64,000 nucleotides of DNA from an archaeon (GTDB lineage Archaea > Undinarchaeota > CAZHTU01 > JBDRCC01). How positions within the stretch are numbered: position 1 is the first letter of the stretch; the number at the start of each line of letters is the position of its first letter. A program made the translations under genes and the position numbers. Of this stretch, positions 1-64,000 are shown piece after piece. The notes beneath the pieces are model-generated. The model saw nothing but the letters and a program-made list of their open reading frames with translations. It was not told the DNA's origin and made no database searches. Location of the stretch: contig JBDRCC010000001.1 of assembly GCA_043822065.1 (NCBI GenBank), positions 19,332-83,331 of the forward strand, read 5' to 3'.

Positions 1-1126
1 CACCAGAACCCCCTACATTGTGTGTCATGCCGATTTCAGCTTCCCCGACCTGCCTCTTTCCTGCCTGGTTGAGGAGCTGCTCCTTAATCTCGAGCACCTG
101 CGCGATTCCTGTCGCGCCTACTGGGTGGCCCTTTGACTTGAGCCCGCCGGATGAGTTTATTGCGATTTTGCCGTCAAGCGCGGTTTCGCCCTCGAGCGCC
201 GCCCTTCCGCCCTCGCCATTCTCAAAGAAGCCGAGGTCTTCGGTGGCGATTATTTCCGCTATTGAGAAGCAGTCATGGACTTCAGCCAGGTCTATGTCTT
301 TCGGATGAAGCCCTGCCTGCGTGTAAGCCTGCTTTGACGCGTAGATTGCTGCATTCAGGCTGGTCATTGTGGGCCTCCCGTGCAGTGCGATTGTGTCGGT
401 TGCGTGGCCAGAGCCCAATATCCAGACCGGAGAGTCGGAGAGCTCCTTCGCCTTTTTCTCGCTGGCGAGTATTACCGCCGCGCCGCCGTCTGAAAGGGGT
501 GAGCAGTGCAGAAGCCTGAGCGGGTCTGCTACCATAGCGGAACGTAGGACTGCATCAATGCTGACCTCGTACCTGAACTGGGCATGGGGATTCATTGTGC
601 CGTTGTGGTGGCTTTTCGAGGATACTGCTGAGAGCATCTCCTCTGTGGTGCCATATTTGTTCATGTGCGCCCTTGCCATCATGGCGTAGACGCCTGGGAA
701 AGTCAGCCCGTAGAATGACTCCCATTCCTGGTCGGCTGCCGTCGCAAGGACCTGGGTTGCAGTCTCGGCACTGACATCTGTCATCTTTTCGACCCCGCCG
801 ACGACCACAATGTCGTGCATCCCGCTTGCGATGTCCAGGTATGCCTGCCTGAGGGCAAGCCCGCCTGATGCGCATGCTGATTCGACTCTGACAGAAGGGA
901 CTGGCTGGAGGCATGTCGTGTCTGCGAGGAGCGACGCCAGGTGCTCCTGCTTGACGAAGTTTCCGCCGGACATGTTGCCGCCGTACAGCGCCTCAATGTC
1001 CCTTGTGGTCACGCCAGCGTCCCTCATTGCAAGGACGCCTGCCTCGACGATGAGGTCCCTGAGCGACTTGTCCCAAAGTTCGCCGAACTTCGTCATTCCA
1101 GTGCCAATTACTGCTACCTTGTTCAT
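1..1126 (-). CDS. Acetyl-CoA acetyltransferase (archaeal thiolase), 3' end runs off window
   Basis: Not in ORF track. Manual translation from ATG at 1126: MNKVAVIGTGMTKFGELWDK...VESACASGG...GLKSKGHPVGATG...THNVGGSG. Start overlaps the HMG-CoA synthase stop (ATGA). Confidence 0.93.
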   Translation of the reverse strand, partial: MNKVAVIGTGMTKFGELWDKSLRDLIVEAGVLAMRDAGVTTRDIEALYGGNMSGGNFVKQEHLASLLADTTCLQPVPSVRVESACASGGLALRQAYLDIASGMHDIVVVGGVEKMTDVSAETATQVLATAADQEWESFYGLTFPGVYAMMARAHMNKYGTTEEMLSAVSSKSHHNGTMNPHAQFRYEVSIDAVLRSAMVADPLRLLHCSPLSDGGAAVILASEKKAKELSDSPVWILGSGHATDTIALHGRPTMTSLNAAIYASKQAYTQAGLHPKDIDLAEVHDCFSIAEIIATEDLGFFENGEGGRAALEGETALDGKIAINSSGGLKSKGHPVGATGIAQVLEIKEQLLNQAGKRQVGEAEIGMTHNVGGSG

Positions 1127-2166
1127 TCGAGCTTGAACTTCCCCCTCATTTTTGCATACTGAGTGTAATTGATGTATTCCTTGCGGTCGATATAGTACTG
1201 TGTAGTCGGGGCGAGCTTCTGTGCCGCCTTGAGGTGCTTTGTCGTCTTTATGTAGAACGAGTCGCTCCCTGCGCCTGAGCCGTAGGACGTCATCAGGATT
1301 GTCTGGTTTGCGTCTGCCTTGTCAAGGACGTGCGAAAGCGCGAGCGGGGAGCAGCCGGAGTATGTGTTTCCAACGTCCTGCACTATCATCCCTGGGAGGT
1401 ACTGCTCTTCGGTGAAGCCGAGCTTTTCAGCGGCTCTCCGCGGGAACTTACCGTTCGGCTGGTGGAAGACGACGTAATCGAAATCCTTCGGCTTCTTGCC
1501 TATTTTTTGGAGAAGCGCCTCGGTGCAGCTGCAGACGTGCTTGAAGTAAGCCGGGTCGCCCGTGAACCTCCCACCGTGGGATGGGTATGGCGCGCCTTCC
1601 CGCCTCCAAAAGTCCGGAGTGTCGGTAGTGTATGAATGGAATGCCTTTATCTCGGCCAGGACTTTCTTCTTGCCGATGAGGTACGCCGCGCCGCCGCTTG
1701 CGGTGGTGTATTCCAGCGCATCGCCAGGGGCGCCTTGGGCGGTGTCAGCGCCGATTGCAAGGCCGTAGTCCATATAGCCGCCAGCAACGAGGCCGAGGCA
1801 GGTCTGGATTGCTGTCGTGCCCGCCTTGCATGCGAATTCAAAGTCAGCCGCAGTCAGGTGCGGGGTCGAGCCGAGCGCCTGCGCAACTATTCCTGCAGAA
1901 GGCTTTACGGCATACGGGTGGGATTCCGAGCCAACGAAGACTGCTCCGATTGCCGTCCGAGGGATCTGGGCCCTTGCGAAGGCGTTCTTCGCAGCCTGGA
2001 CTGAGATTGTGACTGTGTCCTCGTCCACGGAGGCGACCGACTTCTCCCGTATTAGGAGGCCTGCCTTGACAGATTCGGCATTGCCGCCCCATACCGCGGC
2101 AATCTCTTCGGCTTTTATCCTAAAACGTGGGACATAAGCCCCATAACCAACTATACCTATGCTCAT
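1123..2166 (-). CDS. Hydroxymethylglutaryl-CoA synthase (archaeal type)
   Basis: GSESHPYAVKP, FACKAGT (catalytic Cys), FHQPNGKFP, GNTYSG, SYGSGAGSD; coupled to thiolase. Confidence 0.95.
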   Translation of the reverse strand: MSIGIVGYGAYVPRFRIKAEEIAAVWGGNAESVKAGLLIREKSVASVDEDTVTISVQAAKNAFARAQIPRTAIGAVFVGSESHPYAVKPSAGIVAQALGSTPHLTAADFEFACKAGTTAIQTCLGLVAGGYMDYGLAIGADTAQGAPGDALEYTTASGGAAYLIGKKKVLAEIKAFHSYTTDTPDFWRREGAPYPSHGGRFTGDPAYFKHVCSCTEALLQKIGKKPKDFDYVVFHQPNGKFPRRAAEKLGFTEEQYLPGMIVQDVGNTYSGCSPLALSHVLDKADANQTILMTSYGSGAGSDSFYIKTTKHLKAAQKLAPTTQYYIDRKEYINYTQYAKMRGKFKLE

Positions 2167-2305
2167 GGAGAGAACTCAATAGTAAGGAGGGGTTTATATG
2201 TATTGTGGATGCCGATTCGAGTAGCGTATGTAGCGCACCGCATTTGCCAAAAGGGAGCAGACCAAAAGGTTTTAATTCCGTTTGACTAATCAACTTAGCA
2301 CCTAT

Positions 2306-2380
2306 GGGGCCGTAGGGTAGCCTGGTCCATCCTTCGGCGTTCGGGACGCCGAGACCCCAATTCAAATTTGGGCGGCCCCA
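2306..2380 (+). tRNA. tRNA-Pro(CGG)
   Basis: Acceptor GGGGCCG/CGGCCCC, anticodon arm CGGCG-TTCGGGA-CGCCG, T-loop TTCAAAT; CCA not encoded. Confidence 0.93.
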
Positions 2381-2473
2381 TTTTTGTTTATCTTAGCCAA
2401 GCTGAAGCGCTCTTAAGAATAGAAGGGGGCCGCCTTTCGACAGCCCCATGGGTTTGTTGGGTTTTTGGTTTTT

Positions 2474-3157
2474 TTATGTTGGGTTTTTTGTTTTCCTGCA
2501 CGTGGCCGCTGTACTACTAACAAGCTCGTAGGCCCTATGTGCATCTGATTTGCTTAGAATGAGAAGGATTTCATTGGGGGTGGAAATTACCTCCTCAACT
2601 GAGATTCCGGACCGCTCCAGAATCCCAAACAGATAGTAGTACAGGCCTGGTGTTTCCGCTCCTGGGAGCGAAGTTCTGATAGAAAGAGCGTGAACGTCCG
2701 TCTGGTAGTAGAGGATGCCGGGGCGGAGCTGGTCCTTGAGCCGTTCGGCTATTTGCTGGTCGGCGATTACTCCGGTCTCGACCTGCCCTTGGACCAGGTA
2801 CATTGTTTCGCCCTCCGCCCAGCGGACATCCTGCAGTTGGGTGTTCAGCACGGTAAGGGAATTGGGGTTTTTCTTGAGCGTTATCCTGACGAGCCCGCCC
2901 TTGAGGGAGAATGCCGAGCCGGCAAGGGCTTTGAGAATGTTTTCGCCGTATGGCTCTTTTTCTATGCCTTCAGCATACCTGCGTATTGCAATGACTATTG
3001 CCTCCATCGAGCAGCCCTTTATCTGGGCGCGGACTTCAGGGTAGAGCTTCCTTGCCAAGGCTGAGTGGTTAATTATGTCTTCCTTCAGCCCATCAACAAG
3101 AAACGGCTTTGCTTCTATCAGTTCTCTCACCAGGTCAGATACCTTTGATTTTTTCAT
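2474..3157 (-). CDS. ACT-domain putative transcriptional regulator (N-terminal HTH-like region)
   Basis: N-terminal INHSALARKL...AIVIAIRRY; C-terminal ACT-like TPGLYYYLFGILERSGISVEEVIST. Confidence 0.7.
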   Translation of the reverse strand: MKKSKVSDLVRELIEAKPFLVDGLKEDIINHSALARKLYPEVRAQIKGCSMEAIVIAIRRYAEGIEKEPYGENILKALAGSAFSLKGGLVRITLKKNPNSLTVLNTQLQDVRWAEGETMYLVQGQVETGVIADQQIAERLKDQLRPGILYYQTDVHALSIRTSLPGAETPGLYYYLFGILERSGISVEEVISTPNEILLILSKSDAHRAYELVSSTAATCRKTKNPT

Positions 3158-3404
3158 TCCTCAGGTTTGTCTAATTTTAGACTTATTGAATGATTTGTTT
3201 AGTGAAAAAGGTAGGAAGTATATAAAATAGTAGGGTTTGTTTGAATATTATGAGCGGATATCCGGCTTTAATCCAAACAAATAGTATAGTATTATACATA
3301 ATTTATGTAATAAATACTATTGTGCACGCATTCGATAGTTAGCAGTATCCGAGAAAATTATATACCACTAGGTTTTAAGGGCAGGCAGGAAAGATGGAGT
3401 TGGG

Positions 3405-4874
3405 GTGAATTTAATGGATTACAAGATGTACATTAACGGCGAGTGGGTCGAGAGCGCGTCAGGCAAGACTTTTGAGAGCGTAAATCCCGCCAATAAAAAA
3501 TCACTTGGCACATTCCAGAAGGGAACTAAAGAAGATGTCAATGCCGCGATTGACGCGGCAGAGGGCGCATTTGAAAAATGGAGCTCCACCCCGGCGCCGA
3601 GGCGCGGCGAGATACTGTTCAAGGTCGCAGAAATTCTGAAGAGACGGAAAGAGGAGCTGTCCAAGCTCGTGACCATCGAGATGGGGAAGGCCATCAAGGA
3701 GGGCAGGGGCGACGTGCAGGAGGCAATTGACACTGCAGAGTACTTCGCAGGCGAGGGACGGCGGCTGTTCGGGCACACCACGCCGTCAGAGCTGCCGGAC
3801 AAGTTCGCGATGACTATAAGGCAGCCAGTCGGGGTCATGGGGCTGATTACGCCGTGGAACTTCCCGATTGCTATTCCATCATGGAAGGTACTGCCTGCAC
3901 TGATTTGCGGCAACACCATGGTGTTAAAGCCGGCGAGCGACACGCCGCTGTGCGCGACAAAGTTCGTCGAAGTTCTCGCGGAGGCTGGCGTGCCCAAGGG
4001 CGTGGTAAACATGGTCACGGGCTCCGGCGGCGAAGTCGGCGACCCGATTGTTGAGAGCAAAAAGATTAGGGGGATATCATTCACGGGCTCGCACGAGGTT
4101 GGCGAAGCCATCACAAGGAAGATTGGAATACGGAAGCTCGGGCTTGAGCTCGGCGGGAAGAACGCGATAATAGTAATGGACGACGCAAAGCTCGACCTTG
4201 TGGTCGAAGGCATAATATGGGGCGGATACGGGACGACAGGGCAGAGATGCACCGCCGCGAGCAGGGTCATAGTCCACGAGAAGGTAAAGGGCAGGCTGGA
4301 AAAGATGCTCGTTGAGAGGATTTCGAAGCTCAGGCTCGGAGACGGGCTTGACCTGAAGACTGATGTCGGCCCGCTGGTGAATGAGAAAGCGGCCCAGAAG
4401 ACCCACAAGTACACAGAGATAGCGGGCAAGGAGGGCGCAAAGCTCCTGATAGGCGCAGAGTTCGGGCCGAAGACTGGATTCTTCTACAAGCCGACGCTGT
4501 ACTCCGACTGCACCTGTGACATGAAGTGCTGCCAGGAGGAGATATTCGGGCCTTTTGTCTCGATGATACCTGTCAAGGGGCTTGGCGAAGCCATAGAGGT
4601 TTGCAACAACATCGAGTACGGGCTGAGCTCGTCGATATACACTGAGAATATGAGGAACGCGTTCAAGGCGATTTACGGTATAGAGGCTGGAATAACCTAC
4701 ATCAACTCATCGACAATCGGCGCGGAAGCCCACCTTCCGTTCGGCGGGGTCAAGGGCACTGGCAACGGCACAAGGGAAGCCGGGATTGAGGGGATACACG
4801 AGTTTTCCGAGACGAAAACTGTGTACTTTGATTATTCTGGCAAACTACAAAAAGCCCAGATTGATGTAGACTAA
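3405..4874 (+). CDS. NAD(P)-dependent aldehyde dehydrogenase
   Basis: ITPWNFP, FTGS, LELGGKN, GQRCTA (catalytic Cys), EEIFGP, PFGG motifs. Confidence 0.95.
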   Translation: MNLMDYKMYINGEWVESASGKTFESVNPANKKSLGTFQKGTKEDVNAAIDAAEGAFEKWSSTPAPRRGEILFKVAEILKRRKEELSKLVTIEMGKAIKEGRGDVQEAIDTAEYFAGEGRRLFGHTTPSELPDKFAMTIRQPVGVMGLITPWNFPIAIPSWKVLPALICGNTMVLKPASDTPLCATKFVEVLAEAGVPKGVVNMVTGSGGEVGDPIVESKKIRGISFTGSHEVGEAITRKIGIRKLGLELGGKNAIIVMDDAKLDLVVEGIIWGGYGTTGQRCTAASRVIVHEKVKGRLEKMLVERISKLRLGDGLDLKTDVGPLVNEKAAQKTHKYTEIAGKEGAKLLIGAEFGPKTGFFYKPTLYSDCTCDMKCCQEEIFGPFVSMIPVKGLGEAIEVCNNIEYGLSSSIYTENMRNAFKAIYGIEAGITYINSSTIGAEAHLPFGGVKGTGNGTREAGIEGIHEFSETKTVYFDYSGKLQKAQIDVD

Positions 4875-4877
4875 GCC

Positions 4878-5783
4878 ATGGGCGTGCTTGCGGGATTTGC
4901 AGGAGTTTGGGCTCTGATTGCCTTAGGGAAGATTGTCCAGCTAAAGGGGATACTGAACGAGGACGCTGCGAAGCAGATTAACGTTTTTGTCCTGATGGTC
5001 GCGATGCCTGCGCTAAGCTTCGAGGCGATGTACAATATTGAAAGCTTCACAGGGCTTTACTGGCTTCCGGTTGGCGGGCTGCTTGTGGCGCTTGTAGTTA
5101 CTGCGATTGCGTTCCCTGCAGCCAAGATGATGAAGCTTAAGAAGCAGGAGACGGGAAGCTTTGTGATAAGCAGCCTTCTGCCGAATGTCGGATTCCTCGG
5201 CCTGCCGATTATGGCAGCCTTCTTTGGGCAGGCAGGGGTTGAGGCGGCTGTCGTGTACATAATCTCGTTCAACATTCTTTCGCCGACGGTTGTGAATTAC
5301 ATTTCCGAGTGCTATGGCGGGGCATGCCCTGCGAGCGGAAAGCAGATGCTCAAGAAAGTCCTGCTGTTCCCGCTTTTTATCGCATTCATCCTTGGGATAG
5401 CCTTCAACTTTTCAGGCATCGCCCTCCCTGAGATTCTAATGACACTCGTTGGCGATGTTGGAAGCATAACCATCCCGCTGATTCTGGTTTCCATCGGCGT
5501 CCTGCTGAAGATGGAAAAGGCTGACGCGTTCAAGGCGGTCGGGGCGATAGGCGCCCTCAGATTCATTGTTGCGCCGCTGGTTGCTTACGCCTTCGGGGTT
5601 TCGGTTGGGCTTTCGGGAGTCATACTTGCGGTGCTGGTACTGGAGAGCGCGATGCCGCCTGCGATTGCAAACCTGTCGTACAGCATAGAACGGAAACTTG
5701 ACGTCAAGCTGACGCTCAATGCGATATTCTACCTGACCCTCGCGAGCATGGTTGCCCTGCCAGTCATTGCATGGCTGCTGTAG
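4878..5783 (+). CDS. AEC (auxin efflux carrier) family permease
   Basis: About 10 hydrophobic helices; PNVGFLGLP and SAMPPA motifs. Confidence 0.85.
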   Translation: MGVLAGFAGVWALIALGKIVQLKGILNEDAAKQINVFVLMVAMPALSFEAMYNIESFTGLYWLPVGGLLVALVVTAIAFPAAKMMKLKKQETGSFVISSLLPNVGFLGLPIMAAFFGQAGVEAAVVYIISFNILSPTVVNYISECYGGACPASGKQMLKKVLLFPLFIAFILGIAFNFSGIALPEILMTLVGDVGSITIPLILVSIGVLLKMEKADAFKAVGAIGALRFIVAPLVAYAFGVSVGLSGVILAVLVLESAMPPAIANLSYSIERKLDVKLTLNAIFYLTLASMVALPVIAWLL

Positions 5784-5827
5784 GCGGCTGCTAAATTATT
5801 TAAATACAAATTATATCTTGGGTAGGC

Positions 5828-6460
5828 ATGTACGCAGAGTTCCTCAAGGTGTTTCTGGCGATATTCGTAATAGTTAACCCCATAGGCATACTGCCAAGGT
5901 TCATCGCGCTCACTGCGGGCCAGAAGAAGAGCGAGATATTGAGGACCACAAGGGTTTCAGTATTCATCGGGTGCGCCCTGCTCATCCTATTCGCACTTGC
6001 TGGCAAGTACATACTTTCGTTCTACGGAATAACCACTGACGGGCTGAGGATAGCCGGCGGAGTCCTGCTTTTTGCTGTTGCTTTCGAGATGGTCTTCAAG
6101 GGAGTGCCCAGGACCAAGCACCATCCGGAGGGCGTAGTGTTCAAGGCGACCGACGACGTCGCCGTTTTCCCGCTGGCGATGCCGATGCTCACTGGCCCGG
6201 GCGCGATTACCACGGTCATAATACTGATGCAGGGGCAGATCGGATACGCCGGGTATTCAAGCATAATTGCGGCGATTCTCCTGACTTATGCAATAGCGTT
6301 CTTCCTGTTCAGCTTTTCAGAGCCGGTGCACCGCCTCCTGGGAGAAACTGGCACGAACGTACTGACCAAGGTTTTCGGCATCCTGATGGCTGCGATATCA
6401 GTCGAATACATAGCGACCGGCGTCCAGAACAAGGCGCTTGCCCTGATGAGCCGCTGCTGA
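5828..6460 (+). CDS. MarC family membrane protein
   Basis: IVNPIG, LRIAGGVLL, FPLAMPMLTGPGAIT motifs. Confidence 0.92.
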   Translation: MYAEFLKVFLAIFVIVNPIGILPRFIALTAGQKKSEILRTTRVSVFIGCALLILFALAGKYILSFYGITTDGLRIAGGVLLFAVAFEMVFKGVPRTKHHPEGVVFKATDDVAVFPLAMPMLTGPGAITTVIILMQGQIGYAGYSSIIAAILLTYAIAFFLFSFSEPVHRLLGETGTNVLTKVFGILMAAISVEYIATGVQNKALALMSRC

Positions 6461-6512
6461 GAGCTGGGAAATTGTTTTAAGGTTAGACCTACTAATTCAA
6501 AGGGTGCCTGAT

Positions 6513-6586
6513 GCCCGGATGGGGTAGTCTGGATATCCTGACGGCTTGCGGAGCCGTTGACCCGAGTTCAAATCTCGGCCCGGGCA
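6513..6586 (+). tRNA. tRNA-Arg(GCG)
   Basis: Anticodon arm ACGGC-TTGCGGA-GCCGT, T arm CCGAG-TTCAAAT-CTCGG, acceptor GCCCGGA/CCCGGGC (one A.C mismatch); lies directly upstream of argS. Confidence 0.9.
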
Positions 6587-6618
6587 CTTATTTAAAAATA
6601 GGGGAGTTTAGGGAAATC

Positions 6619-8316
6619 ATGTGGGATGACTTCAAAGCCGAGGTAAAGAAAGAGGTAAATTTTGCGCTTAAGGAGCTCGACGCGAGCCTGTCAATTGACT
6701 CGTTTGAGCAGCCGCCGGGAGGCTTCGGCGACCTCAGCACGACGGCGCCGCTCGTCCTTGCCAAAGAGCTCGGCAGGAAGCCGCGGGACATCGCAAAGGA
6801 TATGCTTGACATAATCTCGACCAGGAAACACAAGCTTATTTCAAAGGTTGAGGTTGCTGGGCCCGGGTATTTGAATTTCTATTTAGATTATGACAAGTCC
6901 GCAGGCGTGCTAATTGCGGATGTCCTGAAGAAAAAGGACAACTACGGCAAGAGCGCAGTTGGAAAGAAAAAGAAGACGCTTGTCGAACACACTTCGGCAA
7001 ACCCAGACGGTCCTCTGCACGTCGGGCATTTTAGGAACTCTGTCATCGGCGACTGCCTTGCCAGGCTGCTGAATTTTGGGGGATATGACGCGTCCACCGA
7101 GTTTTACGTTAATGACGGCGGAAGGCAGATGGGAGTCTGCCTCTGGTCGTATATGAATTTCCACGCAGGGGAGAAGCCTGACGGAAAGAAGGACCACTGG
7201 GTTGCCAAGGTCTATATTGACGGGAACAAGAGGCTTGAGGGAAATGAGGAAGGGGAAAAGCAGGTTGCGCAGCTCCTTTTGGATTATGCCGCAGGAAAGC
7301 ACCAGGAAACCTGGAGCAAGGTAGTCGACTGGTGCCTTGAGGGGCACAAGCAGACGCTTGAGGGGCTTGGGATATCCGTAGACGCTTACCACAAGGAAAG
7401 CCGTGAGGTGTGGGACGGCTCCGTAAAAAAGATGATAAAGCTCGTGGAGAAGAGCAAGAATGCGCTGAAGGATGGGGAGCTCCTCGGAATGGACCTGAAG
7501 GAGCACGGCTTCGAAAAGGAGTTCCTGGTCAGGAGGTCGGACGGGACGATACTGTACGGCGCAAAGGACCTGGCGTATCATTTTTTCCATAAGGCTGGGC
7601 AGGCGGATTGGATGATAAATGTCCTCGGCTCAGACCACAAGCTGTATTACGGGCAGCTGAGGACGGCGCTGAACCTCCTTGGCGTAAAGCAGAAATTTGA
7701 CGTCGTGCACTACGAGTTCCTCACCCTGCCGGAAGGGCAGATGAGCACGCGGAGGGGGACATATATCGCGGTCGACGATCTAATCGCAGAGGCGCGGAAG
7801 AGGGCGCTTGCCGAAGTAAAGAAGAGGCGGAGCGACCTTTCGGAGAAGGAGATGCTCAAGATTGCGGACGGGGTCGCGGTCGGCGCGCTGAGGTACTCTA
7901 TAGCCTCGATTTCCCCGGAGAAGCCGATATTTTTCAAATGGGAGGACGCGCTGAACTTTGACAAGAGCTCCGCCCCCGCGCTCCAGTATACTTTTGCAAG
8001 GACGACGAGGATACTTGAAAAGTCGAAGGAGAAGCCGGACCCAAAGGTAAAGTCGCTTGAGGAAAGCGAAAAGATGCTCGTCAGGAAGATTGCAAGGTTC
8101 CAGGAGACTGTTGAAAAGGCGGCGAGCGAGCTCCGACCGCACGTAATCGCTAACTACGCCGACGAGCTGAACACGGCGTTCAAGGATTTTTACGCAAAGT
8201 GCCAGGTCATTGGCTCTGACAAGGAGGCGCAGCGGCTTGCAATAGTAAAGGCAGTCAACCAGGTAATGAAGAACTGCCTGAATATCCTGGGCATTGAGCC
8301 GCTGGCGGTGATGTAA
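6619..8316 (+). CDS. argS: Arginine--tRNA ligase
   Basis: VEHTSANPDGPLHVGHFRN (HIGH motif), MSTRRG, LQYTFAR, C-terminal anticodon-binding helices. Start moved to ATG 6619 because the upstream part of the track ORF is the tRNA. Confidence 0.95.
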   Translation: MWDDFKAEVKKEVNFALKELDASLSIDSFEQPPGGFGDLSTTAPLVLAKELGRKPRDIAKDMLDIISTRKHKLISKVEVAGPGYLNFYLDYDKSAGVLIADVLKKKDNYGKSAVGKKKKTLVEHTSANPDGPLHVGHFRNSVIGDCLARLLNFGGYDASTEFYVNDGGRQMGVCLWSYMNFHAGEKPDGKKDHWVAKVYIDGNKRLEGNEEGEKQVAQLLLDYAAGKHQETWSKVVDWCLEGHKQTLEGLGISVDAYHKESREVWDGSVKKMIKLVEKSKNALKDGELLGMDLKEHGFEKEFLVRRSDGTILYGAKDLAYHFFHKAGQADWMINVLGSDHKLYYGQLRTALNLLGVKQKFDVVHYEFLTLPEGQMSTRRGTYIAVDDLIAEARKRALAEVKKRRSDLSEKEMLKIADGVAVGALRYSIASISPEKPIFFKWEDALNFDKSSAPALQYTFARTTRILEKSKEKPDPKVKSLEESEKMLVRKIARFQETVEKAASELRPHVIANYADELNTAFKDFYAKCQVIGSDKEAQRLAIVKAVNQVMKNCLNILGIEPLAVM

Positions 8317-9183
8317 ATGATAGTCTCCTGCGGGCACACGGCTTACGACAATATCTTTCGGCTCAAGGTCCTTCCTGAGCTGAACGGCTCCTGCGTCGTC
8401 GACCAGTTTGGCAGGCACTTTGGCGGCGGCGGGGCAAACGTCGCAGTGGCACTGGCAAAGCTTGGACTGAAGGTGAAGCTGTTCTCAACCGCCGGAGAGG
8501 ACTTCACGGGGTCGGAATACGAGAAGTCGCTAATCAAGAGCAAGGTGGACATTGAGCACGTGACCATAGCCGACGAGAAGACTGCCGAAAGCTGGATGTA
8601 CTTCGACGAAATGCAGCGCTACAAATGCTTCTTTTACTGGGGCGCGTCAAGGTTTTTGCAGTACTTCAAGGTCCCGACGGACATACGGAAGCACGACTTC
8701 TTTTTCAACGCCCTTGACCCGCAGTTTGTCAGGGCGAACATAGGGCTTGTCAAGGGGAAAGTCGCGTTCGACCCGTCGTATGACATATACCTCTACACGA
8801 AGGAGGACTTCGCTAAGATACTGCCGAGGGTGGACTACCTTTTCCTCAACGAGCACGAGTACCCGATTGTTATGAAGAACAGCGGCCTGACGAAGAACAA
8901 GATACTAAGGAAAGTGGGCACAATGGTTGTCTCAAAAGGCTCCGCCGGCTGCGAGGTCCACACCGAGAGCCATGTCCGGATGGTCCCAACTCCGCCAGTC
9001 GACGTCGTTGACACAGTCGGCGCAGGCGACGCGCACCGAGCAGGCTTTATGGCCGGCATAGAGAAGGGCTACAGCGAAGTGGAAGCAGCCAAAATTGGAA
9101 ACTTCGTCGCGTCATTTTCCATACAGGAATTCGGGGCGCAGGCGCGGCTCCCCACGTGGGAAGAAGTCGAAAAGCTCCTTTAG
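8317..9183 (+). CDS. PfkB-family carbohydrate/nucleoside kinase
   Basis: GGGGANVA, NEHE, VDTVGAGDAHRAG signatures. Confidence 0.92.
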   Translation: MIVSCGHTAYDNIFRLKVLPELNGSCVVDQFGRHFGGGGANVAVALAKLGLKVKLFSTAGEDFTGSEYEKSLIKSKVDIEHVTIADEKTAESWMYFDEMQRYKCFFYWGASRFLQYFKVPTDIRKHDFFFNALDPQFVRANIGLVKGKVAFDPSYDIYLYTKEDFAKILPRVDYLFLNEHEYPIVMKNSGLTKNKILRKVGTMVVSKGSAGCEVHTESHVRMVPTPPVDVVDTVGAGDAHRAGFMAGIEKGYSEVEAAKIGNFVASFSIQEFGAQARLPTWEEVEKLL

Positions 9184-9235
9184 GCTACTGCCCCGCAGAA
9201 ACTAATTTAAGCCGGCTTAGTCTTATAGGTATTAC

Positions 9236-9312
9236 GGGCCTGTAGCGCAGACTGGAAGCGCGAGTGGCTTCGGACCACTAGGTCGGGGGTTCAAATCCCT
9301 CCAGGCCCGCCA
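9236..9312 (+). tRNA. tRNA-Arg(TCG), CCA encoded
   Basis: Acceptor GGGCCTG/CAGGCCC, anticodon arm AGTGG-CTTCGGA-CCACT, T-loop TTCAAAT, ends GCCA. Confidence 0.95.
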
Positions 9313-9402
9313 TAATATTTGTAGGTGGTTTTCTTTGGGGTAATGCATAGACCTTTCTTTTTCTAAAAGAAAGGGATTCGCTGAAAATCCCTCCAGGCCC
9401 GC
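9293..9402 (+). mobile_element. Miniature element bounded by an 18-bp direct repeat of the tRNA-Arg(TCG) 3' end
   Basis: AAATCCCTCCAGGCCCGC at 9293-9310 and 9385-9402; internal hairpin 9352-9374 related to the element at 18155-18275. Confidence 0.65.
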
Positions 9403-9415
9403 TTATTTTCAGTTT

Positions 9416-10666
9416 TTATGCCGTTGGGTCTGCGACCTTTCCGATGAAAATGATGTTCCCGGTCTCTGTTTCCTGTATGATAAAGAGGAAGGGGTGGTCC
9501 GCGCGGAATATTTTAGGGGGCATGGGAAACCCCGTAAACTTCATTGCGACACCCGTTGCTGCTGCGACCTCGGTTCCCTCTTCGTTGACATCGATGTAAG
9601 CCTGGTGGAGCACTATGCCAATGTAAAGGTTCCGCGTGCCGTCCATCCCAGAAAAGTCTGCCTTGGCTGGCGAGAACGCCGTTGGCATTCCCATGGAGAT
9701 TAGGCTGTTTGTCAGGTCGTATTTGGTCTCAAAGGTGAACTTCGGGAGATAAACATCGACATCTTCGGCTTGCAGCTTGGCTCTCCACTCGCTTAGTTTC
9801 TCAAGGGACAGTGAATTTTCTAAGGCGGAAATATCCCCATCTTTTGGCAGGAGAACCAGCATGGAGAGCTGCTCTCCCACGTAGGGCATTTCAAGTATCT
9901 GGAGGTCATCCGTTTCTGTATATTTAAAGTTGGCTTCTTCCCCCGTCAGCTTCATCATTGGAACCTTGACAGTTTTGTAAGGGCTGACGCGGAAGTCTTC
10001 GTCCCTGGTGTCCGCCTTGTCAAACTGCTTGAGCCAGTCGCCCTTGAAGTAAACCGCATTTGTAAGCACGAAGCTTGTGTCTGGGGTTATTGTGCCCTCT
10101 GGAAACAGGTCTTTTATTTTGTTGTTAGTCTGACCTTCGACCCATGTGTTGATTGTGATGCGCGATTTCTCGGTTTCCCGGAGAAAGTCAACATTGGTTG
10201 CCTTCCCGCCATAGTATGATTCGACTGTGGTGAGGTACCCGTCCAGGAACTTGTAATCCTGCTGGGCCCAGAGGGCATTCGCAGTGTGGAGCTTGTACGC
10301 CTTGCCCTCTGCATTTAGCCGGTTGTAAAGGCTGGCGAAGGATGAGCGGCGGGCGGTGTCGTCTTCTGGAAAGTGGAATACGCCCAGCATCTCCTCTGCT
10401 GTCTCGCCGCGGGCGCCTTCGTATGCCATGGCTAACGCCGTGGAAATGCTCCAGGGGGAAATGAATAGGTTCTCGCCATCGGCTTTCAGTTCAGAATACG
10501 CGGCCAGGGCAAATTGCGTATTTGAGCCTATAAGCCCGCTGACCCCCTCCGGTGTTGCCTGGCTATCGTCTGCTGGTTGAGGGGAGGCTGGCGGCCTATC
10601 GCCGGTGCAGCCCATTGCAAGAACAAGGGCAAGCAGAAGCCATACGGGGAGGATTCCATTCTTCAT
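9416..10666 (-). CDS. Serpin (serine protease inhibitor), probable lipoprotein
   Basis: NLFISPWSI, LTNAVYFKGDW, hinge NEEGTEVAAAT, FRADHPFLFII; N-terminal LVLAMGC lipobox-like signal. Confidence 0.93.
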   Translation of the reverse strand: MKNGILPVWLLLALVLAMGCTGDRPPASPQPADDSQATPEGVSGLIGSNTQFALAAYSELKADGENLFISPWSISTALAMAYEGARGETAEEMLGVFHFPEDDTARRSSFASLYNRLNAEGKAYKLHTANALWAQQDYKFLDGYLTTVESYYGGKATNVDFLRETEKSRITINTWVEGQTNNKIKDLFPEGTITPDTSFVLTNAVYFKGDWLKQFDKADTRDEDFRVSPYKTVKVPMMKLTGEEANFKYTETDDLQILEMPYVGEQLSMLVLLPKDGDISALENSLSLEKLSEWRAKLQAEDVDVYLPKFTFETKYDLTNSLISMGMPTAFSPAKADFSGMDGTRNLYIGIVLHQAYIDVNEEGTEVAAATGVAMKFTGFPMPPKIFRADHPFLFIIQETETGNIIFIGKVADPTA

Positions 10667-10806
10667 TGTACCTAGTAGATAAGCGCGGCGTTATATAATT
10701 TTTTTGTTTTGCAGGGCGGCAGGGGAAAAGCTTAGCTAGGGGATGCGGGCTGGTTTCAGAGTTTAGAAACCAGCATATTTATTAATGACTCTGAGTATCC
10801 TAAATT

Positions 10807-11478
10807 ATGATAAAGCTAAAGGACTGGATAACCCTTGCAAACCTTGCGTTTGGGTTTGCCGCGATAATATTTATTCTAGAGGGGGACTACCAGACGGGCA
10901 CCAGGTTCATACTCCTCGCCGCGCTTGCGGACGGAAGCGACGGATTCATCTCAAGGAAGTTCTCAAAGCCTGACGACTACGGGCGTGAGCTTGACTCGCT
11001 ATGCGACTTAGTCTCATTCGGCGTCGCGCCGGCTCTTTTGATATACAAGTCGATTGTGGGCGGGTTCCTCGGGATATTCGTCGGGCTCGCGCTCCTTTCA
11101 GCAGCAGCCCTGCGGCTTGCGAGGTTCAACCTGGTTTCAGGAGGGGACCGCTCGCTTTTCATCGGTCTCCCGGTTCCGGCATCCGCGATACTTGTCGTGA
11201 CCTACTTCAATACTCACATAGTGCTTGAGAGGTACCTCATAACCGCGTTCCTGCTTTTCCTTGCCCTGCTTAACATAAGCGAGTTCAGGTACCCAAGCCA
11301 GAAGAGGGGCCTGAAGAAGCGGCAGGTTCTTGCGCTGGTCATAATTATCGGGTTCTTCCTGTACTATGTAAAGGAGGGGCTCATGTGGAACTTCCTGTTT
11401 GTGTCTGGCGTGATATACCTGATGGCGCCGCTGTATTACGGCATAAGAAAGTATATTCCGCCTAGGCTCCAGCTATAA
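10807..11478 (+). CDS. pssA: CDP-alcohol phosphatidyltransferase, archaetidylserine synthase (PssA type)
   Basis: ADGSDGFISR...GRELDSLCDLVSFGVAP, LRLARFN, FIGLPVP. Confidence 0.85.
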   Translation: MIKLKDWITLANLAFGFAAIIFILEGDYQTGTRFILLAALADGSDGFISRKFSKPDDYGRELDSLCDLVSFGVAPALLIYKSIVGGFLGIFVGLALLSAAALRLARFNLVSGGDRSLFIGLPVPASAILVVTYFNTHIVLERYLITAFLLFLALLNISEFRYPSQKRGLKKRQVLALVIIIGFFLYYVKEGLMWNFLFVSGVIYLMAPLYYGIRKYIPPRLQL

Positions 11479-12064
11479 CTGAGATTCCTGCCTTCAGCTT
11501 GTCCCCTTTGGAAACTTTTGGCTTAAGCCTTGGAGGGAGGGTGACATCGCACCGCGAGCCGAAGCGTATCATGCCGAAGCGCTGGCCTTGCGAGAGCGTA
11601 TCGTTTTCTGAAACCCAGGTGACAATCCGCCTTGCAAGGATTCCGGCAAAGCGCTCGATTTTTAGGTTCCCTGATTTTGTTTTGAGGGTTATTGCCTCCC
11701 TCTCGTTTTCTGAGGATTTTTTCGAGAATGCCGGGGCAAATGTACCTCTCTGGTAGGATATCTTGAGGACCTTTCCATCACAGGGCATGCGGCTTATGTG
11801 GACGTTGAACGGCGACAAGAAGACGGATATCCTGTTCTTTGAAACAGAAACGACAGTTCCGTCCGTCGGCGAGAGCAAGCCAGGGATTTTTTTAATCCTG
11901 CGCTCAGGGTCGCGGAAAAAGTAGATTGTAAAACAGAGGAACGCGAAAGAAAGCCAGAATATGTACCTTGAAATGGCTGTTTGGAATGCGTAATACGCTA
12001 AGCCTATGGAGGCAGTTAGCGCAAGGACTGGGATGATGATTACGGAGGAGCCCCTCGCGAGCAT
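11462..12064 (-). CDS. psd: Phosphatidylserine/archaetidylserine decarboxylase
   Basis: FFRDPER, SPTDG, FLSPFNVH, NER, RFGSR self-cleavage motif. Confidence 0.9.
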   Translation of the reverse strand: MLARGSSVIIIPVLALTASIGLAYYAFQTAISRYIFWLSFAFLCFTIYFFRDPERRIKKIPGLLSPTDGTVVSVSKNRISVFLSPFNVHISRMPCDGKVLKISYQRGTFAPAFSKKSSENEREAITLKTKSGNLKIERFAGILARRIVTWVSENDTLSQGQRFGMIRFGSRCDVTLPPRLKPKVSKGDKLKAGISVIAGA

Positions 12065-12579
12065 CAGTATGGAACCTCCTTGAGCTTGGCAAGGTACGCG
12101 AGTATGTTGAAGCTCCTGTGGATGAGGGGGGTTACAAGGATTAGGAAAGCGGCCTGCACCGGGTTCACATGTATCCGGATGCTTACAAAGAGAAGTGCGA
12201 ATATTATAAACATAATCTGGTCAAGGATACTCGCATTTGCGCCTGACGTGAAGCCGAGCCGCCTTTTGATGAAGCTGCCGAAGATATCACCAAATATCGT
12301 TCCAGACGCGAGCAGGAAGGCTGAGCCGGCTGTAAGCTGGCTTGCGAGAGGATATGCTGCGAGGAACGGCGCCGATAGGAAGTATGCGGCAGTGCCGCAG
12401 AGTATTCCAAGGACTGTGCCGCGGATGGTCTTTCCCTTTCCAAGTATAGGCCTGCCGTCGCGGAATTTTTTCCCGAAGTCGAGCGGCCTGCCTCCGCCAA
12501 AAAGGACGGGGGAGGCGTTAGCAACGTAGGCAGGGATGATAAACAGGAATGCGTCAACGAGCATGGCTTGGCTAAGCAA
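12064..12579 (-). CDS. carS: CDP-archaeol synthase
   Basis: PAYVANASPVLFGGGRPLDFG...DGRPILGKGKT, GDIFGSFIKRRLG, LDQ, KLKEVPY. Confidence 0.9.
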   Translation of the reverse strand: MLSQAMLVDAFLFIIPAYVANASPVLFGGGRPLDFGKKFRDGRPILGKGKTIRGTVLGILCGTAAYFLSAPFLAAYPLASQLTAGSAFLLASGTIFGDIFGSFIKRRLGFTSGANASILDQIMFIIFALLFVSIRIHVNPVQAAFLILVTPLIHRSFNILAYLAKLKEVPY

Positions 12580-12634
12580 ATTATTGATTTAAAGGTTTGG
12601 GTAAATATTTAATAAGGCTGGGTTTAGTCGTATT

Positions 12635-13336
12635 ATGCCCCTAAACGACTACAGGAAGCAGGCGGACGTGGTTCTCATGCCGCTTGCAAGGCGATGGATC
12701 GACATAAGCCCCAACAAATTCAGCGCCATGTCGATGTTCTGCGCAGTCCTCGCCGGGCTGTGCTTTTACCTTGGCGGGTGGCTGCTTGTTGGCGCGGCTG
12801 TTTTTGTTTTCCTAAACGCGCTGTTTGACGCCGTTGACGGGAAGATAGCAAGGCTGACAAAGAACACGACCCAGAGGGGGGACTTTTTGGACCATATAAT
12901 CGACAGGTATTCTGACATCGTCATCCTGCTTGGGATAATGTACTCTGCCTACGGGCACGTGGGGCTCGGAGTGTTCGCGATAATAGGCACCGTAATGACA
13001 AGCTACATAGGCACCCAGGCTGAGGCGAGCGGCGGAAAGCGCGAACGGGGAGGCCTGCTAGGGAGGGCGGACCGGATTGTGATAGTAATGTTCCTGCCGC
13101 TGGTGCAGGGAGCCATGCTGATGTACGGTACGCTGGTGCAGGGATTCATGCTGATGTACGGTACGCTGGTGCCGGGATTCATGCTGATGTACGGCATTGG
13201 GCAATTTTACGGGCTTTACCTGACCGGCTGGGTCCTGCTGCTTCTTGCATTAACAGGAAACTACACTGCGTTCAGGAGGTTCCAGCTGACCTGGTCGCGG
13301 ATTGGCGGGAAGAAGTATAGGGGGGAAAAACTGTGA
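12635..13336 (+). CDS. CDP-alcohol phosphatidyltransferase (archaetidylinositol-phosphate/PgsA type)
   Basis: SPN, DAVDGKIAR...GDFLDHIIDRYSD, SYIGTQAE, GLLGRADR. Confidence 0.88.
   Translation: MPLNDYRKQADVVLMPLARRWIDISPNKFSAMSMFCAVLAGLCFYLGGWLLVGAAVFVFLNALFDAVDGKIARLTKNTTQRGDFLDHIIDRYSDIVILLGIMYSAYGHVGLGVFAIIGTVMTSYIGTQAEASGGKRERGGLLGRADRIVIVMFLPLVQGAMLMYGTLVQGFMLMYGTLVPGFMLMYGIGQFYGLYLTGWVLLLLALTGNYTAFRRFQLTWSRIGGKKYRGEKL
13098..13196 (+). repeat. 33-bp in-frame tandem repeat x3
   Basis: CGCTGGTGCAGGGA(GC/TT)CATGCTGATGTACGGTA-type units at 13098, 13131 and 13164, encoding LV(Q/P)G(A/F)MLMYG(T/I). Confidence 0.9.
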
Positions 13337-13764
13337 ACGTTGAAGAGGTAATGACCAAGGACGTCGTCGTCATAACAAAGGGCGCCAGTGTGAAAGACGC
13401 AATAGACTCGATTGTCCAGTTCCACGTCGGCTGCGTGCTTGTCATTGAGAACAGCACCGCAATCGGCATAGTGACCGAGCGGGACGTCCTCAAGAAGGTC
13501 ATCTCGCCAGGGAAGGACCCCAACCTCCTAAAGGTGGAGGACATAATGTCCACGCCACTGGTCACGGTTGAGCCAGACAGCAGCATAGAAGCGGCAGGGG
13601 CACTGATGGTCGAGAACAATATCAAGAAGCTGCCCGTAGTAAGAGATGGGGAGCTGGTAGGCATACTGACTGCGACGGACATCGTAGCTAACGAGCCGCG
13701 ACATGTCATTGAGCTTTCCGAGCTGATGCTGAAAAGCGGCGTTGAAGCAGGCGTTGGTGGCTAA
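13333..13764 (+). CDS. CBS-domain pair protein
   Basis: VEEVMTKDVV...GIVTERDV / VEDIMSTPLVTV...LPVV...GILTATDI. Confidence 0.92.
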   Translation: MNVEEVMTKDVVVITKGASVKDAIDSIVQFHVGCVLVIENSTAIGIVTERDVLKKVISPGKDPNLLKVEDIMSTPLVTVEPDSSIEAAGALMVENNIKKLPVVRDGELVGILTATDIVANEPRHVIELSELMLKSGVEAGVGG

Positions 13765-14729
13765 TGGGAACCCTAAAACTGAAGGCGACAATGCTTTTGA
13801 CGTTTTTTCTGGTATTTGGCGTCCTATTTGCGTTCCTGTCTATTGTTTCGCTTTACTTCGGCTTTGGCGCATACGGGGCGCTTTTCATAAGCCTATTTTT
13901 TGTCACGGCGCAATGGTATTTCAGCCCCAAGCTGATAAGATGGTCCACCAAGATGCAGCCGCTCCAAAAGGGCGAGAACGCCTTTCTTGAGAACGCTGTC
14001 GAAGACCTTGCCAGGGAGGCTGGAATCCCGGCGCCGCAGATTGCAATAGTCCCGGACCCGACGCCAAACGCGTTTGTCTTCGGAAGGACTGTGAAGAGCT
14101 CCATGCTGGCAGTCCACCAGGGGCTTTTGAACACGCTCAGCAAGGATGAGGTCAAGGCAGTGCTCGCCCACGAGATAGGGCACCTGAAGCACAGGGACTG
14201 CCAGCTGATGACTGTTGTCTCTGCCATTCCGCTGGTGGCATACATGATGTGGAGGAGCACGTTCTTCACCAGGCGGCGGAGCAAGGGGGGCGGAGCAATG
14301 ATTGCGGTGGGGATAGCCTCGCTCCTGGTTTATTTCCTTTCACAGCTTCTTGTCCTTTCCCTGAGCCGGCTTAGGGAGTATTATGCCGACGCATATTCGG
14401 CGAAGGCGACGGGAAAGCCGTCCGACCTCGGAAGCGCACTTACCAAGATAAGCCTCGGGCTTTCAAGGGCGGAGAAGACCGGGAACTTGAGGGCTTTTTA
14501 CATAGGGGACCCGATAACCGCAAGGCGGGAAATATCTGCCGTGGCAAACCGCTCAAGCCAGTATGATGTGAACGGGGACGGAGTCCTGGACGACGCGGAG
14601 CTCCAGCGCGCCCTGAAGGAGGAGTCTGCGAGCAGGGGCGCAAGGCTGCTTGAGCTTTTCTCGACCCATCCAAGGGTATTCAGGCGCCTGGACGCGCTTA
14701 AAAAAATAGAAGGGGAGTTAGCCGCTTAG
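13764..14729 (+). CDS. htpX: Membrane zinc metalloprotease HtpX (M48)
   Basis: PNAFVFG, AHEIGH, SRLREYYAD, FSTHP. Confidence 0.92.
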   Translation: MGTLKLKATMLLTFFLVFGVLFAFLSIVSLYFGFGAYGALFISLFFVTAQWYFSPKLIRWSTKMQPLQKGENAFLENAVEDLAREAGIPAPQIAIVPDPTPNAFVFGRTVKSSMLAVHQGLLNTLSKDEVKAVLAHEIGHLKHRDCQLMTVVSAIPLVAYMMWRSTFFTRRRSKGGGAMIAVGIASLLVYFLSQLLVLSLSRLREYYADAYSAKATGKPSDLGSALTKISLGLSRAEKTGNLRAFYIGDPITARREISAVANRSSQYDVNGDGVLDDAELQRALKEESASRGARLLELFSTHPRVFRRLDALKKIEGELAA

Positions 14730-14746
14730 GCTAACCCGCTATTTTC

Positions 14747-16087
14747 TTATTTCAGGTGTTTCTCAACAAACTCGTCGAGGACCTGCTCGATTGAGGGGTT
14801 GCTTATTGACGTAATGTCATAGGATACCCTGACAATCGGCTTGTTGCACTTCACGAGCTTGGCGAGGTCAATTGGGCTCCCGTCGACAACGACGTCGCAT
14901 TTGGCGGCGTTTATTGTTGTCTCCAGGTCCTTGAGCTGCTCCTCATTGTACCCCATTGCCGGGACGATTTCTTTCAGTTGGGGGAACTCCTCGAAGATTG
15001 CCTTCATCGTCCCAACCAAATAGGGCGTTGGGTCGATGATTTGAGCCCCGCCTTCCTTGGCGGCGACATAGCCCGCGCCGAAGCTCATCCCGCCGTGGGT
15101 GAGGGTTGGGCCGTCTTCCACGACGAGAACCTTCTTTCCTTTGATGCTTTGGGGGTCTTCGACGCTCACTGTGGAATTCGTCCGTATTATCTTCGCTTGC
15201 GGGTTTATCCTCTTGATGTTCCTTTCGACGGTTTTCACGTCCTCCGGCTTGGCGTTGTTCATCTTGTTGATGATTACTGCGTCTGCGACGCGCACGTTCA
15301 CTTCACCGGGGTGGTACTTGATCTCATGGCCGGGCCTGAGCGGGTCTGCGACCACGAATTCCAGGTCAGGCACGTAGAAAGAAACCTCGTTGTTTCCGCC
15401 GTCGAACACTATCACGTCAGCCTCTTTTTCTGCCTGGCGGACGATTTTCTCATAGTCGACGCCTGAGTAGATTACAAGGCCCTGTTCGATGTAGGGCTCG
15501 TACTCTTCCCGCTCCTCGATGGTGCAGTGGTTCTTTTCGAGGTCTGCGTATTCTGCAAACCTCATGACTTCCTGCTCGACGAGGTCTGCATAGGGCATCG
15601 GCTCCCGAATTGCTACGACCTTGAACCCTTTGCCCTTGAGGTAGCGGTAAACCGCCCTGGAGACCTGGCTCTTTCCGCAGCCGGTCCTGACAGCGGTAAC
15701 CGCGACTACCGGCTTGGTTGACTTAACCATTGTGTTATTCCTGCTGATTAGGCGGTAATTTGCTCCGGCGGCGAGTGCTATTGAGCCCTTGTGAACGACT
15801 TCCTCGTGGGAAACGTCGGAGTATGCTAAAATGACTTCGTCAATTTTGTTTTTCTTGACAAATTCGCTGAGCTTTGCCTCCGGAATCATCGGGATGCCGT
15901 TCGGGTAAAGCTTCCCTGCCAGCGCGGGCGGGTATTTCCGCTCGGCTTCCTCAATCGTTCCGACGTTCTGTTCGCCCGCAACGGTGAAGGCTTTCACGTC
16001 GTAGTCCTCATTGTCCCTGAAAACGGTGTTGAAGGTGTGGAAGTCCATACCCAGTGCACCGATAATAACAACACTAGTCTTTTTCAA
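14747..16087 (-). CDS. COG2403/cDPG-synthetase-like P-loop protein, probable arginine synthetase ArcE
   Basis: DFHTFN, YPPALAGKLYPNGIP, AVRTGCGKS, TIEEREEYEP, DGGNN, VEDGPTLTHGGM, PAMGY; co-oriented downstream of carbamate kinase and next to OTCase. Confidence 0.75.
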   Translation of the reverse strand: MKKTSVVIIGALGMDFHTFNTVFRDNEDYDVKAFTVAGEQNVGTIEEAERKYPPALAGKLYPNGIPMIPEAKLSEFVKKNKIDEVILAYSDVSHEEVVHKGSIALAAGANYRLISRNNTMVKSTKPVVAVTAVRTGCGKSQVSRAVYRYLKGKGFKVVAIREPMPYADLVEQEVMRFAEYADLEKNHCTIEEREEYEPYIEQGLVIYSGVDYEKIVRQAEKEADVIVFDGGNNEVSFYVPDLEFVVADPLRPGHEIKYHPGEVNVRVADAVIINKMNNAKPEDVKTVERNIKRINPQAKIIRTNSTVSVEDPQSIKGKKVLVVEDGPTLTHGGMSFGAGYVAAKEGGAQIIDPTPYLVGTMKAIFEEFPQLKEIVPAMGYNEEQLKDLETTINAAKCDVVVDGSPIDLAKLVKCNKPIVRVSYDITSISNPSIEQVLDEFVEKHLK

Positions 16088-16137
16088 TTTGAAACCCCCT
16101 TACATTTCATAACTAGAATATAGGGATATGGCTGATG

Positions 16138-17070
16138 TTATTTAAACTTTTCCTTGAAAATCTGAGTTCCAGCGCTTCCGGAGACTGCAGCCTCGAGGTT
16201 GTCTATCGAGGTGATGACCGCACGCTTGCCGCCTGACTCGAGGAATTCTATCGCCGCCTCCACCTTTGGGCCCATGCTCCCTGGGGGGAAGTGCCCCGCA
16301 GCAAGGTATTTTTTCGCCTCTGCGGCGGTCAGGCTGTTCAGCTCGACCTCGGTAGGCTTCCCGTAGTTGAGCGACACCTTGTCGACGTCGGTCAGGAGAA
16401 TCATTGCGTCCGCCTTTATCTCCTGCGCAAGCTTTGAGGTCGCAAGGTCCTTGTCAATGACTGCCTCCACCCCGCGAATTTTCTCGCCGCGCTCAATCAT
16501 CGGTATCCCTCCGCCGCCGCAGGCAATGACAATTATGCCCATGCGGACGAGCCGCCTTATCTCCTCGCGCTCTAATATCCTCAGGGGCTTTGGCGAAGGG
16601 ACGACGCGCCGGTAGCCCTTGCCGTGGATTGGTATCGTCTGGAAGGGAAGCTTTTCGGCCTCCCCTTTGGAGTAGTACGGCCCTATCGGCTTTGTCGGGT
16701 TCTTGAAGGCGGGGTCGTTTTCGTCGACGACGACGCCGGTGACTATCGTGGCAATCAGCTTGTCGACTTTCAGCTTGCGGAACTCGTTTTCGAGCGCACG
16801 CTCTATGAGATAGCCGAGCAGGCCCTGGCTTTCCGCGACGAGGACTTCAAGCGGCATTTTCGGGACGGCGTGGGCCGCCTCCTGCTGGAGGAGGAGGTAG
16901 CCAATCTGCGGGCCGTTGCCGTGAGTGAGCGCAATGTTGTACTTGGCGGCTAAGTGCGCTATCTGGCGGCATGGCTCCGAGAGGTTCTTCCTCTGCTCGT
17001 CAAACGTGCCCTTCTGTCCGTGCTTTATCAGGGCATTTCCGCCGAGCGCGATAACAATAGTTTCACCCAT
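16138..17070 (-). CDS. arcC: Carbamate kinase
   Basis: IALGGNAL, THGNGPQIG, PTKPIGP, RRVVPSP, GGGGIP, EAVIDKD, GSMGPKV; start at ATG 17070. Confidence 0.95.
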   Translation of the reverse strand: MGETIVIALGGNALIKHGQKGTFDEQRKNLSEPCRQIAHLAAKYNIALTHGNGPQIGYLLLQQEAAHAVPKMPLEVLVAESQGLLGYLIERALENEFRKLKVDKLIATIVTGVVVDENDPAFKNPTKPIGPYYSKGEAEKLPFQTIPIHGKGYRRVVPSPKPLRILEREEIRRLVRMGIIVIACGGGGIPMIERGEKIRGVEAVIDKDLATSKLAQEIKADAMILLTDVDKVSLNYGKPTEVELNSLTAAEAKKYLAAGHFPPGSMGPKVEAAIEFLESGGKRAVITSIDNLEAAVSGSAGTQIFKEKFK

Positions 17071-17109
17071 GGGAAAATATAAAGCTTCGTTCTTTATTAA
17101 CCATGCGAA

Positions 17110-18024
17110 ATGGTGCGGCATTTACTTTCTATAAACGACATGACCAAAGAGAGGGTAGAGAAGATACTCGACAAAGCCTCCGAGCTTAAGGCTGGACGGA
17201 AGAGACTTGCAGGCAGGGACGCGCTGCCCGGGAAAAACCTGGCGATGATTTTCGAGCGGGCTTCGACCAGGACGAGAATAAGCTTTGACCTGGCGATAAC
17301 CGAGCTCGGCGGGCATGCGATGGAATTGAGCCCGAGCACCCTGGCGATGAGCAAGGGGGAGAGCCTCGAGGACACTGCGCATGTCATGGAGCGGTTCTAC
17401 GACGCGATAATGATACGGACCTACAGCCACGAGACGCTGAAGAGGTGGGCGTCGGTCGCAAAAATCCCGATAATAAACGGGCTTGACGACGTCGAGCACC
17501 CATGCCAGGCGATATGCGACATGCTCACCGTAAGGGAGCACTTTGGCAAGCTGAAGGGGCTGAACTTCGTCTTCGTTGGGGACTGCGACCAGAACATGGC
17601 AACTTCTCTGGCGCTCATTTGCGGCATGATGGGCCTGAACTTCACCGCCGCATGCCCGAAGGAATACCAGACCAAGGGCTGGGTCCAGAAGCAGATAAAG
17701 GGCAAGATAAACTTCAGAATCGAGCACGACCTCAAGAAGGCGGCAAAGGATGCAGATGTGATATACACTGACATCTGGGTGAACCCAGGCTTCGAGAAGG
17801 AGAAGGAAGCGAGGCTGAAAATCCTGAGACCGTACCAGGTGAACGAGGAAGTGGCGAAAAGCGCTCCGGACGACTACGTTTTCATGCACTGCCTGCCAGC
17901 CAACAGGGGGCAGGAGGTCACGGACGAGGTAATCGACAGCAAGAACTCGATAGTCTTCGAGCAGGCTGAAAACAGATTGCACGGGCAGAAGGGCATATTG
18001 ATTGATTTGATTACGGGGCTATAG
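17110..18024 (+). CDS. argF: Ornithine carbamoyltransferase
   Basis: STRTRISF, HPCQ, YTDIW, MHCLP, QAENR. Confidence 0.93.
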   Translation: MVRHLLSINDMTKERVEKILDKASELKAGRKRLAGRDALPGKNLAMIFERASTRTRISFDLAITELGGHAMELSPSTLAMSKGESLEDTAHVMERFYDAIMIRTYSHETLKRWASVAKIPIINGLDDVEHPCQAICDMLTVREHFGKLKGLNFVFVGDCDQNMATSLALICGMMGLNFTAACPKEYQTKGWVQKQIKGKINFRIEHDLKKAAKDADVIYTDIWVNPGFEKEKEARLKILRPYQVNEEVAKSAPDDYVFMHCLPANRGQEVTDEVIDSKNSIVFEQAENRLHGQKGILIDLITGL

Positions 18025-18063
18025 AGAAAAGTTTTAAACTGCAGAATTGATTAGTCGGTTTAG

Positions 18064-18173
18064 GCTCCGGTAGCCTAGTTTGGATAAGGCGTCAACGGAA
18101 ATTGGAAAAACCCAAATCCGGCGCAAGCCTTCTAAGCTGAAGACCGCGGGTTCAAATCCCGCCCGGAGCGCCA
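18064..18173 (+). tRNA. tRNA-Arg(TCT) with 32-nt intron (18095-18126) at position 29/30
   Basis: Acceptor GCTCCGG/CCGGAGC plus GCCA. Removing 18095-18126 gives anticodon arm TCAGC-CTTCTAA-GCTGA; a bulge-helix-bulge motif forms at the junctions. Confidence 0.9.
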
Positions 18174-18275
18174 CTTTATAGTTCTGAGCGGAGCGAAGAC
18201 TAAGGTAGTTTTCTTTTTCGTCGACGTTTTTCTTTTTCTAAAAGAAAAAGGCCGTGAGAATCCCACCCGGAGCGC
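18155..18275 (+). mobile_element. Miniature element bounded by a 17-bp (16/17) repeat of the tRNA-Arg(TCT) 3' end
   Basis: AATCCCGCCCGGAGCGC (18155-18171) and AATCCCACCCGGAGCGC (18259-18275); hairpin 18227-18249 related to 9352-9374. Confidence 0.65.
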
Positions 18276-18280
18276 TTATT

Positions 18281-18961
18281 TTATTCAGAGGCGCCGAATG
18301 TGTTTTGAGTATTTTTTGCTGGCGGCTTTTTTTCAGTAGGTGCAGGCTTTGCCTTTTCAGGCTCCTCCTCGTCCATGCCGCCGAAGCTACCAAAGTCATC
18401 TTTTTCCACTGCCCCTGGCAACGGCTCCTCAGTTTTTGGAGCCGGGAGAACCTTGGTCACTATGAACTCCACGCCGAAATAGAAAATGACGAAGAAAAGC
18501 AGGATGCCGACAAGGGTCGGTATCGTGTCTACCGGGCGGATGAGGTAGGGTGAGTAAATGAACGGGGTGAACACTATCAGGAAGTAGGACACCTCGCGTA
18601 TTCGCCCTATCGCCTTCGCGACCTCACGCCCCTGGATTGCCATACGCATTATGATTAGCCCGTAGATGAGCATTGCAACTGCAACGCCGACCTTGAACGC
18701 GACGAGGGGAGTTATCCTGGCGATGTTGAGCCGCGAGAACATTGTCCTAATCCAGTCAATCCCTACCCACAGGGCAGTAAGCCCGTTTGCGGCGGCGTTG
18801 CCCAAGTCGGTCCCCCTCCGCTCCTGGTAGTAGTCGTTGACAATCCAGTTTAGGTATACTGGGATAAGTATCCAAAGCATCTCCGGGTTGTCGTATGGGC
18901 CGTAAACAAAGACCTTCCAAAGCCCCTGGGGGATGAGAATGAGGAACTCTACAAATTCCAT
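18281..18961 (-). CDS. Hypothetical multi-pass membrane protein
   Basis: 226-aa ORF with host-like composition, several TM segments and a charged low-complexity C-terminus. Confidence 0.7.
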   Translation of the reverse strand: MEFVEFLILIPQGLWKVFVYGPYDNPEMLWILIPVYLNWIVNDYYQERRGTDLGNAAANGLTALWVGIDWIRTMFSRLNIARITPLVAFKVGVAVAMLIYGLIIMRMAIQGREVAKAIGRIREVSYFLIVFTPFIYSPYLIRPVDTIPTLVGILLFFVIFYFGVEFIVTKVLPAPKTEEPLPGAVEKDDFGSFGGMDEEEPEKAKPAPTEKKPPAKNTQNTFGASE

Positions 18962-19006
18962 CGTGCAGGTAACCGTTTTATACTTAATATTCTTTTCTAC
19001 CTATAC

Positions 19007-19597
19007 ATGAACTTCATTAAGGCAAGCCTCTCAAAGATGAGGCGGTACAGGAAGATTTCAGCAGTTGACGAGATATCCAGGCGCTACTTTGTTATGAACG
19101 GCTTCGACGGCGCCCTCGTGACGCTTGGCGTGATAATGGGCTCGTATTTCTCCGGTGTCCATGACGCGTATCTCATAATCGGCGCAGTTTTGGGCGGGGC
19201 GCTTGCGATGGCGCTCTCTGGGGCATCCGGTGCGTTCTTCACGGAAAGGGCGGAGCGGAGGTTCAAGCTCAGGAGGATTGAGCGCGCGATGCTCACGAAG
19301 CTCAAGGACACCCAGCACGGCAGGGCATCGGTTTTTGCGTACTACTGGACTGCATTCATAAACAGTTCATCGTCGGCAGCGGCTTCAGTCATCATACTTA
19401 TACCAATCATGCTGAACGCAGCGGGCTTAGTCCAGATTTCTACGGCAGTGTACGGCTCCATTGGAATTGCATTTGCAATGATTTTCGCACTTGGCGTCTA
19501 CCTTGCCAAGCTATCGAAGGATAATGCAGTCGCACAGGGGCTTAAGATGGTGTTTGTCGGGCTAATCTGCGCGGGGATTATTCTTCTTTTTGCCTGA
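19007..19597 (+). CDS. VIT1/CCC1-like membrane protein
   Basis: RRYFVMNGFDG...ALAMALSGASGAFFTERAER pattern. Confidence 0.8.
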   Translation: MNFIKASLSKMRRYRKISAVDEISRRYFVMNGFDGALVTLGVIMGSYFSGVHDAYLIIGAVLGGALAMALSGASGAFFTERAERRFKLRRIERAMLTKLKDTQHGRASVFAYYWTAFINSSSSAAASVIILIPIMLNAAGLVQISTAVYGSIGIAFAMIFALGVYLAKLSKDNAVAQGLKMVFVGLICAGIILLFA

Positions 19598-19862
19598 GAA
19601 TGCTGTTGTTGAGGCCGATTTCGTACCAGGACCATGCCCAGATTATCGCCTCGAATGAGTTTACGTAATCGCCCTTTTCCATGAAGTGCTTGCAGTCGTG
19701 GACGTAGGCTAATATGTTTGCCATGAATTCGCCGCCCTTCTCCCCCATCGGCTCGATGCCGGGAAGCAGGGGCTCGAGCTTGTCAAGCCATTTGAGTATC
19801 TCTTCCTTGGTGACCCTGTCCTTTATCTTTGCCCCGGTTTCGCTTTTAAATCCAGCGCCCAT
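19578..19862 (-). CDS. DUF357-family protein
   Basis: NILAYVHDCKHFMEKGDYVNSFEAIIWAWSWYEIG; start shortened to avoid overlap with cca. Confidence 0.75.
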   Translation of the reverse strand: MGAGFKSETGAKIKDRVTKEEILKWLDKLEPLLPGIEPMGEKGGEFMANILAYVHDCKHFMEKGDYVNSFEAIIWAWSWYEIGLNNSILRQKEE

Positions 19863-19872
19863 ATAGGGTAGT

Positions 19873-21165
19873 ATGAAAGAAGTCTTAGATAAGATTACCC
19901 CTTCCAAAGAGGAGCGGGAGAGGGTCCACAGGCTTGCGCAGGAGATGGTCGCGGAGATACGGAAGCTTGGCTACCATGCAGAGGTGATGGGCTCAATCGC
20001 GAAGGAGACCTGGGTCTCAGGCGAGGCTGACATCGACATATTTGTTTTCTTCAGCCAGAAGACGACAAAGCAGGAGCTAGAAAGGAAAGGCCTGGAGCTC
20101 GGGAAGAAAATATTCAAGAAGCTCGGGGGGAGCTTTGAGATTGGGTTTGCCGAGCACCCTTACGTCAAGGGCGAGATAAGGGGAATAGGCGCGGACATTG
20201 TACCTTGCTACAAGCTCAAGAAGGTCGAGATAAAGAGCGCGGTGGACCGGACGCCGTTCCACACGCATTACGTCAACAAAAGGCTGAAGAAGCCCCAGAG
20301 GAAAGAAGTCCTCCTGCTCAAGCAGTTCTGCCGCGGGCAGGAGATATACGGCTCCGAGCTGAAGACGGAGGGGCTTTCCGGCTACCTCTGCGAGATTCTC
20401 ATACTCAGGTACGGGACGTTCTCAGACTGCATCGACGCGATTTCGAAGTGGAAGGAGGGCAAGATAATAGACATTGAGGAGCATTACCTCAAGGACGAAG
20501 CCGAAAAGCTCAGGCAGCAGTTCAGGGCCCCGCTGATAGCCATAGACCCTGTCGACCTGAACAGGAACGTTGCCGCGGTGCTAAGCAGGAAGAACCTGCT
20601 CAAACTGATAAAAGCTGCAAAGGGGTACAGGCAGAAGCCGTCTGAAAAGTTCTTTTTCCAGGGAAGGGTTGAGCCCATGAGCCCAAGGAGAATAAAGGGC
20701 TGCATGTTTGTCGTCTTCCCGCGGGAAAAGGTGCTTGACGACATAATCTACCCGCAGATGAGGTCGACTGCCAAGAAGATATCCACCGCGCTCATGATTA
20801 ACGGGTTTGAGGTGCTGAAGGAGGGCGCCTGGGCGAACGGGAGCTGCGTCCTTGTGTTCAGGCTCAAGTCTGCAAGGATTCCAAAGAAGTACAAGCACTA
20901 CGGCCCCCCGCTTGAGATGAAGGAGCACACCGCAAGGTTCCGGAAGAAGTACAAGTCTGTGAAAAAGGAAGGAAAGCGGCTTGTCGTCCTGAGGGAAAGG
21001 AAGTACCAGGAGGCTGACGCCTTCCTTAAGGCTTACCTGAGGAAGGAAAAAGGCATCGCAAGCCACCTTGACGCAAAAAAGGCGAAGATGGTAACGGATG
21101 CCAAAAGCATTTTCAGGGAGGATTTCGGCCAGTGGCTCACAAAGTGGTACAATGAAAAAGACTAA
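19873..21165 (+). CDS. cca: Archaeal CCA-adding enzyme (class I)
   Basis: GSIAKETWVSGEADIDIF, AEHPYV, DIVPCY, SAVDRTPFH, GLSGYLCE, IDPVD..RNVAA. Confidence 0.95.
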   Translation: MKEVLDKITPSKEERERVHRLAQEMVAEIRKLGYHAEVMGSIAKETWVSGEADIDIFVFFSQKTTKQELERKGLELGKKIFKKLGGSFEIGFAEHPYVKGEIRGIGADIVPCYKLKKVEIKSAVDRTPFHTHYVNKRLKKPQRKEVLLLKQFCRGQEIYGSELKTEGLSGYLCEILILRYGTFSDCIDAISKWKEGKIIDIEEHYLKDEAEKLRQQFRAPLIAIDPVDLNRNVAAVLSRKNLLKLIKAAKGYRQKPSEKFFFQGRVEPMSPRRIKGCMFVVFPREKVLDDIIYPQMRSTAKKISTALMINGFEVLKEGAWANGSCVLVFRLKSARIPKKYKHYGPPLEMKEHTARFRKKYKSVKKEGKRLVVLRERKYQEADAFLKAYLRKEKGIASHLDAKKAKMVTDAKSIFREDFGQWLTKWYNEKD

Positions 21166-21625
21166 TAAAATGAAGCTTGCTGGCAAATGCCCGGTCTGCG
21201 GAAGCGACCTTGAGTACAGCTGGAGCGAAGAGAACATACCCTACTTTGGAAACATACTCATAACCCTGCTCAAGTGCAAGTGCGGGTACAAGTCGTCGGA
21301 CGCCATCTCAACTGATGAAAAGGCGCCCTACCACGGAGAGCTGAAGGTCTCGAAAAAGACACTGAACACTAGGATAGTGAAATCGAGCACGGGAAACGTC
21401 AGAATCCCTGAGCTCGGGGTGGACATCAGCTCAGGCCCCGCATCTGAAGGATACGTCAGCAATGCGGAGGGTGTGTTGAACAGGATAGAAGAGGCGATAG
21501 GGAGCAGGAGGGGCGGGGCGAAAGTGAAGAAGATGATGGCTGACGTAAGGGCTGGAAAAAAGACAGTTACCCTGATAATCGACGATCCCAAGGGGAACTC
21601 TTTCATCGTGAAGGCTGAGAGATAA
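21152..21625 (+). CDS. ZPR1 zinc-finger protein
   Basis: CPVCG, IPYFG, CKCGYK, IPELG...GPASEGYVSNAEG, DDPKGNS. Confidence 0.88.
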   Translation: MKKTNKMKLAGKCPVCGSDLEYSWSEENIPYFGNILITLLKCKCGYKSSDAISTDEKAPYHGELKVSKKTLNTRIVKSSTGNVRIPELGVDISSGPASEGYVSNAEGVLNRIEEAIGSRRGGAKVKKMMADVRAGKKTVTLIIDDPKGNSFIVKAER

Positions 21626-21878
21626 TTCGTTCAATTTCTGCCTTTTTCGACATATTGAGGTAGTAGGCGTCGCCGTGACGGGTTTTTCCATAACAGCAGA
21701 CAAGACGCTGCTGCATCAGGTCGTGAAGGACGTACTTTACATAGCCCCTCAGGTGCGCATCAATGCCGGATTGGAGCCGTTCGAATAATAGATGACCTTT
21801 CCCCCATGCCGTTTCGCGGTAAAGCCTCCTAAGGACCGCCTTCCGGATTTCATTGTAATTCTCTGGCGAGATTCCCAT
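21603..21878 (-). CDS. Small hypothetical protein, winged-helix-like
   Basis: 91-aa ORF, helical N-part and a C-terminal wing-like hairpin (KTRHGDAYYLN). Confidence 0.55.
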   Translation of the reverse strand: MGISPENYNEIRKAVLRRLYRETAWGKGHLLFERLQSGIDAHLRGYVKYVLHDLMQQRLVCCYGKTRHGDAYYLNMSKKAEIERIISQPSR

Positions 21879-21992
21879 AAAATCACTGGCGGGTTTGTTT
21901 GTATTTAAAGTTTCCTGAAGAGACTTTCTAAAAATAGCCGCTACGGGCTAAAAATAGAAAAGCTTATAAATTCTGAAACCTAAGTATGAAGC

Positions 21993-22337
21993 ATGAGTGA
22001 AGTGCCCGAATCAATATTCATAGAAACCTTCGGCAATTCGCCGATGAACAGGGTGCTTGATTTTTTAGTCACCTATGAGGGGTTTGACTACTCCATGACG
22101 CAGATTGCCGAGTATTCTGAAATCGGATACGCCACCTTAAAACTGTTCTGGAAGAACCTCGAAGAGAACGGAATAGTGAAGATGACGAGGAAGGTCGGGA
22201 ACGCAAAGATGTACAAACTGAACCTTGATAGTCCCGTCGTCCAGAAGTTCTGGGATTTCTACTGGGCAGTCGCCAAAATCAAGACTGATGATTACTTCAG
22301 GAAAGAGGGGCTCCTCCAAGCCGCCAAAAAGGTTTAA
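21993..22337 (+). CDS. Winged helix-turn-helix protein
   Basis: DYSMTQIAEYSEIGYATL...LEENGIVKMTRKVGNAKMYKLN; TATA-like TTATAAA about 25 nt upstream. Confidence 0.75.
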   Translation: MSEVPESIFIETFGNSPMNRVLDFLVTYEGFDYSMTQIAEYSEIGYATLKLFWKNLEENGIVKMTRKVGNAKMYKLNLDSPVVQKFWDFYWAVAKIKTDDYFRKEGLLQAAKKV

Positions 22338-22360
22338 ATCCCACGAGGGTTAGTTTTCTT

Positions 22361-23623
22361 ATGAAGTCCTCAAAAATATCCGGGTTCTACAAGCTCCCAA
22401 TAGGGGAGCGGCTGAGGATTGTAAAGGAGTTTGCCGGGCTGTCTGACGAGGAGGCCGGGCTGCTGGCGAAGGCGTCGGCGCTTCCCTTTGAGACTGCGGA
22501 CAGGATGGTGGAGAATGCGCTTGGCTCATTCCCGCTGCCGCTCGGGGTTGCAGTGAATTTTACAGTAAACGGCAGGGACTACCTTATCCCAATGGCGACT
22601 GAAGAGCCGTCCGTGATTGCAGCCGCGTCGAATGCTGCAAAGATTGCCAGTGCAAATGGCGGGTTCAAGGCGAAGGCTGACGCGCCCGTGATGATAGGGC
22701 AGGTCCAGGTCACCGGGCTGAAGAGCCTTGCCGCTGCGAAGCGGAAGATACTCGCATCCAAAACGGAAATAATCAAAGCCTGCAACGAGAAGGACCCGAT
22801 GCTCGTCAAGTTCGGCGGCGGGTGCAAGGGCGTAGAGGTCAGGATGTTTGAAAAGGAGAAGATGCTCGTTGTCCACCTGCTTGTGGACTGCAGGGACGCG
22901 ATGGGCGCGAACGCGGTAAACACGATGGCAGAAGCGGTTTCGCCGCTGATTGAGAAATTGTCCGGCGGGAGAGTCTACCTCCGGATACTGTCGAATTATG
23001 CTGACAAAAGGCTTGTCCGCGCAGAAGCAGTCTTCGGCAAGGAGGCGCTCGGCGGAAAGGACTCTGTCGACGGGATAATCTGGGCGTACAAGTTTGCAAA
23101 GGCAGACCCCTACCGGGCGGCGACGCACAACAAGGGGATAATGAACGGCATTTCGGCAGCCATAATCGCAACCGGGAACGACTTCAGGGCAATCGAAGCC
23201 GGGGCGCACGCCTTTGCCTCAAAGAGCGGGAAGTACATGCCGCTGACAAGGTATGAAAAGACAAAAAGCGGGGACCTTAAGGGGTATATCGAAATACCGA
23301 TGGCGGTCGGAACAGTGGGCGGGGCGACGAAGGTCCACCCTGTCGCGAAGGTCAACATGAAGATTCTTGGGGTTAAGTCCGCCACCGAGCTGGCAGAGGT
23401 CATTGCATCGCTTGGGCTTGCACAGAACCTGGCCGCGCTCAGGGCGCTGGCGAACGAGGGCATCCAGCGGGGGCACATGGGCCTGCACGCGAGGAATGTC
23501 GCCGCCACGGCCGGCGCGAAGGGGAAGGACATAGACAGGATTGCAGAGCTGATGATTAAGGAGAAAAATATCAGCATAGAGCGGGCAACGAAACTGCTTG
23601 AGAGTTCTAGTCGACTGCAATGA
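22361..23623 (+). CDS. HMG-CoA reductase, class II
   Basis: MVENALG, PMATEEPSVIAA, DAMGAN, ATHNKGIMNG, NDFRAIEAG, GIQRGHMGLH. Confidence 0.93.
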   Translation: MKSSKISGFYKLPIGERLRIVKEFAGLSDEEAGLLAKASALPFETADRMVENALGSFPLPLGVAVNFTVNGRDYLIPMATEEPSVIAAASNAAKIASANGGFKAKADAPVMIGQVQVTGLKSLAAAKRKILASKTEIIKACNEKDPMLVKFGGGCKGVEVRMFEKEKMLVVHLLVDCRDAMGANAVNTMAEAVSPLIEKLSGGRVYLRILSNYADKRLVRAEAVFGKEALGGKDSVDGIIWAYKFAKADPYRAATHNKGIMNGISAAIIATGNDFRAIEAGAHAFASKSGKYMPLTRYEKTKSGDLKGYIEIPMAVGTVGGATKVHPVAKVNMKILGVKSATELAEVIASLGLAQNLAALRALANEGIQRGHMGLHARNVAATAGAKGKDIDRIAELMIKEKNISIERATKLLESSSRLQ

Positions 23624-23638
23624 GAGGATTTTTCTGAC

Positions 23639-23776
23639 AATTAGTATACTAAACATATCACACGTTTTTTTATAGTAATACATCCTAAATAAACGCTACA
23701 CTCTAAAAAAATAGATATTTTGTATACTATCGATATATGAAAAAATATATAAATTAGTATACTAAATTGTATACAA
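23639..23776. promoter_or_regulatory. Repeated palindromic operator-like sites upstream of the Fic gene
   Basis: AATTAGTATACTAAA at 23639-23653 and 23752-23766 (core palindrome TTAGTATACTAA), plus TTGTATACAA at 23767-23776. Confidence 0.55.
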
Positions 23777-23801
23777 AACAATTAATCTTATTAAAAAGAC
23801 G

Positions 23802-24854
23802 ATGAGACACATAGTTAAGAAAAATATTAGCGGAAACGAGTATTATTATTTTCAACTCAAGCTAGCGTCGATAGACCCAAAAAAGGAGCCGTATCTGTAC
23901 AGCAAGTACATTGGCGAGTATTTGCCGTCAGAGTCTGTTCTAAAAAACTTTTTAATGAAGCGGGCGGAAGATTTGGCGATAATTACTGCGAGTAACCTTG
24001 GTAAGGGCATACGTACATATTTCAGAAATGGACCGGATATTAAAGAAGTAGAAAGGGATAGATGGTGGTTTTATTTTATTAACAATTACGATCTTTTTGA
24101 GGATCAAAATTCTACGTATCAGTCATTATTTGCCATACTATTTACGCTCCATACAAATGTAATAGAGGGCTCCAAAATGAGACAAGACGATATTATCGCC
24201 ATGACTAGTGACTCCCGGAAGAAAGTAGTCACCTTCGAAGAGAAAGAGGTCACAAATACCCTGGATGCACTCAAGTTTTCAGTTTCTAATGAAATGAAGT
24301 GGAATGTATCTTCAATAAAAAAACTTCATAGTAAGATATTGCCGGATGACCCCTTGGCCGGAAAATTTAGGATACGGGAGGTGGAGGTTGGTGATGCGAC
24401 GCGAACGCGACTGTACAATACCGTGGAACCGCAAAAAATTAGAAAAGAACTTAGAGAGTTACTTTACTGGTTCAACAGGGAACATAACAAGGTATATCCT
24501 CCTCAACTAGCTCTTGAATTCCATTGGAGATTTGAGAGAATCCACCCATTTCAAGATGGAAATGGGCGAGTAGGGAGATTACTGCTAAATAGAATACTAA
24601 TTGAGCACCACTTCATGCCAGTGATTTTCTTTTCGGAAAACGTTAGACAGTATTACGATGCAATAGCGCAAGCTAGAAACGGTAATTCTAGCAAGTTAGC
24701 TACGTTTTTCCTTAGGCAAAATAAAAAAACAAAGGAAGCCATGGAGCGTTTTAAAAGGGAAGGTATTGTCTCAGGACGGCGCTCTAGGATAGGTAGATGG
24801 ACGATTAAAAGAGGAAAAACACCGAAAGAGTACGACGTAGAGGCCGAGGAATAA
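23802..24854 (+). CDS. Fic-domain protein
   Basis: Canonical HPFQDGNGRVGR; TNVIEGS matches the inhibitory-helix motif; AT-rich relative to flanks. Confidence 0.9.
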   Translation: MRHIVKKNISGNEYYYFQLKLASIDPKKEPYLYSKYIGEYLPSESVLKNFLMKRAEDLAIITASNLGKGIRTYFRNGPDIKEVERDRWWFYFINNYDLFEDQNSTYQSLFAILFTLHTNVIEGSKMRQDDIIAMTSDSRKKVVTFEEKEVTNTLDALKFSVSNEMKWNVSSIKKLHSKILPDDPLAGKFRIREVEVGDATRTRLYNTVEPQKIRKELRELLYWFNREHNKVYPPQLALEFHWRFERIHPFQDGNGRVGRLLLNRILIEHHFMPVIFFSENVRQYYDAIAQARNGNSSKLATFFLRQNKKTKEAMERFKREGIVSGRRSRIGRWTIKRGKTPKEYDVEAEE

Positions 24855-24882
24855 TCTAACTTTTTGACATAAAGTTTAATGT

Positions 24883-26544
24883 TTACTTCTGGCCTAAGTA
24901 CAGCTGGTCGATATAGCTAAGGTCGCTGCAGTCCTCCGGCTTCCGGTCGTCCCTGAGGCAGACGAGCCGAGGAAAGCGGAGGGCGTAGCCTGACGAGTAT
25001 GTCGGAGATTTCTGTATCTCCTCGTAAGCGATTTCAAAGACAACTTCCGGCTTGATTTCAATCTTCTGGCCTTTCTCCGAGATTGCCAGGGGCTTGAGGA
25101 GCGCGGTCAGCTCCCTGAACTGGTCGTCGGACAGTCCCGTCGCCATTTTGCCGATTTCCAAAAACTCGCCGGTCTGGGCGTCCCGGCAGGCAAGGTAGAA
25201 CGAGCCGAACCAGGACGTCCTCCTCCCTTCGCCCCAGTCGGCGCCGATGACGACGAGGTCGAGGTTTTCCATTGTAGGCTTGATTTTGAGCATGTACCCG
25301 ACCCGCGAGCCAGGCTTGTACCCGGCGTCGAGGTTTTTCGCCATTATGCCCTCCTGCCTGTCCTTCAGGGCGGCGTCATAGAATTTCTGTATCTCCTTTT
25401 CATTGTCTGACACTATCTTTGTGGAGAGCCTTAGGCGGTCTGACTGTGACACAATCTTTTCAAGGGCTTCCCTGCGCCTTTTGAGCGGCTCGGAGAGGTA
25501 GTTCTTCCCGTCGAGGTAGAGGAGGTCGAATAGGTGGAGGGTGACCGGGTGGGACTTGGCTACCTCGTCGATGTCGTACTTCCGCTTTATCCGCTTTGAA
25601 AGCATCTGGAAGGGTAGCGCCTTCCCCGTCTTTGGGTCGGTGGCGACGGCTTCGCCTTCGATAATTGCGTTTTTTGCCTTGACTCCGTGCGAGACCATCT
25701 TGACTATGTCCGGGAACTGTTTTGTCACATCCTCAAGGCGGCGGGTATAAACTGTGATTTTTTTGTCAACGATGTGTATCTGGGTGCGGGCGCCGTCGAA
25801 CTTGTACTCGTACTGCGCCTTGCCTATGCGCTGGACCGCGTCCTTGATTCCATCTGCCTTCTGGGCGAGCATTACCTTGAGCGCCCTGCCTGGCTCGAGC
25901 TTGGACTTGAGGAGGCCGGGTTCCCCTGAGGACTTTGCAATCTTTGAGACCTCACTGAAGTCGTTGAGGATGTCGTATGAGTGCTGGACCGCCTGCGGCG
26001 AGACTTCGAACGCCTTTGCAATGGCGTCGCGGACTATGCCCTCGCCGACCCCAATTCTCAGGGTGCCGAGTATCGTCCTCACTATGTAGCATGCTTCCGC
26101 CGGGCTGGCGGAGGAGAGGAGCTTTGAGACGACAGCCATTTTCCTGTCCACCGACTTCGCCCCGGAGATTTCAGCAAGGCGTTTCAGTTCGGAGTGGACG
26201 CCTGCGGTGTCAAGGGTCGCAGATGCAAGCGTCTGCTGCCTTTTGAATTTAAGGAGCTCCCGCGCGGTTAGCCCGTGGTCCCCGGTCTTTTTCATGGCTT
26301 CGTCAAACTTTGCCTTTGGCGCGCCCGAGACCCGGAGGATTGCCTTCTCGACGAGCTTTGAGGCGATTCCTATCTCCTTGTCTGAGTGCGGGGGAAAGAC
26401 CCTGCCCTGGGAGAGGAGGACTACCGAGCCGAGGACTGCAGAAGGCGTTTTTGCTAGGAACTCAGCCAGTAGGGCAGTCTTTTCCAAAGTCTTTGGCGTG
26501 GACTCAAGGCGCCCGTATAAGCCTGCCAGTTCGGAGTACCGCAT
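24883..26544 (-). CDS. lig: ATP-dependent DNA ligase
   Basis: EYKFDGAR (adenylated Lys), EGEAV, FDLLY, EGIMAK, LRFPR. Confidence 0.96.
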   Translation of the reverse strand: MRYSELAGLYGRLESTPKTLEKTALLAEFLAKTPSAVLGSVVLLSQGRVFPPHSDKEIGIASKLVEKAILRVSGAPKAKFDEAMKKTGDHGLTARELLKFKRQQTLASATLDTAGVHSELKRLAEISGAKSVDRKMAVVSKLLSSASPAEACYIVRTILGTLRIGVGEGIVRDAIAKAFEVSPQAVQHSYDILNDFSEVSKIAKSSGEPGLLKSKLEPGRALKVMLAQKADGIKDAVQRIGKAQYEYKFDGARTQIHIVDKKITVYTRRLEDVTKQFPDIVKMVSHGVKAKNAIIEGEAVATDPKTGKALPFQMLSKRIKRKYDIDEVAKSHPVTLHLFDLLYLDGKNYLSEPLKRRREALEKIVSQSDRLRLSTKIVSDNEKEIQKFYDAALKDRQEGIMAKNLDAGYKPGSRVGYMLKIKPTMENLDLVVIGADWGEGRRTSWFGSFYLACRDAQTGEFLEIGKMATGLSDDQFRELTALLKPLAISEKGQKIEIKPEVVFEIAYEEIQKSPTYSSGYALRFPRLVCLRDDRKPEDCSDLSYIDQLYLGQK

Positions 26545-26626
26545 GAGCCTCTATAAGCTCAGCACGTTTTTAATGCTTTAGAGGGCAAGATAGAATTTTA
26601 AACCGGTGCTCTATTAGCATATTAAG

Positions 26627-28351
26627 TTGCTAGGGATATCTGCAAGCAAGACAAAGAGAATTTTGGCCTACGCAAAGCCGCATCTAGGGCTGATGGCGCT
26701 TGTCTTCCTGGTTATGATAGTCGCCACGGCGCTCGGGCTCGTCAACCCGTACCTTATGAAGATATTAATCGACGACGTCCTCGTCGCCGGAAACCTCAGG
26801 CTCTTTGCATACGTGCTCGGCGCGTATATTGTGGTGATGGTGATTGCGATAGGGGTTACCATCGCGCTCAGCTATTATTCCACGCTCCTGACTGAGCGGA
26901 TTGCACTTGACGTGAGGAGGCAGCTGTTCAACCACATTGAGTCGATGTCCCTCGGCTTCTTCAAGGAGCGCAAGACGGGGGACATAGTGTCGCGGCTGAT
27001 GACAGACGTCTATGGGGTGCAGTCGTACATAACGACGTTCATGAACGGCATAGTGCTGAACATCATAACCCTGGTGATAATATTCGCAATAACGATGTCA
27101 ATCAACTGGCAGATTACGCTGATTTCCCTCTACATCGTGCCGTTTTATATCTGGGCTGAGAAGTACTACGGCAACCTGATGCGGAAGCAGAGGAGGAAGC
27201 TGCGGGAGCAAAGCGCAGACATGCTGGGCTTCCTTGAGGAGAACATAAACTTCGTCAAGCTGGTCAAGAGGTTCCACAGGGAGGAGTATGCCGAGGCGGA
27301 CTTCAAGAGGCGGGCGGAGAAGATGCTCAAGCTGGACGTCAAGGCGTCGCTCACGGGCGGGCTGGCTTCAAGCTTCATCGCGCTTGTGACATTCCTGCCC
27401 CTACTTGTCATCTTGGGGATTGGCGGCTACCAGGTGATAAAGGGGATGCTTACCATCGGCGGGATGATTGCGATATACACTTATATCGGCAAGCTGTTCG
27501 AGCCGATTGACAGCCTGAACTCCTCGGTCATGTCCCTCCAGGGCGCGCTTGCGTCCGTGGACCGCGTGTTTGAGTTCCTCGACAAGAAGGAAAAGATAGT
27601 GGACGCCCCTGACAGCGTGGCTGTCAAGTCCCTGAAGGGGGAGATAGAGTTCAAGAAAGTCAGCTTCAAGTTCAAGGACAAGGTCATCCTGGACAACGCA
27701 AGCTTCAGGATAAAGCCTGGCGAGCAGGCTTATCTCATCGGCGCCAGCGGGAGCGGGAAGAGCACGATTGGCGACCTGATATTCAGGTTCTACGACCCGG
27801 ACAAGGGGCAGGTGCTCATTGACGGCATGGATGTAAAAAAAATCAAGATTGGCTCCCTGCGCGAGCGGCTGGGGATTGGCTCGCAGGAGCTGATACTCTT
27901 CAATACCACGATTGCCGACAACATCCGCTTTGGCAAGACGCACGCAAAAATGGAGGAGGTAAAGGCGGCGGCGAAGACTGCGCAGGCTGCGGACTTCATC
28001 GAAAAAATGCCGGAAGGCTACGAGACAGTAGTAGGGCCTGGCGGCGGGCTTCTTTCCGGCGGGCAAAAGCAGAGGATATCCCTATCGAGGACGATTCTGC
28101 ACAACCCGGACATCTACATACTTGACGAGGTAACGACCGGGCTTGACCCGGAGTCTGAGAAAAAGATAGAAAGCGCCCTGCGGGAAGTGACCAAAGGCAA
28201 GACGACGGTGTACATAACTCACAAGCTCCGCTCTGCAAAAGGCGCGAAGAGGATTCTCTTCTTGAGGGACGGGAAAATAGTAGAGGATGGAAGCTTCGAC
28301 GCGTTGCTCAAGAAGAAAGGAGATTTTTACAAGTTCTACAAAGAAGGATAA
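26627..28351 (+). CDS. ABC exporter, fused TMD+NBD (no C39 peptidase domain)
   Basis: Six-TM N-terminal domain, GASGSGKS, LSGGQKQR, ILDE, ITH; abuts the radical SAM island. Confidence 0.92.
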   Translation: MLGISASKTKRILAYAKPHLGLMALVFLVMIVATALGLVNPYLMKILIDDVLVAGNLRLFAYVLGAYIVVMVIAIGVTIALSYYSTLLTERIALDVRRQLFNHIESMSLGFFKERKTGDIVSRLMTDVYGVQSYITTFMNGIVLNIITLVIIFAITMSINWQITLISLYIVPFYIWAEKYYGNLMRKQRRKLREQSADMLGFLEENINFVKLVKRFHREEYAEADFKRRAEKMLKLDVKASLTGGLASSFIALVTFLPLLVILGIGGYQVIKGMLTIGGMIAIYTYIGKLFEPIDSLNSSVMSLQGALASVDRVFEFLDKKEKIVDAPDSVAVKSLKGEIEFKKVSFKFKDKVILDNASFRIKPGEQAYLIGASGSGKSTIGDLIFRFYDPDKGQVLIDGMDVKKIKIGSLRERLGIGSQELILFNTTIADNIRFGKTHAKMEEVKAAAKTAQAADFIEKMPEGYETVVGPGGGLLSGGQKQRISLSRTILHNPDIYILDEVTTGLDPESEKKIESALREVTKGKTTVYITHKLRSAKGAKRILFLRDGKIVEDGSFDALLKKKGDFYKFYKEG

Positions 28352-28404
28352 GAATAAGTAGGAATGCATAATCTAAATAAAGAAACTAAAGCATATAAGC
28401 CATT

Positions 28405-30195
28405 ATGAAAATTCTGCTAATAGAGCCCAATGTACAAACATCAAATTACGTGTCCCAACGGGACTACAGGGACAATGGTGAGTTGGAGTCACCATGGGCA
28501 GGCTATCTAGCCGCAGTTATAGGTAGAAGGCATGATATAAAGTTCATAAATTGCTCGTTTCCCCCAACGGATAGTAGCGGATACTTTAGTATTAAAAGAA
28601 AGAAGAGCATTACCGATATTGAAATTTTGAACAACTTTAGAAAGTTCTCACCTTCGGTAGTCGCGTTTACATCTTATGAAAAATCATTTGAGAGAGTAGT
28701 AAAATTGGCAAAAAAGTTCAAGAGGACAAACCCAGCGTGCAAGATAGTCTTAGGTGGGCATTACCCAACGTTCACCTATACGCAATTGTTAGATGGGACG
28801 TGGTGCGATATCGTGGTTGTTGGTGAGGGATTCATTACCATAAAAGAATTAGTGTCATGTATAAACGCTGGAAAAAGCTTTGATGAAGTTAAAGGAATAG
28901 CCTATTTAGAGAATAATAGGATAGTTTATACTGGACGACGGGAGCCATTAAAAGATTTGGACGTTTTACCGTTTCCAGATAGGCAGATATACCCAAAATG
29001 CAAGGAGCTTACGGATAGCAGCATACTAATTATATCGTCGATGGGCTGCCCGTGGGGAAAATGCACATTTTGCAGTATTGGGGCGTTTTATAATGGGCGA
29101 CATTATGCAACACGATCGGCTAAAAACATTCTTGACGAGATTGAGTCAGTAGCTAGGGTAAGGGAAGTAAAATCAGTCCATTTTGTCACGGAAGGGGCAC
29201 TTTATCAGCTAAAAAGCATTATAAATGAAAAAGTAAAACGAGGGCTAAATTTTAAATTTACATTAGAGGCAAGGATTGATGAGATCCTAAGATTTAAAGA
29301 CAGTATAAGCTACGCAAAAAAAAATGGATTGGACGGGTTTCTTATAGGCATAGAAGTATTTTCCGACAGGATTTTAAAAATATTTAATAAAGGTTTGACC
29401 TGTGACAAAATAATATCTGCGCTCGACTACTTAGATGATTTGAGGATACCTAAATTGCTAGCATTTATTCCGTTTTCACCCTGGATAACCCGGGAAGAAT
29501 TTTTATACAATCTTAGAATGATGCTAAATTGCGCAGTCTGGAAAGATCCAAGACTGTATTATATCCCGTTAAACGAAATCTTTCAAGAGGTTGAGTTTTA
29601 CGCTGGAACTGAATTGCGAAAGCAGTATGGTAGGAGTTTAGATTATGAGAATGCGGACCTAAAAAAGGCGCTAGATAGGATGACTCATATACGAAGTATC
29701 AATAAACGCGTAGGGGATGCGGACACTGGCTCAGTAAGACTAAAATGGATCTCACTTGCGAGATATGTAGCTGGCAGTATTAGGGCGAAGAGTAAGTATC
29801 ATGGTAAGGGGATACCTGGGATCGGCCTAAATGCACAATACATAACAATAAACAAAGAAGACACGCCTTGCTTAATAAACAAAGATAGGACAATATATCG
29901 CCTTAATGGAAAGGAGTTGCGCGCAATGAGGGAATTAAAGCAAAAATCGCCTAATTTGTATGAAGAGATAGGGATGGTGATACTGCCCAGCAAGTCATAT
30001 TTAGTAGATGTTATGCGCAAGAGGGCCGCGCCTATAACAAAAGAACAGCTTGTTTTTGCGCAGTATTCTCTAATGGGGTTGACTGAAGGGGAGATACGCA
30101 AGCAATTCGAGTATGAAAAACTGAGGTACGCCCCGGGCAACATAAAAAGGTATTTAAATATAAAGAGAGATAGTTTGTATCGGAGGGAGGTATAA
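28405..30195 (+). CDS. B12-binding radical SAM protein with C-terminal extension
   Basis: B12-binding VLGGHYPT, DIVVVGEG, LPFPDR; cluster motif GCPWGKCTFC; GIE...KG; AT-rich. Confidence 0.9.
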   Translation: MKILLIEPNVQTSNYVSQRDYRDNGELESPWAGYLAAVIGRRHDIKFINCSFPPTDSSGYFSIKRKKSITDIEILNNFRKFSPSVVAFTSYEKSFERVVKLAKKFKRTNPACKIVLGGHYPTFTYTQLLDGTWCDIVVVGEGFITIKELVSCINAGKSFDEVKGIAYLENNRIVYTGRREPLKDLDVLPFPDRQIYPKCKELTDSSILIISSMGCPWGKCTFCSIGAFYNGRHYATRSAKNILDEIESVARVREVKSVHFVTEGALYQLKSIINEKVKRGLNFKFTLEARIDEILRFKDSISYAKKNGLDGFLIGIEVFSDRILKIFNKGLTCDKIISALDYLDDLRIPKLLAFIPFSPWITREEFLYNLRMMLNCAVWKDPRLYYIPLNEIFQEVEFYAGTELRKQYGRSLDYENADLKKALDRMTHIRSINKRVGDADTGSVRLKWISLARYVAGSIRAKSKYHGKGIPGIGLNAQYITINKEDTPCLINKDRTIYRLNGKELRAMRELKQKSPNLYEEIGMVILPSKSYLVDVMRKRAAPITKEQLVFAQYSLMGLTEGEIRKQFEYEKLRYAPGNIKRYLNIKRDSLYRREV

Positions 30196-30196
30196 A

Positions 30197-30379
30197 ATGC
30201 CAGAAATTAAAAAACTTAATCCGCCAACAGTTGACAAAATAGTGACTAACATGGGGAAAGTGAATTTAGCTCCAGAGTCAATAACGGCTATTCGTGGGGT
30301 TATAAAGGAACAGAAAGATGGCGCCGACACAAATATTGTTGACTGCAAAGGCAACCCGAACATGCTGGGTCAGAAATAG
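30197..30379 (+). CDS. Putative RiPP precursor peptide A (60 aa)
   Basis: Starts right after the radical SAM stop behind GGAGGGAGG; shares a VDKIVTNMxxVxL motif with peptide B; single Cys (DCKG). Confidence 0.65.
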   Translation: MPEIKKLNPPTVDKIVTNMGKVNLAPESITAIRGVIKEQKDGADTNIVDCKGNPNMLGQK

Positions 30380-30427
30380 TTAGGATAGTTGTAGTAACAT
30401 ACGCTTTACGCGCTACTTGGCTTTATG

Positions 30428-31798
30428 CTAGTAGCAATTTTTTATTTTTGGCAGGGTATCCTCGATTAGCACGTCATACTCGGCTATATCTATGGGTTTG
30501 GTAAGAAGTCTGCCGAGGAAATATTTCACAACGTCTTTCATTGGGGTGCATATCTCCTTAGACGGTTTGAATAATGATCCTGTGAAGCTAAGATTATTAT
30601 ACGGACAATAGCCCGCGCATATGTACTTACAAAAACAGGAAGCGCAGGCATTTATACGATGGACAGTAATATTTCGTATTAAATTAAGCTTCTTGGGATT
30701 TATGCGCACCTTGTTGCCGTTTATTGAGCCATAAACAAAAGTATTGCATACGCTATCGGTAAGATCGGATGCAACCAAACAAGAGAGTATTTTACCTCTG
30801 GGGTGAACCACAAACAAAGGGCCACTTGAGTTGCATCCATAAATGGTCAACCCAAATGGGCTCATCTGCAGACCCGACAGATAGATGCCATGTTTCTCAG
30901 CAAACTCTATGCAGCGCAATGATTCGTGCACAAACTTTTCAAGATCAGGTAGTTGCAAGGCAGATGCCCTGCCAAACTGCCGGCATGGAGCGAAAGAAAC
31001 CCGCTTTATCTTTAGGGAAACAAAATGCTTAAGAATTTCCATCATACGCCCCTCACAGTATTTTGTAAAGGTTGCAGATACCCCATAGGAAACGCCGTAT
31101 TTATTAAACATGGCTATAGTTCGTCTAACGGAGTGGTATGATTTGTTTCCAGACAGCAAAGGCCGCTGTGCATTCTGAATAGAGGGGGGACCGTCAAAAG
31201 AAAGCTGGACATGCGCGCCGATTTTTTTAAACCATTTAACCTGCGATTCATTCAATGTCCCGTTAGTGGTAGAGCTAACCCTGAGTTCAATCCCTCGTGC
31301 ATCACACTCCTTTTTTGCATAAGAGTAACAGCGTTTCATTAAATCAAACGCAAGGCTGGGTTCGCCTGCAGAAAAAAGCGATAGAAGGAAGGTTTTGTCA
31401 CTTTTTTTAATTCCGTAGTCTATTGCTGTCTTTGCTATGCTCCACGGCATGTAATAAACCGTAGTACTGCCAGTATTGGAACAACAATAAGTACAGCGCA
31501 TATTGCAATCAGTAGTCAATAGGAGAGTTACAGTAGGTATGGTAGATAACGCCGCCCTCAAGGTAGGCACGGTATCTTGGGAGTCAACGAATTTGAAAAA
31601 TCCTGTGACTAATCGGTGATTAGTATTTCTTTGCTCTACAAATTCCTTGTTTACGAGCGCAAGTATTCCCTTTTTTGGGACATAAATTATGTACTTGTTC
31701 GATTCGTAGGGAATAGTAAAGTGTTTGGATTTTGTTTTTGAAGGAACTGTCTTAGAATAACATATTTTCACGCTTTTGTATATCTTAGGCGCAGCCAT
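30428..31798 (-). CDS. Radical SAM/SPASM-domain peptide maturase
   Basis: CNMRCTYC, AGEP, TTNG, LSFDGP; SPASM C-x-...-GKILSC and CASCFCKYICAGYCP...C. Confidence 0.9.
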   Translation of the reverse strand: MAAPKIYKSVKICYSKTVPSKTKSKHFTIPYESNKYIIYVPKKGILALVNKEFVEQRNTNHRLVTGFFKFVDSQDTVPTLRAALSTIPTVTLLLTTDCNMRCTYCCSNTGSTTVYYMPWSIAKTAIDYGIKKSDKTFLLSLFSAGEPSLAFDLMKRCYSYAKKECDARGIELRVSSTTNGTLNESQVKWFKKIGAHVQLSFDGPPSIQNAQRPLLSGNKSYHSVRRTIAMFNKYGVSYGVSATFTKYCEGRMMEILKHFVSLKIKRVSFAPCRQFGRASALQLPDLEKFVHESLRCIEFAEKHGIYLSGLQMSPFGLTIYGCNSSGPLFVVHPRGKILSCLVASDLTDSVCNTFVYGSINGNKVRINPKKLNLIRNITVHRINACASCFCKYICAGYCPYNNLSFTGSLFKPSKEICTPMKDVVKYFLGRLLTKPIDIAEYDVLIEDTLPKIKNCY

Positions 31799-31871
31799 TG
31801 AAGTGTAGTACCTACCTAACTTTAAATAGTATTTGACAATATTTATATCCTATTGCCATATTATATTATTG

Positions 31872-32003
31872 ATGGTTTCAGTAGTGCACCCACTATTAAA
31901 AAAGGATGTAGAACGGATTGTTTCAAACTTGAAGAACTTGCATTTGGAGGATGCAGAGGCTAATGAGTTTATTGAACAGATAAGTGATCTATGTAGTGGC
32001 TAA
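31872..32003 (+). CDS. Putative RiPP precursor peptide B (43 aa), not in ORF track
   Basis: MVSVVHPLLKKDVERIVSNLKNLHLEDAEANEFIEQISDLCSG*; TTTATA about 25 nt upstream; motif shared with peptide A. Confidence 0.65.
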   Translation: MVSVVHPLLKKDVERIVSNLKNLHLEDAEANEFIEQISDLCSG

Positions 32004-33010
32004 GAGAGTTGATTGATAAGATACGCTATTCTTTGTCTTTGTGTTTCTGTTTTTGATTGAGCCAACTCGTGTTTCAATATCTGGATGGCAGTATCGAAGT
32101 TTTCACGAGGGGGAAATTCTATAAACAGATTTTTTTTCGTCAGCTTTTTTCCAATATACGCCTCGACGATCTTCTTTTCTGATTGTTTAGCTGGGATGGG
32201 TCTATCGCTCTGTAAAAAAGCGCGTGCAAAGGAAGTTATAAAATATTTTTTTCTGTTTGGGAGAATGTGGTCGATATCTGAAAATAAGCGATATAACGCC
32301 AACACTCTAAAACGAGGCTCAGTATTTGGCATTACGCCCTCCCAGGTACCGCCATACGTAGGTTCAAAATCAGCTATTTCCCCTTCAGTCGTTATGTTGT
32401 TTAATTCCATAGCACCATGGTATAGCCCAATATCAAACATTTTTCTTATGCTCTTGCCAAGGGTACTTGCGAGATAGTTGCAGTATTCCTTTTCAGTTTG
32501 TTTGCGGATCGCAAGATAGGCGTTTAGTATATCTGTTTCGAAGAGGAAGTCTGAGAGCCGCAACGGAGAAGCGAATGTTCTGGCAATAACTGCTAGTTTC
32601 TTCCCCTCGAAGGTACCATAATCGTAGCAACCAACTGGCCTCTGGCAAAAGACCCCTGCGTTAAATGCTATTTTAGAGAGATTATGTTCTGCTAATGCTG
32701 TGGGGAGTTCAACTCCGCCCCATGCAAACCGGTTTAGTAGCCGTATCTTTTGCCCCTCAAAACCAATCCCTTTGTATTCTATTCCAGGATACCATTGGTC
32801 CCCAGATCTCCACGGGACATAGAACCAAGCTGATCTTGATGAGTGGCTTTCAAGGCAGGTAATGTTCCCAGGGCGTACTGACAAGGCTGGAACGGGAATC
32901 TGCACATGTTCTTTAAAATAGAATTTTGTTTTTGCAGTTGAAAAATTATAACACTTGGGGTAGACCCTCCGGCTTAGTTTCCATACGTCCTCCAAAAAGT
33001 TCTTGACCAT
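32000..33010 (-). CDS. SelO/YdiU-like atypical kinase-fold protein
   Basis: YKGIG, ALAEH, ARTFASPLRLSD and YHGAMELNNITTEGEIADFEP follow the order and spacing of SelO KGxG, alphaC Glu, R-x-S-x-R and HGVMNTDN...DFGP. Confidence 0.6.
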   Translation of the reverse strand: MVKNFLEDVWKLSRRVYPKCYNFSTAKTKFYFKEHVQIPVPALSVRPGNITCLESHSSRSAWFYVPWRSGDQWYPGIEYKGIGFEGQKIRLLNRFAWGGVELPTALAEHNLSKIAFNAGVFCQRPVGCYDYGTFEGKKLAVIARTFASPLRLSDFLFETDILNAYLAIRKQTEKEYCNYLASTLGKSIRKMFDIGLYHGAMELNNITTEGEIADFEPTYGGTWEGVMPNTEPRFRVLALYRLFSDIDHILPNRKKYFITSFARAFLQSDRPIPAKQSEKKIVEAYIGKKLTKKNLFIEFPPRENFDTAIQILKHELAQSKTETQRQRIAYLINQLS

Positions 33011-33121
33011 GTCTGTGCACTTAGAAGTACCAATAGGGGATTTATATAGCTTACTTTGCAGAATACGAACACTTCATCTTGAGGCAAATGTTAAATAAAT
33101 GTAGCTATAAGAGAGTATACG

Positions 33122-34429
33122 ATGAGAATAGCTTTGATAACCCCAGTCCAGACGTTTAATAGGGCAGTTGAGATTATTCCATACCCAAGTCTTGGATTAC
33201 TATATCTCGCAGCGTATCTTGAAAAAAAAGGACATAAGGTAAGAATAATAGACCTGCCTTTTTTAATGATAAAAAACAAGGAGAATATGACTTTTTCTAG
33301 GGTTAGAGAGATTCTCAAAGAGTACAACCCAGATGTGATTGGGATAACCACACGGTGCCTGGATTATCCTTTTGATATACTGCTAGCACGGAATATAAAG
33401 AGGTTCATCAAAAAACCAATAATCTTTGGAGGTGTGCAGGCAACGCATACTGCTTACGACACGATAAAGGAGTTCAAGTGGGTAGATTTTGTTGTGAAGG
33501 GGGAGGGAGAGGTAACATTTATTGAACTCTTGACCGCCATTAAGGAAGGCAGACCATTCAATGAGGTGAGAGGTATTGTGTATAGAGAGGGCAACCGCGT
33601 AATTGAAACGAAAGACCGCCCATTCATTGAGGATATTGACTGTCTTCCTTTGCCAGCGTATCATTTGATACCAAAAGTAAAGAAGTACGGTTTAGACGCA
33701 ATCCCTCTCATAACAACACGTGGGTGCCCCTTCAACTGCGCTTTCTGTTCGGTCTCAACAATGTGGAAAAGGACATTACGATGTAGGGGTGTACGCAGCA
33801 TTATGCAGGAGATTAAACGGGAAAGAAAACGGCAGGGATTGAACCATGTTTCAATAAAGGATGACACGTTTACAGTAGATAATAGACGGCTCAAGATTTT
33901 GTGTAGAGAGTTCAAAAAAGAGGGAGTTACGTGGACTTGCTTTTCAAGGGTAGACACGATAGATGAAGATATGCTTGAGCTTATGAAGGATAGTGGGTGT
34001 AACGGTATTTTTTATGGTGTTGAGTCAGCTTCGGTAAGAATACTGAAAAAAATAAGAAAGGGTGATAAAAGATTTTTGGAGAATGCCAGAAAAAATATTA
34101 AGAAGTGCCATGAGCTAGGTTTAGAACAGATTGTGTCGTTTATAATAGGATTTCCTAGTGAAACTGAGAAAGAAATCGCTAAAACGGTTGATATGGCGGA
34201 GAAAATGAAAAAACGGGGTTGCTCTACACAAGTTCATTTCCTCAGCCCGCTCTCTGGGTCGGACATCTATAAGAGCAATAAGAACAATTTAATATTTGTA
34301 GGCCACTCGTCAGACGTATCTAGTGTCCGTGGCTTGAGTAAGAAATATGTGGATTTGATAAAGAAGTACCCACATATTTTCCCTCAATTTTATATTATTA
34401 AAAACAGTGCACTTGCGAAATGGATTTAG
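33122..34429 (+). CDS. B12-binding radical SAM protein (class B methyltransferase-like)
   Basis: PSLGLLYLAAYL, IFGGVQAT, VVKGEGE, TTRGCPFNCAFC, DDTF, GVES, FIIGFPSET. Confidence 0.92.
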   Translation: MRIALITPVQTFNRAVEIIPYPSLGLLYLAAYLEKKGHKVRIIDLPFLMIKNKENMTFSRVREILKEYNPDVIGITTRCLDYPFDILLARNIKRFIKKPIIFGGVQATHTAYDTIKEFKWVDFVVKGEGEVTFIELLTAIKEGRPFNEVRGIVYREGNRVIETKDRPFIEDIDCLPLPAYHLIPKVKKYGLDAIPLITTRGCPFNCAFCSVSTMWKRTLRCRGVRSIMQEIKRERKRQGLNHVSIKDDTFTVDNRRLKILCREFKKEGVTWTCFSRVDTIDEDMLELMKDSGCNGIFYGVESASVRILKKIRKGDKRFLENARKNIKKCHELGLEQIVSFIIGFPSETEKEIAKTVDMAEKMKKRGCSTQVHFLSPLSGSDIYKSNKNNLIFVGHSSDVSSVRGLSKKYVDLIKKYPHIFPQFYIIKNSALAKWI

Positions 34430-34443
34430 GCGTTTTACGCGAT

Positions 34444-36087
34444 TCAATTAAAAAATTTATCAAAGTTGATTAGCAGTTCTTGTGAGTCTTCATCCTTGAG
34501 CAATACTCCTTTTCCGACTGTGTTGTAGACCAAGTCGATATGCATACTGCAAGAGATGTCACCGTAAAAATTTGTATTCCGACCAAGTGCAATATGGAAT
34601 GAGTTTCTTTGCTTTTCATCGAGTAATGGGCTGCCAATTGGTCTATTGCCAAGGAAACCTATGCCAAACTCACCCATGTACGGGAAGCTATCAGTATCCC
34701 CAAAGCTCTTTGCTTGGTCAAACATTTCCGCAACCACTTTAGAATTGCGAGCTGCAGACCATTTGGCTACCTTTCCGTTTTTAAAAGTAAGATGCAGACC
34801 TTCAATTTTTTTTCCAAAGTAGAATACCTCATCGAATAGTATTTTGCCATTTGTTTTTTCTTTTAGCGGTGCGATAAAGACTTCTCCTGATGGGATATTA
34901 AGGGAATATTTGGCGCCTTCTTTCTGCTCGTCATCTATCAAAGCCCTGCGACCGTCCGTACTAAACCTCAGCTCAAGCGAACCATCTTTAGAGGACAACA
35001 AGAGATTTTTGCGATTTCCTATAAGAAGTTTAGCGTTATGCATTTTTTCGCGAGGCAGATTTAAAAAAATAGAGAGGGCGTCCTCGAGAACCCTGCAAAG
35101 GTCAGTATAATTAGAATAACTTAGTGCTGATCTGTTTGCTTTGAAATCAGAATAGCTAGGGTAATCCACTAGTATATGTGTGGCATGCCTGTGCCTTTTT
35201 TCGATAACCTCCTTAAGAGTATCAGAAAACCTTTGCGGTTTCCATTTGATTTCGTGGCCAGATGCATTATCCTCTTTCATAAAGTTTATCGTCCCGTTGA
35301 CATAAGCTGCCCGGTTGTAGTCCGACTTTCGCATCACATTGAGTATAGCATTATGCGCATCGCGGTTTAAGGCTACAAAATATTTTAGGTCCCCAGCATC
35401 ACCAGTCCCATGGCAGCCTTTCTTCCAAAGGGCATCTAAAAGAGAATACGCCATTTGTAGAATAGCTGGAACGCCAAATTCAGTACCTATACTTACCCAA
35501 GACTTTTTGGGGTAGTCATAAAAATCGTTAACTATGTAATCCGCAAGCTTTGCATGATTTGGATAAGCAAATTCCATAAGACGAGCGCGCTGTTTGGCAG
35601 TGTAGGTGTAATAAATCCGTTTCCCATTTTTTAATTTCAAGAAGCGAGTTCGAGGATATCCTGGAAAAGCAGGTTGGAATATGGTTAGTAGGTCTTGACC
35701 GGCTACATTTGTATGGTTAAGATATTGTGAAAAGTTTTTTGATTTTTCTTTGTTTAGATCATTTTCATCAAAACGCGAAAAAACTATTCTTTTATTGAAA
35801 TCGGACTTCAATTTTTCCGAAAAAATGGAGTCATAGCGCCTATCGTCAAAAATGCAGATTTTGGAAAGGGCGCCCACTTTAGCAAATTTCTCGGTCAGGG
35901 AGTACGCAAGTTCTATTTGAGCTAAAACATTTGGGTTGATTTCAAAGAGGATGTCATCCTTTTCAGATGGATCTATTCTGGTGACTATTTCCTCTTCTAG
36001 CCCCATTGGGTAACAGTACCTGCTAGTTGCTTTTGTGAGTGAGGGGCTGTAGGATATGTACGGATCCATAGAATATACTTGTACCAA
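34444..36087 (-). CDS. M29-family aminopeptidase with extended divergent N-terminus
   Basis: NIPSGEVFIAP, GEFGIG, LLDEK...HIALG, MHIDLV metal-ligand motifs; start uncertain (TTG 36087 or ATG 36069). Confidence 0.75.
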   Translation of the reverse strand: MVQVYSMDPYISYSPSLTKATSRYCYPMGLEEEIVTRIDPSEKDDILFEINPNVLAQIELAYSLTEKFAKVGALSKICIFDDRRYDSIFSEKLKSDFNKRIVFSRFDENDLNKEKSKNFSQYLNHTNVAGQDLLTIFQPAFPGYPRTRFLKLKNGKRIYYTYTAKQRARLMEFAYPNHAKLADYIVNDFYDYPKKSWVSIGTEFGVPAILQMAYSLLDALWKKGCHGTGDAGDLKYFVALNRDAHNAILNVMRKSDYNRAAYVNGTINFMKEDNASGHEIKWKPQRFSDTLKEVIEKRHRHATHILVDYPSYSDFKANRSALSYSNYTDLCRVLEDALSIFLNLPREKMHNAKLLIGNRKNLLLSSKDGSLELRFSTDGRRALIDDEQKEGAKYSLNIPSGEVFIAPLKEKTNGKILFDEVFYFGKKIEGLHLTFKNGKVAKWSAARNSKVVAEMFDQAKSFGDTDSFPYMGEFGIGFLGNRPIGSPLLDEKQRNSFHIALGRNTNFYGDISCSMHIDLVYNTVGKGVLLKDEDSQELLINFDKFFN

Positions 36088-36156
36088 GGGCTATAAAAAG
36101 AATAGCATGGAGGGATAAACGTTAAATAAGCGCAGATACTTCTTACCTGCGGGGAC

Positions 36157-36795
36157 ATGGAAGTAAAGATTGCGCCATCGATTTTATCAGCGGATTTTGC
36201 AAGGCTAGAGGACGAGATAAAGCGCATCGAGGACGTGGCGGATTGGATTCATGTCGATGTGATGGACGGGCACTTTGTGCCGAACATATCAATCGGCGTA
36301 CCTGTGGTGCGGAGCGTAAGCAGGATTACCGACCTGCCGATTGACACCCACCTGATGATAAGCAACCCGATGGGCTTCCTAAAGCCGTTTTCGGAGGCGG
36401 GGTCGGACTACATATCCGTGCACGCGGAGGTGTGCAAGGACCTTTCAGAGCCGATAGCTGCTATACACGGGCTTGGCAGGAAGGCAGGGGTGGTATTCAA
36501 CCCCAATACGGGGGTCAAGCCGCTCTGGAATGTGATTGACGAGGTGGATTACGTGCTTGTTATGGCGGTCATGCCGGGCTTCTCCGGGCAGAAGTTCATG
36601 CCCGAGGTCCTGAAGAAGGTCGAGGAGATAAGGAACCGGTCCGACATCGACATCCAGGTGGACGGCGGGATAAATATTAATAATGCGAAGTCATGTGTAG
36701 AAGCTGGGGCAAACATTCTCGTTGCCGGAAACGCTGTCTTCAAGGCGGAGGACCCGCGGAAGGCGGTGTTAGAGCTTAAAGAGTGCGCTGAATGA
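36157..36795 (+). CDS. rpe: Ribulose-phosphate 3-epimerase
   Basis: IAPSILSADF, HVDVMDGHFVPN, PGFSGQKF, VDGGI. Confidence 0.96.
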   Translation: MEVKIAPSILSADFARLEDEIKRIEDVADWIHVDVMDGHFVPNISIGVPVVRSVSRITDLPIDTHLMISNPMGFLKPFSEAGSDYISVHAEVCKDLSEPIAAIHGLGRKAGVVFNPNTGVKPLWNVIDEVDYVLVMAVMPGFSGQKFMPEVLKKVEEIRNRSDIDIQVDGGININNAKSCVEAGANILVAGNAVFKAEDPRKAVLELKECAE

Positions 36796-37601
36796 GGGTT
36801 GAGGAACTCGAGATAAAGGCAAGAGAGATACGGCGCGACATCATCGGGATGCTCGCCGAAGCCGGCTCAGGCCACCCCGGCGGCTCGCTGTCAATAGCTG
36901 ATATTCTTACGGTTCTTTATTTCCACAAGATGCGCCACAGGCCGAAGGAGCCGAAGTGGCAGGACAGGGACAGGTTCGTCCTGAGCAAGGGGCACGGCGC
37001 GCCTGCGCTGTATGCCGTTCTTGCGGAGGCTGGCTATTTCCCGAAGGATGACTTGAAGACCCTGCGGAAGCTTGGCTCGCACCTCCAGGGGCACCCGGCC
37101 CAGCACAAGACGCCAGGCGTCGAGGCTTCGACCGGCTCGCTCGGGACTGGGTTGTCGCAGGCGTGCGGGATGGCGCTTGCCGGAAAGCTCGACAAAAAGG
37201 ATTATAGGGTTTATGCCGTGGTCGGGGACGGCGAATGCGACGAAGGGCAGATTTGGGAAGCCGCGATGTCGGCGGCGCACTACAAGCTCGACAATTTATG
37301 CGTTTTCCTTGACAGGAACTGCATCCAGCTTGACGGGTTCACGGACAAGGTGATGTGCCTGGGCGATATTTCTGCAAAGTGGAAGGCGTTCGGCTGGAAT
37401 GTCGTTGGGATTGACGGGCATGACGTCAGGCAGATAGTAAAGGCGCTCGATGATGCTGAAACGGTGAAGGGAAAGCCGACGATGATTGTTGCAAAGACTG
37501 TCAAGGGGAAGGGTGTCTCGTTCATGGAGAACAAACCCGAGTGGCACGGCGTAGCCCCGAACAAGGAGCAGACTGCAAAGGCGCTGGAGGATCTGAAATG
37601 A
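36792..37601 (+). CDS. Transketolase, N-terminal subunit
   Basis: SGHPGGSLS, DRFVLSKGH, TGSLG, GDGECDEG TPP motif. Confidence 0.95.
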   Translation: MRVEELEIKAREIRRDIIGMLAEAGSGHPGGSLSIADILTVLYFHKMRHRPKEPKWQDRDRFVLSKGHGAPALYAVLAEAGYFPKDDLKTLRKLGSHLQGHPAQHKTPGVEASTGSLGTGLSQACGMALAGKLDKKDYRVYAVVGDGECDEGQIWEAAMSAAHYKLDNLCVFLDRNCIQLDGFTDKVMCLGDISAKWKAFGWNVVGIDGHDVRQIVKALDDAETVKGKPTMIVAKTVKGKGVSFMENKPEWHGVAPNKEQTAKALEDLK

Positions 37602-38542
37602 AGGGCACGAAGACCTCTATCAGGGACGTCTACGGGGACACCCTCGTCGAGCTAGGGAAGTCAAACAGGGACATAGTCGTTCTTGACGCCGACCTTTCGT
37701 GCTCGACGAAGACTGAGAAGTTCGGAAAGGCTTACCCGGAGAGGTTCTTTAATATGGGAATCTCAGAGGCGAACATGATAGGATATGCCGCCGGGCTGAG
37801 CCTCTGCGGGAAGATACCGTTTGCCTCGTCTTTTGCAATGTTTGCGGCGGAGAAGTGCTTTGAGCAGATAAGGAACACCCTCTGCTATTCTAGCCTGAAT
37901 GTCAAAATAGTCGCGACGCATTCCGGGATAAGCGTCGGCCCTGACGGCGTGTCGCACCAGGCGATTGAGGACATCGGAATAATGCGCGGATTGCCGAACA
38001 TGAAAGTATGGGTGCCTGCGGACGGAATCCAGACGCGCGAGATGATACACGAGGCGGCTAAGGTCAAGGGTCCGCAGTACATCCGCTTAAGCAGGGTAAA
38101 GTTCCCTGATCTGTATGATGAGGGATACAAGCTGAAGGACAAATGTGATGTCCTAAGGGAAGGGAAAGACGTTACGATTATCGCCTGCGGGCTTGAGGTT
38201 TCAGAAGCCCTGAAAGCGGCTGACAAGCTCAAGGAAAAGAAAATAGACGCTGCCGTCCTGAACATGCACTCGATAAAGCCGCTGTGCGAAGGGTGCGCCG
38301 TGAAGTGGGCGAAGAAGACAGGACGGGTCGTGACTGCTGAGGAGCATAGCATAATAAACGGGCTCGGGAGCGCGGTTTCAGAGGTCCTTGCCGAAAAGTA
38401 TCCTGTGCCGGTCGGAAGGGTCGGGCTGAGGGACGCATTCGCAGAATCCGGCGAGCAGGAAGAGCTATTCAGGAAGTACGGGCTGGATTCTGACGCAATA
38501 GCTAAAAAGGTCGTCGAGATAATGAAGGCGGGGGAGAAATGA
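37598..38542 (+). CDS. Transketolase, C-terminal subunit
   Basis: DADL, GISEANM, DGVSHQ, EEH; ATG 37598 overlaps the upstream stop. Confidence 0.95.
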   Translation: MKGTKTSIRDVYGDTLVELGKSNRDIVVLDADLSCSTKTEKFGKAYPERFFNMGISEANMIGYAAGLSLCGKIPFASSFAMFAAEKCFEQIRNTLCYSSLNVKIVATHSGISVGPDGVSHQAIEDIGIMRGLPNMKVWVPADGIQTREMIHEAAKVKGPQYIRLSRVKFPDLYDEGYKLKDKCDVLREGKDVTIIACGLEVSEALKAADKLKEKKIDAAVLNMHSIKPLCEGCAVKWAKKTGRVVTAEEHSIINGLGSAVSEVLAEKYPVPVGRVGLRDAFAESGEQEELFRKYGLDSDAIAKKVVEIMKAGEK

Positions 38543-39186
38543 AGATATTCCTGGACACTGCAAACATAGACCAAATCCGCGAAATGGCTGCGCTCGGCAT
38601 GGTCGACGGCGTTACAACCAACCCGACGCTGATTGCGAAGGAAGGAGTCAACTACAAGAAGAGGCTTGCCGAGATTGCCAAGGTCGTGAAGGGCCCGATA
38701 TCCGCCGAGGCTGTTTCTGAGAAGGCGGAAGGCATGGTGAAAGAGGGGATTGAGTACTCAAAGATAGCGAAGAACATCATAATCAAGATAACGATGACCG
38801 AGGAGGGCATGAAGGCTGTAAGGGTGCTTGAGAAGCGCGGGATAAGGACGAACGTCACCCTTGTCTTCACCCCGAACCAGGCGCTTGTTGCCGCGAAGGC
38901 AGGGGCGAGCTACGTCAGCCCGTTTGTCGGGAGGCTAGACGACAGGGGCGAGGACGGGATGAAGGTCGTCGAGGACATCATGGAGATTCTCGGGAACTAC
39001 AGGTTCAAGACCCAGGTCATCGTCGCAAGCGTCAGGAACGCGGAGCACATGGTAAGGGCGGGCAGGTGCGGGGCGCCGATTGCAACCGTGCCGTACCAGA
39101 TACTCAAGGAGATGTTCAGGCACGAGCTGACCGACGCTGGCATAAAGAAATTTCTCGAAGACTGGGAGAAAGTAAAGAACAAATAA
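38539..39186 (+). CDS. Transaldolase (Fsa/TalC family)
   Basis: FLDTAN, GVTTNPTL, NVTLVF, YVSPFVGRLDD, ASVR. Confidence 0.93.
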   Translation: MKIFLDTANIDQIREMAALGMVDGVTTNPTLIAKEGVNYKKRLAEIAKVVKGPISAEAVSEKAEGMVKEGIEYSKIAKNIIIKITMTEEGMKAVRVLEKRGIRTNVTLVFTPNQALVAAKAGASYVSPFVGRLDDRGEDGMKVVEDIMEILGNYRFKTQVIVASVRNAEHMVRAGRCGAPIATVPYQILKEMFRHELTDAGIKKFLEDWEKVKNK

Positions 39187-40124
39187 TGTACGGAATTCTG
39201 CTGGAAAAGGTGCATCCCGAGCTTCCTTTAGCTGAGGTAATAGCCCTGTGCGAAACCTGCGGATGCAGCGTCGTTGGCAGGGCGGACGACCTAGTTCTTG
39301 TAGATGGAAAGCTTGACTGGGGGCGGCTCGCGCTTAGCAAGCGGGTTTTCAAGATTGAGTATGTTGGCTCGGAGCGGCTTGAGGGCTTTAAGCGGATGCG
39401 GGCGGACAACTTTGCAGTAAGGACTGGCAAAAAGGCGCTTGACATCGAGATTGCAAAGAAAATAAAGGGAACGGTCAACCTCGGGAGCCCGAAGATGGTT
39501 TTCATAGGGGTGAAAAAGCGGAAGTTTTATTTTGGCAGGCAGGTGTTCGAGAGGGGAAGCTTTGAGTCGAGAAAGGGCAGGTACAGGGAGTACTCGAAGC
39601 CAATTTCAATCCACCCGAAGTTTGCAAGGTGCCTTGTCAATTTGGCAAGGGTAAGAACCGGGCAGAGGATTCTTGACCCGTTCTGCGGCACTGGCGGAAT
39701 CCTGATTGAGGCGTCGATGATGGGGCTGAAGGCTGTCGGGTACGATATCGACCCTGAGATGGTCGAGGGCACCAAGACAAACCTCAGAGGCCTTGGGCTA
39801 AAAGGCGTGGTGCTGCGGGGGGACGCCCGCAGGCTGACGGCTCCAAAAGTCAACGCAATTGTGACCGATCCGCCATACGGGAGGTCTTCGAGCTTCACTG
39901 GAAGCGAGCTAAAAGACCTGTACCGGGACTCCCTGAAGAATATGGCTGGGCTGCTGAAGAATGGGGGGTATCTCGCGATAATCTGCCCTGCGGAGATTGA
40001 GCTTGAGAAGATTGCGCCGCCGGGGCTGAAACTTGCAGAAAAATACTACCAGCGGGTGCACAAGAGCCTGGCTAAGAATTTCTACGTCTTTAGAGCAAGT
40101 AGTAGGCTGCAAAAGCCGCCATAG
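39186..40124 (+). CDS. THUMP-type tRNA (guanine-N2) methyltransferase, Trm11-like
   Basis: ARCLVNLA, LDPFCGTGGILIEA, TDPPYGR, RVHKSL; start ATG 39186. Confidence 0.85.
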   Translation: MYGILLEKVHPELPLAEVIALCETCGCSVVGRADDLVLVDGKLDWGRLALSKRVFKIEYVGSERLEGFKRMRADNFAVRTGKKALDIEIAKKIKGTVNLGSPKMVFIGVKKRKFYFGRQVFERGSFESRKGRYREYSKPISIHPKFARCLVNLARVRTGQRILDPFCGTGGILIEASMMGLKAVGYDIDPEMVEGTKTNLRGLGLKGVVLRGDARRLTAPKVNAIVTDPPYGRSSSFTGSELKDLYRDSLKNMAGLLKNGGYLAIICPAEIELEKIAPPGLKLAEKYYQRVHKSLAKNFYVFRASSRLQKPP

Positions 40125-40665
40125 GGACTGCCGTGTTTATTAAGGGGTAGAAGACCCAAACGGTGATAATGCTTTTTATGTAGCCGATGGGCATGGTGAC
40201 CCCGAGATATAAGCGCGGGAGGTAGAGGATTGACTGCTCGATGACGACTGCTATGGCGACGAGCTTGACAAGGTTCCCATAGTGGTGGGTCAGAAAGACA
40301 AACGCGTAGACGGCAACTATCCATCCTATGAACCGCAGGAGGCACTTCAGGCCGTCGTCGACGTTGTTAAGCTGTATCCACCTTGCAACGTAGATGTTCA
40401 GGAATATGATTGGAATCGCCCATTTCGGCCCGAACCAAAAGGCGATGTAATATGGCGTATATGTCTGGATGTCTATGGTGTGCGGGAGCTCGGGTATCTG
40501 CATTAGATAGCACTTCGTAGTTAGCCCAAGCCAGACAAGAAATGCGCCCACGCCCCACCTTGTGTCCCACATAGAGGCTGCGAGGAAGAGGCAGACTGCA
40601 GTAATCCCAAAGTAGAGCCTCTCGGAGGTCTTGTTTTGGGACCATATTGAGACTGGGAATTTCAT
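40090..40665 (-). CDS. Hypothetical membrane protein
   Basis: 191-aa hydrophobic ORF filling the gap between two + strand genes. Confidence 0.6.
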   Translation of the reverse strand: MKFPVSIWSQNKTSERLYFGITAVCLFLAASMWDTRWGVGAFLVWLGLTTKCYLMQIPELPHTIDIQTYTPYYIAFWFGPKWAIPIIFLNIYVARWIQLNNVDDGLKCLLRFIGWIVAVYAFVFLTHHYGNLVKLVAIAVVIEQSILYLPRLYLGVTMPIGYIKSIITVWVFYPLINTAVPMAAFAAYYLL

Positions 40666-40758
40666 ATTCTCCCGGAGTATGCTTAAGCCGGCAATCAGCT
40701 TAAACCCTGTGGCTGGAGCATAGAAGCCTATAAAAGTGAAAAACGGCTAAAAAAGCCC

Positions 40759-41661
40759 ATGTTTGAGGTATTCTTTCTCGGCACCGGGGCTGCAATCCCA
40801 TCGAAGGACAGGGGGCACACGACCATCGCTGTCAGGCGGAACGGCGAGATAACCCTCCTTGACTGCGGCGAGGGCGCACAGCGCGAGATGATAAAAAACG
40901 GCCTGAGCATCATGAAGGTCAGGCGCATACTCATAACCCACCTGCACGCGGACCATGCCGCCGGGCTTTTTTCCCTCCCGCAGAGCCTTTACCTGCTGAA
41001 CAGGCGGGAGCCGCTCGACATCTACGGGCCGAAGGGCATAAAGTCGATGGGAACTGCATTCGAGAAGTTCTTCTTCTTTGAGCCGGACTATGCGATAAGG
41101 TACCACGAGCTGCCGGAGGAAGAGGCGCTTGTCTATTCCGACAGCGAGATTGAAATCAGGTCGGTCGGCGTCGAGCACAGCCTCCCGACGGTTGCATATT
41201 CCATAAGGGAGAAAGACAGGCTGCACCTGGACGCCAAGAAGGCGAACGGGCTTGGGGTGAAGCCTGGGCCGCTGAGGAAAAATCTGACGGACGGGAAGGA
41301 CATAGTGGTCAACGGGAAAAAGGTAAGGTCGAAGGACGTGACCAAGCTTGAGAAGGGGCTGAAGATTTCGTATTCCGGGGACACCGCGCCCTGCCAGTCA
41401 TTCAAGAAGCTTGCAAGGGATTCGGACCTGCTTATCCACGAGGCGACTTTCAGGGCGGAGAAGGAGGCAGAGTCCAAGGAGTACGGGCATTCGACTTCGG
41501 TCGGCGCGGCAAAGGTCGCGAAGGAGACGAATTCGAAAAAGCTTGCCCTTGTGCACATCAGCCCCAGGTACGAGGAGCCCAAAGAGCTGGAGAAAGAGGC
41601 GAAAGCGGTGTTCAGGAACACGGTTGCCTCCAAAGACGGCATGAAGCTTGTGCTAAAATGA
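40759..41661 (+). CDS. rnz: Ribonuclease Z
   Basis: FLGTG, DCGEG, THLHADH, GP exosite, SGDT, HEATF, GHST, HISPRY. Confidence 0.95.
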   Translation: MFEVFFLGTGAAIPSKDRGHTTIAVRRNGEITLLDCGEGAQREMIKNGLSIMKVRRILITHLHADHAAGLFSLPQSLYLLNRREPLDIYGPKGIKSMGTAFEKFFFFEPDYAIRYHELPEEEALVYSDSEIEIRSVGVEHSLPTVAYSIREKDRLHLDAKKANGLGVKPGPLRKNLTDGKDIVVNGKKVRSKDVTKLEKGLKISYSGDTAPCQSFKKLARDSDLLIHEATFRAEKEAESKEYGHSTSVGAAKVAKETNSKKLALVHISPRYEEPKELEKEAKAVFRNTVASKDGMKLVLK

Positions 41662-41684
41662 AGCCGGAGCTTGAGGAAGAGTGA
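41658..41684 (+). pseudogene. Probable remnant of the original tyw1 5' end (MKPELEEE*)
   Basis: ATG overlaps the rnz stop (ATGA), has host-like codons, and resembles ELQEA at the start of the current Tyw1. Confidence 0.5.
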
Positions 41685-41762
41685 GTTTTCCTAAAGTATT
41701 ACTGGCAATCTACTATCTCGAGACGTGTATAACTCATGAAACAAAAGAGTTATTAAAAGCTT

Positions 41763-43148
41763 ATGAGATATCCCATTCAGTTCGTTGCAAAAATATGTTA
41801 CGATAAGAGGTCGCACTACTGCGTTGTTATGCCAAAGAAATTATGTGTAGACAACTCTCTGCACTCCGGTGACATTCTTAAGCTGAGAATCGGTGAAAAG
41901 ACTATATTTGTAAAGTTAAAAAGACGGTGCAAATCACTTACATTTACTATTAGCGCTAAGATAGGTAGAATGTTTGATACAAAGGAAAATGTTACAATTA
42001 TGGAAAAGTTGGAACTTAGAAAACCTGATAGTGAGGATATTGTTTTTGAAGGGGGTAATGTAGACCTTTATAGGTCACTGCCAATATACTCCACTAGAGC
42101 TAAATTAGAATGGAATTACTGTTTATTGGACGATTCTCTACTACTATGCATAGAACCTAAACATGTACGCGGAACGGAATTTAAATACATAATAGTTCCT
42201 CAGTACCTTGATGTCGAAAAGCTAGGTTTGATGTGTGGGTTGATCTTTTCTGATGGTTTCAAAAAATTTGGCTTTGAGGATTTCTATGGTGAAAAATGTA
42301 AGACTACTACTACGTTTCAATTCACCAATGGAGATCCTTGTGTAATAAAATTATTTACGACATTAACGAGAGATTTACTCGAGATAGAACCATCTGAGTA
42401 CAACGGAAATTTGTCATTTCCGCAGAAACTTTCTGAAGAGAAGACAGATAAAATTAGAAGATTCTGGGAAGATTCTTATGGTGTTAGGATTAAGTTAATA
42501 TCTTTTAGAGATACTAAGAATAATAAGTGTCCGTGGGGGATAGCTACTATTAGGATACATAAAATGGTATTGGCAGAATTCGTCGTGAGTCTGCTCAGAA
42601 AATTGTTGAAGTGGACACTCTGCTCTCAAGACAAATTGGCGTACATTTTTAAGAAAGAGTTTATCAGAGGCGCATTAATAGGTGATGGCTCACCGATACT
42701 CGACAAAGGTGTATTGAGACGGTATATGATAAGTATCGAAACTAAAAAAGAGGGCGAACTTTACGTAGAACTGCTGAATTCTCTTGGAATAGAATCTCGG
42801 CTGTTATGGACGAAAGATGAGAAGGTAGCACCATATTTGAGGAAGGTTGATCTGCGAGGAGAATATAAATTCCTAGAAAAAATAGTTTATGCCTTTCCGC
42901 TTGGCATATTTATTAACGGCGACTTTTTAGGGTCTTTAGAGAAAGAACTAAAAGCGCTTCATGGATTGTTTCGACATTCTAAGTGCCATGTTAAAGATCA
43001 CAAAAAGTTAATAGACCTTGCTGAGAAGATAGATGTGAGGTTTAAAGCTGATTTATATAAACTTAAAGAAGCTGGTATTCAACTCCCAAAAGTTTATGAG
43101 GAGTACTGCCTAAATAGAATACCATTGCCTATCAAAAGTAGAAAATAA
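41763..43148 (+). CDS. Free-standing double-motif LAGLIDADG homing endonuclease with AbrB-like N-terminus
   Basis: LMCGLIFSDG and FIRGALIGDGS motifs, FTNGD; N-terminal VVMPKKL...LHSGDIL; AT-rich; no intein Cys1/His-Asn ends. Confidence 0.75.
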   Translation: MRYPIQFVAKICYDKRSHYCVVMPKKLCVDNSLHSGDILKLRIGEKTIFVKLKRRCKSLTFTISAKIGRMFDTKENVTIMEKLELRKPDSEDIVFEGGNVDLYRSLPIYSTRAKLEWNYCLLDDSLLLCIEPKHVRGTEFKYIIVPQYLDVEKLGLMCGLIFSDGFKKFGFEDFYGEKCKTTTTFQFTNGDPCVIKLFTTLTRDLLEIEPSEYNGNLSFPQKLSEEKTDKIRRFWEDSYGVRIKLISFRDTKNNKCPWGIATIRIHKMVLAEFVVSLLRKLLKWTLCSQDKLAYIFKKEFIRGALIGDGSPILDKGVLRRYMISIETKKEGELYVELLNSLGIESRLLWTKDEKVAPYLRKVDLRGEYKFLEKIVYAFPLGIFINGDFLGSLEKELKALHGLFRHSKCHVKDHKKLIDLAEKIDVRFKADLYKLKEAGIQLPKVYEEYCLNRIPLPIKSRK

Positions 43149-43151
43149 GAG

Positions 43152-44075
43152 ATGTATAAAAGTTTTGCTGGAGAGTTACAAGAAGCATTGAAAAAGCAAC
43201 ACTATGGTATATTCGGTAAACATTCTGCCGTAAAAGTTTGCGAATGGACGAAAAAAAGTTTGACGGAGAATAATGTATGTTATAAAGAATCCTTCTATAA
43301 AATAAAGAGCCACCAGTGCATGGAGATGACTCCTGCCGCCGGCTTCTGCAACTTCAGGTGCACGTACTGCTGGAGGAAGCACGAGCTGAACCAAGGTGCA
43401 GATATGGAGGGGATTAAGATAGACGAGCCGGCTGGCATTATTGACGGCCTTGTCCAGGAGCGGAAAAAGCTGCTTATCGGGTTCAAGGGGAATGATAAGG
43501 TTGACCAAAAAAAGCTGCAGGAGGCGATGAGCCCGAAGCACGCCGCGATTTCGCTGACGGGGGAGCCTACGCTTTACCCGAAGATTGGGGAGATGATTGA
43601 TGAGTTCCATAAGAGGAAGATGACGACGTATTTGGTTACGAACTGCTCGCGGCCGGATGTGCTTGAAAAAATACCGGAGCCGACCCAGCTGTACCTGAGC
43701 GTGACATCGCCGACTGAGGAGGCATTCAAGCGGATTAATGTTCCGCTGGAACGGGGCGCCTGGAGTAAGGTGCAAAAGACGCTGGAGCTTGTGCCGAGCT
43801 TCTCATGCCCGACCGTGATGCGGCTGACCATGATTGCAGGGCACAACATGGGCTTGGGCAGGGAGTTCGCGAAGGTCGTCAGCAGGGCTCAGCCGAGGTA
43901 TGTGGAGGTAAAAAGCTTTATGCTGATTGGCGGGGCGAGGCACAGGAACCTGACCCTGGACAACATGCCGAAGCATGAGGAGCTCAGGGAATTCTCAAGG
44001 AAGCTTGCGGAAGAGACATCATATAGTATTAAGGACGAAAAGGCAGACTCGAGAGTAGTGCTACTTAGCAAGTGA
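43152..44075 (+). CDS. tyw1: 4-demethylwyosine synthase (radical SAM)
   Basis: HSAVKVCEWTKKSL, CYKESFY, SHQCMEMTP, CNFRCTYCWR, HAAISLTGEPTLYP, YVEVK, SRVVLL. Confidence 0.93.
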   Translation: MYKSFAGELQEALKKQHYGIFGKHSAVKVCEWTKKSLTENNVCYKESFYKIKSHQCMEMTPAAGFCNFRCTYCWRKHELNQGADMEGIKIDEPAGIIDGLVQERKKLLIGFKGNDKVDQKKLQEAMSPKHAAISLTGEPTLYPKIGEMIDEFHKRKMTTYLVTNCSRPDVLEKIPEPTQLYLSVTSPTEEAFKRINVPLERGAWSKVQKTLELVPSFSCPTVMRLTMIAGHNMGLGREFAKVVSRAQPRYVEVKSFMLIGGARHRNLTLDNMPKHEELREFSRKLAEETSYSIKDEKADSRVVLLSK

Positions 44076-44098
44076 GCAGCTGGGGCTGCCAGATTTTT

Positions 44099-44216
44099 TG
44101 GTGTATGTTTGGTGTAGGTTGGTGTATGTTCACCTACACCAGCATTTTACCTACACCAACCTATTTTTCAGGATATGGGGGTGTAGTTTGTGTAGTTAGT
44201 GCAGTTAGTGTAGTTA
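44099..44216. repeat. Cluster of short GTGTAG-core direct and inverted repeats
   Basis: TGGTGTA(T/G)GTT x3 (44099-44130), inverted ACCTACACCA x2 (44132-44158), GTG(T/C)AGTT(T/A) x4 (44181-44216). Confidence 0.8.
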
Positions 44217-44741
44217 TGCGCCTTTAAGCCCCTATAGTGCTATAGTGCAGTAGCGATTTCTTGCTGCGGCACGCCAGCCAAACGCCCGGTCCGGGCGCCA
44301 TTTGCCGGCTTGGCTGCGCAGGTGCGGAAACGCCTATCATGCGGGCGCAGCCCGCATGAACGTCCCCCCCGATAATATGGGGAGCTTTGCTCCCCTAGAT
44401 TTGATTGTTAGGCTCGCGGCGCGCGCGGCCAGGCGGGCGCTGGCGCTTATGAAAAACCTGGGAATTTGGCGCCCGAAGCGCGCTTTTGGAAGCCGGGCGG
44501 AAGGTGCAAATACAATTTTACGTAAATATATTTACGGAAGAAAATTAACAACGAAATAATTAGGTGGATTTTGTCAGATCGATGTCGCCTCTTCATCGCC
44601 CGAAGATGCAGCAGGCATGATGGGCATCAGTGGGTGTACACGTCGTCATCCAAAACCCATTATGTTTTGTTTTGTGCCTATTTAAGGATTTAGAGCGGGC
44701 ATGGGATATCTATTTTAGCTGGTTCCGACTAAAGTTTCCCG

Positions 44742-45935
44742 ATGTTCAAGCAGAGCCTTAAGCTGATAATATTCGCTGGGATAGCCATGATTTTGAGGTA
44801 CGGCTACAGGATATCGATTTCCAGGGGGATGGGTCTCGAGGCATACGGCAGGGTCGGGGTCGCGATGACGATACTCGACGTGTTCGTGCTGTTTCTCCTC
44901 AGCAGCATCCCGCCCACCATGGCGAAGTTCAGGGCTGAGGGCGGGCTTGTCCTGAAATCCGCGTACAAGTTCATGTACCTCGGGCTCGGCTCGAGCGTTT
45001 TGCTGCTCGCGCTTTCGCCGGTGGTCATGAAGTACATGGAAATCCCTTTCACATATATCCTCATAATCTCTGGCTGCATACTGGTCGGGACGGTAACAGC
45101 GATATTCCGGGGCATAATGCAGGGGACGCACCGGACTGACGAATTTGGGATTTCGCAGATAGTCACTGCTGCAGGGTTTTTCGGGTTCGTGCTCCTTTCA
45201 TTGTACTTAGGGATTGGCGAGATTGGCGCTGTACTGGCGCTCTTCGCCGGCATGTCGCTTCCTGCGTTTTACTTGTACCCCAAGGTAAAGTTGGAGAAGA
45301 GCGACGGCGACCACTTTGGAAAGATGTGGAGGTACCTGGTCCCGATATCTGCGACAAGGATAATCGACGCGTTCGTCCTGAACATAGACCTGCTCATGCT
45401 GAAGATATGGTACCCAGCGACCGTGATAGGCATGTACTCGATTGCCGGGCCGATTGCCGGGCTCCCTATGGTCGCGTTCAGCAGCATTGCGACCGTCCTC
45501 CTCCCGAAGGTTTCCGCGAGCAAGAAGGACGGGAGGATGCTGACCAAGAAGGCGGCGCAGATATCTGTGGTGATAATACTTGGCGTGCTGGTACTCATCC
45601 TGCTGCCGAAGTTCTTCATTAAAATCCTGTTCAACCCGCAGCTGACCGAGCTTGAGTGGGCGCAGACGGTTGCGACGCTCAGGATAATGGCGTTTTCGAC
45701 TGTCTTTATAGGGATATACAAGCTGGTAGCAGCATCACTCCAGGGGATGGGCATGGCAAAGGAGCTGTGCTATTTCACGGTCATGGTGCTTGCAGTGGAG
45801 ATACTTATAGGGGCTGCGGTCATACCTGAGTATGGGATGCTCGGAGCAGCCGGCACGACGCTGGTTGCGTCGGGGGTTGCAGTCACTGGTGCGCTTGCTT
45901 TGCTCAGGCGTAGCGAAATACATAAAAGACATTAG
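44742..45935 (+). CDS. Oligosaccharide flippase (MATE-like/Wzx family)
   Basis: About 12 TM helices; SRGMGLEAYG, NIDLLML...IGMYSIA, IPEYGMLGAA. Confidence 0.82.
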   Translation: MFKQSLKLIIFAGIAMILRYGYRISISRGMGLEAYGRVGVAMTILDVFVLFLLSSIPPTMAKFRAEGGLVLKSAYKFMYLGLGSSVLLLALSPVVMKYMEIPFTYILIISGCILVGTVTAIFRGIMQGTHRTDEFGISQIVTAAGFFGFVLLSLYLGIGEIGAVLALFAGMSLPAFYLYPKVKLEKSDGDHFGKMWRYLVPISATRIIDAFVLNIDLLMLKIWYPATVIGMYSIAGPIAGLPMVAFSSIATVLLPKVSASKKDGRMLTKKAAQISVVIILGVLVLILLPKFFIKILFNPQLTELEWAQTVATLRIMAFSTVFIGIYKLVAASLQGMGMAKELCYFTVMVLAVEILIGAAVIPEYGMLGAAGTTLVASGVAVTGALALLRRSEIHKRH

Positions 45936-45948
45936 CCATAGCTATTAA

Positions 45949-47337
45949 GTGATGAAAGGGCATGTTCTCGTTCTATTGGTTCTGCTCGCGGCAGGAGCCT
46001 TTGCTGAGAGTGATGTATACACCTTAGAGGTCGGGAAGACCGGGCTCCTGTTGGAGGGGCTGAGGATTACCCCTTACGAGATGACGTACAAGTCCCAGTT
46101 CGTGCCGGACACGGTCTACATGAACGTGTACGGGCGGGGCGTGTATGCCAACAGGGCTTTCGCTGCGAATGACTCGCTGGAGGTCGGGAGTATAGTAATC
46201 ACGGCGATGAATGTGACCAGCGACCAGAACAGGGACAATGAGACCATTGTCTTCAAGGCAAGGTCACTCCGCTGCGTGAACTGCGGCGAGTATTTTGATT
46301 CGTATGGAATATGCGGCGACAGGTTATGCTCGCTTTATGAAAACCCGCGGATATGCAAGGCGGACTGCAACGCGACAATCAGCACCAGGAGCGACCTTGT
46401 GGGTATTGGGGAAAGTATCAGCTTCAATGGAGGTAGGATAAGGCACATTCAGATACTCGGCGACCTTCTGCAGGTAAATATAACAAGAAGGAATGGGGAT
46501 ATGAGCACGGACTTGCTAAGGTCTGGCCAGACCCTCGAGTTGGACATGGGGCGCATGACGCTCAACTCGGTGAGCAACGACGGGAAGGTTTCCATTAAGC
46601 TTGAGCCGCTTGTTGACTACTGCGGGAACATAGTCTGCGAAATTGGCGAGGACTTTGACACCTGCCCGCAGGACTGTGACTACATAGAGCGGGTGATGCG
46701 GGCAAACAACACGCTGGAGTTTTCAAGGTATATTGTAAAGTTCCTGAACGCCACGCAGGACGGGGCGGTGATTGAGGTCGAAGAAGGCACCCTTTCCATC
46801 AAGAAGCTGACGCTGAAGGGCGGCGATGAGCAGCTGCTCAAGGGCGCTGCCCTTAGGATGTCTGAGCTCAACACGTCGGCAGGAAACCAGAGCGCGCTTT
46901 TGGTGATAGGGGAGACGCCTGGTGCAACGGACAGCCCCTCTGCACCTAGCCCATCTGGCAAAAAGGACTTTACCGTGACGGTCTTTGCGAATTACATTGA
47001 CTGGGATTTGGGAAACGCGCTGAGAGGTGGGTTGGACGACAAGAACATAGGGTACAACAGGGTCATCCCGGACGACGTCTCAGGGAAAAAGGAGGAGAAG
47101 TACATCGTGGTCCTTGGCGGGCCGGACGCGCCGGACAAGATTGGCACCCTGGTCAGGGAGATTCTGAATTACGAGGAGGAGGAACAGTGCAAGGCTGGGG
47201 TCTACATCCATTACAAGAGGGATATGTGGATAGCCCCGCAGAAGGTCGTCGTGCTGTGCGGGCCGGACAGGTACGGGACGATGAAGGCGGCAAGGGATTA
47301 TATAGGGGGTCTGGTTCAATATCTCAAAGATGGCTGA
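45949..47337 (+). CDS. Secreted cell-surface protein with Cys-rich modules and S-layer-like C-terminal domain
   Basis: Signal peptide; CGDRLC...C..DC and CGNIVCEIGE...CPQDC modules; VVLGGPDA...GPDRYGT. Confidence 0.7.
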   Translation: MMKGHVLVLLVLLAAGAFAESDVYTLEVGKTGLLLEGLRITPYEMTYKSQFVPDTVYMNVYGRGVYANRAFAANDSLEVGSIVITAMNVTSDQNRDNETIVFKARSLRCVNCGEYFDSYGICGDRLCSLYENPRICKADCNATISTRSDLVGIGESISFNGGRIRHIQILGDLLQVNITRRNGDMSTDLLRSGQTLELDMGRMTLNSVSNDGKVSIKLEPLVDYCGNIVCEIGEDFDTCPQDCDYIERVMRANNTLEFSRYIVKFLNATQDGAVIEVEEGTLSIKKLTLKGGDEQLLKGAALRMSELNTSAGNQSALLVIGETPGATDSPSAPSPSGKKDFTVTVFANYIDWDLGNALRGGLDDKNIGYNRVIPDDVSGKKEEKYIVVLGGPDAPDKIGTLVREILNYEEEEQCKAGVYIHYKRDMWIAPQKVVVLCGPDRYGTMKAARDYIGGLVQYLKDG

Positions 47338-48241
47338 AGAGAATATTTTCGTCAAGTCTGGGGATTATGTACTGCCGTTCTCACCCTGGCTTCTGACCCA
47401 GGAGATTATGCCCACGGGGATACACCCGGAGAAGGCGCACACAATTGCAAAGCAGGTCGGCGACCTCCTGAAGGCGGAGGGCAGGCGGTTCGTAAGCCCG
47501 CACGACATAACCGAGCTCATTGAGAAGAGCCTTGATGCGGTCGACCCCAAGCTCCCGGGCAGGTACAAGGTCTGGCACGAGTTCAGGACCAGGCGGGCTA
47601 ATGGGGAGATAAAGACCCCGTTGATTATACTAATTGGCGGTGGGACTGGGACAGGGAAGTCGTCCGTCGCCCTTGAGGTCGCCCACAGGCTATGCATAAG
47701 AAACGTAATAGGCACAGACTACGTCAGGGAGGTTCTGAGGACGCTGTTCTCCGAGACAATCCTGCCGGACATTTACCTGAGCACCTATGACGCATGGGAG
47801 GCGGTCAAGATTCCGATAGCACCGGGCGAGGACAAGGTTGCAGTTGGGTATATAGAGCAAGTCAAGCATGTGAGCGTCGGGATAGATGCCATAATACAGC
47901 GGGCAAGAAAGGAGGGAAAGGACGTCGTAATTGAGGGCATACATATACTCCCTGGCATGTTCAAGTACGAGCGCGACGACCTGTCGATAAGCACGGTCGT
48001 CCTGACGGTAAACAACAAGGACGAGCACAGGCTCAGGATATCCCAAAGGGGGGTGTATTCGTCAAGGGAAAGCACGGAGTACCTGAAGCGGTTTGACAAT
48101 ATACGGAACATCCAGCATTTCATAAATGAGCAGGCGTCCAGCAGGGGCGTGCCGGTTATAGACAACGTCACTTTCGACAAGACGCTTGAGGCGATAATAG
48201 AAAAAACGACTTCAAACGTCACGAAGATACTTGGAAATTAG
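47330..48241 (+). CDS. 2-phosphoglycerate kinase family P-loop protein
   Basis: ATP-cone-like N-terminus, ILIGGGTGTGKSS, GTDYVRE, IEGIHILP. Confidence 0.8.
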   Translation: MAEENIFVKSGDYVLPFSPWLLTQEIMPTGIHPEKAHTIAKQVGDLLKAEGRRFVSPHDITELIEKSLDAVDPKLPGRYKVWHEFRTRRANGEIKTPLIILIGGGTGTGKSSVALEVAHRLCIRNVIGTDYVREVLRTLFSETILPDIYLSTYDAWEAVKIPIAPGEDKVAVGYIEQVKHVSVGIDAIIQRARKEGKDVVIEGIHILPGMFKYERDDLSISTVVLTVNNKDEHRLRISQRGVYSSRESTEYLKRFDNIRNIQHFINEQASSRGVPVIDNVTFDKTLEAIIEKTTSNVTKILGN

Positions 48242-49103
48242 GCTTACTGTTCTTTTGGACGACTGCATAGACGCCGAGGAGTATAAAGAATGCCCCTCCA
48301 AGGGTCAGAGCAGTGGGGACCTCCTTAATGACAAAAAAGGCGAGAAACGTTGCGACTAAAGGCTCTAATGCGGTCACAATGAAAACTTTCTGTGCTTTTA
48401 CCTTCCGGACTCCTTCCATGAACAAGATAAAGGCTATGCCGCATGTGAAGACTCCAAGGTACAGCAAGAACGGAAAATTCATGCTGACGACCTCAATTGA
48501 CTGGTTAATGAGGGAGAATGAAAAGAGCGCAGATATTACAAGATACTGCCAAAATGCAAGATAGTATCCTGAGGCTTTCTTTGAGACCGTCTTGGCTGTG
48601 ATTGCCATAGCGGAATAGAAGATGCCGCTCCCGATACCTGCGAGGACGCCAAGCGTATCTCTCGAGTTGATTGAAAAGTTCGTGGGGTCAAGGATGAGTA
48701 CTATCCCAAAGAGCGTTAGAGTTAAGCCGACTAGCGTCTCCCTCCGTATTTCCTCTTTCAGGATGGAGTTTGCCAGTATTACTGAAAATACGGGAGCGGT
48801 GTAGAGCAGAAAAACTGAGTTTGCGATTGTCGTATTAAGAACTGCGTAGAAGTAGAGGAGTATTGAAAGACCCTGAAAAAGACCTACGAGGAATGTCTTT
48901 GCAGGATAAACGAGCTTTAGCTCCCCCGTTTTCTTCTTTAAGAGTATTATCATCAGAATGAAGAGGACGCCTATTGCTGCCCTAAAGAATAGTATCGAGT
49001 ATGCAGTCATGGACTCTATCATCCTTACGAAGACTCCAACCGACCCTGCCAAGATGGAAAAAACTATGAGCTGGAGGTATCCACTTGGTTCATTGCGCTG
49101 CAT
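48219..49103 (-). CDS. DMT/EamA family transporter
   Basis: About 10 TM helices, LLYTAPVF, LEPLVA. Confidence 0.88.
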   Translation of the reverse strand: MQRNEPSGYLQLIVFSILAGSVGVFVRMIESMTAYSILFFRAAIGVLFILMIILLKKKTGELKLVYPAKTFLVGLFQGLSILLYFYAVLNTTIANSVFLLYTAPVFSVILANSILKEEIRRETLVGLTLTLFGIVLILDPTNFSINSRDTLGVLAGIGSGIFYSAMAITAKTVSKKASGYYLAFWQYLVISALFSFSLINQSIEVVSMNFPFLLYLGVFTCGIAFILFMEGVRKVKAQKVFIVTALEPLVATFLAFFVIKEVPTALTLGGAFFILLGVYAVVQKNSKPNFQVSS

Positions 49104-49155
49104 AGGAATAGTAATTGGAAAACTTATATAAATGGGTTTGAATAAGGAGTAGTCA

Positions 49156-49180
49156 CCCAGAGACTGCTTCGGCAGGAGGG
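49156..49180 (+). promoter_or_regulatory. K-turn hairpin in the rpl1 leader overlapping the SD-like GGAGG
   Basis: CCC-AGA-GA-CTGC-TTCG-GCAG-GA-GGG: C-stem, 3-nt bulge, tandem G.A pairs, UUCG-capped stem. Confidence 0.65.
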
Positions 49181-49186
49181 AGAATT

Positions 49187-49816
49187 TTGGATCTGCAACC
49201 AGCGATTGAAAAAACGCTACAAGGCTCGAAGAAGCGGAAGTTTGTCCAGAGTGTGGATATTCTGATTAGCCTGAAGGATATCGACCTCAAGAAGACAGAA
49301 TCAAAGTTTGTCGAGGAGGTTGTCCTCCCGAACGGGCGCGGCAAGGATCCGAAGATAGGCATATTCGCATCCGCAGAAATGGCGGAGAAGGCAAAGGGCC
49401 TGAATTTAACAATTATACCCGACAGGGACATCGAGAAGCTTGGGAAGGACAAACGACAGGTAAGGAAGATAGTGGGCGGCCACGACTTCTTCATTTCCGA
49501 GCCGGACTTCATGATAAGGATAGGTAAGGCATTCGGCATGGCGATGGGGCCGAAAGGCAAGATGCCGAAGCCGATACCGCCAGGCTCCGACCCGACGATT
49601 TTCTACGAGAGGTTCAGGAGGGCAATCAGGATAAAGCTCAGGGAGCAGCCCATGGTGCAGGCGACGATTGGCATGGAGAACATGGATCCGCAAAAGCTCG
49701 CCCAGAACGCGGACGCAGTACTCTCCGCCGTAAAGCGCAGGATGCCAAACGGCGATGACAACATCAGGGGGGTATTTTTCAAGACCACGATGGGCCAGCT
49801 CGTGAGGGTAGAATGA
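49187..49816 (+). CDS. rpl1: 50S ribosomal protein L1
   Basis: KKRKFVQSVD, LPNGRGK, GPKGKMPKP, KTTMG; TTG start. Confidence 0.95.
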   Translation: MDLQPAIEKTLQGSKKRKFVQSVDILISLKDIDLKKTESKFVEEVVLPNGRGKDPKIGIFASAEMAEKAKGLNLTIIPDRDIEKLGKDKRQVRKIVGGHDFFISEPDFMIRIGKAFGMAMGPKGKMPKPIPPGSDPTIFYERFRRAIRIKLREQPMVQATIGMENMDPQKLAQNADAVLSAVKRRMPNGDDNIRGVFFKTTMGQLVRVE

Positions 49817-50661
49817 CGCCACTGAAAGAGGCGACCATGAGGCGGCTGAAGAGGATTATGGCAGACTACAAGGTAGTCGGCATCCTCAACGTAAAAAACA
49901 TGCCTTCGAGGCAGTTCCAGAAAATAAAGAACAGCATGGACGCCCAGGTCGTAATGAGCAAGAAGAGCCTCATCCAGAGGGCGCTCGAGGGAAGCGACAA
50001 GAAGGGGATAGCTGACCTCATAAAGAACATCGAGGGGCAGCCGGCATTAGTATTCACAAATGACAACCCGTTCAAGCTGTACGCCCAGATAATGAAGAGC
50101 AGGGCGCCGGCAGCCTGCAAGGGCGGCGAGATTGCGCCGAACGACATAACCATAGAGAAGGGCGACACCCCGTTCCTGCCAGGCCCGATGCTCGGGGAGC
50201 TCAAGTCAGCAGGGCTTAGTGTCGCAATAGAGAAGGGCAAGATAGTCGTAAGGGAGACAAAGACAATCGTAAGGACGGGCCAGGTAATAGAGCCGAAGGT
50301 AGCAGGCATACTCAACAAGCTCGGGATTGAGCCGCTCGAGATAGGGCTTGACCTCACCGCAGCATACGAAAACGGCTTCATATTCGGAAAGGGCGTGCTC
50401 GCGATAGACGAGGCTGAGTACTTCAACAACTTCGTCACTGCGCACAGGAACGCATTCGACCTGTCAGTCGGGGCGGGAATCCCGCTCAGGGACAACATTG
50501 AGGTGCTCCTCTCGAAGTGCTACTCAGAGAGCATGGCAGTCGCCAAAGAGGGCGGAGTGATAATCCCGGCAACGGTCGAAGGCATGCTGGGGGCGGCAAA
50601 CGCAATTGCAAGCAGTCTTAATCAACAGTTAAACATTGTAAAGGAGGTACAAAATGGCTGA
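49813..50661 (+). CDS. rpl10: 50S ribosomal protein L10 (P0)
   Basis: [32 protein letters not shown]. Confidence 0.94.
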
Positions 50662-50998
50662 AGCAGGGAATAAGGGCGGATCTATGGAATACATCTACGC
50701 CGCGATGCTGCTTCACAGCGCCGGCAAGAAAGTTGCAGAAGCCGACGTTGGGAAGGTGCTCGACGCAGCAGGTGTAAAGAAGGACGACTCCATGGTAAAG
50801 GCTCTGGTAGCAGCCCTTGACGGCGTAAACATTGAAGACGCCATAAAGAAGGCCGCAACCGTCCAGGTTGCCGCAGCAGCGCCAGCCGCCGGTGGCGGAG
50901 CAGCTGCAGTGAAAGAAGCTGCCAAAGAGGATACCGCAAAGGAAGACGAGAAGAAAGCCGAAGAAGCAGCGGCAGGTCTTGGAAGTCTGTTTGGTTAG
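50654..50998 (+). CDS. rpl12: 50S ribosomal protein L12 (P1)
   Basis: [11 protein letters not shown], Ala-rich hinge, GLGSLFG C-terminus; start 50654 (AAGGAGG upstream) or 50684. Confidence 0.95.
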
Positions 50999-51103
50999 AC
51001 CTGACTCATAAGGGATGACGGTCCCGAAGACTCCAGGAACGACAGTTCTAGCGGATAGTATTCTGGGAAAAGCTATAAATGAACAGCTTTTATTGACTGA
51101 GCA

Positions 51104-53860
51104 ATGAAGCTTCCTAGTTACGAGGTTGAACTTTTCAGGCAGAAGGGCTTTGAGAGGAAGAAATGCCCGAAGTGCGAAGAGTATTTTTGGACGCTTGACC
51201 CGAAGAGGGAGACCTGCGGCGATTCGCCGTGCGACGAGTACTCATTCATAGGCAAAGCCCCTGTCTCCAAGAGGAGCCTTGACAAAGCCAGGGAGGAGTA
51301 CATCTCATTCTTCGCCAAGGAGGGGCACACCCCGCTCAAGAGGTACCCGGTGGTGGCAAGGTGGCGGGACGACGTTTATTTCACAATCGCTTCAATCGCA
51401 TGCTTCCAGCCGTGGGTCATTGAGGGCGTTACGGACCCCCCGGCAAACCCGCTTGTAATCAGCCAGCCGTGCATTAGGTTCAACGACATAGACAACGTCG
51501 GAAAGACAGGCAGGCACATGACGCTCTTTGAGATGATGGCGCACCACGCCTTCAACAAGAAGGGCAAGGAAGTGTACTTCAAGGACAGGACCGTGGAGCT
51601 CTGCTACGACTTCCTCTGTGATTTTGGCATAAAGCCGAAGGACATATCATTCAAGGAAGCCTGGTGGGAGGGCGGAGGGAATGCAGGCCCCTGCCTGGAG
51701 ACGCTTACCCACGGGCTCGAGCTTGCGACTCTTGTTTTCATGCAGTTTGTCGGGCCTGTCGACGGAAAATACCAGAACATGGACATGACCGTCGTCGACA
51801 CAGGCTACGGGCTGGAGAGGCTCACCTGGCTTTCGACCGGCGCCCCGACGGCGTATGACGCGGTTTTCGGGGACATAGTCGAAAAGATAAGGGCGCAGTC
51901 CGGAGTCCACAAGCTTGACAAGAAGATAATGTCGGAATATTCAAAGGTCGCAGGGATAATGAACGTCGAGACGTCAAAGGACCTCGAGTCCCTCCGCTCC
52001 CAGGCCGCAAAGAGGGTCGGGATGTCAAAGAAGGACCTCATAGATCACATAGTGCCGTGGGAGAACATCTACTCGATAGCTGACCACAGCAGGGCGGTCT
52101 CAATGATGATTGCGGACGGGGTTGTCCCGTCAAACGTCAGGGACGGGTATTTTGCAAGGCTCCTGATAAGGAGGGCGCTTAGGGCGATGAAGGACATAGG
52201 GCTTTCAATCCCGTTCACGAGCATCGTCACGGACATGGCAAAGAGCATGAAGCACTTCCCCGAGGTTGAGGAATCCCTCAGGACGATAAACAAGATACTT
52301 GAGGTCGAGGACAAGCGGTTCAGGGAGAGCGTGGAGCGCGGCAGAAAGCTTGTAGAGCGGAAAATGGAGGTCATAAAGAAAAGCGGAAAGAATGAGCTTC
52401 CGCTTTCAGACCTGATAGAGCTTTACGACTCGCACGGGCTTCCGCCCGCGGAGGTCAAGGAGTTCGCCAGGGAGGCGGGGCTGACAGAGTTCAAGGTACC
52501 AGATGATTTTTACATAAGGGTAAGCGAGAAGCACTCGAAGGAGCGCAAGGAAGTCGAGGAAAAGAGCACAATGCATAAGCTTGTGGAGAGCCTCAAGCCG
52601 ACGGTACCGCTCTATTACGAGGACCAGTACCTCAAGAGCACCGAGGCGAACGTCCTGAAGATAATAGATGATAAGTTTGTGGTCCTAGACAAGACGATTT
52701 TCTACCCGGAGGGGGGAGGCCAGCCTTCCGACAAGGGGCACATAGGCGGCCAGGAAGTCTTAAGCGCCCAGAAGTATGGGGACGTCATAGTCCATGAGCT
52801 AAAGGAGAAAGCCCGCCTGCCTAAAAAGGTCAAATGTGAGATATTCTGGGACAGGCGCAAGCTGCTCATGCAGGCGCATGACGCGGCCCACATAATAAAC
52901 GGCGTGTGCGTCAATGTCCTTGGCCCGCATGTGTGGCAGACAGGAGCCCAGAAGGGGATAGAAAGCTCGAGGCTTGACATAACGCATTATGACAAGATAC
53001 CGCCGGAGATGCTAACGCGCATAGAGCGCGAGGCAAACAAGATTGTTACCGAGAACCGGCCGATAAAGATAACCTGGATGGGCAGGAACGACGCCGAAGA
53101 AAAGTACGGGTTCCGGCTTTACCAGGGCGGCGCAGTGCCTGGCAACAAGATAAGGGTTGTCGAAATAGATGATATTGAGGCATGCGGCGGGCTGCACGGC
53201 AAATACACCGGCGAGATAGGGCTGGTAAAGATTCTGAAAGCGGACAGGATACAGGACGGCGTAATACGGCTCGAGTTCACTGCCGGCGAATCCGCCCTGC
53301 GGTACATCCAGAAGAACGAGGAGATTATAGACGAGGTCGCAAATTCATTCTCGGTCCCGAGGGAGATGATAGGGGGCACCGCAAAGAGGTTCTTCAAGGA
53401 GTGGATGGAGCGGGGCAAGGAACTGGAAAGCCTTTACTCGGAGCTTGCGACTGCGCGGGCGCTCGACCTGCTTGCAAACGCAAAGAAGCTTGGCAAGTAC
53501 CGGCTGGTGTCCGGAAGCTATAGGAATGCCGATGTAAAGGAGCTTTCGAAGATAGCAGACGAAATAATCCAAAAGCAGCCGGATTCGGCTGCGGTCCTCA
53601 GCGGCTTTGACGAGGATTCTGCAAAGTTCCTCATAGCATTCGGCCCGAGCGCAGTCAAGCTGGGCATGGACGCAAACGAGCTCATGAAGGACGTCTCAAA
53701 AGTCCTCGGGGGCGGAGGCGGCGGAAGCAAGGACAAAGCCACCGGCGGAGGCCCCGTAAACAATCTTGATGCCGCGATGAAAAAGGCGAGCGAGGAGCTT
53801 GTTTCCATGATGAAAGAAAAGAGCCCGACCCTCAAGCTCACGTCTGTTTTCTCAAAATAA
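51104..53860 (+). CDS. alaS: Alanine--tRNA ligase (archaeal type)
   Basis: CPKC zinc knuckle, RYPVVARWR, FEMMAHH, VDTGYGLER, IADH, editing HxxxH and CGGxH, GGGG C-terminus. Confidence 0.96.
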   Translation: MKLPSYEVELFRQKGFERKKCPKCEEYFWTLDPKRETCGDSPCDEYSFIGKAPVSKRSLDKAREEYISFFAKEGHTPLKRYPVVARWRDDVYFTIASIACFQPWVIEGVTDPPANPLVISQPCIRFNDIDNVGKTGRHMTLFEMMAHHAFNKKGKEVYFKDRTVELCYDFLCDFGIKPKDISFKEAWWEGGGNAGPCLETLTHGLELATLVFMQFVGPVDGKYQNMDMTVVDTGYGLERLTWLSTGAPTAYDAVFGDIVEKIRAQSGVHKLDKKIMSEYSKVAGIMNVETSKDLESLRSQAAKRVGMSKKDLIDHIVPWENIYSIADHSRAVSMMIADGVVPSNVRDGYFARLLIRRALRAMKDIGLSIPFTSIVTDMAKSMKHFPEVEESLRTINKILEVEDKRFRESVERGRKLVERKMEVIKKSGKNELPLSDLIELYDSHGLPPAEVKEFAREAGLTEFKVPDDFYIRVSEKHSKERKEVEEKSTMHKLVESLKPTVPLYYEDQYLKSTEANVLKIIDDKFVVLDKTIFYPEGGGQPSDKGHIGGQEVLSAQKYGDVIVHELKEKARLPKKVKCEIFWDRRKLLMQAHDAAHIINGVCVNVLGPHVWQTGAQKGIESSRLDITHYDKIPPEMLTRIEREANKIVTENRPIKITWMGRNDAEEKYGFRLYQGGAVPGNKIRVVEIDDIEACGGLHGKYTGEIGLVKILKADRIQDGVIRLEFTAGESALRYIQKNEEIIDEVANSFSVPREMIGGTAKRFFKEWMERGKELESLYSELATARALDLLANAKKLGKYRLVSGSYRNADVKELSKIADEIIQKQPDSAAVLSGFDEDSAKFLIAFGPSAVKLGMDANELMKDVSKVLGGGGGGSKDKATGGGPVNNLDAAMKKASEELVSMMKEKSPTLKLTSVFSK

Positions 53861-53868
53861 GCAGCGGG

Positions 53869-56800
53869 CTATCCGCCAACCACAGGCACGACCTGGACTG
53901 GTGTTGTTGCCTCTTTTTCCTTTGACTCGTAGGTGAACTTTATCCTCGCCTGGCTGAGGTGCAGCTGGCCCTCGATTGGGATTATCATCACTTTGTACGC
54001 GAGCTGAAGCGTCTGCCCAGGCATGATGTTCTGCAGGCTCCACGCAAGGCGCGTCCCCTCCATTACCTTCTCCACCTGCGGCACAAGGCGCGGGTCTACG
54101 CCGGCAAACGAATCAGGAAGCAGTGTGAACCCGAGCGGCAGGGTGTCATGGACGATTACGCTGTTCATCGGGCTGTCGGACTCGTTCCGGATTGAAAGGT
54201 TGATTGCAATCTGGTTCTGGGCGTTTCTGACGAGCTGCTTCGGCCAGGTGTATTTCGCAAGGGTGACTTTCGCCTCCGTGCCAGCAACGCAGACTTTTTC
54301 CGGCGGGCGGAGCATCAGCTGGATGCTTGCAGGTATACGCCTGACAAGGCTTGGCGGGAGCCTTGCAAGGAGGTTTTTCTCCTGGACGGTTATTATTATC
54401 ACTTCGCGCTTGTAGTAGCCAAACCCGGCAAGCAGGCAGAATGTGACAAGGGTCGCAATCAAGGTAAGGCTTACCCCAAATGGTGGGGCGGCTGCTCCTG
54501 CTTCAACCGGCTCTGGCGGAAGCGTTTCCGGGATTGGTATGTCCTTGATGAGCGCATACGCCTGATCTAGCAGGAGCTTCATTCCGGCGTAGTCCCCTTC
54601 CGCCTCTTTCACCTTTGCCTGCTGGAGGAGTTTCTTCGCCTCGTTGACAGCAGTCACGTCTTCGCCCTTTACATTCCCGAGAAGCGCGAAGACCTTGTTT
54701 TCCACGTCGTCCAACAGAGGGGATATTAGCTCATCGACCTGCGCTTCAGAGTCGCTTATCGCAGTATTGAATTTGGAGAATGCCAGATCCGCCTTGGATT
54801 TTGCGTTCGGGTAGTCGGACGCCCCGTATAGGTTGTTTGCCTGGGAAAGGAGAGCATCGCCCCCCTCGAGGGAGGCATTGGCTTCGGCAGTGGACAAATC
54901 TAAGGATTCAAGGCTGAATATCCATGACACTAAGCTGTCCCGCGCCTTGCTCGCGGCATTAAGGGCGGAAAGCGCTTCGGACGCGGAAGTCGTGAGCGGC
55001 GTTTCGCCGAGGTAGGGCAGAAGGTGGAATTTTATCCTGGCTGTTTTGCAGGTCCCTACTGAGAGGTAGGTCCCGTTCTCGGATTTGACTCCGCAAACAT
55101 CCGCCTTTATCTGGGCGCTGTAGTAGAATGTCCCGTTTTCTGCTGTGGACGGGACTAATACCCGCACATAAACGTCCTTTTTCTCCTTTGCAGGCACCTC
55201 TACGGATTCTGACTCGTACCAGTCCGGGTCCATGCCTGACATTCGCATGTGAAGGTGCGCAAGCTCGTCTCCCTCGTTTTCTACGGTATAGATTAGCGTC
55301 TTCTCGACCCCAAGCGTCAGGTTGACCTCCCGCTCGAAGGAGTCAAAGGAGATTGGCTTTGCTGTAAGTGTGACTGAGGAGGATGACGAGCCGCCGCCTG
55401 TGTCGTCACCAGTGCCGCTTGTAGCATTTTCCACAAGGCTCACTATGACTGAAGAGGTGCCGTTGCCGTAATTGCCGTTTCTTGAGTAGCCGACTGTGAC
55501 ATTGTAGGTGCCGGGGTAGGTGATTGTCATCGTGCATAAGACAACCCGGGCGCCTGCACCGAGGCCTTTTTCGCTTGAGGTCATGTACTGGCTCGGGCTG
55601 CAGGACACAGCCCCGCTGGCAGACGTGTCAATATCCGCGCCGTGGATGTCGCTGACTATGTAGTAGAAGTAGCTTGCAGTGTCCTCGTTCACGAGGGAAG
55701 TAAGGCTCTGGGCTGTCAGGATAAGGCTTGAAGAGACGCTGAGCGTCGTGTTCGCATAGGCGCTCTCGTTTGACGTCTGGTTCTTCCAGTGGAATACTAC
55801 TGACTTGACTCCAGTAGTGCCGGTGAGGGATGCCTGGCGGGTTGCGTTGTACAGCCCTGCTGTCGCGGTTTCCGTGACTGTGAAGGGCTCGCCTTCGCCC
55901 TCGACGGTGACATTCGCAGTCATATTTGCAGAGGTGTTCACTATCCCTGTAACCGGGCTCCCAGCTTTCGTGAGGTTCACCCATACACCATAATACTCAT
56001 AGCGGTTAAGCACAAGGTCAGCCGGGTTTGAGGTCAGGTAAGAAACCCATATGTCTGCGAGAATCGTAGAGTTGACATAGACATTTATGAAATCGGTAAC
56101 GGAGATGTTGCCTTTCGTTCCCGTAACATAAATGGTGTGGGGGCCGGATTCAGTGAAGTTGAAATGGCAGGTTGCGTTGCCTGCTGCATCGGTATTTGTC
56201 CGGTAGATTGCCATGCCTGCGCCGCCCCTCCAGGTGTCGTTGCAGGTTATGTTGGCGTCCGGCACGAAAGCGGTTGAGTTGAAGAGGCTGACGTTGACGT
56301 ATCCGGCTGTGTTTTCAGGATAGGTGGATGCGTTGGCAGTTATGTTCATGTAGAGCCAGTCGATGTAGTAGAGGACGGATGTGTTGACCGAGTTATTGCA
56401 CTGGTCGTAGGCGTAGACTGTGAAGTTTGCGGGCCCGTACTGCCCCAAAACGAAGCGGCAGGTGACGTCTGTCCCGTTGGCAGTTATGTTGATTGTCTCA
56501 AGAGTCTGGCTGTTGATGCAGCTGAGGTTCGCGACTGGGGCTCTCAAGCCGGACGCATCGAAGATGCCGACGGCCAATGAGAGGTTTGTGCCGTTGGAGT
56601 AATAGACAAAGGTAGGCGTGATGCTTGCCGACAGGAGGTCTGTTACATACAAAGTGATGTTGCCATATGCAATCTCGGCGCCCGCTGTTTGGTTGTAGAT
56701 GACACTTAGGAGGGACTGGGTGGTGTCGTTGACTGTGTAGTTTCCGCGCAGGAGCTGGAATGAGCTGGAGTAGGTTTCGTTCCTAAGGGGGATTGTGGTG

Positions 56801-58803
56801 CTGAGGAGTGGGATTGAGAGGTTTGAGAAGCCTATGTCCGCCGGCTGGGTGGTGACGTTGAACTCAATGTTGTTGCCGAGGTTGTATATTGTCTTGTTTG
56901 GGTAGACGCCGATTGAGGCCTCGTAGTAGCTCTTGTTGAAGAAGAATGTTTCGGACGAGTTCGACTGCTCATAGCTGTCGTTTGCAACGACGCGCCAGTA
57001 GTATTTCGTTATCCCTGGGACTGAGCTGACTGCAAGAGTGGTCTGCTCGGTGGAGGAATGGTATGAGGGGCTTGTGCCGTTTTCATAGTAGACATAGTAG
57101 GTTATTGTGCCGTTGCGCAGGTTCACGAACTTGAAGTAGTCAAAGTATAGTGAAGTATTTTGAGCGACGGAAGTGTCGCCAGTCCCGAAGTGTATTTCCT
57201 CGACAAGGAGCTGGATGTAGGAGACATTTGTAAGGTTGAAAGAGCCCGCGCTGGAAGTTGGGTTTGTGAGGTTGACTGTCAGGAGGTATTCTGCCCCAGC
57301 CGCGAGCGAGTAATTCCACTGGCGCCAGTCGGACTCTTTGTCGTAGAGGACTATCTTGAAGCCGGAAACCGCCTTGTCGGTTGTCTGGACGTAGAAGCGG
57401 AGCGCGTCGTAGGCGCTGGCGTCAAATGGTGCGAGGAAGGTCCGGTTCAGGATGTTTGTCTCGGAAATGGTGTCGCCGTCGTTGCTTACGGTCCAGTTGA
57501 GCCCGAAGGAGCCGTCGCGGACGAATGCTGTCTGATTTGTAATGTTTACAGAGTTCCCGGAGATTCCCCAGTCTGTCTGGTTCGCCTCGCCTGGAACCAT
57601 CAGGTGGATGTCTGAGTCAAAGACGTCAATCCACTTGAGGGTGTGGAGGGTGCCGCGCCCAAGGCTGGCGTTTGGTGGAGAGAGGAGCTGGGGGGTAGAT
57701 GGACGGTTGTTTCTGGCAAAGGTGCGGAGTGAACTTGTGGAGCCGTTTTCGTAGGAGTCATTGGAGACGACATACCAATAATAGGTCTGCCCTGGGGAAG
57801 TTGTTATGTTCAGGCTGTAGCTAGATGCGATATTGTAGACTGGCGGGTCGGAGCTGGTTCCGAAGTGGACGATGTACGTCACTAGGTCTGACTCTGCGTC
57901 GTAGCTTGGCGCCCAGGTGAGTGTCACGTTTTCAGAATATACCCTCTGGCTGTTTGAAGGGTAGAGGAGTGTAGTTATGTTTGGAGGTGCATTTTTCCTG
58001 AAGGAGTCTGCGAGCCGGGTAAGGTAAATCCTGCCTTTGACCGTACGGGTGGACTCTGAGTCATTTAGATAAACTGTTACCCGTCCATCCTCGACGCTGA
58101 AGTTGAAGAAGTGGACGACTGACCAGCCGCTGGCTGAGGTGGCTTTCGCAACCCAGGTTGGGTACTCGTCGACCTTGGCGCCGAGGTACTCCCCAGGGCC
58201 GTAGAGCTCTATGTCGAGCTTGTAGTAGCCGTTCTGGACCTCGATGCTGGCATTGACCACCGGGCAGTTTTCGCCGAGCTCGCAGAGGGTATCGTAGGTT
58301 GAGTCCCTGCCTATAGGGGGGGCAGAAATCTTCTGCCACTTGCTGTCGAAAGAATTTTCAGAATCTGTGAAATAGTCGCCGACCGCCGGCTCTGAGAAAT
58401 TTGCAGTGTAGAGTGTCTGGTTCCAGGAACTGAACTCGCTCATGTTGCCGAATTCGGACGCGTTGTAGGAGCGGACTTTCCAGTAATACGTCGTCCCGTT
58501 CAGGAGGCCTGTTGCGGTGTAATTAGTCTCGTTGACTACGTTGGTGCAGGAGGCATTGTTCAGTACTGTTGCTATAGTGGAGGAAAGGCATAGTGTGTAG
58601 TTCAGGCCGGTGTCTAGCTCATATGCCGGGTCTGAGGCGGACCAGTTGAGCATGACGGAAGTGCCGGTGATTCTAGTATAGTTCACTGGGTAGGTCGTGT
58701 TCGGCTGGACAGCAGTTGAGCTGTCGCCGGCGCCTGCAAGAACTAAGGCGAGCATTAGAGCTAATACTATACTCCCTACTAGGAGACCCTTCTTGCAATG
58801 CAT
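53869..58803 (-). CDS. Very large cell-surface glycoprotein (Fn3/Ig-like repeats, TM anchor, C-terminal Ig-like domain)
   Basis: Signal peptide, three YYW(K/Y/R)V...N Fn3-like strands, many N-x-S/T sequons, helical stalk, a late TM helix followed by about 175 more residues. Confidence 0.8.
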   Translation of the reverse strand: MHCKKGLLVGSIVLALMLALVLAGAGDSSTAVQPNTTYPVNYTRITGTSVMLNWSASDPAYELDTGLNYTLCLSSTIATVLNNASCTNVVNETNYTATGLLNGTTYYWKVRSYNASEFGNMSEFSSWNQTLYTANFSEPAVGDYFTDSENSFDSKWQKISAPPIGRDSTYDTLCELGENCPVVNASIEVQNGYYKLDIELYGPGEYLGAKVDEYPTWVAKATSASGWSVVHFFNFSVEDGRVTVYLNDSESTRTVKGRIYLTRLADSFRKNAPPNITTLLYPSNSQRVYSENVTLTWAPSYDAESDLVTYIVHFGTSSDPPVYNIASSYSLNITTSPGQTYYWYVVSNDSYENGSTSSLRTFARNNRPSTPQLLSPPNASLGRGTLHTLKWIDVFDSDIHLMVPGEANQTDWGISGNSVNITNQTAFVRDGSFGLNWTVSNDGDTISETNILNRTFLAPFDASAYDALRFYVQTTDKAVSGFKIVLYDKESDWRQWNYSLAAGAEYLLTVNLTNPTSSAGSFNLTNVSYIQLLVEEIHFGTGDTSVAQNTSLYFDYFKFVNLRNGTITYYVYYENGTSPSYHSSTEQTTLAVSSVPGITKYYWRVVANDSYEQSNSSETFFFNKSYYEASIGVYPNKTIYNLGNNIEFNVTTQPADIGFSNLSIPLLSTTIPLRNETYSSSFQLLRGNYTVNDTTQSLLSVIYNQTAGAEIAYGNITLYVTDLLSASITPTFVYYSNGTNLSLAVGIFDASGLRAPVANLSCINSQTLETINITANGTDVTCRFVLGQYGPANFTVYAYDQCNNSVNTSVLYYIDWLYMNITANASTYPENTAGYVNVSLFNSTAFVPDANITCNDTWRGGAGMAIYRTNTDAAGNATCHFNFTESGPHTIYVTGTKGNISVTDFINVYVNSTILADIWVSYLTSNPADLVLNRYEYYGVWVNLTKAGSPVTGIVNTSANMTANVTVEGEGEPFTVTETATAGLYNATRQASLTGTTGVKSVVFHWKNQTSNESAYANTTLSVSSSLILTAQSLTSLVNEDTASYFYYIVSDIHGADIDTSASGAVSCSPSQYMTSSEKGLGAGARVVLCTMTITYPGTYNVTVGYSRNGNYGNGTSSVIVSLVENATSGTGDDTGGGSSSSSVTLTAKPISFDSFEREVNLTLGVEKTLIYTVENEGDELAHLHMRMSGMDPDWYESESVEVPAKEKKDVYVRVLVPSTAENGTFYYSAQIKADVCGVKSENGTYLSVGTCKTARIKFHLLPYLGETPLTTSASEALSALNAASKARDSLVSWIFSLESLDLSTAEANASLEGGDALLSQANNLYGASDYPNAKSKADLAFSKFNTAISDSEAQVDELISPLLDDVENKVFALLGNVKGEDVTAVNEAKKLLQQAKVKEAEGDYAGMKLLLDQAYALIKDIPIPETLPPEPVEAGAAAPPFGVSLTLIATLVTFCLLAGFGYYKREVIIITVQEKNLLARLPPSLVRRIPASIQLMLRPPEKVCVAGTEAKVTLAKYTWPKQLVRNAQNQIAINLSIRNESDSPMNSVIVHDTLPLGFTLLPDSFAGVDPRLVPQVEKVMEGTRLAWSLQNIMPGQTLQLAYKVMIIPIEGQLHLSQARIKFTYESKEKEATTPVQVVPVVGG

Positions 58804-58852
58804 AAACGTTATCAAGGCAACCAATCATTTAAACCTTTGTTTTTATCGGAGA

Positions 58853-59482
58853 ATGAACAAAAAACAGCTTGAAATTGCACTCTCAAAGTTAGAGGGATTT
58901 GAAGAGCCGGTAGAGGGGCTTGAGCAGTACAGGACGCCTGGCTCTGTTGCCGCGGACATGCTCCATACTGCGTATATGCAGGGTGACATAGCCGGCAAGA
59001 CCGTCGCTGACCTTGGCTGCGGCACTGGGGTGCTTGCAATAGGTGCAGTCCTGCTTGAGGCAAAGAAAGTTTACGGAGTAGACATTGAGCCTGACGCCAT
59101 TGAGCTTGCTGTTTCGAATGAGAAGAGGGCTCTTGGAGAGCGGAGGATAGAGTGGATGCTCGCGCCAGTCGATGAGTTTGAAACGAAAGTCGACACTGTC
59201 GTCCAGAACCCTCCATTTGGGATTAAGGAGCGGCACGCAGACACTGTTTTCCTGGAAGCGGCGCTGAAGACGGCGAAAGTCATCTACACCATCCACGACG
59301 GGAACGAGGATACCCGAAAGTTTATAAACAATCATGTCAAATCATTAGGAGGCGCCGTATCCTGGGTCAAGAGGCTTGATTTTGAGCTTCCCAGGACATT
59401 GGAGCACCACAGGCTGGAGCTTACGCGCATTCCTGTTGACCTTTATAGGGTGGTATCTCATGAAACTGAAAAAAATCGATGA
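58853..59482 (+). CDS. METTL5-like SAM-dependent RNA methyltransferase
   Basis: LEQYRTP, DLGCGTG, NPPFG; start ATG 58853. Confidence 0.88.
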   Translation: MNKKQLEIALSKLEGFEEPVEGLEQYRTPGSVAADMLHTAYMQGDIAGKTVADLGCGTGVLAIGAVLLEAKKVYGVDIEPDAIELAVSNEKRALGERRIEWMLAPVDEFETKVDTVVQNPPFGIKERHADTVFLEAALKTAKVIYTIHDGNEDTRKFINNHVKSLGGAVSWVKRLDFELPRTLEHHRLELTRIPVDLYRVVSHETEKNR

Positions 59483-59705
59483 TTCGGATGGAATTTTGAA
59501 GGTGGAGATGGAGGGCGAGGACCACACGCTTGCAAACCTGCTCAGGGATGAGTGCAAGGGGTCCGTAGTCTCTTACAGGGTGGCGCACCCGCTGACCAGC
59601 AGCCCGGAGATAACTGTCAAGGACAAGAACGCCAAGAAGGTCCTGGCTGAGGCGGCTAAGAGCATCCAGTCGCTCTGCAAGGAATTCAGCTCAAAGTTCA
59701 AATAA
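59460..59705 (+). CDS. rpoL: RNA polymerase subunit L (Rpo11)
   Basis: GEDHTLANLL, YRVAHPL; start ATG 59460. Confidence 0.9.
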   Translation: MKLKKIDDSDGILKVEMEGEDHTLANLLRDECKGSVVSYRVAHPLTSSPEITVKDKNAKKVLAEAAKSIQSLCKEFSSKFK

Positions 59706-60160
59706 TGAGGGTTGTCGTCGACAAGGCAACTACGCGGGTTTTTGGAGAGGTTTGGGAGATTGTTGTTGGCTTAGGCCTTGCTTTCGTGCTTTATGCGGGC
59801 ATGTCGTTCGCGTTCCACACCCCGGTCCCCCTGACTGCGGTCGTATCGGACAGCATGGAACCAAATTATTATAAAGGGGATATGTTAGTAGTATATGGCA
59901 GTAGCTACGGCGTCGGGGATGTCGTAGTTTACGAAAATCCGAGGACAAGCCTTCCCATCGTCCACCGGGTGGTAAACGTGACTGACGATGGCAGGTTCAT
60001 CACAAAGGGGGACAACAACCCCCAGGATGATGTTTCCTCAGGGATAACCCCTGCGCCCGTCGGCGAGGAGAGCGTCCTTGGGAAGTCCGTCCTCCGGGTG
60101 CCGTACCTCGGCTGGATAAAAATCCTGTTCATGCGGTACGTGCTGGGATTCAAGGTCTAA
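59705..60160 (+). CDS. Signal peptidase I (Sec11-like)
   Basis: VVSDSMEP, IVHRV, TKGDNN, RVPYLG. Confidence 0.9.
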   Translation: MRVVVDKATTRVFGEVWEIVVGLGLAFVLYAGMSFAFHTPVPLTAVVSDSMEPNYYKGDMLVVYGSSYGVGDVVVYENPRTSLPIVHRVVNVTDDGRFITKGDNNPQDDVSSGITPAPVGEESVLGKSVLRVPYLGWIKILFMRYVLGFKV

Positions 60161-60161
60161 A

Positions 60162-60491
60162 ATGGGAGTGGTCTTTTGCGACAAGTGCGGAAGCGTGATG
60201 TACCTGGAAGGCAAGCGCCTCAGGTGCAGGAAGTGCAAGAGCTTTAAGATTGTCAGCAGGCAGGGCAAGGAAAAGGACTTCGTGATAAAGCAGGAAGTAG
60301 TCCACAACCCGAACGAGGATGTTTATACCGTCAAGGAGGAGGGGGCTCTCCCGACAACGAAAGCCGAATGCCCGGAGTGCAGCCACGAGACGGCATACTA
60401 CTGGTTCGAGCAGACGAGAAGCCTTGATGAGCCGAGCACCAGGTTCTTCAGGTGCCTGCAGTGCAAGAACACGTGGAGAGAGTATTCTTAG
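60162..60491 (+). CDS. tfs: Transcription factor S
   Basis: CDKC/CRKC and CPEC...QTRSLDEP...CLQC zinc ribbons. Confidence 0.93.
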   Translation: MGVVFCDKCGSVMYLEGKRLRCRKCKSFKIVSRQGKEKDFVIKQEVVHNPNEDVYTVKEEGALPTTKAECPECSHETAYYWFEQTRSLDEPSTRFFRCLQCKNTWREYS

Positions 60492-60557
60492 AATAGCGAC
60501 GGTAGACCAAGATAGATTTATAAGCTATAGATTCTTTAGGTGATAATAGGTGATAAA

Positions 60558-60782
60558 ATGGTAAGGCGAATCGAACACAAGAGTGTCTGGGTCGGACTTT
60601 CAGTGGGAGGCGCCCTCTCGATTGTGATAGGCGTGCTTTGGTTCATATTCACGATTGCGGGCAAACTGCTCGAGACAATGAGGCAGGATTGGATAGCTGC
60701 GCTCGTCATAATCGTGCTCGGCATGCTTGCAGTTGTGATAGGCGACACCGTCCTGATGAAGAAAGAAGCAGAAGGAGCATGA
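60558..60782 (+). CDS. Small two-TM membrane protein
   Basis: Two hydrophobic helices; AGGTGA SD-like sequence before ATG 60558; overlaps the next gene (ATGA). Confidence 0.6.
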   Translation: MVRRIEHKSVWVGLSVGGALSIVIGVLWFIFTIAGKLLETMRQDWIAALVIIVLGMLAVVIGDTVLMKKEAEGA

Positions 60783-61078
60783 AGCCATTTTTGGAAGCTT
60801 ATTCAAAGACAGACGCACGGGACGGCAAAAAGGTCCAGATTATCGGGAGGATTGAGAAAGCCAATGGAGGATTCTCCCTGAAGGCTGAAAAGTCCAGTAA
60901 GCCCCTTATTTTTGCCCAAAAGCCGCAAAAGCTAGAAAACATGGAGCTGGTGCGGGTTTTTGGCACAGCCGCCGCAGGCGGGATAAAGGTTGATTTTGTC
61001 CAGGATATGGCTGGCCTTGACCTAGATAAATACTTAAAGGTAAAAGCCCTTGAGGAGTTGAGCAAAAATGAGATCTAA
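60779..61078 (+). CDS. Small OB-fold protein, RPA3/RPA14-like
   Basis: VQIIGRI...LVRVFG...DFVQDMAGLDLDKY pattern; in a run of genes leading to PCNA. Confidence 0.5.
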   Translation: MKPFLEAYSKTDARDGKKVQIIGRIEKANGGFSLKAEKSSKPLIFAQKPQKLENMELVRVFGTAAAGGIKVDFVQDMAGLDLDKYLKVKALEELSKNEI

Positions 61079-61289
61079 AGCGGTTTTGGTTGGAACTGCT
61101 CTGCTTTCTGCAACTGCTTTTGCACAGGAGGAGGGTTCGGCCGCGCCGGACGCCAATCTCCCGGCACTGGTAGGCAGCGGATTTGGGCAGATAGTTACTG
61201 GAAGCGTTGGTCTCAAGCTGAGCGTGGTGTTCCTCGTGCTGATTGGATTCGCAGTGGGGTACTACCTCGCGACAAGCGGGAAGATATAA
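61068..61289 (+). CDS. Small membrane protein with signal peptide
   Basis: Signal-like N-terminus (AFA) and a C-terminal TM helix. Confidence 0.5.
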   Translation: MRSKAVLVGTALLSATAFAQEEGSAAPDANLPALVGSGFGQIVTGSVGLKLSVVFLVLIGFAVGYYLATSGKI

Positions 61290-61296
61290 TCATAAG

Positions 61297-62034
61297 ATGT
61301 TTGAAGCGAAATTAAAAGAGGCAAAGCTGATGAAGCAGAGCATAGATGCTGCTTCCCAGCTGATAAGCGAGACGTCACTTAGCATCAGGAAGGACGGTAT
61401 CGAGATGACCGCCATGGACCCGGCTAACGTCTCCATGGTAAGCTTTTTCATAGATGCGAAGGCTTTTGAGAAATACAATCTGGACAAAGACCTGAGCATT
61501 GGCGTCAGCATGGAAGACCTGACGAAAATCCTCAAAAGGGTGAAGGCTGACGAAGCCCTTGAACTGACATTAGCAAGCGAAAACAGGCTTGAGATAGGCA
61601 TGGGCAAGAGAAAGTTCAACATACCCCTCCTGGACCTCGGGGACAAGCAGACGAAGAAGCCAGACCTGGCATTCCCGGCTGCGGCTGAGATTAAGACCGG
61701 CGCTTTCGCAGATGCAATCTCAGATGCGGAGATTGTCTCCGACGCAGTCACGTTCGAAGCCTCCAAGACGGAGCTGAAGCTGACGGCGGAAGGGGACGGG
61801 CGGAAGGTCGAGATACTGCTCGATGGCAAGTCGGACGACGTTATCAAAATCGTGGCAGATTCTGAGGCGAGGTCCATTTTCCCGCTTGACTACCTCAAGA
61901 AGATGCTGAAGGGGGTTTCGATTGCGGAAACCGTGAACATCCAGCTGGGGAAGGACTACCCGCTGAAGCTCTCGGTCCGCGACGAGAACTTCCAGATGAG
62001 TTATATTCTCGCACCCAGGATAGAGAACGAATAG
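61297..62034 (+). CDS. pcn: DNA sliding clamp PCNA
   Basis: MFEAK, AMDPANVSMV, LGKDYPL, YILAPRIE; start ATG 61297. Confidence 0.95.
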   Translation: MFEAKLKEAKLMKQSIDAASQLISETSLSIRKDGIEMTAMDPANVSMVSFFIDAKAFEKYNLDKDLSIGVSMEDLTKILKRVKADEALELTLASENRLEIGMGKRKFNIPLLDLGDKQTKKPDLAFPAAAEIKTGAFADAISDAEIVSDAVTFEASKTELKLTAEGDGRKVEILLDGKSDDVIKIVADSEARSIFPLDYLKKMLKGVSIAETVNIQLGKDYPLKLSVRDENFQMSYILAPRIENE

Positions 62035-62043
62035 GGGGGACAG

Positions 62044-63075
62044 ATGAACAGGACAAAAGAGGATTACCTTGTGGAAGAAGTGAAGCACATTGACATCAAG
62101 AAGCACAATGTCATAAAGCTCCTCGACGAGATGGGGGACACCGCGTTCCAGGCGAGGAACATGTCACGGGCGGCGAAGATATACGACCGGATGCTTGCTG
62201 ACAAGGACTGCTCTGTAATACTCTGCCTTGCCGGCTCGATTTTCAGCGCAGGGCTGAAGAAGGTAGTCTATGACCTGATTGACAGCAACATGGTGGATGC
62301 CATAGTCTCCACCGGGGCGATAATAGTCGATCAGGACTTCTTTGAGGGGCTCGGGTTCAAGCACTACAAGGGCACGCCCATGAGCGACGACAACGAGCTC
62401 AGGGAGCTTCACATTGACAGGATTTATGACACTTACATAGACGAGGACGACCTCAGGGTCTGCGACATGACCGTCGCTGAGATTGCAAACTCGCTCCAGA
62501 AGAAGCCATACTCCTCAAGGGAGTTCATCCGCGAGATGGGAAGGTACCTCGTCGAGAACAAGAAGGGCAAGGGCTCGGTCGTCAGGATAGCGTACGAGAA
62601 AAAGGTCCCGATTTTTGTCCCGGCGTTCTCTGACTGCTCGGCAGGGTTTGGCCTGGTCCACCACCAATGGAACAACCCGGGAAGCCACATGACAATAGAC
62701 TCTGCAAAGGACTTCCTCGAGCTCACGAAGATAAAGATTGAGAGCAAGGAAACCGGCATATTCATGATAGGCGGGGGCGTCCCGAAGAACTTCACCCAGG
62801 ACACCCCGGTCGCGGCGGACATCCTAGGAAAGGAGGTCCCGATGCACAAGTACGCCATCCAGATTACTGTCGCCGACGAGAGGGACGGCGCGCTCTCCGG
62901 CTCGACTCTCAAGGAGGCAAACTCCTGGGGCAAGGTCGACCTGGCGTTTGAGCAGATGGTCTATTCGGAGGCAACGATTGCGATGCCGCTGATAGCGGCT
63001 TACGCCTACCACAAGAAGAGCTGGAAGAAGAGGCCTCAGAGAAAATACGGCGAGATGCTAGACTCAGCCAAGTAG
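62044..63075 (+). CDS. Deoxyhypusine synthase-like protein (possible homospermidine synthase)
   Basis: FQAR, IDRIYDT, PAFSDCSAG, GGGVPKNFTQD, DGALSGSTLKEANSWGK. Confidence 0.8.
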   Translation: MNRTKEDYLVEEVKHIDIKKHNVIKLLDEMGDTAFQARNMSRAAKIYDRMLADKDCSVILCLAGSIFSAGLKKVVYDLIDSNMVDAIVSTGAIIVDQDFFEGLGFKHYKGTPMSDDNELRELHIDRIYDTYIDEDDLRVCDMTVAEIANSLQKKPYSSREFIREMGRYLVENKKGKGSVVRIAYEKKVPIFVPAFSDCSAGFGLVHHQWNNPGSHMTIDSAKDFLELTKIKIESKETGIFMIGGGVPKNFTQDTPVAADILGKEVPMHKYAIQITVADERDGALSGSTLKEANSWGKVDLAFEQMVYSEATIAMPLIAAYAYHKKSWKKRPQRKYGEMLDSAK

Positions 63076-64000
63076 CGCTGCTGCGACGAACGGGAACGTC
63101 AGCGTCGCGTCGGCTTCGACGAGGACGCTGTTCTTTTTGTTTTTGAGCTTGTTCCAGCTGACCGCCTCCTTTGGATGGGCGCCGGACAGCGAACCGTCAT
63201 ACTGCGTCCCTGTCGAGAGGTAAATTGCATAGTCGAGCCCGTCGCGCAGGATGGCTGCGCCGATTAGGTGGTGCTTTGAAATGCCGCCGCCGAGGACTAC
63301 GCCTGCGATTTTGTCAGGGCCCAGCACGAGCTGGTAGAACCGGTTCAGGTCGGTGGTGGTGTCGACAATCAGCGGCTCCTTCTTGTTCTGGTTGAAGAAG
63401 AACAGGTGGTCGCCCATCGCGCCGTCGACAAAGCCCGGGCAGAAGATTGGTATGCCGTTCTTTGATGCCTGGCAAAGGACAGAATGCTTATCAGTGAGCT
63501 TTTTGCCCATCCTAAAGATGTATTCGCTCGCAGGAATCAGCTTTTTTTCGGAGTATATTTCTTTTATGAAGGCATTATGCCAGTCCTCAAAGTCGCAGTA
63601 GTGCTTGTCCGGGACATAGATGTTTCCAAGGCGGTTCATGGAGTTTGCCTTGACTTCCGCGTCGTCAGCCTCAAAGTCCCCGAGAAGGAATGGGCTCATG
63701 GTCTTGATGACGTCCTCCTCGATTGCGCCGGTTGTGGTAACGATTGCCGTAATGAGCTTTTTTTCGCAGAGCTGGGCGATAATCTCCCTAAGCCCGCTCG
63801 AGACCATGTTTGAGGTGCAGGTCAGGAAAATCGCGCATTTTTCCTTCTTTATTTCATCGACAAGCTCGCAGGCGCGCCCGAGCTCGGACGCCTGGAAGCC
63901 GAGGCGCTTGAACCTGCTGGCGTAGCCGCCAAGGAGGGTCGGGTCAAATCCTTTTATCTTGTCCAGGCTGGCAATGTCTATGCTCCCGCTTGATTTTTTC
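63064..64000 (-). CDS. Deoxyhypusine synthase, 5' end outside window
   Basis: GFQASELG, TSNMVSSGLRE, GAIEED, NRLGN, DGAMGD, GGGISKHH, DGSLSGA..EAVSWNK; frame is open to the window edge. Confidence 0.88.
   Translation of the reverse strand, partial: KKSSGSIDIASLDKIKGFDPTLLGGYASRFKRLGFQASELGRACELVDEIKKEKCAIFLTCTSNMVSSGLREIIAQLCEKKLITAIVTTTGAIEEDVIKTMSPFLLGDFEADDAEVKANSMNRLGNIYVPDKHYCDFEDWHNAFIKEIYSEKKLIPASEYIFRMGKKLTDKHSVLCQASKNGIPIFCPGFVDGAMGDHLFFFNQNKKEPLIVDTTTDLNRFYQLVLGPDKIAGVVLGGGISKHHLIGAAILRDGLDYAIYLSTGTQYDGSLSGAHPKEAVSWNKLKNKKNSVLVEADATLTFPFVAAALLG

Follow-up and report, generated by a model that had tools for sequence, protein, structure and literature searches.

A low-GC island in an Undinarchaeota genome appears to encode a radical SAM/SPASM peptide-modification cassette with one well-supported and one probable single-cysteine precursor

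A 7.8-kb low-GC island in an Undinarchaeota genome appears to yield modified peptides. The reading we favour, with some reserve, is that the island entered the genome by horizontal transfer as a RiPP-type cassette, in which one small peptide, here called A, is a genuine precursor and a second, B, is most likely its paralogue. The island spans 28.35-36.15 kb of the window, by which we mean the whole 64,000-nt stretch of DNA that was analysed, and its GC content is approximately 40%, as compared to 54-57% alongside. The genes at 28405-36087 have a GC content of 0.39-0.42 and a GC3 of about 0.40, as compared to 0.54-0.57 and 0.69-0.76 for the flanking genes. The host genome is archaeal, approximately 1 Mb in size, and shares its GTDB phylum with a Candidatus Undinarchaeales MAG. 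Flanking direct repeats or a tRNA were looked for as traces of an integration site, and none was convincing. A defence-system reading of the island was rejected, PADLOC having given only weak radical-SAM cross-matches (pVip, 8.9e-8; PDC-M51A, 3.5e-19).

The first-pass annotation had described A and B as two single-Cys ORFs flanking a radical SAM/SPASM gene (30428..31798, minus strand), A with a strong SD site and B with a TATA box. All of this was confirmed in the sequence, including the residues quoted and the coordinates. Peptide A (30197..30379, plus strand) has 60 residues, with a leader at approximately residues 1-45, a core at approximately residues 46-60 and Cys50 as its sole cysteine. 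Its ribosome-binding site, GGAGGT, lies at 30186..30191 on the plus strand, 5 nt ahead of the ATG, in a genome where an SD-like 5-mer is present in only 11% of 620 proxy genes. The ATG is located 1 nt past the stop of the upstream B12-binding radical SAM gene, an arrangement of translational coupling, and the codon-usage score of A is the highest of 89 small segments of the island.

Homology of A to a peptide beside another maturase was detected by BLASTP (E=9e-5), residues 12-41 of A aligning with residues 14-43 of P0032 within the leader. P0032 is a 62-aa ORF in a distant Undinarchaeales MAG (L019/G012), preceded by a GGAGGTGA site ahead of its ATG and located directly upstream, on the same strand, of a radical SAM/SPASM gene whose product is 31% identical to the maturase of the window. 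A third peptide, P0033, agrees with P0032 at 45 of 57 residues (79% identity), the changes being mostly conservative, and these three were the only family members found in 5.8 billion proteins. The first 45 or so residues of A are homologous to P0032 and the last 15 or so differ, with the Cys column kept; the leader block of A reads V-[DE]-x-I-[VM]-T-x-x-x-K-[VL]-x-[LI]-x-P. With B added to the alignment, all four peptides align in the leader and share one invariant Cys column, and their cores diverge. Neither A nor B matched any family in Pfam, NCBIfam or PADLOC, curated precursor and leader models included. The generic marks of a RiPP precursor, a small ORF beside a maturase with a kept leader and a variable core, are present in A and recur in one of the two other SPASM-bearing loci. 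Thus, the conserved leader and the short variable core with its conserved Cys make it well supported, from sequence comparison, that A is a genuine precursor.

The maturase has 456 residues, with a domain of approximately 85 residues preceding the CxxxCxxC motif (C98, C102 and C105, invariant in seven homologues), and its Radical_SAM domain was recognized by Pfam (PF04055, E 8.2e-13). The Pfam SPASM model was absent from its matches. A seven-Cys SPASM domain, which holds two auxiliary clusters, follows the pattern C-x9-15-G-x4-C ... C-x2-C-x5-C-x3-C ... C, and the full set was found in the maturase: C322, C340, C385, C388, C394, C398 and C417, likewise invariant in seven homologues, spaced as C322...G335-x4-C340, then C385-x2-C388-x5-C394-x3-C398, and then C417. 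The N-terminal domain was modelled as four strands and two helices at moderate confidence (pLDDT 43-76), and a search with the N-terminal 89 residues gave no Pfam match at E<=10 and no RRE family. The subfamily is at most 36% identical to anything else found. A TATA-like TTTAAA (31821..31826, minus strand) lies 28 nt upstream of the SPASM start, and -28 is the genome-wide mode.

Among solved structures, CteB (5wgg; profile E 3e-56) is closest to the maturase and anSME ranks next. In NCBIfam it matched best to peptide maturases, several of which form thioethers, and the curated cut-off was reached for none: rSAM_nif11 (TIGR04064) scored 140 against 518.7, the PapB ranthipeptide maturase (NF047865) 125.5 against 340 and the SCIFF maturase (TIGR03974) 111.9 against 425. 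As the score falls well short of the cut-off for each named maturase family, these matches do not reveal what chemistry the enzyme performs. By analogy with its closest relatives, namely CteB and enzymes of the PapB and SCIFF types (each a match below the family cut-off), we infer that the conserved Cys may serve as a thioether donor. No acceptor motif was recognisable in A or B.

The small ORFs might instead be real without being precursors of a secreted thioether peptide. The SPASM enzyme would then catalyse another reaction, such as a C-C or C-O crosslink, an epimerisation, the oxidation of Cys to formylglycine or the formation of a peptide-derived cofactor as in PQQ or mycofactocin, or the ORFs would encode small partner proteins of the enzymes. 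Consistent with this are the scores below the cut-off of every thioether family, the fact that the top NCBIfam match, of the nif11 type, is not annotated as a defined thioether former, the rank of anSME as second-best solved relative, and the single Cys lacking an acceptor motif, which is atypical of multi-bridge thioether peptides. However, the Cys alone is invariant among the four cores, which otherwise diverge, the cores vary among homologues in a way that cofactor precursors do not, all three cassettes include a conserved exporter, and CteB leads the solved relatives by a wide margin (3e-56 versus 1.7e-36). We regard a non-thioether role as very unlikely, and a thioether-type modification is retained as the working reading.

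Peptide B (31872..32003, plus strand) has 43 residues from its first ATG, is divergent from the SPASM gene and is convergent with the 336-aa gene described below, the two stops overlapping by 4 nt. Its sole cysteine, Cys41, is followed by just two residues. We judge it likely that B is a real peptide gene and not a chance frame, and it is probably a shorter, diverged paralogue of A. The paralogy is suggested by four independent lines of evidence, each modest: a profile match, codon usage, a TATA hexamer within the genome peak, and the distance of the motif from the start.

Pairwise comparison did not bear out the motif that the first-pass annotation had seen in A and B, V-[DE]-[KR]-I-V-[ST]-N-[ML]-x-x-[VL]-x-L. 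BLASTP gave no alignment of A with B at E<=100 and no similarity of B to P0032, the best local A-B score of 30 was reached by 105 of 5000 shuffles, seven unrelated segments of the window outscored B in local alignment to A, and a phmmer search with A placed B at approximately rank 22 (E=51). Against an independent profile built from A and its two homologues from other organisms, with B left out, B scored modestly above chance. When the residues of B were shuffled 5000 times, its score was reached 10 times for the full profile and 6 times for the leader block on its own. The hhalign comparison covered 20 columns and gave P=0.0032; the homology probability was low, at 9.9%. Among 28,186 six-frame segments of the genome, B ranked 15th with the full profile and 12th with the leader alone, and it was the only island segment besides A among those top matches; in a mixed six-frame set, four unrelated segments scored at least as high as B. 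The motif begins at residue 13 in B and at residues 12, 14 and 15 in the others. B shares the first leader block only, and most of the second is absent. The I-x-D-(L)-C-x-G likeness claimed for both C-termini requires a gap and contributes next to nothing to the profile score of B (5.8 bits with the full profile versus 5.6 bits with the leader alone).

Codon usage and the upstream region were analyzed separately. The log-likelihood ratio of B is 0.269 per codon, as compared to an average of 0.193 for windows of real genes, and none of 106 open off-frame windows reached B. Its score was reached by 51 of 3000 open nucleotide shuffles and 62 of 3000 Markov sequences, and was second among the 89 island segments. 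The stretch stayed open in only 3000 of 128,791 nucleotide shuffles. A TATA-like TTTATA (31842..31847, plus strand) lies 30 nt upstream of the ATG. This is the most enriched upstream hexamer in the host genome, and its position falls within the genome TATA peak at -32..-27 (83 occurrences among 620 proxy genes). By chance, such a placement is expected at 2.2% of island positions and was found for 11 of 262 ATGs. B seems to have a TATA-driven promoter of its own, which would give a leaderless transcript divergent from the maturase gene. A complex prediction for the SPASM enzyme and B, run without controls, scored 0.00 against a mark of 0.32 and weighs neither way.

A less probable reading, which we nevertheless take seriously, is that only A is a precursor and that the frame of B is open by chance, in an AT-rich spacer that contains both the 3' end of the 336-aa gene and the promoter of the SPASM gene. 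The resemblance of B to the leader block would then be a coincidence of common helix-forming residues. The failed pairwise alignments to A and P0032, the shuffles and unrelated window ORFs that equal or exceed the A-B score, the profile score of only 5.6-5.8 bits with 11-14 unrelated genome segments at or above B, and the low hhalign probability all fit this explanation. In addition, the G012 cassette has a single precursor, and homologues of B were found neither in the three cassette-bearing genomes nor in 301 related genomes. Moreover, B was chosen after A had been seen, which builds in selection. However, chance would have to bring four separate features together in one free frame beside the maturase: a profile match reached by 0.1-0.2% of composition-matched shuffles, codon usage reached by approximately 2% of open shuffles and second in the island only to A, a TATA hexamer at the modal distance (2-4% by chance), and a motif spaced from the start as in the rest of the family, in a stretch that rarely remains open when shuffled. 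The earlier proposal, namely that paralogous precursors share a recognition sequence and differ in their cores, is well upheld for A by its homology to P0032 and is probable for B.

The other genes of the cassette encode further candidate tailoring, trimming and export functions. A B12-binding radical SAM enzyme of 596 residues (28405..30195, plus strand; Pfam B12-binding and Radical_SAM) is probably a peptide C-methyltransferase, judging from its domains; its NCBIfam matches all fell below cut-off, and its C-terminal extension of approximately 180 residues gave no Pfam match when the last 177 were searched. A second enzyme of this type, with 435 residues (33122..34429, plus strand; identified by Pfam domains and NCBIfam), is most like the peptide beta-C-methylase ApyD (NF050148, E 3.7e-76; 257 bits versus a cut-off of 750). 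A 547-aa protein (34444..36087, minus strand) has an M29 aminopeptidase-like C-terminal region (Pfam Peptidase_M29, E 3.6e-17, residues 362-505) and is a candidate for the leader-trimming peptidase; a family search with its N-terminal 360 residues found none. Next to the island, at 26627..28351 on the plus strand, lies a gene for an MsbA-type ABC exporter of 574 residues (Pfam ABC_membrane and ABC_tran) without a peptidase domain. Its composition is host-like (GC 0.54, GC3 0.76) and differs from that of the island, and its product probably exports the modified peptide.

The 336-aa protein (32000..33010, minus strand) matched no Pfam or NCBIfam family at E<=0.01, and its own family has 19 representatives in 1.84 billion proteins. 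Its structure model (pLDDT 93.9) has a SelO/YdiU-like pseudokinase fold, aligning to SelO over 244 residues with Z 17.8 and an rmsd of 3.2 A. SelO/YdiU structures occupied the top seven rows (Z 16.2-17.8), and the next family followed at 13.1, lower by 3 to 4.7 Z units. The catalytic-loop Asp is absent. In our reading of the sequence, the nucleotide-site Lys, Glu, Asn and Asp positions are kept and Ala, Ser or Thr replaces the kinase catalytic Asp.

The SPASM gene, the 336-aa gene and the ABC exporter gene recur together in L019/G012 and in L020. The 336-aa gene adjoins the SPASM gene in the window and in both of these loci, and orthologues of the exporter adjoin the two genes in L019 (E 3e-170) and L020 (E 1e-198). 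The L020 cassette is a 30%-GC island in a 60%-GC host. The first-pass annotation had suggested a search for the motif beside homologous enzymes, which recovered an A-like ORF in G012 and none in the available 6.5 kb of the L020 island, where the contig ends within a second SPASM gene; the missing half of that gene was not on another contig of the L020 genome. The best score of the peptide profiles over L020, L013 and L018 was 4.1 bits, which is noise. A maturase search of the phylum of L020 returned one of 401 genomes at E<=1e-25, namely that of L020 itself. A four-peptide profile run against the 301 related genomes gave small-ORF matches only in the window (A and B) and in G012; three weak matches (E 0.002-0.006) were dismissed as they lie inside ORFs of 1020, 262 and 448 aa. 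The position of the G012 precursor, upstream of the SPASM gene on its own strand, holds no small ORF in the window, as 31799-31999 has stops in all three minus-strand frames.

Compared with known systems, the cassette resembles those of CteB/SCIFF-type and PapB-type maturases, which make sactipeptides and ranthipeptides, in the CxxxCxxC core, the seven-Cys SPASM domain, the extra N-terminal domain, the adjacent small Cys-bearing ORF and an exporter in the cluster. It differs in the low sequence identity, in precursors with one Cys instead of six, and in that no precursor family was matched. Precursors of this thioether type carry a Cys-X3-Asp type repeat, whereas A and B have none. In archaea, CrpC of Methanococcus voltae is described (PMC13692751) as a SPASM enzyme with a predicted RRE that installs ranthionine crosslinks in its substrate CrpA, and as a first archaeal thioether example. 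By description, the likeness lies in an archaeal radical SAM/SPASM enzyme with a Cys-bearing candidate substrate in the same cluster; CrpA is a large cysteine-rich protein, whereas the peptides here have 43-60 residues and a single Cys. ApyD is reported to form beta-methyltyrosine in a RiPP and to carry an RRE (10.1101/2023.10.30.564719). It is the best curated match of the 435-aa enzyme, but the match covers profile positions 23-431 of 645 and lacks the C-terminal part of ApyD, and the MNIO and P450 of the apy cluster are absent here. The 336-aa protein shares its fold with the AMPylating or UMPylating SelO/YdiU pseudokinases, but is approximately 130 residues shorter than SelO chains, and we know of no RiPP role for a SelO-like protein. 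Archaeal radical-SAM RiPP clusters, including those of DPANN, have been predicted by genome mining (PMC12144867). Almost no such clusters have been characterised. A literature search, with the supplementary tables of the mining papers outside its scope, found no description of this cassette.

In the mechanism that we propose, the N-terminal domain of the SPASM enzyme would bind the leader block, and the enzyme would join the sulfur of the core Cys to a carbon of another residue, giving a thioether of the sactionine or ranthionine type. The two B12-binding radical SAM enzymes would attach C-methyl groups, the M29-like peptidase would remove the leader and the ABC exporter would secrete the product. 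To our knowledge, a CteB-like enzyme together with two cobalamin C-methylases and a SelO-like enzyme has been described for no RiPP. A bolder version, unlikely as a whole, holds that a mobile low-GC cassette moves between unrelated archaeal groups, namely two lineages of Undinarchaeota and one represented by a Methanobacteriota MAG. With it, a genome-reduced, probably host-dependent DPANN cell would secrete a peptide made from two paralogous single-Cys precursors by a CteB-like thioether synthase, two cobalamin C-methylases and a nucleotidyl-transferase of the SelO type whose target is the peptide or the exporter.

The cassette is predicted, belongs to a type of system already known and introduces no new principle. 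It adds a precursor family without database relatives (three members and B), a maturase subfamily of at most 36% identity to anything else found, a conserved SelO-like partner, and evidence of transfer between distant archaeal lineages. It is also a compact and well-defined target for heterologous reconstitution. That a genome of approximately 1 Mb spends 7.8 kb and two cobalamin-dependent enzymes on a peptide is notable, and if the bolder version is true, the product of the mobile cassette might mediate an interaction between symbiont and host.

The genome carrying the window (1.03 Mb, 82% complete) contains a low-GC island. The genes from 28405 to 36087 have a GC content of 0.39–0.42 and a GC3 of about 0.40, as compared to 0.54–0.57 and 0.69–0.76 for the flanking genes (DNA ligase, ABC exporter and ribulose-phosphate epimerase). 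The island encodes two B12-binding radical SAM enzymes (596 and 435 aa), an rSAM/SPASM enzyme and two further proteins, one of 336 aa and one of 547 aa, the latter with an M29 peptidase-like region. Neither flanking repeats nor a tRNA or integrase were seen at its borders. The MsbA-type ABC exporter (26627–28351, +) is located immediately outside the low-GC stretch and is host-like in composition (GC3 0.76), in contrast to the remaining island. Its orthologues lie within the low-GC cassettes of two other loci, L019 and L020 (E = 3e-170 and 1e-198). Possible explanations are an earlier acquisition of the exporter or insertion of the island beside a resident copy. Directly upstream of the exporter are genes for a Fic-domain protein (23802–24854, +) and the ATP-dependent DNA ligase (24883–26544, -); the largest ORF of the window (1651 aa) is located at 53869–58824 (-).

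The two small ORFs of the first-pass annotation, peptide A (30197–30379, +; 60 aa) and peptide B (31872–32003, +), were recovered at these positions, each with a single Cys and flanking the rSAM/SPASM gene (30428–31798, -), as described there. The strong SD ascribed to A was also confirmed (GGAGGT, 5 nt upstream of its ATG). Peptide A starts 1 nt past the stop codon of the 596-aa B12-binding radical SAM gene, and its strong SD indicates an internal cistron that is translationally coupled. As a single query, A retrieved no relative among 5.77 billion proteins. A Candidatus Undinarchaeales archaeon MAG (G012), from the same phylum as the window genome, encodes a SPASM homologue with 31% identity. 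Directly upstream on the same strand is a 62-aa ORF, P0032, preceded by GGAGGTGA, of which residues 14–43 align without gaps to residues 12–41 of A (BLASTP, E = 9e-5). Thus, the proposed search for the motif beside homologous enzymes had a positive outcome for A. A profile of A and P0032 identified one further member, P0033, which shares 79% identity with P0032, most of the changes being conservative. When all four peptides are aligned, their leaders match up, the last ~15 residues diverge and one Cys column is invariant. The assignment of A as the precursor of a new family is well supported. Archaeal rSAM RiPP clusters, including those of DPANN, are known from genome mining (PMC12144867), and a single thioether-forming SPASM enzyme from archaea has been characterised (PMC13692751). 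Our literature search, confined to the articles proper, found no description of this cassette.

The proposal that A and B are paralogous precursors with a shared motif held for A, but was only partly upheld for B. BLASTP gave no alignment of A and B at E ≤ 100, phmmer with A as the query placed B at E = 51, and the best local alignment score of 30 was reached by 105 of 5,000 shuffles, while seven unrelated small window segments scored 33–38 against A. The pairwise resemblance is thus no better than chance, and the comparison needed sequences from elsewhere. Against an independent profile built from A, P0032 and P0033, with B left out, B matched somewhat better than expected by chance. B scored 5.8 bits, ranking 15th among 28,186 whole-genome six-frame segments (12th with the leader block alone), and shuffles of its own residues reached its score in 10 of 5,000 cases for the full profile and 6 of 5,000 for the leader block. 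Inside the island, B was the only such match besides A. The motif starts at residue 13 in B; its starting positions in the other peptides are residues 12, 14 and 15. The hhalign comparison, which spanned 20 columns, gave P = 0.0032 but put the probability of homology at only 9.9%. When the window was searched together with nine loci, B was equalled or outscored by four unrelated segments. B is without most of the second leader block and shows no BLASTP alignment to P0032. No homologue of B turned up in the three genomes that carry the cassette or among 301 related genomes.

Codon usage was scored with a model trained on the island's five large genes. B obtained 0.269 per codon (mean of real-gene windows 0.193, n = 219), a value reached by 0 of 106 open off-frame windows, 51 of 3,000 open nucleotide shuffles and 62 of 3,000 open Markov sequences. 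Among 89 small island segments, A ranked first and B second. B (43 aa counted from the first ATG) is located in a 201-nt spacer between two minus-strand genes, divergent from the maturase gene, with start codons 73 nt apart, and convergent with the 336-aa gene (32000–33010), with a 4-nt overlap. Only 11% of 620 proxy genes (long ORFs) in this genome have an SD-like 5-mer, suggesting that leaderless transcripts probably predominate. The TATA-like hexamer TT[TA]A[AT]A shows a sharp peak 32–27 nt upstream of start codons, with a mode at -28 (83 occurrences, 620 proxy genes). The TATA box claimed for B, TTTATA at -30, falls inside this peak. Together with TTTAAA at -28 of the SPASM gene on the opposite strand, it is a predicted compact divergent promoter pair. 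The chance rate of such a hexamer at that distance is 2.2% for positions across the island, and 11 of 262 ATG triplets have one. Given the ~90–200 island frames from which B could have been picked, the joint coincidence of B's features remains small. We consider it reasonably likely, judging from sequence, that B is a real, homologous gene; it is probably a second, shorter precursor.

Seven SPASM homologues share C98, C102, C105 and seven further Cys, in the arrangement expected of SPASM domains that have two auxiliary clusters. The closest solved structure by profile was CteB (5wgg, E = 3e-56; 6.6e-22 for the single sequence), followed by the anaerobic sulfatase maturase (1.7e-36). The top NCBIfam matches were the nif11-type, PapB, SCIFF, HxsB and QhpD maturases, all far under cut-off. 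By these similarities the enzyme is a relative of thioether formers, outside every named family. The ~85 residues N-terminal to the SPASM core form strands followed by two helices in a model of moderate confidence and have no Pfam match; this region is plausible as a putative RRE. Thioether chemistry with the Cys of the cassette peptides is something we only infer. Since only two residues follow the Cys of B, any crosslink partner must be upstream of it. The 435-aa B12-rSAM enzyme is most similar to ApyD (E = 3.7e-76, under cut-off), described as a peptide beta-C-methylase containing an RRE (preprint 10.1101/2023.10.30.564719). The C-terminal ~177 residues of the 596-aa enzyme (29662–30192, +) have no Pfam match. 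Because ApyD-type enzymes have a peptide-binding domain and A is encoded right after, this extension could by analogy recognise A.

The 336-aa protein has no family match in Pfam or NCBIfam, and its family has only 19 representatives in 1.84 billion proteins. The structural model (pLDDT 93.9) most resembles SelO/YdiU (Z 17.8, rmsd 3.2 Å, 244 residues; next family 13.1), with the Lys, Glu, Asn and Asp positions kept, whereas the catalytic-loop Asp is absent. Homologues outside the three cassettes have ABC-2-type transporters and FtsZ as neighbours and lack an rSAM gene in the flanks examined, which argues that the family is not RiPP-specific. A transporter gene adjoins the family in most loci. 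In the cassettes it is an MsbA-type exporter, and at other loci (L014, L016, L017 and L021, the last with the 336-aa family gene in two tandem copies) it is an ABC-2-type ATPase together with a permease. The target or partner of the 336-aa protein may thus be a transporter rather than the peptide.

The G012 locus (L019) also holds a copy of the 336-aa gene (52% identical) and an orthologous ABC exporter. A third cassette, L020, comes from a Methanobacteriota MAG of 60% GC, in which it forms an island of 30% GC; it contains two SPASM genes, an exporter and a 336-aa gene. No A-like ORF was found within the 6.5 kb present; the contig stops inside the second SPASM gene. L020 additionally encodes a CxxCxxCC-domain protein (PF03692; 4459–4998, -) and a double-GNAT acetyltransferase (7035–7976, +). 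It has no counterpart of the two B12-rSAM genes or of the M29-like gene, so the tailoring set differs among cassettes. We conclude that the low-GC gene set is a real RiPP-type cassette. It forms a compositional island in two hosts, at 28352–36156 in the window (40% GC within 54–57%) and at about 3000–9531 in L020 (30% within 60%), which points to transfer of the cassette between distant archaea.

Follow-up and report, generated by a model that had tools for sequence, protein, structure and literature searches.

An apparent homing-endonuclease cassette in an archaeal tyw1 gene that brings its own replacement 5′ end

The window, a stretch of 64,000 nucleotides from contig JBDRCC010000001.1 of an Undinarchaeota genome, contains a free-standing LAGLIDADG endonuclease gene (HEG) between rnz and tyw1 (Table 1). 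A preliminary description of the sequence had listed rnz, a mini-ORF, the HEG, and a tyw1 gene of bipartite base composition, and all of these elements lie where it had placed them. The tyw1 ORF is intact (43152-44075; TIGR03972 E 1e-116, 389 bits, cutoff 318) and starts after a spacer of 3 nt behind the HEG stop. Its imported 5′ part encodes two of the three N-terminal cysteines (C30, C43) as well as the CYK lysine, and its resident part encodes C56, the CxxxCxxC radical-SAM motif, and the wyosine-formation domain (Pfam Radical_SAM, Wyosine_form).

Table 1. Coordinates of the features at the rnz-tyw1 locus (positions within the window).
Feature	Position	Strand	Basis
rnz (RNase Z), resident upstream gene	40759..41661	+	NCBIfam RNase_Z TIGR02651 E 4.7e-97
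Mini-ORF MKPELEEE, 8 codons, TGA stop	41658..41684	+	ATG overlaps rnz stop; GC 0.52, host-like
Low-GC cassette: HEG relic, HEG ORF, and replacement tyw1 5′ end	41685..43306	+	GC, change points
Degenerate remnant of the N-terminal extension of the HEG	41694..41762	+	In frame with HEG; two TAA codons
Free-standing two-motif LAGLIDADG endonuclease gene (HEG), 461 aa	41763..43148	+	Fold, motifs
N-terminal beta-barrel domain, residues 1-87, AbrB-like or swapped-hairpin type	41763..42023	+	Structural matches
LAGLIDADG motif 1 (LMCGLIFSDG), putative catalytic Asp164	42228..42257	+	Invariance, helix end in model
LAGLIDADG motif 2 (FIRGALIGDGS), putative catalytic Asp308	42660..42692	+	Invariance, helix end in model
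Imported replacement tyw1 5′ end, codons 1-51 and part of 52	43152..43306	+	GC 0.32, change point 43307
Junction motif FYKIKSHQC, putative former target site, altered Gly to Lys	43293..43319	+	Canonical FYGI.SH.C
Resident tyw1 part, codons 52-307	43307..44075	+	GC 0.546, GC3 ~0.8

The island of foreign composition extends over 1.6 kb (41685-43306) with a GC content of 32-36% as compared to 52.9% for the genome (HEG 35.9%, spacer 32.1%). Maximum-likelihood change points locate its left boundary at 41677-41686 and its right boundary at 43307, which falls within codon 52 of tyw1. When the 1.03-Mb genome was scanned in 4964 windows of 1.6 kb (mean 0.529, SD 0.033, minimum 0.354), those over the island yielded GC values of 0.358-0.396, which is ~5 SD under the genome mean: The low-GC island is not a chance fluctuation. 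Within tyw1, the GC contents that had been counted by hand, 32.1% for nucleotides 1-159 and 56.7% for the following 120, turned out to be exact, and GC3 rises from ~0.3 in codons 1-50 to ~0.8 beyond. Low GC and low GC3 are common to the HEG and the replacement tyw1 end up to the change point at 43307, which indicates that this end is foreign and travels with the HEG. Terminal inverted or direct repeats were not found at the cassette ends.

The assignment of the HEG product to the LAGLIDADG family rests on fold and motifs, because its score against Pfam LAGLIDADG_3 is under the curated cutoff (19.1 vs 22.5 bits, E 0.0015), which was reached by 11 of the 25 relatives scanned, all of them distant. 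Comparison of the protein model (pLDDT 87.4) with known structures by VIA returned PI-PfuI (Z 14.6, rmsd 3.2, 187 aligned), I-Tsp061I (Z 13.4), and I-DmoI (Z 12.8), with the tandem alpha-beta-beta-alpha-beta-beta-alpha core of LAGLIDADG enzymes matched over model residues ~148-410; LAGLIDADG enzymes were also the best matches in Foldseek (I-DmoI: probability 1.00, TM (target) ~0.6). D164 and G165 of motif 1, located at the end of helix 151-165, and G307, D308, and G309 of motif 2, located at the end of helix 291-308, are invariant in all 12 aligned family members, and the reading frame is open over 461 codons of 36% GC DNA. From this we infer a monomeric two-motif LAGLIDADG endonuclease that would site-specifically cleave the HEG-less allele at a target indicated by the stub junction and the motif variants described below. 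The N-terminal residues 1-87 match 2glw (Z 10.3, rmsd 2.9, 80 of 92 aligned), a swapped-hairpin barrel, and 2d9r (Z 10.1). The AbrB-like N-terminus that had been proposed, together with a putative autoregulation, finds support in these fold matches. Pfam MazE_antitoxin is absent from the window protein; it exceeds the cutoff in just one distant relative, P0011 (29.4 bits), and scores weakly in two of the five close homologues.

The site without the element is preserved in the nearest relative, a genome of the same order (G001): It shows the same methyltransferase-rnz-tyw1-flippase synteny as the window, with rnz ending at 1496 and tyw1 starting at 1498 (locus L003) and nothing inserted in between. 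By its position, the mini-ORF MKPELEEE in the window is probably a remnant, or stub, of the resident tyw1 start; its 8 codons gave no significant match to the Tyw1 N-part profile. As to the earlier suggestion that MKPELEEE is how the old tyw1 began, the position fits, but the empty allele of G001 begins with MLPSEF.

Stubs are far better preserved in other genomes. In all five other homologous loci the HEG lies directly upstream of tyw1, whose start its stop codon overlaps by 4-11 nt, and the genes upstream of the pair differ among these loci. A profile built from the N-parts of 115 HEG-free Tyw1 proteins was run against the DNA upstream of the HEG and revealed a decayed tyw1 5′ stub just upstream of the HEG in four of the five (L022, E 3.6e-12; L026, 5e-11; L023, 1.9e-7; L025, 1.3e-3); L024, for which the upstream DNA comprises only 152 nt, gave no stub match. 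The stubs extend to the FYGI codons, which adjoin the HEG start, and a conserved block before the HEG ATG encodes ..YK..FYGI in 5/5 loci. Because the stub ends at FYGI codons that abut the HEG, we place the insertion at codon 51/52, and the change point at 43307 in the window agrees with this position. The proposal of ~50 imported codons is thereby supported and refined, with the qualification that the 51 codons would represent the cassette as such and not an extended co-conversion tract. For the similarity between a stub and the adjacent new 5′ end, ranks of 46/122, 109/109, and 28/56 were obtained in three loci and 1/119 in L026; in three of four loci the stubs are therefore not close copies of the adjacent 5′ end, which argues for an imported 5′ end and against duplication in place.

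The same stubs bear on the idea of a HEG-carrying intron (bulge-helix-bulge, group I, or group II) that would reach from the mini-ORF to the new tyw1 5′ end and be spliced out. An in-frame junction of the mini-ORF with the tyw1 that follows is conceivable in principle, and LAGLIDADG genes are indeed found in archaeal rRNA introns, as the matches to I-DmoI and I-Tsp061I illustrate. However, splicing is unnecessary because stub and new 5′ end encode the same residues in the other loci, and in the window the tyw1 that follows is complete and possesses a start of its own. Moreover, Rfam families yielded no match at E<=1 in 40500-44500, and the junction duplex, with -16.1 kcal/mol as compared to a shuffle mean of -16.6 kcal/mol, was equaled or exceeded in stability by 107 of 200 shuffles, so that we regard an intron as extremely unlikely. 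Nor does Pfam detect an intein splicing domain in the window protein. The mobility without intron or intein that had been postulated accords with both findings.

Where the window copy has a lysine in the FYGI.SH.C motif, glycine is found in 110 of 113 other Tyw1 proteins, and the motif deviates from the canonical form (at the invariant G or H, or by an insertion) in 5/6 HEG-linked copies vs 8/113 others. This contrast (Fisher 4e-5) is not corrected for relatedness, and the 113 comparison proteins are the top matches to the window Tyw1 rather than a random sample, with 13 further ones that lack the region omitted. The deviation of the junction motif fits a putative cut-site immunity of HEG-linked tyw1 and lends indirect support to the earlier notion that the replacement 5′ end removes the cut site. 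With respect to its origin, the imported N-part is 62-66% identical to the nearest relatives of the C-part (P0034-36), 68% identical to its best match P0031, and not close to the N-parts of the other HEG-linked copies (40-51% identity). Of the phylogenetic discordance expected between the N-part and the remainder of Tyw1, the protein level shows no more than a weak loss of N/C concordance, for which the window protein ranks 7 of 113 and which may be called suggestive.

A second case was found in the same genome (G000): On contig C22, a stub is followed by a low-GC ORF with a LAGLIDADG_3 match above the cutoff (23.7 bits) and then by a MiaB-like gene. This stub comprises 20 codons, matches positions 1-19 of Pfam UPF0004 (E 0.0013), and shares 50% identity with the MiaB-like gene over residues 3-20 of the latter (E 2e-5). 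GC3 in the MiaB-like gene is ~0.35 in codons 1-190 and ~0.8 in the rest. Among relatives of the C22 endonuclease, the stub layout was seen in none of the 12 loci inspected. With the stub-HEG-tyw1 order elsewhere, the matching junction, and the C22 case, the central proposal of the preliminary description, i.e., the invasion of tyw1 by a free-standing LAGLIDADG gene that furnishes it with a new 5′ end, is supported. We consider it quite probable that a homing-endonuclease cassette, consisting of a free-standing HEG and its own tyw1 codons 1-51, is lodged in the resident tyw1 at codon 51/52, in the FYGI.SH.C motif.

In the window this cassette has aged. A profile of the homologues (A1) matches from model position 32 onward, starting at 41694 and running across the two TAA codons; the promoter block of the family and ~31 N-terminal codons, which all close homologues possess, are missing, and the promoter-block pattern has no match in the window at <=3 mismatches. 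As judged from the sequence, the window copy of the HEG is decayed and 5′-truncated, with only 8 stub codons left. Because promoter block and N-terminal extension are gone, the HEG may be inactive, and the cassette has probably left its mobile phase behind and is now transcribed by read-through from rnz. This state invites another explanation, according to which the island is a patch acquired from an AT-rich relative by ordinary or homology-facilitated illegitimate recombination and the HEG is a dead passenger that never homed in this lineage. The irregular left junction, the 8 stub codons, the 5′-truncated HEG, and the two in-frame TAA codons of the relic would be in line with it. Its right boundary, however, lies at the position predicted from the stub junction of the family, as would be expected if a break at a defined cut site had been repaired, but hardly of a random crossover; likewise, the second cassette of identical layout in the same genome and the 461-codon frame that is still open speak against a patch, which we deem improbable.

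Members of the family are rare: Among 5.8 billion proteins, the close HEG homologues amount to one self match and five others, and a set of 1.84 billion yielded 23 representatives at E<=0.001. The HEG occurs in 1/17 genomes of the window's phylum and its close form in 1/371 genomes of the phylum of L026. Between the loci, HEG identity (32-65%) roughly tracks that of the Tyw1 C-part (39-65%), so much of the family history could be vertical. Such tracking would also be compatible with a domesticated protein without nuclease mobility, a WhiA-like DNA-binding operon partner or regulator of tyw1, in which case the low GC content would reflect an ordinary horizontal replacement of an operon segment. 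The LAGLIDADG-derived transcription factor WhiA is indeed among the structural matches (Z 13.2, 12.1), the protein has an AbrB-like N-terminal domain, and its gene is tightly coupled to tyw1 in all six loci. Nevertheless, both catalytic aspartates are invariant in 12/12 members and the family is distributed extremely sporadically; the stubs of the displaced tyw1 5′ end denote insertion into a gene, not recruitment to an operon; the junction motif is altered in the HEG-linked copies; and the window copy, devoid of promoter and N-terminus, appears dispensable. We therefore consider domestication unlikely, to about the same degree as a recombination patch.

For the homing cassette, a putative course of events, from cleavage at the target site to homing and the use of a promoter, can be proposed: The endonuclease would cut an uninterrupted tyw1 at the FYGI.SH.C motif, the cassette-bearing allele would serve as the template for break repair, and the HEG would be copied in along with the new tyw1 5′ end. 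The resident 5′ end would thereby be severed from the gene body and decay as an upstream stub, and a chimeric tyw1 of imported 5′ part and resident body would be translated directly after the HEG. Differing from the canonical motif, the rebuilt junction would guard against re-cleavage. In full-length members, the 3′ end of the stub (CYK..FYGI codons, TGTTATAAA...) appears to resemble a TATA box ~25 nt upstream of the HEG ATG and may act as a HEG promoter that gives rise to a leaderless mRNA. The window copy probably stems from an AT-rich donor, either through illegitimate joining on the left or with a later loss of ~220 nt.

Free-standing HEGs are, according to a recent introduction in the style of a review, generally limited to intergenic targets, whereby the host gene is spared (PMC13619312). 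Intronless homing by free-standing Seg and Mob endonucleases in T4-like phages (PMC2790892, PMC2988022, PMC2330249) shares with the tyw1 cassette the free-standing gene, the inferred cutting of the HEG-less allele and repair from the HEG-bearing one with flanks carried along, and the protection by sequence differences at the site. The phage enzymes are of GIY-YIG or HNH type and encoded between genes, whereas the tyw1 HEG is of LAGLIDADG type, chromosomal and not viral; instead of the intergenic position of the phage type we find an insertion within coding sequence, at codon 51/52, which unlike the phage HEGs would be made harmless by the duplicated gene end. I-DmoI, I-Tsp061I, and PI-PfuI share the fold with two acidic LAGLIDADG helices (Z 12.8-14.6), the archaeal host, and a highly conserved target motif, but the tyw1 HEG has neither intron RNA nor an intein splicing domain, and harm would be avoided at the DNA level. 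Fractured genes with split inteins (PMC2677866) likewise harbor a free-standing HEG inside a former single gene, between its halves, together with a product-restoring device; there, two halves are joined by protein trans-splicing, whereas tyw1 is kept as a single complete ORF by a duplicated 5′ end.

Closest to the tyw1 cassette by analogy are mitochondrial HEGs with duplicated host-gene ends: In fungal mitochondria, free-standing HEGs occur with partial duplications of neighboring atp6, cox1, and the atp9 N-terminus (PMC7487136). As in tyw1, these HEGs lie outside introns and inteins at the end of a gene, which a duplicated stretch of host sequence preserves in full length, whereas the stretch that was displaced turns into a pseudogene; such a displaced, decaying host-gene end across the HEG was found in four of the five homologous loci and on C22. 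Allomyces atp6 is reportedly a hybrid-gene case. What sets tyw1 apart from the mitochondrial examples is the archaeal chromosome, the radical-SAM tRNA-modification gene, the replacement of a 5′ end, the stub codons that seem to serve as HEG promoter, and the AbrB-like N-terminal domain. Searches of open-access papers and preprints yielded none that links homing endonucleases with TYW1, nor any in which a free-standing LAGLIDADG gene of an archaeon is described along with a duplicated gene end.

The tyw1 locus and its relatives point to a DNA-level way around the intergenic limit in archaeal chromosomes, in which the element itself brings the displaced gene end. Codons ~44-60 of tyw1 thus offer a concrete target for a new LAGLIDADG specificity that comes with an extra AbrB-like domain, and the cassette suggests a route to mosaic N-terminal, cofactor-binding parts of essential enzymes and would account for short ORFs and pseudo-starts that are otherwise puzzling in front of such genes. 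For the discovery of further cases, it provides a rule: One would look for a free-standing HEG preceded by a stub whose sequence corresponds to the 5′ end of the gene that follows the HEG. More tentatively, and at slightly less than an even chance in our estimation, small archaea of the DPANN type might harbor an unrecognised class of free-standing LAGLIDADG cassettes that invade conserved coding sequences (tyw1, a MiaB-like methylthiotransferase, a PHP-domain gene) via replacement 5′ ends and turn the displaced codons, in tyw1 those for CYK (TGTTATAAA), into a TATA-box promoter for themselves; the cofactor-binding N-termini of essential enzymes would then be shuffled between lineages, with one Fe-S cluster site composed of imported and resident cysteines. 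As a minor observation, contig C19 of the genome under study carries an intein.

The order read from the sequence in the preliminary description, in which rnz is followed by a mini-ORF encoding MKPELEEE, a 461-aa ORF with two LAGLIDADG motifs and, 3 nt further on, tyw1, was found at the coordinates originally assigned, and the hand-counted base composition proved exact: 32.1% GC for nucleotides 1-159 of tyw1 and 56.7% for the following 120 nt. GC3 of tyw1 is about 0.3 over codons 1-50 and about 0.8 beyond, and maximum-likelihood change points of the GC content fall at 41677-41686 and at 43307. The low-GC island 41685-43306, which holds the homing endonuclease gene (HEG) together with tyw1 codons 1-51 and is called the cassette here, has 0.358-0.396 GC in its 1.6-kb windows, close to the minimum of 0.354 among such windows across the assembly (1.03 Mb, 82% complete; mean 0.529, SD 0.033). 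A transposon was discarded as an explanation, as neither terminal inverted nor flanking direct repeats occur at 41685/43307. An intron signal was sought with Rfam and by comparing the pairing of the junctions with shuffled sequences: Rfam returned no hit and the junction duplex is no more stable than the shuffles, and an intron was rejected on these grounds, in line with the earlier proposal of an intronless HEG. A separate 6-kb low-GC island of about 39% GC (28070-34270) follows an ABC transporter gene and comprises an ORF without family match and three radical-SAM genes, of which two have B12-binding domains; it appears to be a biosynthetic cluster that was acquired independently.

The insert-free rnz-tyw1 allele whose existence had been anticipated occurs in G001, the nearest genome compared, which belongs to the same order and has a 53% identical Tyw1. 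This genome keeps the order methyltransferase-rnz-tyw1-flippase without the insert, with rnz ending at 1496 and tyw1 starting at 1498 of its locus L003. The collections searched held no closer relative, and the best match to the C-part of the window Tyw1 (its C-terminal portion) among 5.8 billion proteins is 57% identical. Distribution of the HEG is sporadic: within the window's phylum it is present in one of 17 genomes, namely the window's own. Pattern scans yielded five further loci with a homologous HEG directly upstream of tyw1, four of them metagenomic (L022-L025) and one from an Aenigmatarchaeota MAG (L026), in whose phylum the close form occurs in one of 371 genomes and distant relatives in ten more. 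At all five loci the HEG stop overlaps the tyw1 start by 4-11 nt, and the upstream neighbours vary; the GC content is 27-33%, and 44% at L026.

Coordinates and junction motifs of the proposed cassettes and their stubs (decayed, displaced 5' ends of the host gene)
Feature	Position	Strand	Remarks
rnz, end	41661		
8-codon ORF, MKPELEEE	starts 41658		ATG overlaps rnz stop; TGA stop
461-codon ORF (HEG)	41763-43148		
tyw1, intact	43152-44075		3 nt after HEG ORF; TIGR03972 E 1e-116
Junction, window			FYKIKSHQC
Stub, L022	L022:3-86		profile E 3.6e-12
Junction, L022			FYGINSWRC
Stub, L023	L023:1312-1401		profile E 1.9e-7
Junction, L023			FYGIHSYSC
Junction, L024			FYGLATHRC
Stub, L025	L025:247-330		profile E 1.3e-3
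Junction, L025			FYGISTLGC
Stub, L026	L026:1600-1725		profile E 5e-11
Junction, L026			FYKDMGIESHRC
C22 cassette (same genome, outside the window)	C22:1192-3856 (locus L028)		stub, then HEG, then MiaB-like gene
C22 stub, 20 codons, MiaB-type	L028:3797-3856	minus	Pfam UPF0004 positions 1-19, E 0.0013

The displaced 5' end of the host gene was sought with a profile of 115 Tyw1 N-parts (N-terminal portions; window and HEG-linked genes excluded), run against upstream DNA cut into six-frame pieces. A decayed tyw1 N-terminus lies immediately upstream of the HEG at four of the five loci; at L024 the 152 nt available upstream of the HEG gave no stub match. Between the stub piece and the HEG ATG are 21-25 nt that form part of a block conserved at all five loci, composed of TTTATAWATA, 3-4 nt, AGTTYTATGGTATTAT and ATG. 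Read in frame, this block gives ..YK..FYGI, and its DNA aligns with TGT TAT AAA ... TTY TAY GGN ATT of intact tyw1, so that the stub extends as far as FYGI, at about codon 51, with the HEG starting right behind. Consequently, the junction between element and host on the other side is predicted at codon 51/52, which corresponds to 43305-43307 in the window, and the independently determined GC change point is 43307. This coincidence argues that the cassette itself carries the 51 imported codons as payload, and that they do not represent a long tract of co-conversion. As a match to its stub, the adjacent new 5' end ranks first of 119 at L026 and 46th of 122, 109th of 109 and 28th of 56 at the three other loci. 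Stubs at three of four loci are therefore not close copies of the new 5' end, which argues for an imported replacement and against tandem duplication in place.

The junction lies in the motif FYGI.SH.C, whose Gly is kept in 110 and whose His is kept in 106 of 113 other Tyw1 proteins (the best 120 C-part hits, five N-part hits and the proteins of G001 and G002, minus 13 without this region). One of these invariant residues is changed, or an insertion is present, in five of the six HEG-linked copies versus eight of the 113 others (Fisher 4e-5, relatedness ignored); if the five proteins chosen by N-part similarity are left out, the deviants number 4/108 (Fisher 5e-6, relatedness likewise ignored). 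Half of the eight deviants (P0029, P0031-33) are the window's best N-part hits and may themselves be HEG-linked. Judged from these sequences, the altered junction motif would render the occupied allele immune to cutting. Motif insertions or substitutions were seen in the Tyw1 of L017 (genome G031) and in P0029, P0031-P0033, P0044, P0080, P0115 and P0139; no HEG lies upstream of the L017 gene. Such variants may represent alleles resistant to cutting or traces that earlier cassettes left behind.

The claim that the HEG entered tyw1 and supplied a replacement 5' end is thus supported and sharpened by the stubs, the junction at codon 51/52, the change point at 43307 and a second case on contig C22, and we consider it likely that a LAGLIDADG cassette enters the coding sequence of an archaeal gene at a conserved motif, bringing a replacement 5' end with it. 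Cleavage and homing by HEGs of this type are predictions from sequence. The closest analogue is the group of free-standing HEGs of mitochondria, which PMC7487136 describes next to partial duplications of atp6, of cox1 or of the N-terminus of atp9. Intronless homing in phages likewise involves a free-standing gene and repair-mediated spread, but there the genes are located between genes; according to the introduction of a 2026 paper, free-standing HEGs are as a rule confined to intergenic targets (PMC13619312). Compared with these systems, the proposed cassette would enter an archaeal coding sequence and carry the replacement 5' end, and searches of open-access papers and preprints on TYW1, DPANN and archaeal free-standing LAGLIDADG proteins found no description of the tyw1-type arrangement.

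The endonuclease itself belongs to a very small family, with five homologues of 34-37% identity among 5.8 billion proteins and, among 1.84 billion, 23 representatives at E<=0.001, four of which (the window protein counted in) fall below 1e-30. Pfam LAGLIDADG_3 scores 19.1 bits, under the cutoff of 22.5, and an NCBIfam search gave no match; 11 of 25 relatives scanned reach the LAGLIDADG_3 cutoff, every one of them distant, and one (P0011) also passes MazE_antitoxin. Across an alignment of 12 sequences, both motif ends, ..SDG (D164) and ..GDG (D308), show no variation. The AlphaFold model (pLDDT 87.4, pTM 0.89) resembles LAGLIDADG enzymes, its matches being PI-PfuI (Z 14.6, rmsd 3.2, 187 aligned), I-Tsp061I (Z 13.4), WhiA (Z 13.2) and I-DmoI (Z 12.8), and Foldseek is in agreement. 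Residues 1-87 are modeled as a beta-barrel of their own, similar to 2glw (Z 10.3), which we take to be a single-chain swapped-hairpin (AbrB-type) barrel, and to 2d9r (Z 10.1). The N-terminus had been called AbrB-like with autoregulation in mind: the model supports the likeness at the level of the fold and is silent on autoregulation; a role in target recognition, as an additional DNA-contact module, is no less likely.

The CYK codons of the stub (TGTTATAAA in AT-rich genomes) would form a TATA-like box centered some 25 nt before the HEG ATG. To judge by archaeal promoters in general, this spacing would make the HEG mRNA leaderless, and tyw1 would be translated from the same transcript. The putative promoter role would also explain why the stub keeps its CYK-FYGI end and decays elsewhere. 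In the window this block has no match with up to 3 mismatches allowed, and the resident stub is probably down to the 8 codons of the MKPELEEE ORF. Close homologues are longer than the window HEG product by about 60 N-terminal residues; the 78 nt ahead of its ATG (41685-41762) are in frame, align with the later part of this extension and contain two TAA codons, and the family profile matches the relic from model position 32, beginning at 41694. The left end would be accounted for either by illegitimate joining on arrival from a diverged AT-rich donor or by a later deletion of about 220 nt. The 461 codons that remain form an uninterrupted frame; continued nuclease activity of the window copy is judged less likely than not. 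The extension of the homologues was also considered as a relic of a Tyw1 N-terminus and rejected, since BLASTP matches disagreed in position, the best having E 0.047 against a very small database.

The window tyw1 looks functional, with none of the six cluster cysteines missing and the CYK lysine retained; according to PMC5352715, TYW1 activity depends on a pair of Fe-S clusters with three cysteine ligands apiece. Of the three N-terminal cysteines, C30 and C43 are encoded by imported and C56 by resident DNA (window 43152-43319), which makes the auxiliary cluster site chimeric. The expected phylogenetic discordance between the two parts did not emerge clearly from identities: for the N-part (residues 9-55), identity is 62-66% with the proteins closest by C-part (P0034-36), 68% with its best hit P0031 and just 40-51% with other HEG-linked N-parts. 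A rank-correlation test of N- against C-part is suggestive only (window Spearman 0.035, rank 7/113, median 0.56). The argument for import is carried by composition, not phylogeny.

On C22, the stub shares 50% identity with residues 3-20 of the downstream gene (E 2e-5), the low-GC HEG encodes 420 aa (419 residues scored by Pfam) and passes LAGLIDADG_3 with 23.7 bits, and 2 nt behind it starts a MiaB-like methylthiotransferase with UPF0004, Radical_SAM and TRAM domains, whose GC3 is about 0.35 in codons 1-190 and about 0.8 in the remainder. As the window HEG has no match to the C22 ORF at E<=0.01, the latter represents an independent element of the same layout. Matches to the C22 endonuclease occur in 33 of 371 genomes of another phylum; generality by this route was rejected, as none of 12 inspected loci has a stub or a MiaB-like gene downstream.

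At L033, L035, L039 and L040 (phylum of L026), members of a distant AbrB-LAGLIDADG subfamily immediately precede a PHP-domain gene and overlap its start; a short stub of the PHP-gene N-terminus is present at one of the four (L035:2526-2585) and at none of the other three. This PHP-domain family is also the one that hosts an intein on contig C19 of the window's genome, where a 927-aa protein (C19:35543-38326; L029:1044-3824) contains a low-GC LAGLIDADG_3 intein (Intein_splicing 98.8 bits, LAGLIDADG_3 69.4 bits). Other distant relatives face a TFB gene (L034, L038, L041) or a fibrillarin-like gene (L031) in convergent orientation and abut its 3' end; the mirror image of the tyw1 layout, in which the stub would be of a 3' end, was dismissed after L031, L034 and L038 gave no convincing stub. 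The three endonuclease elements seen in the window's genome are all richer in AT than the host, and the same genome has a 1.6-kb low-GC island with two adjacent ORFs of 298 and 223 aa at C6:73140-74712.
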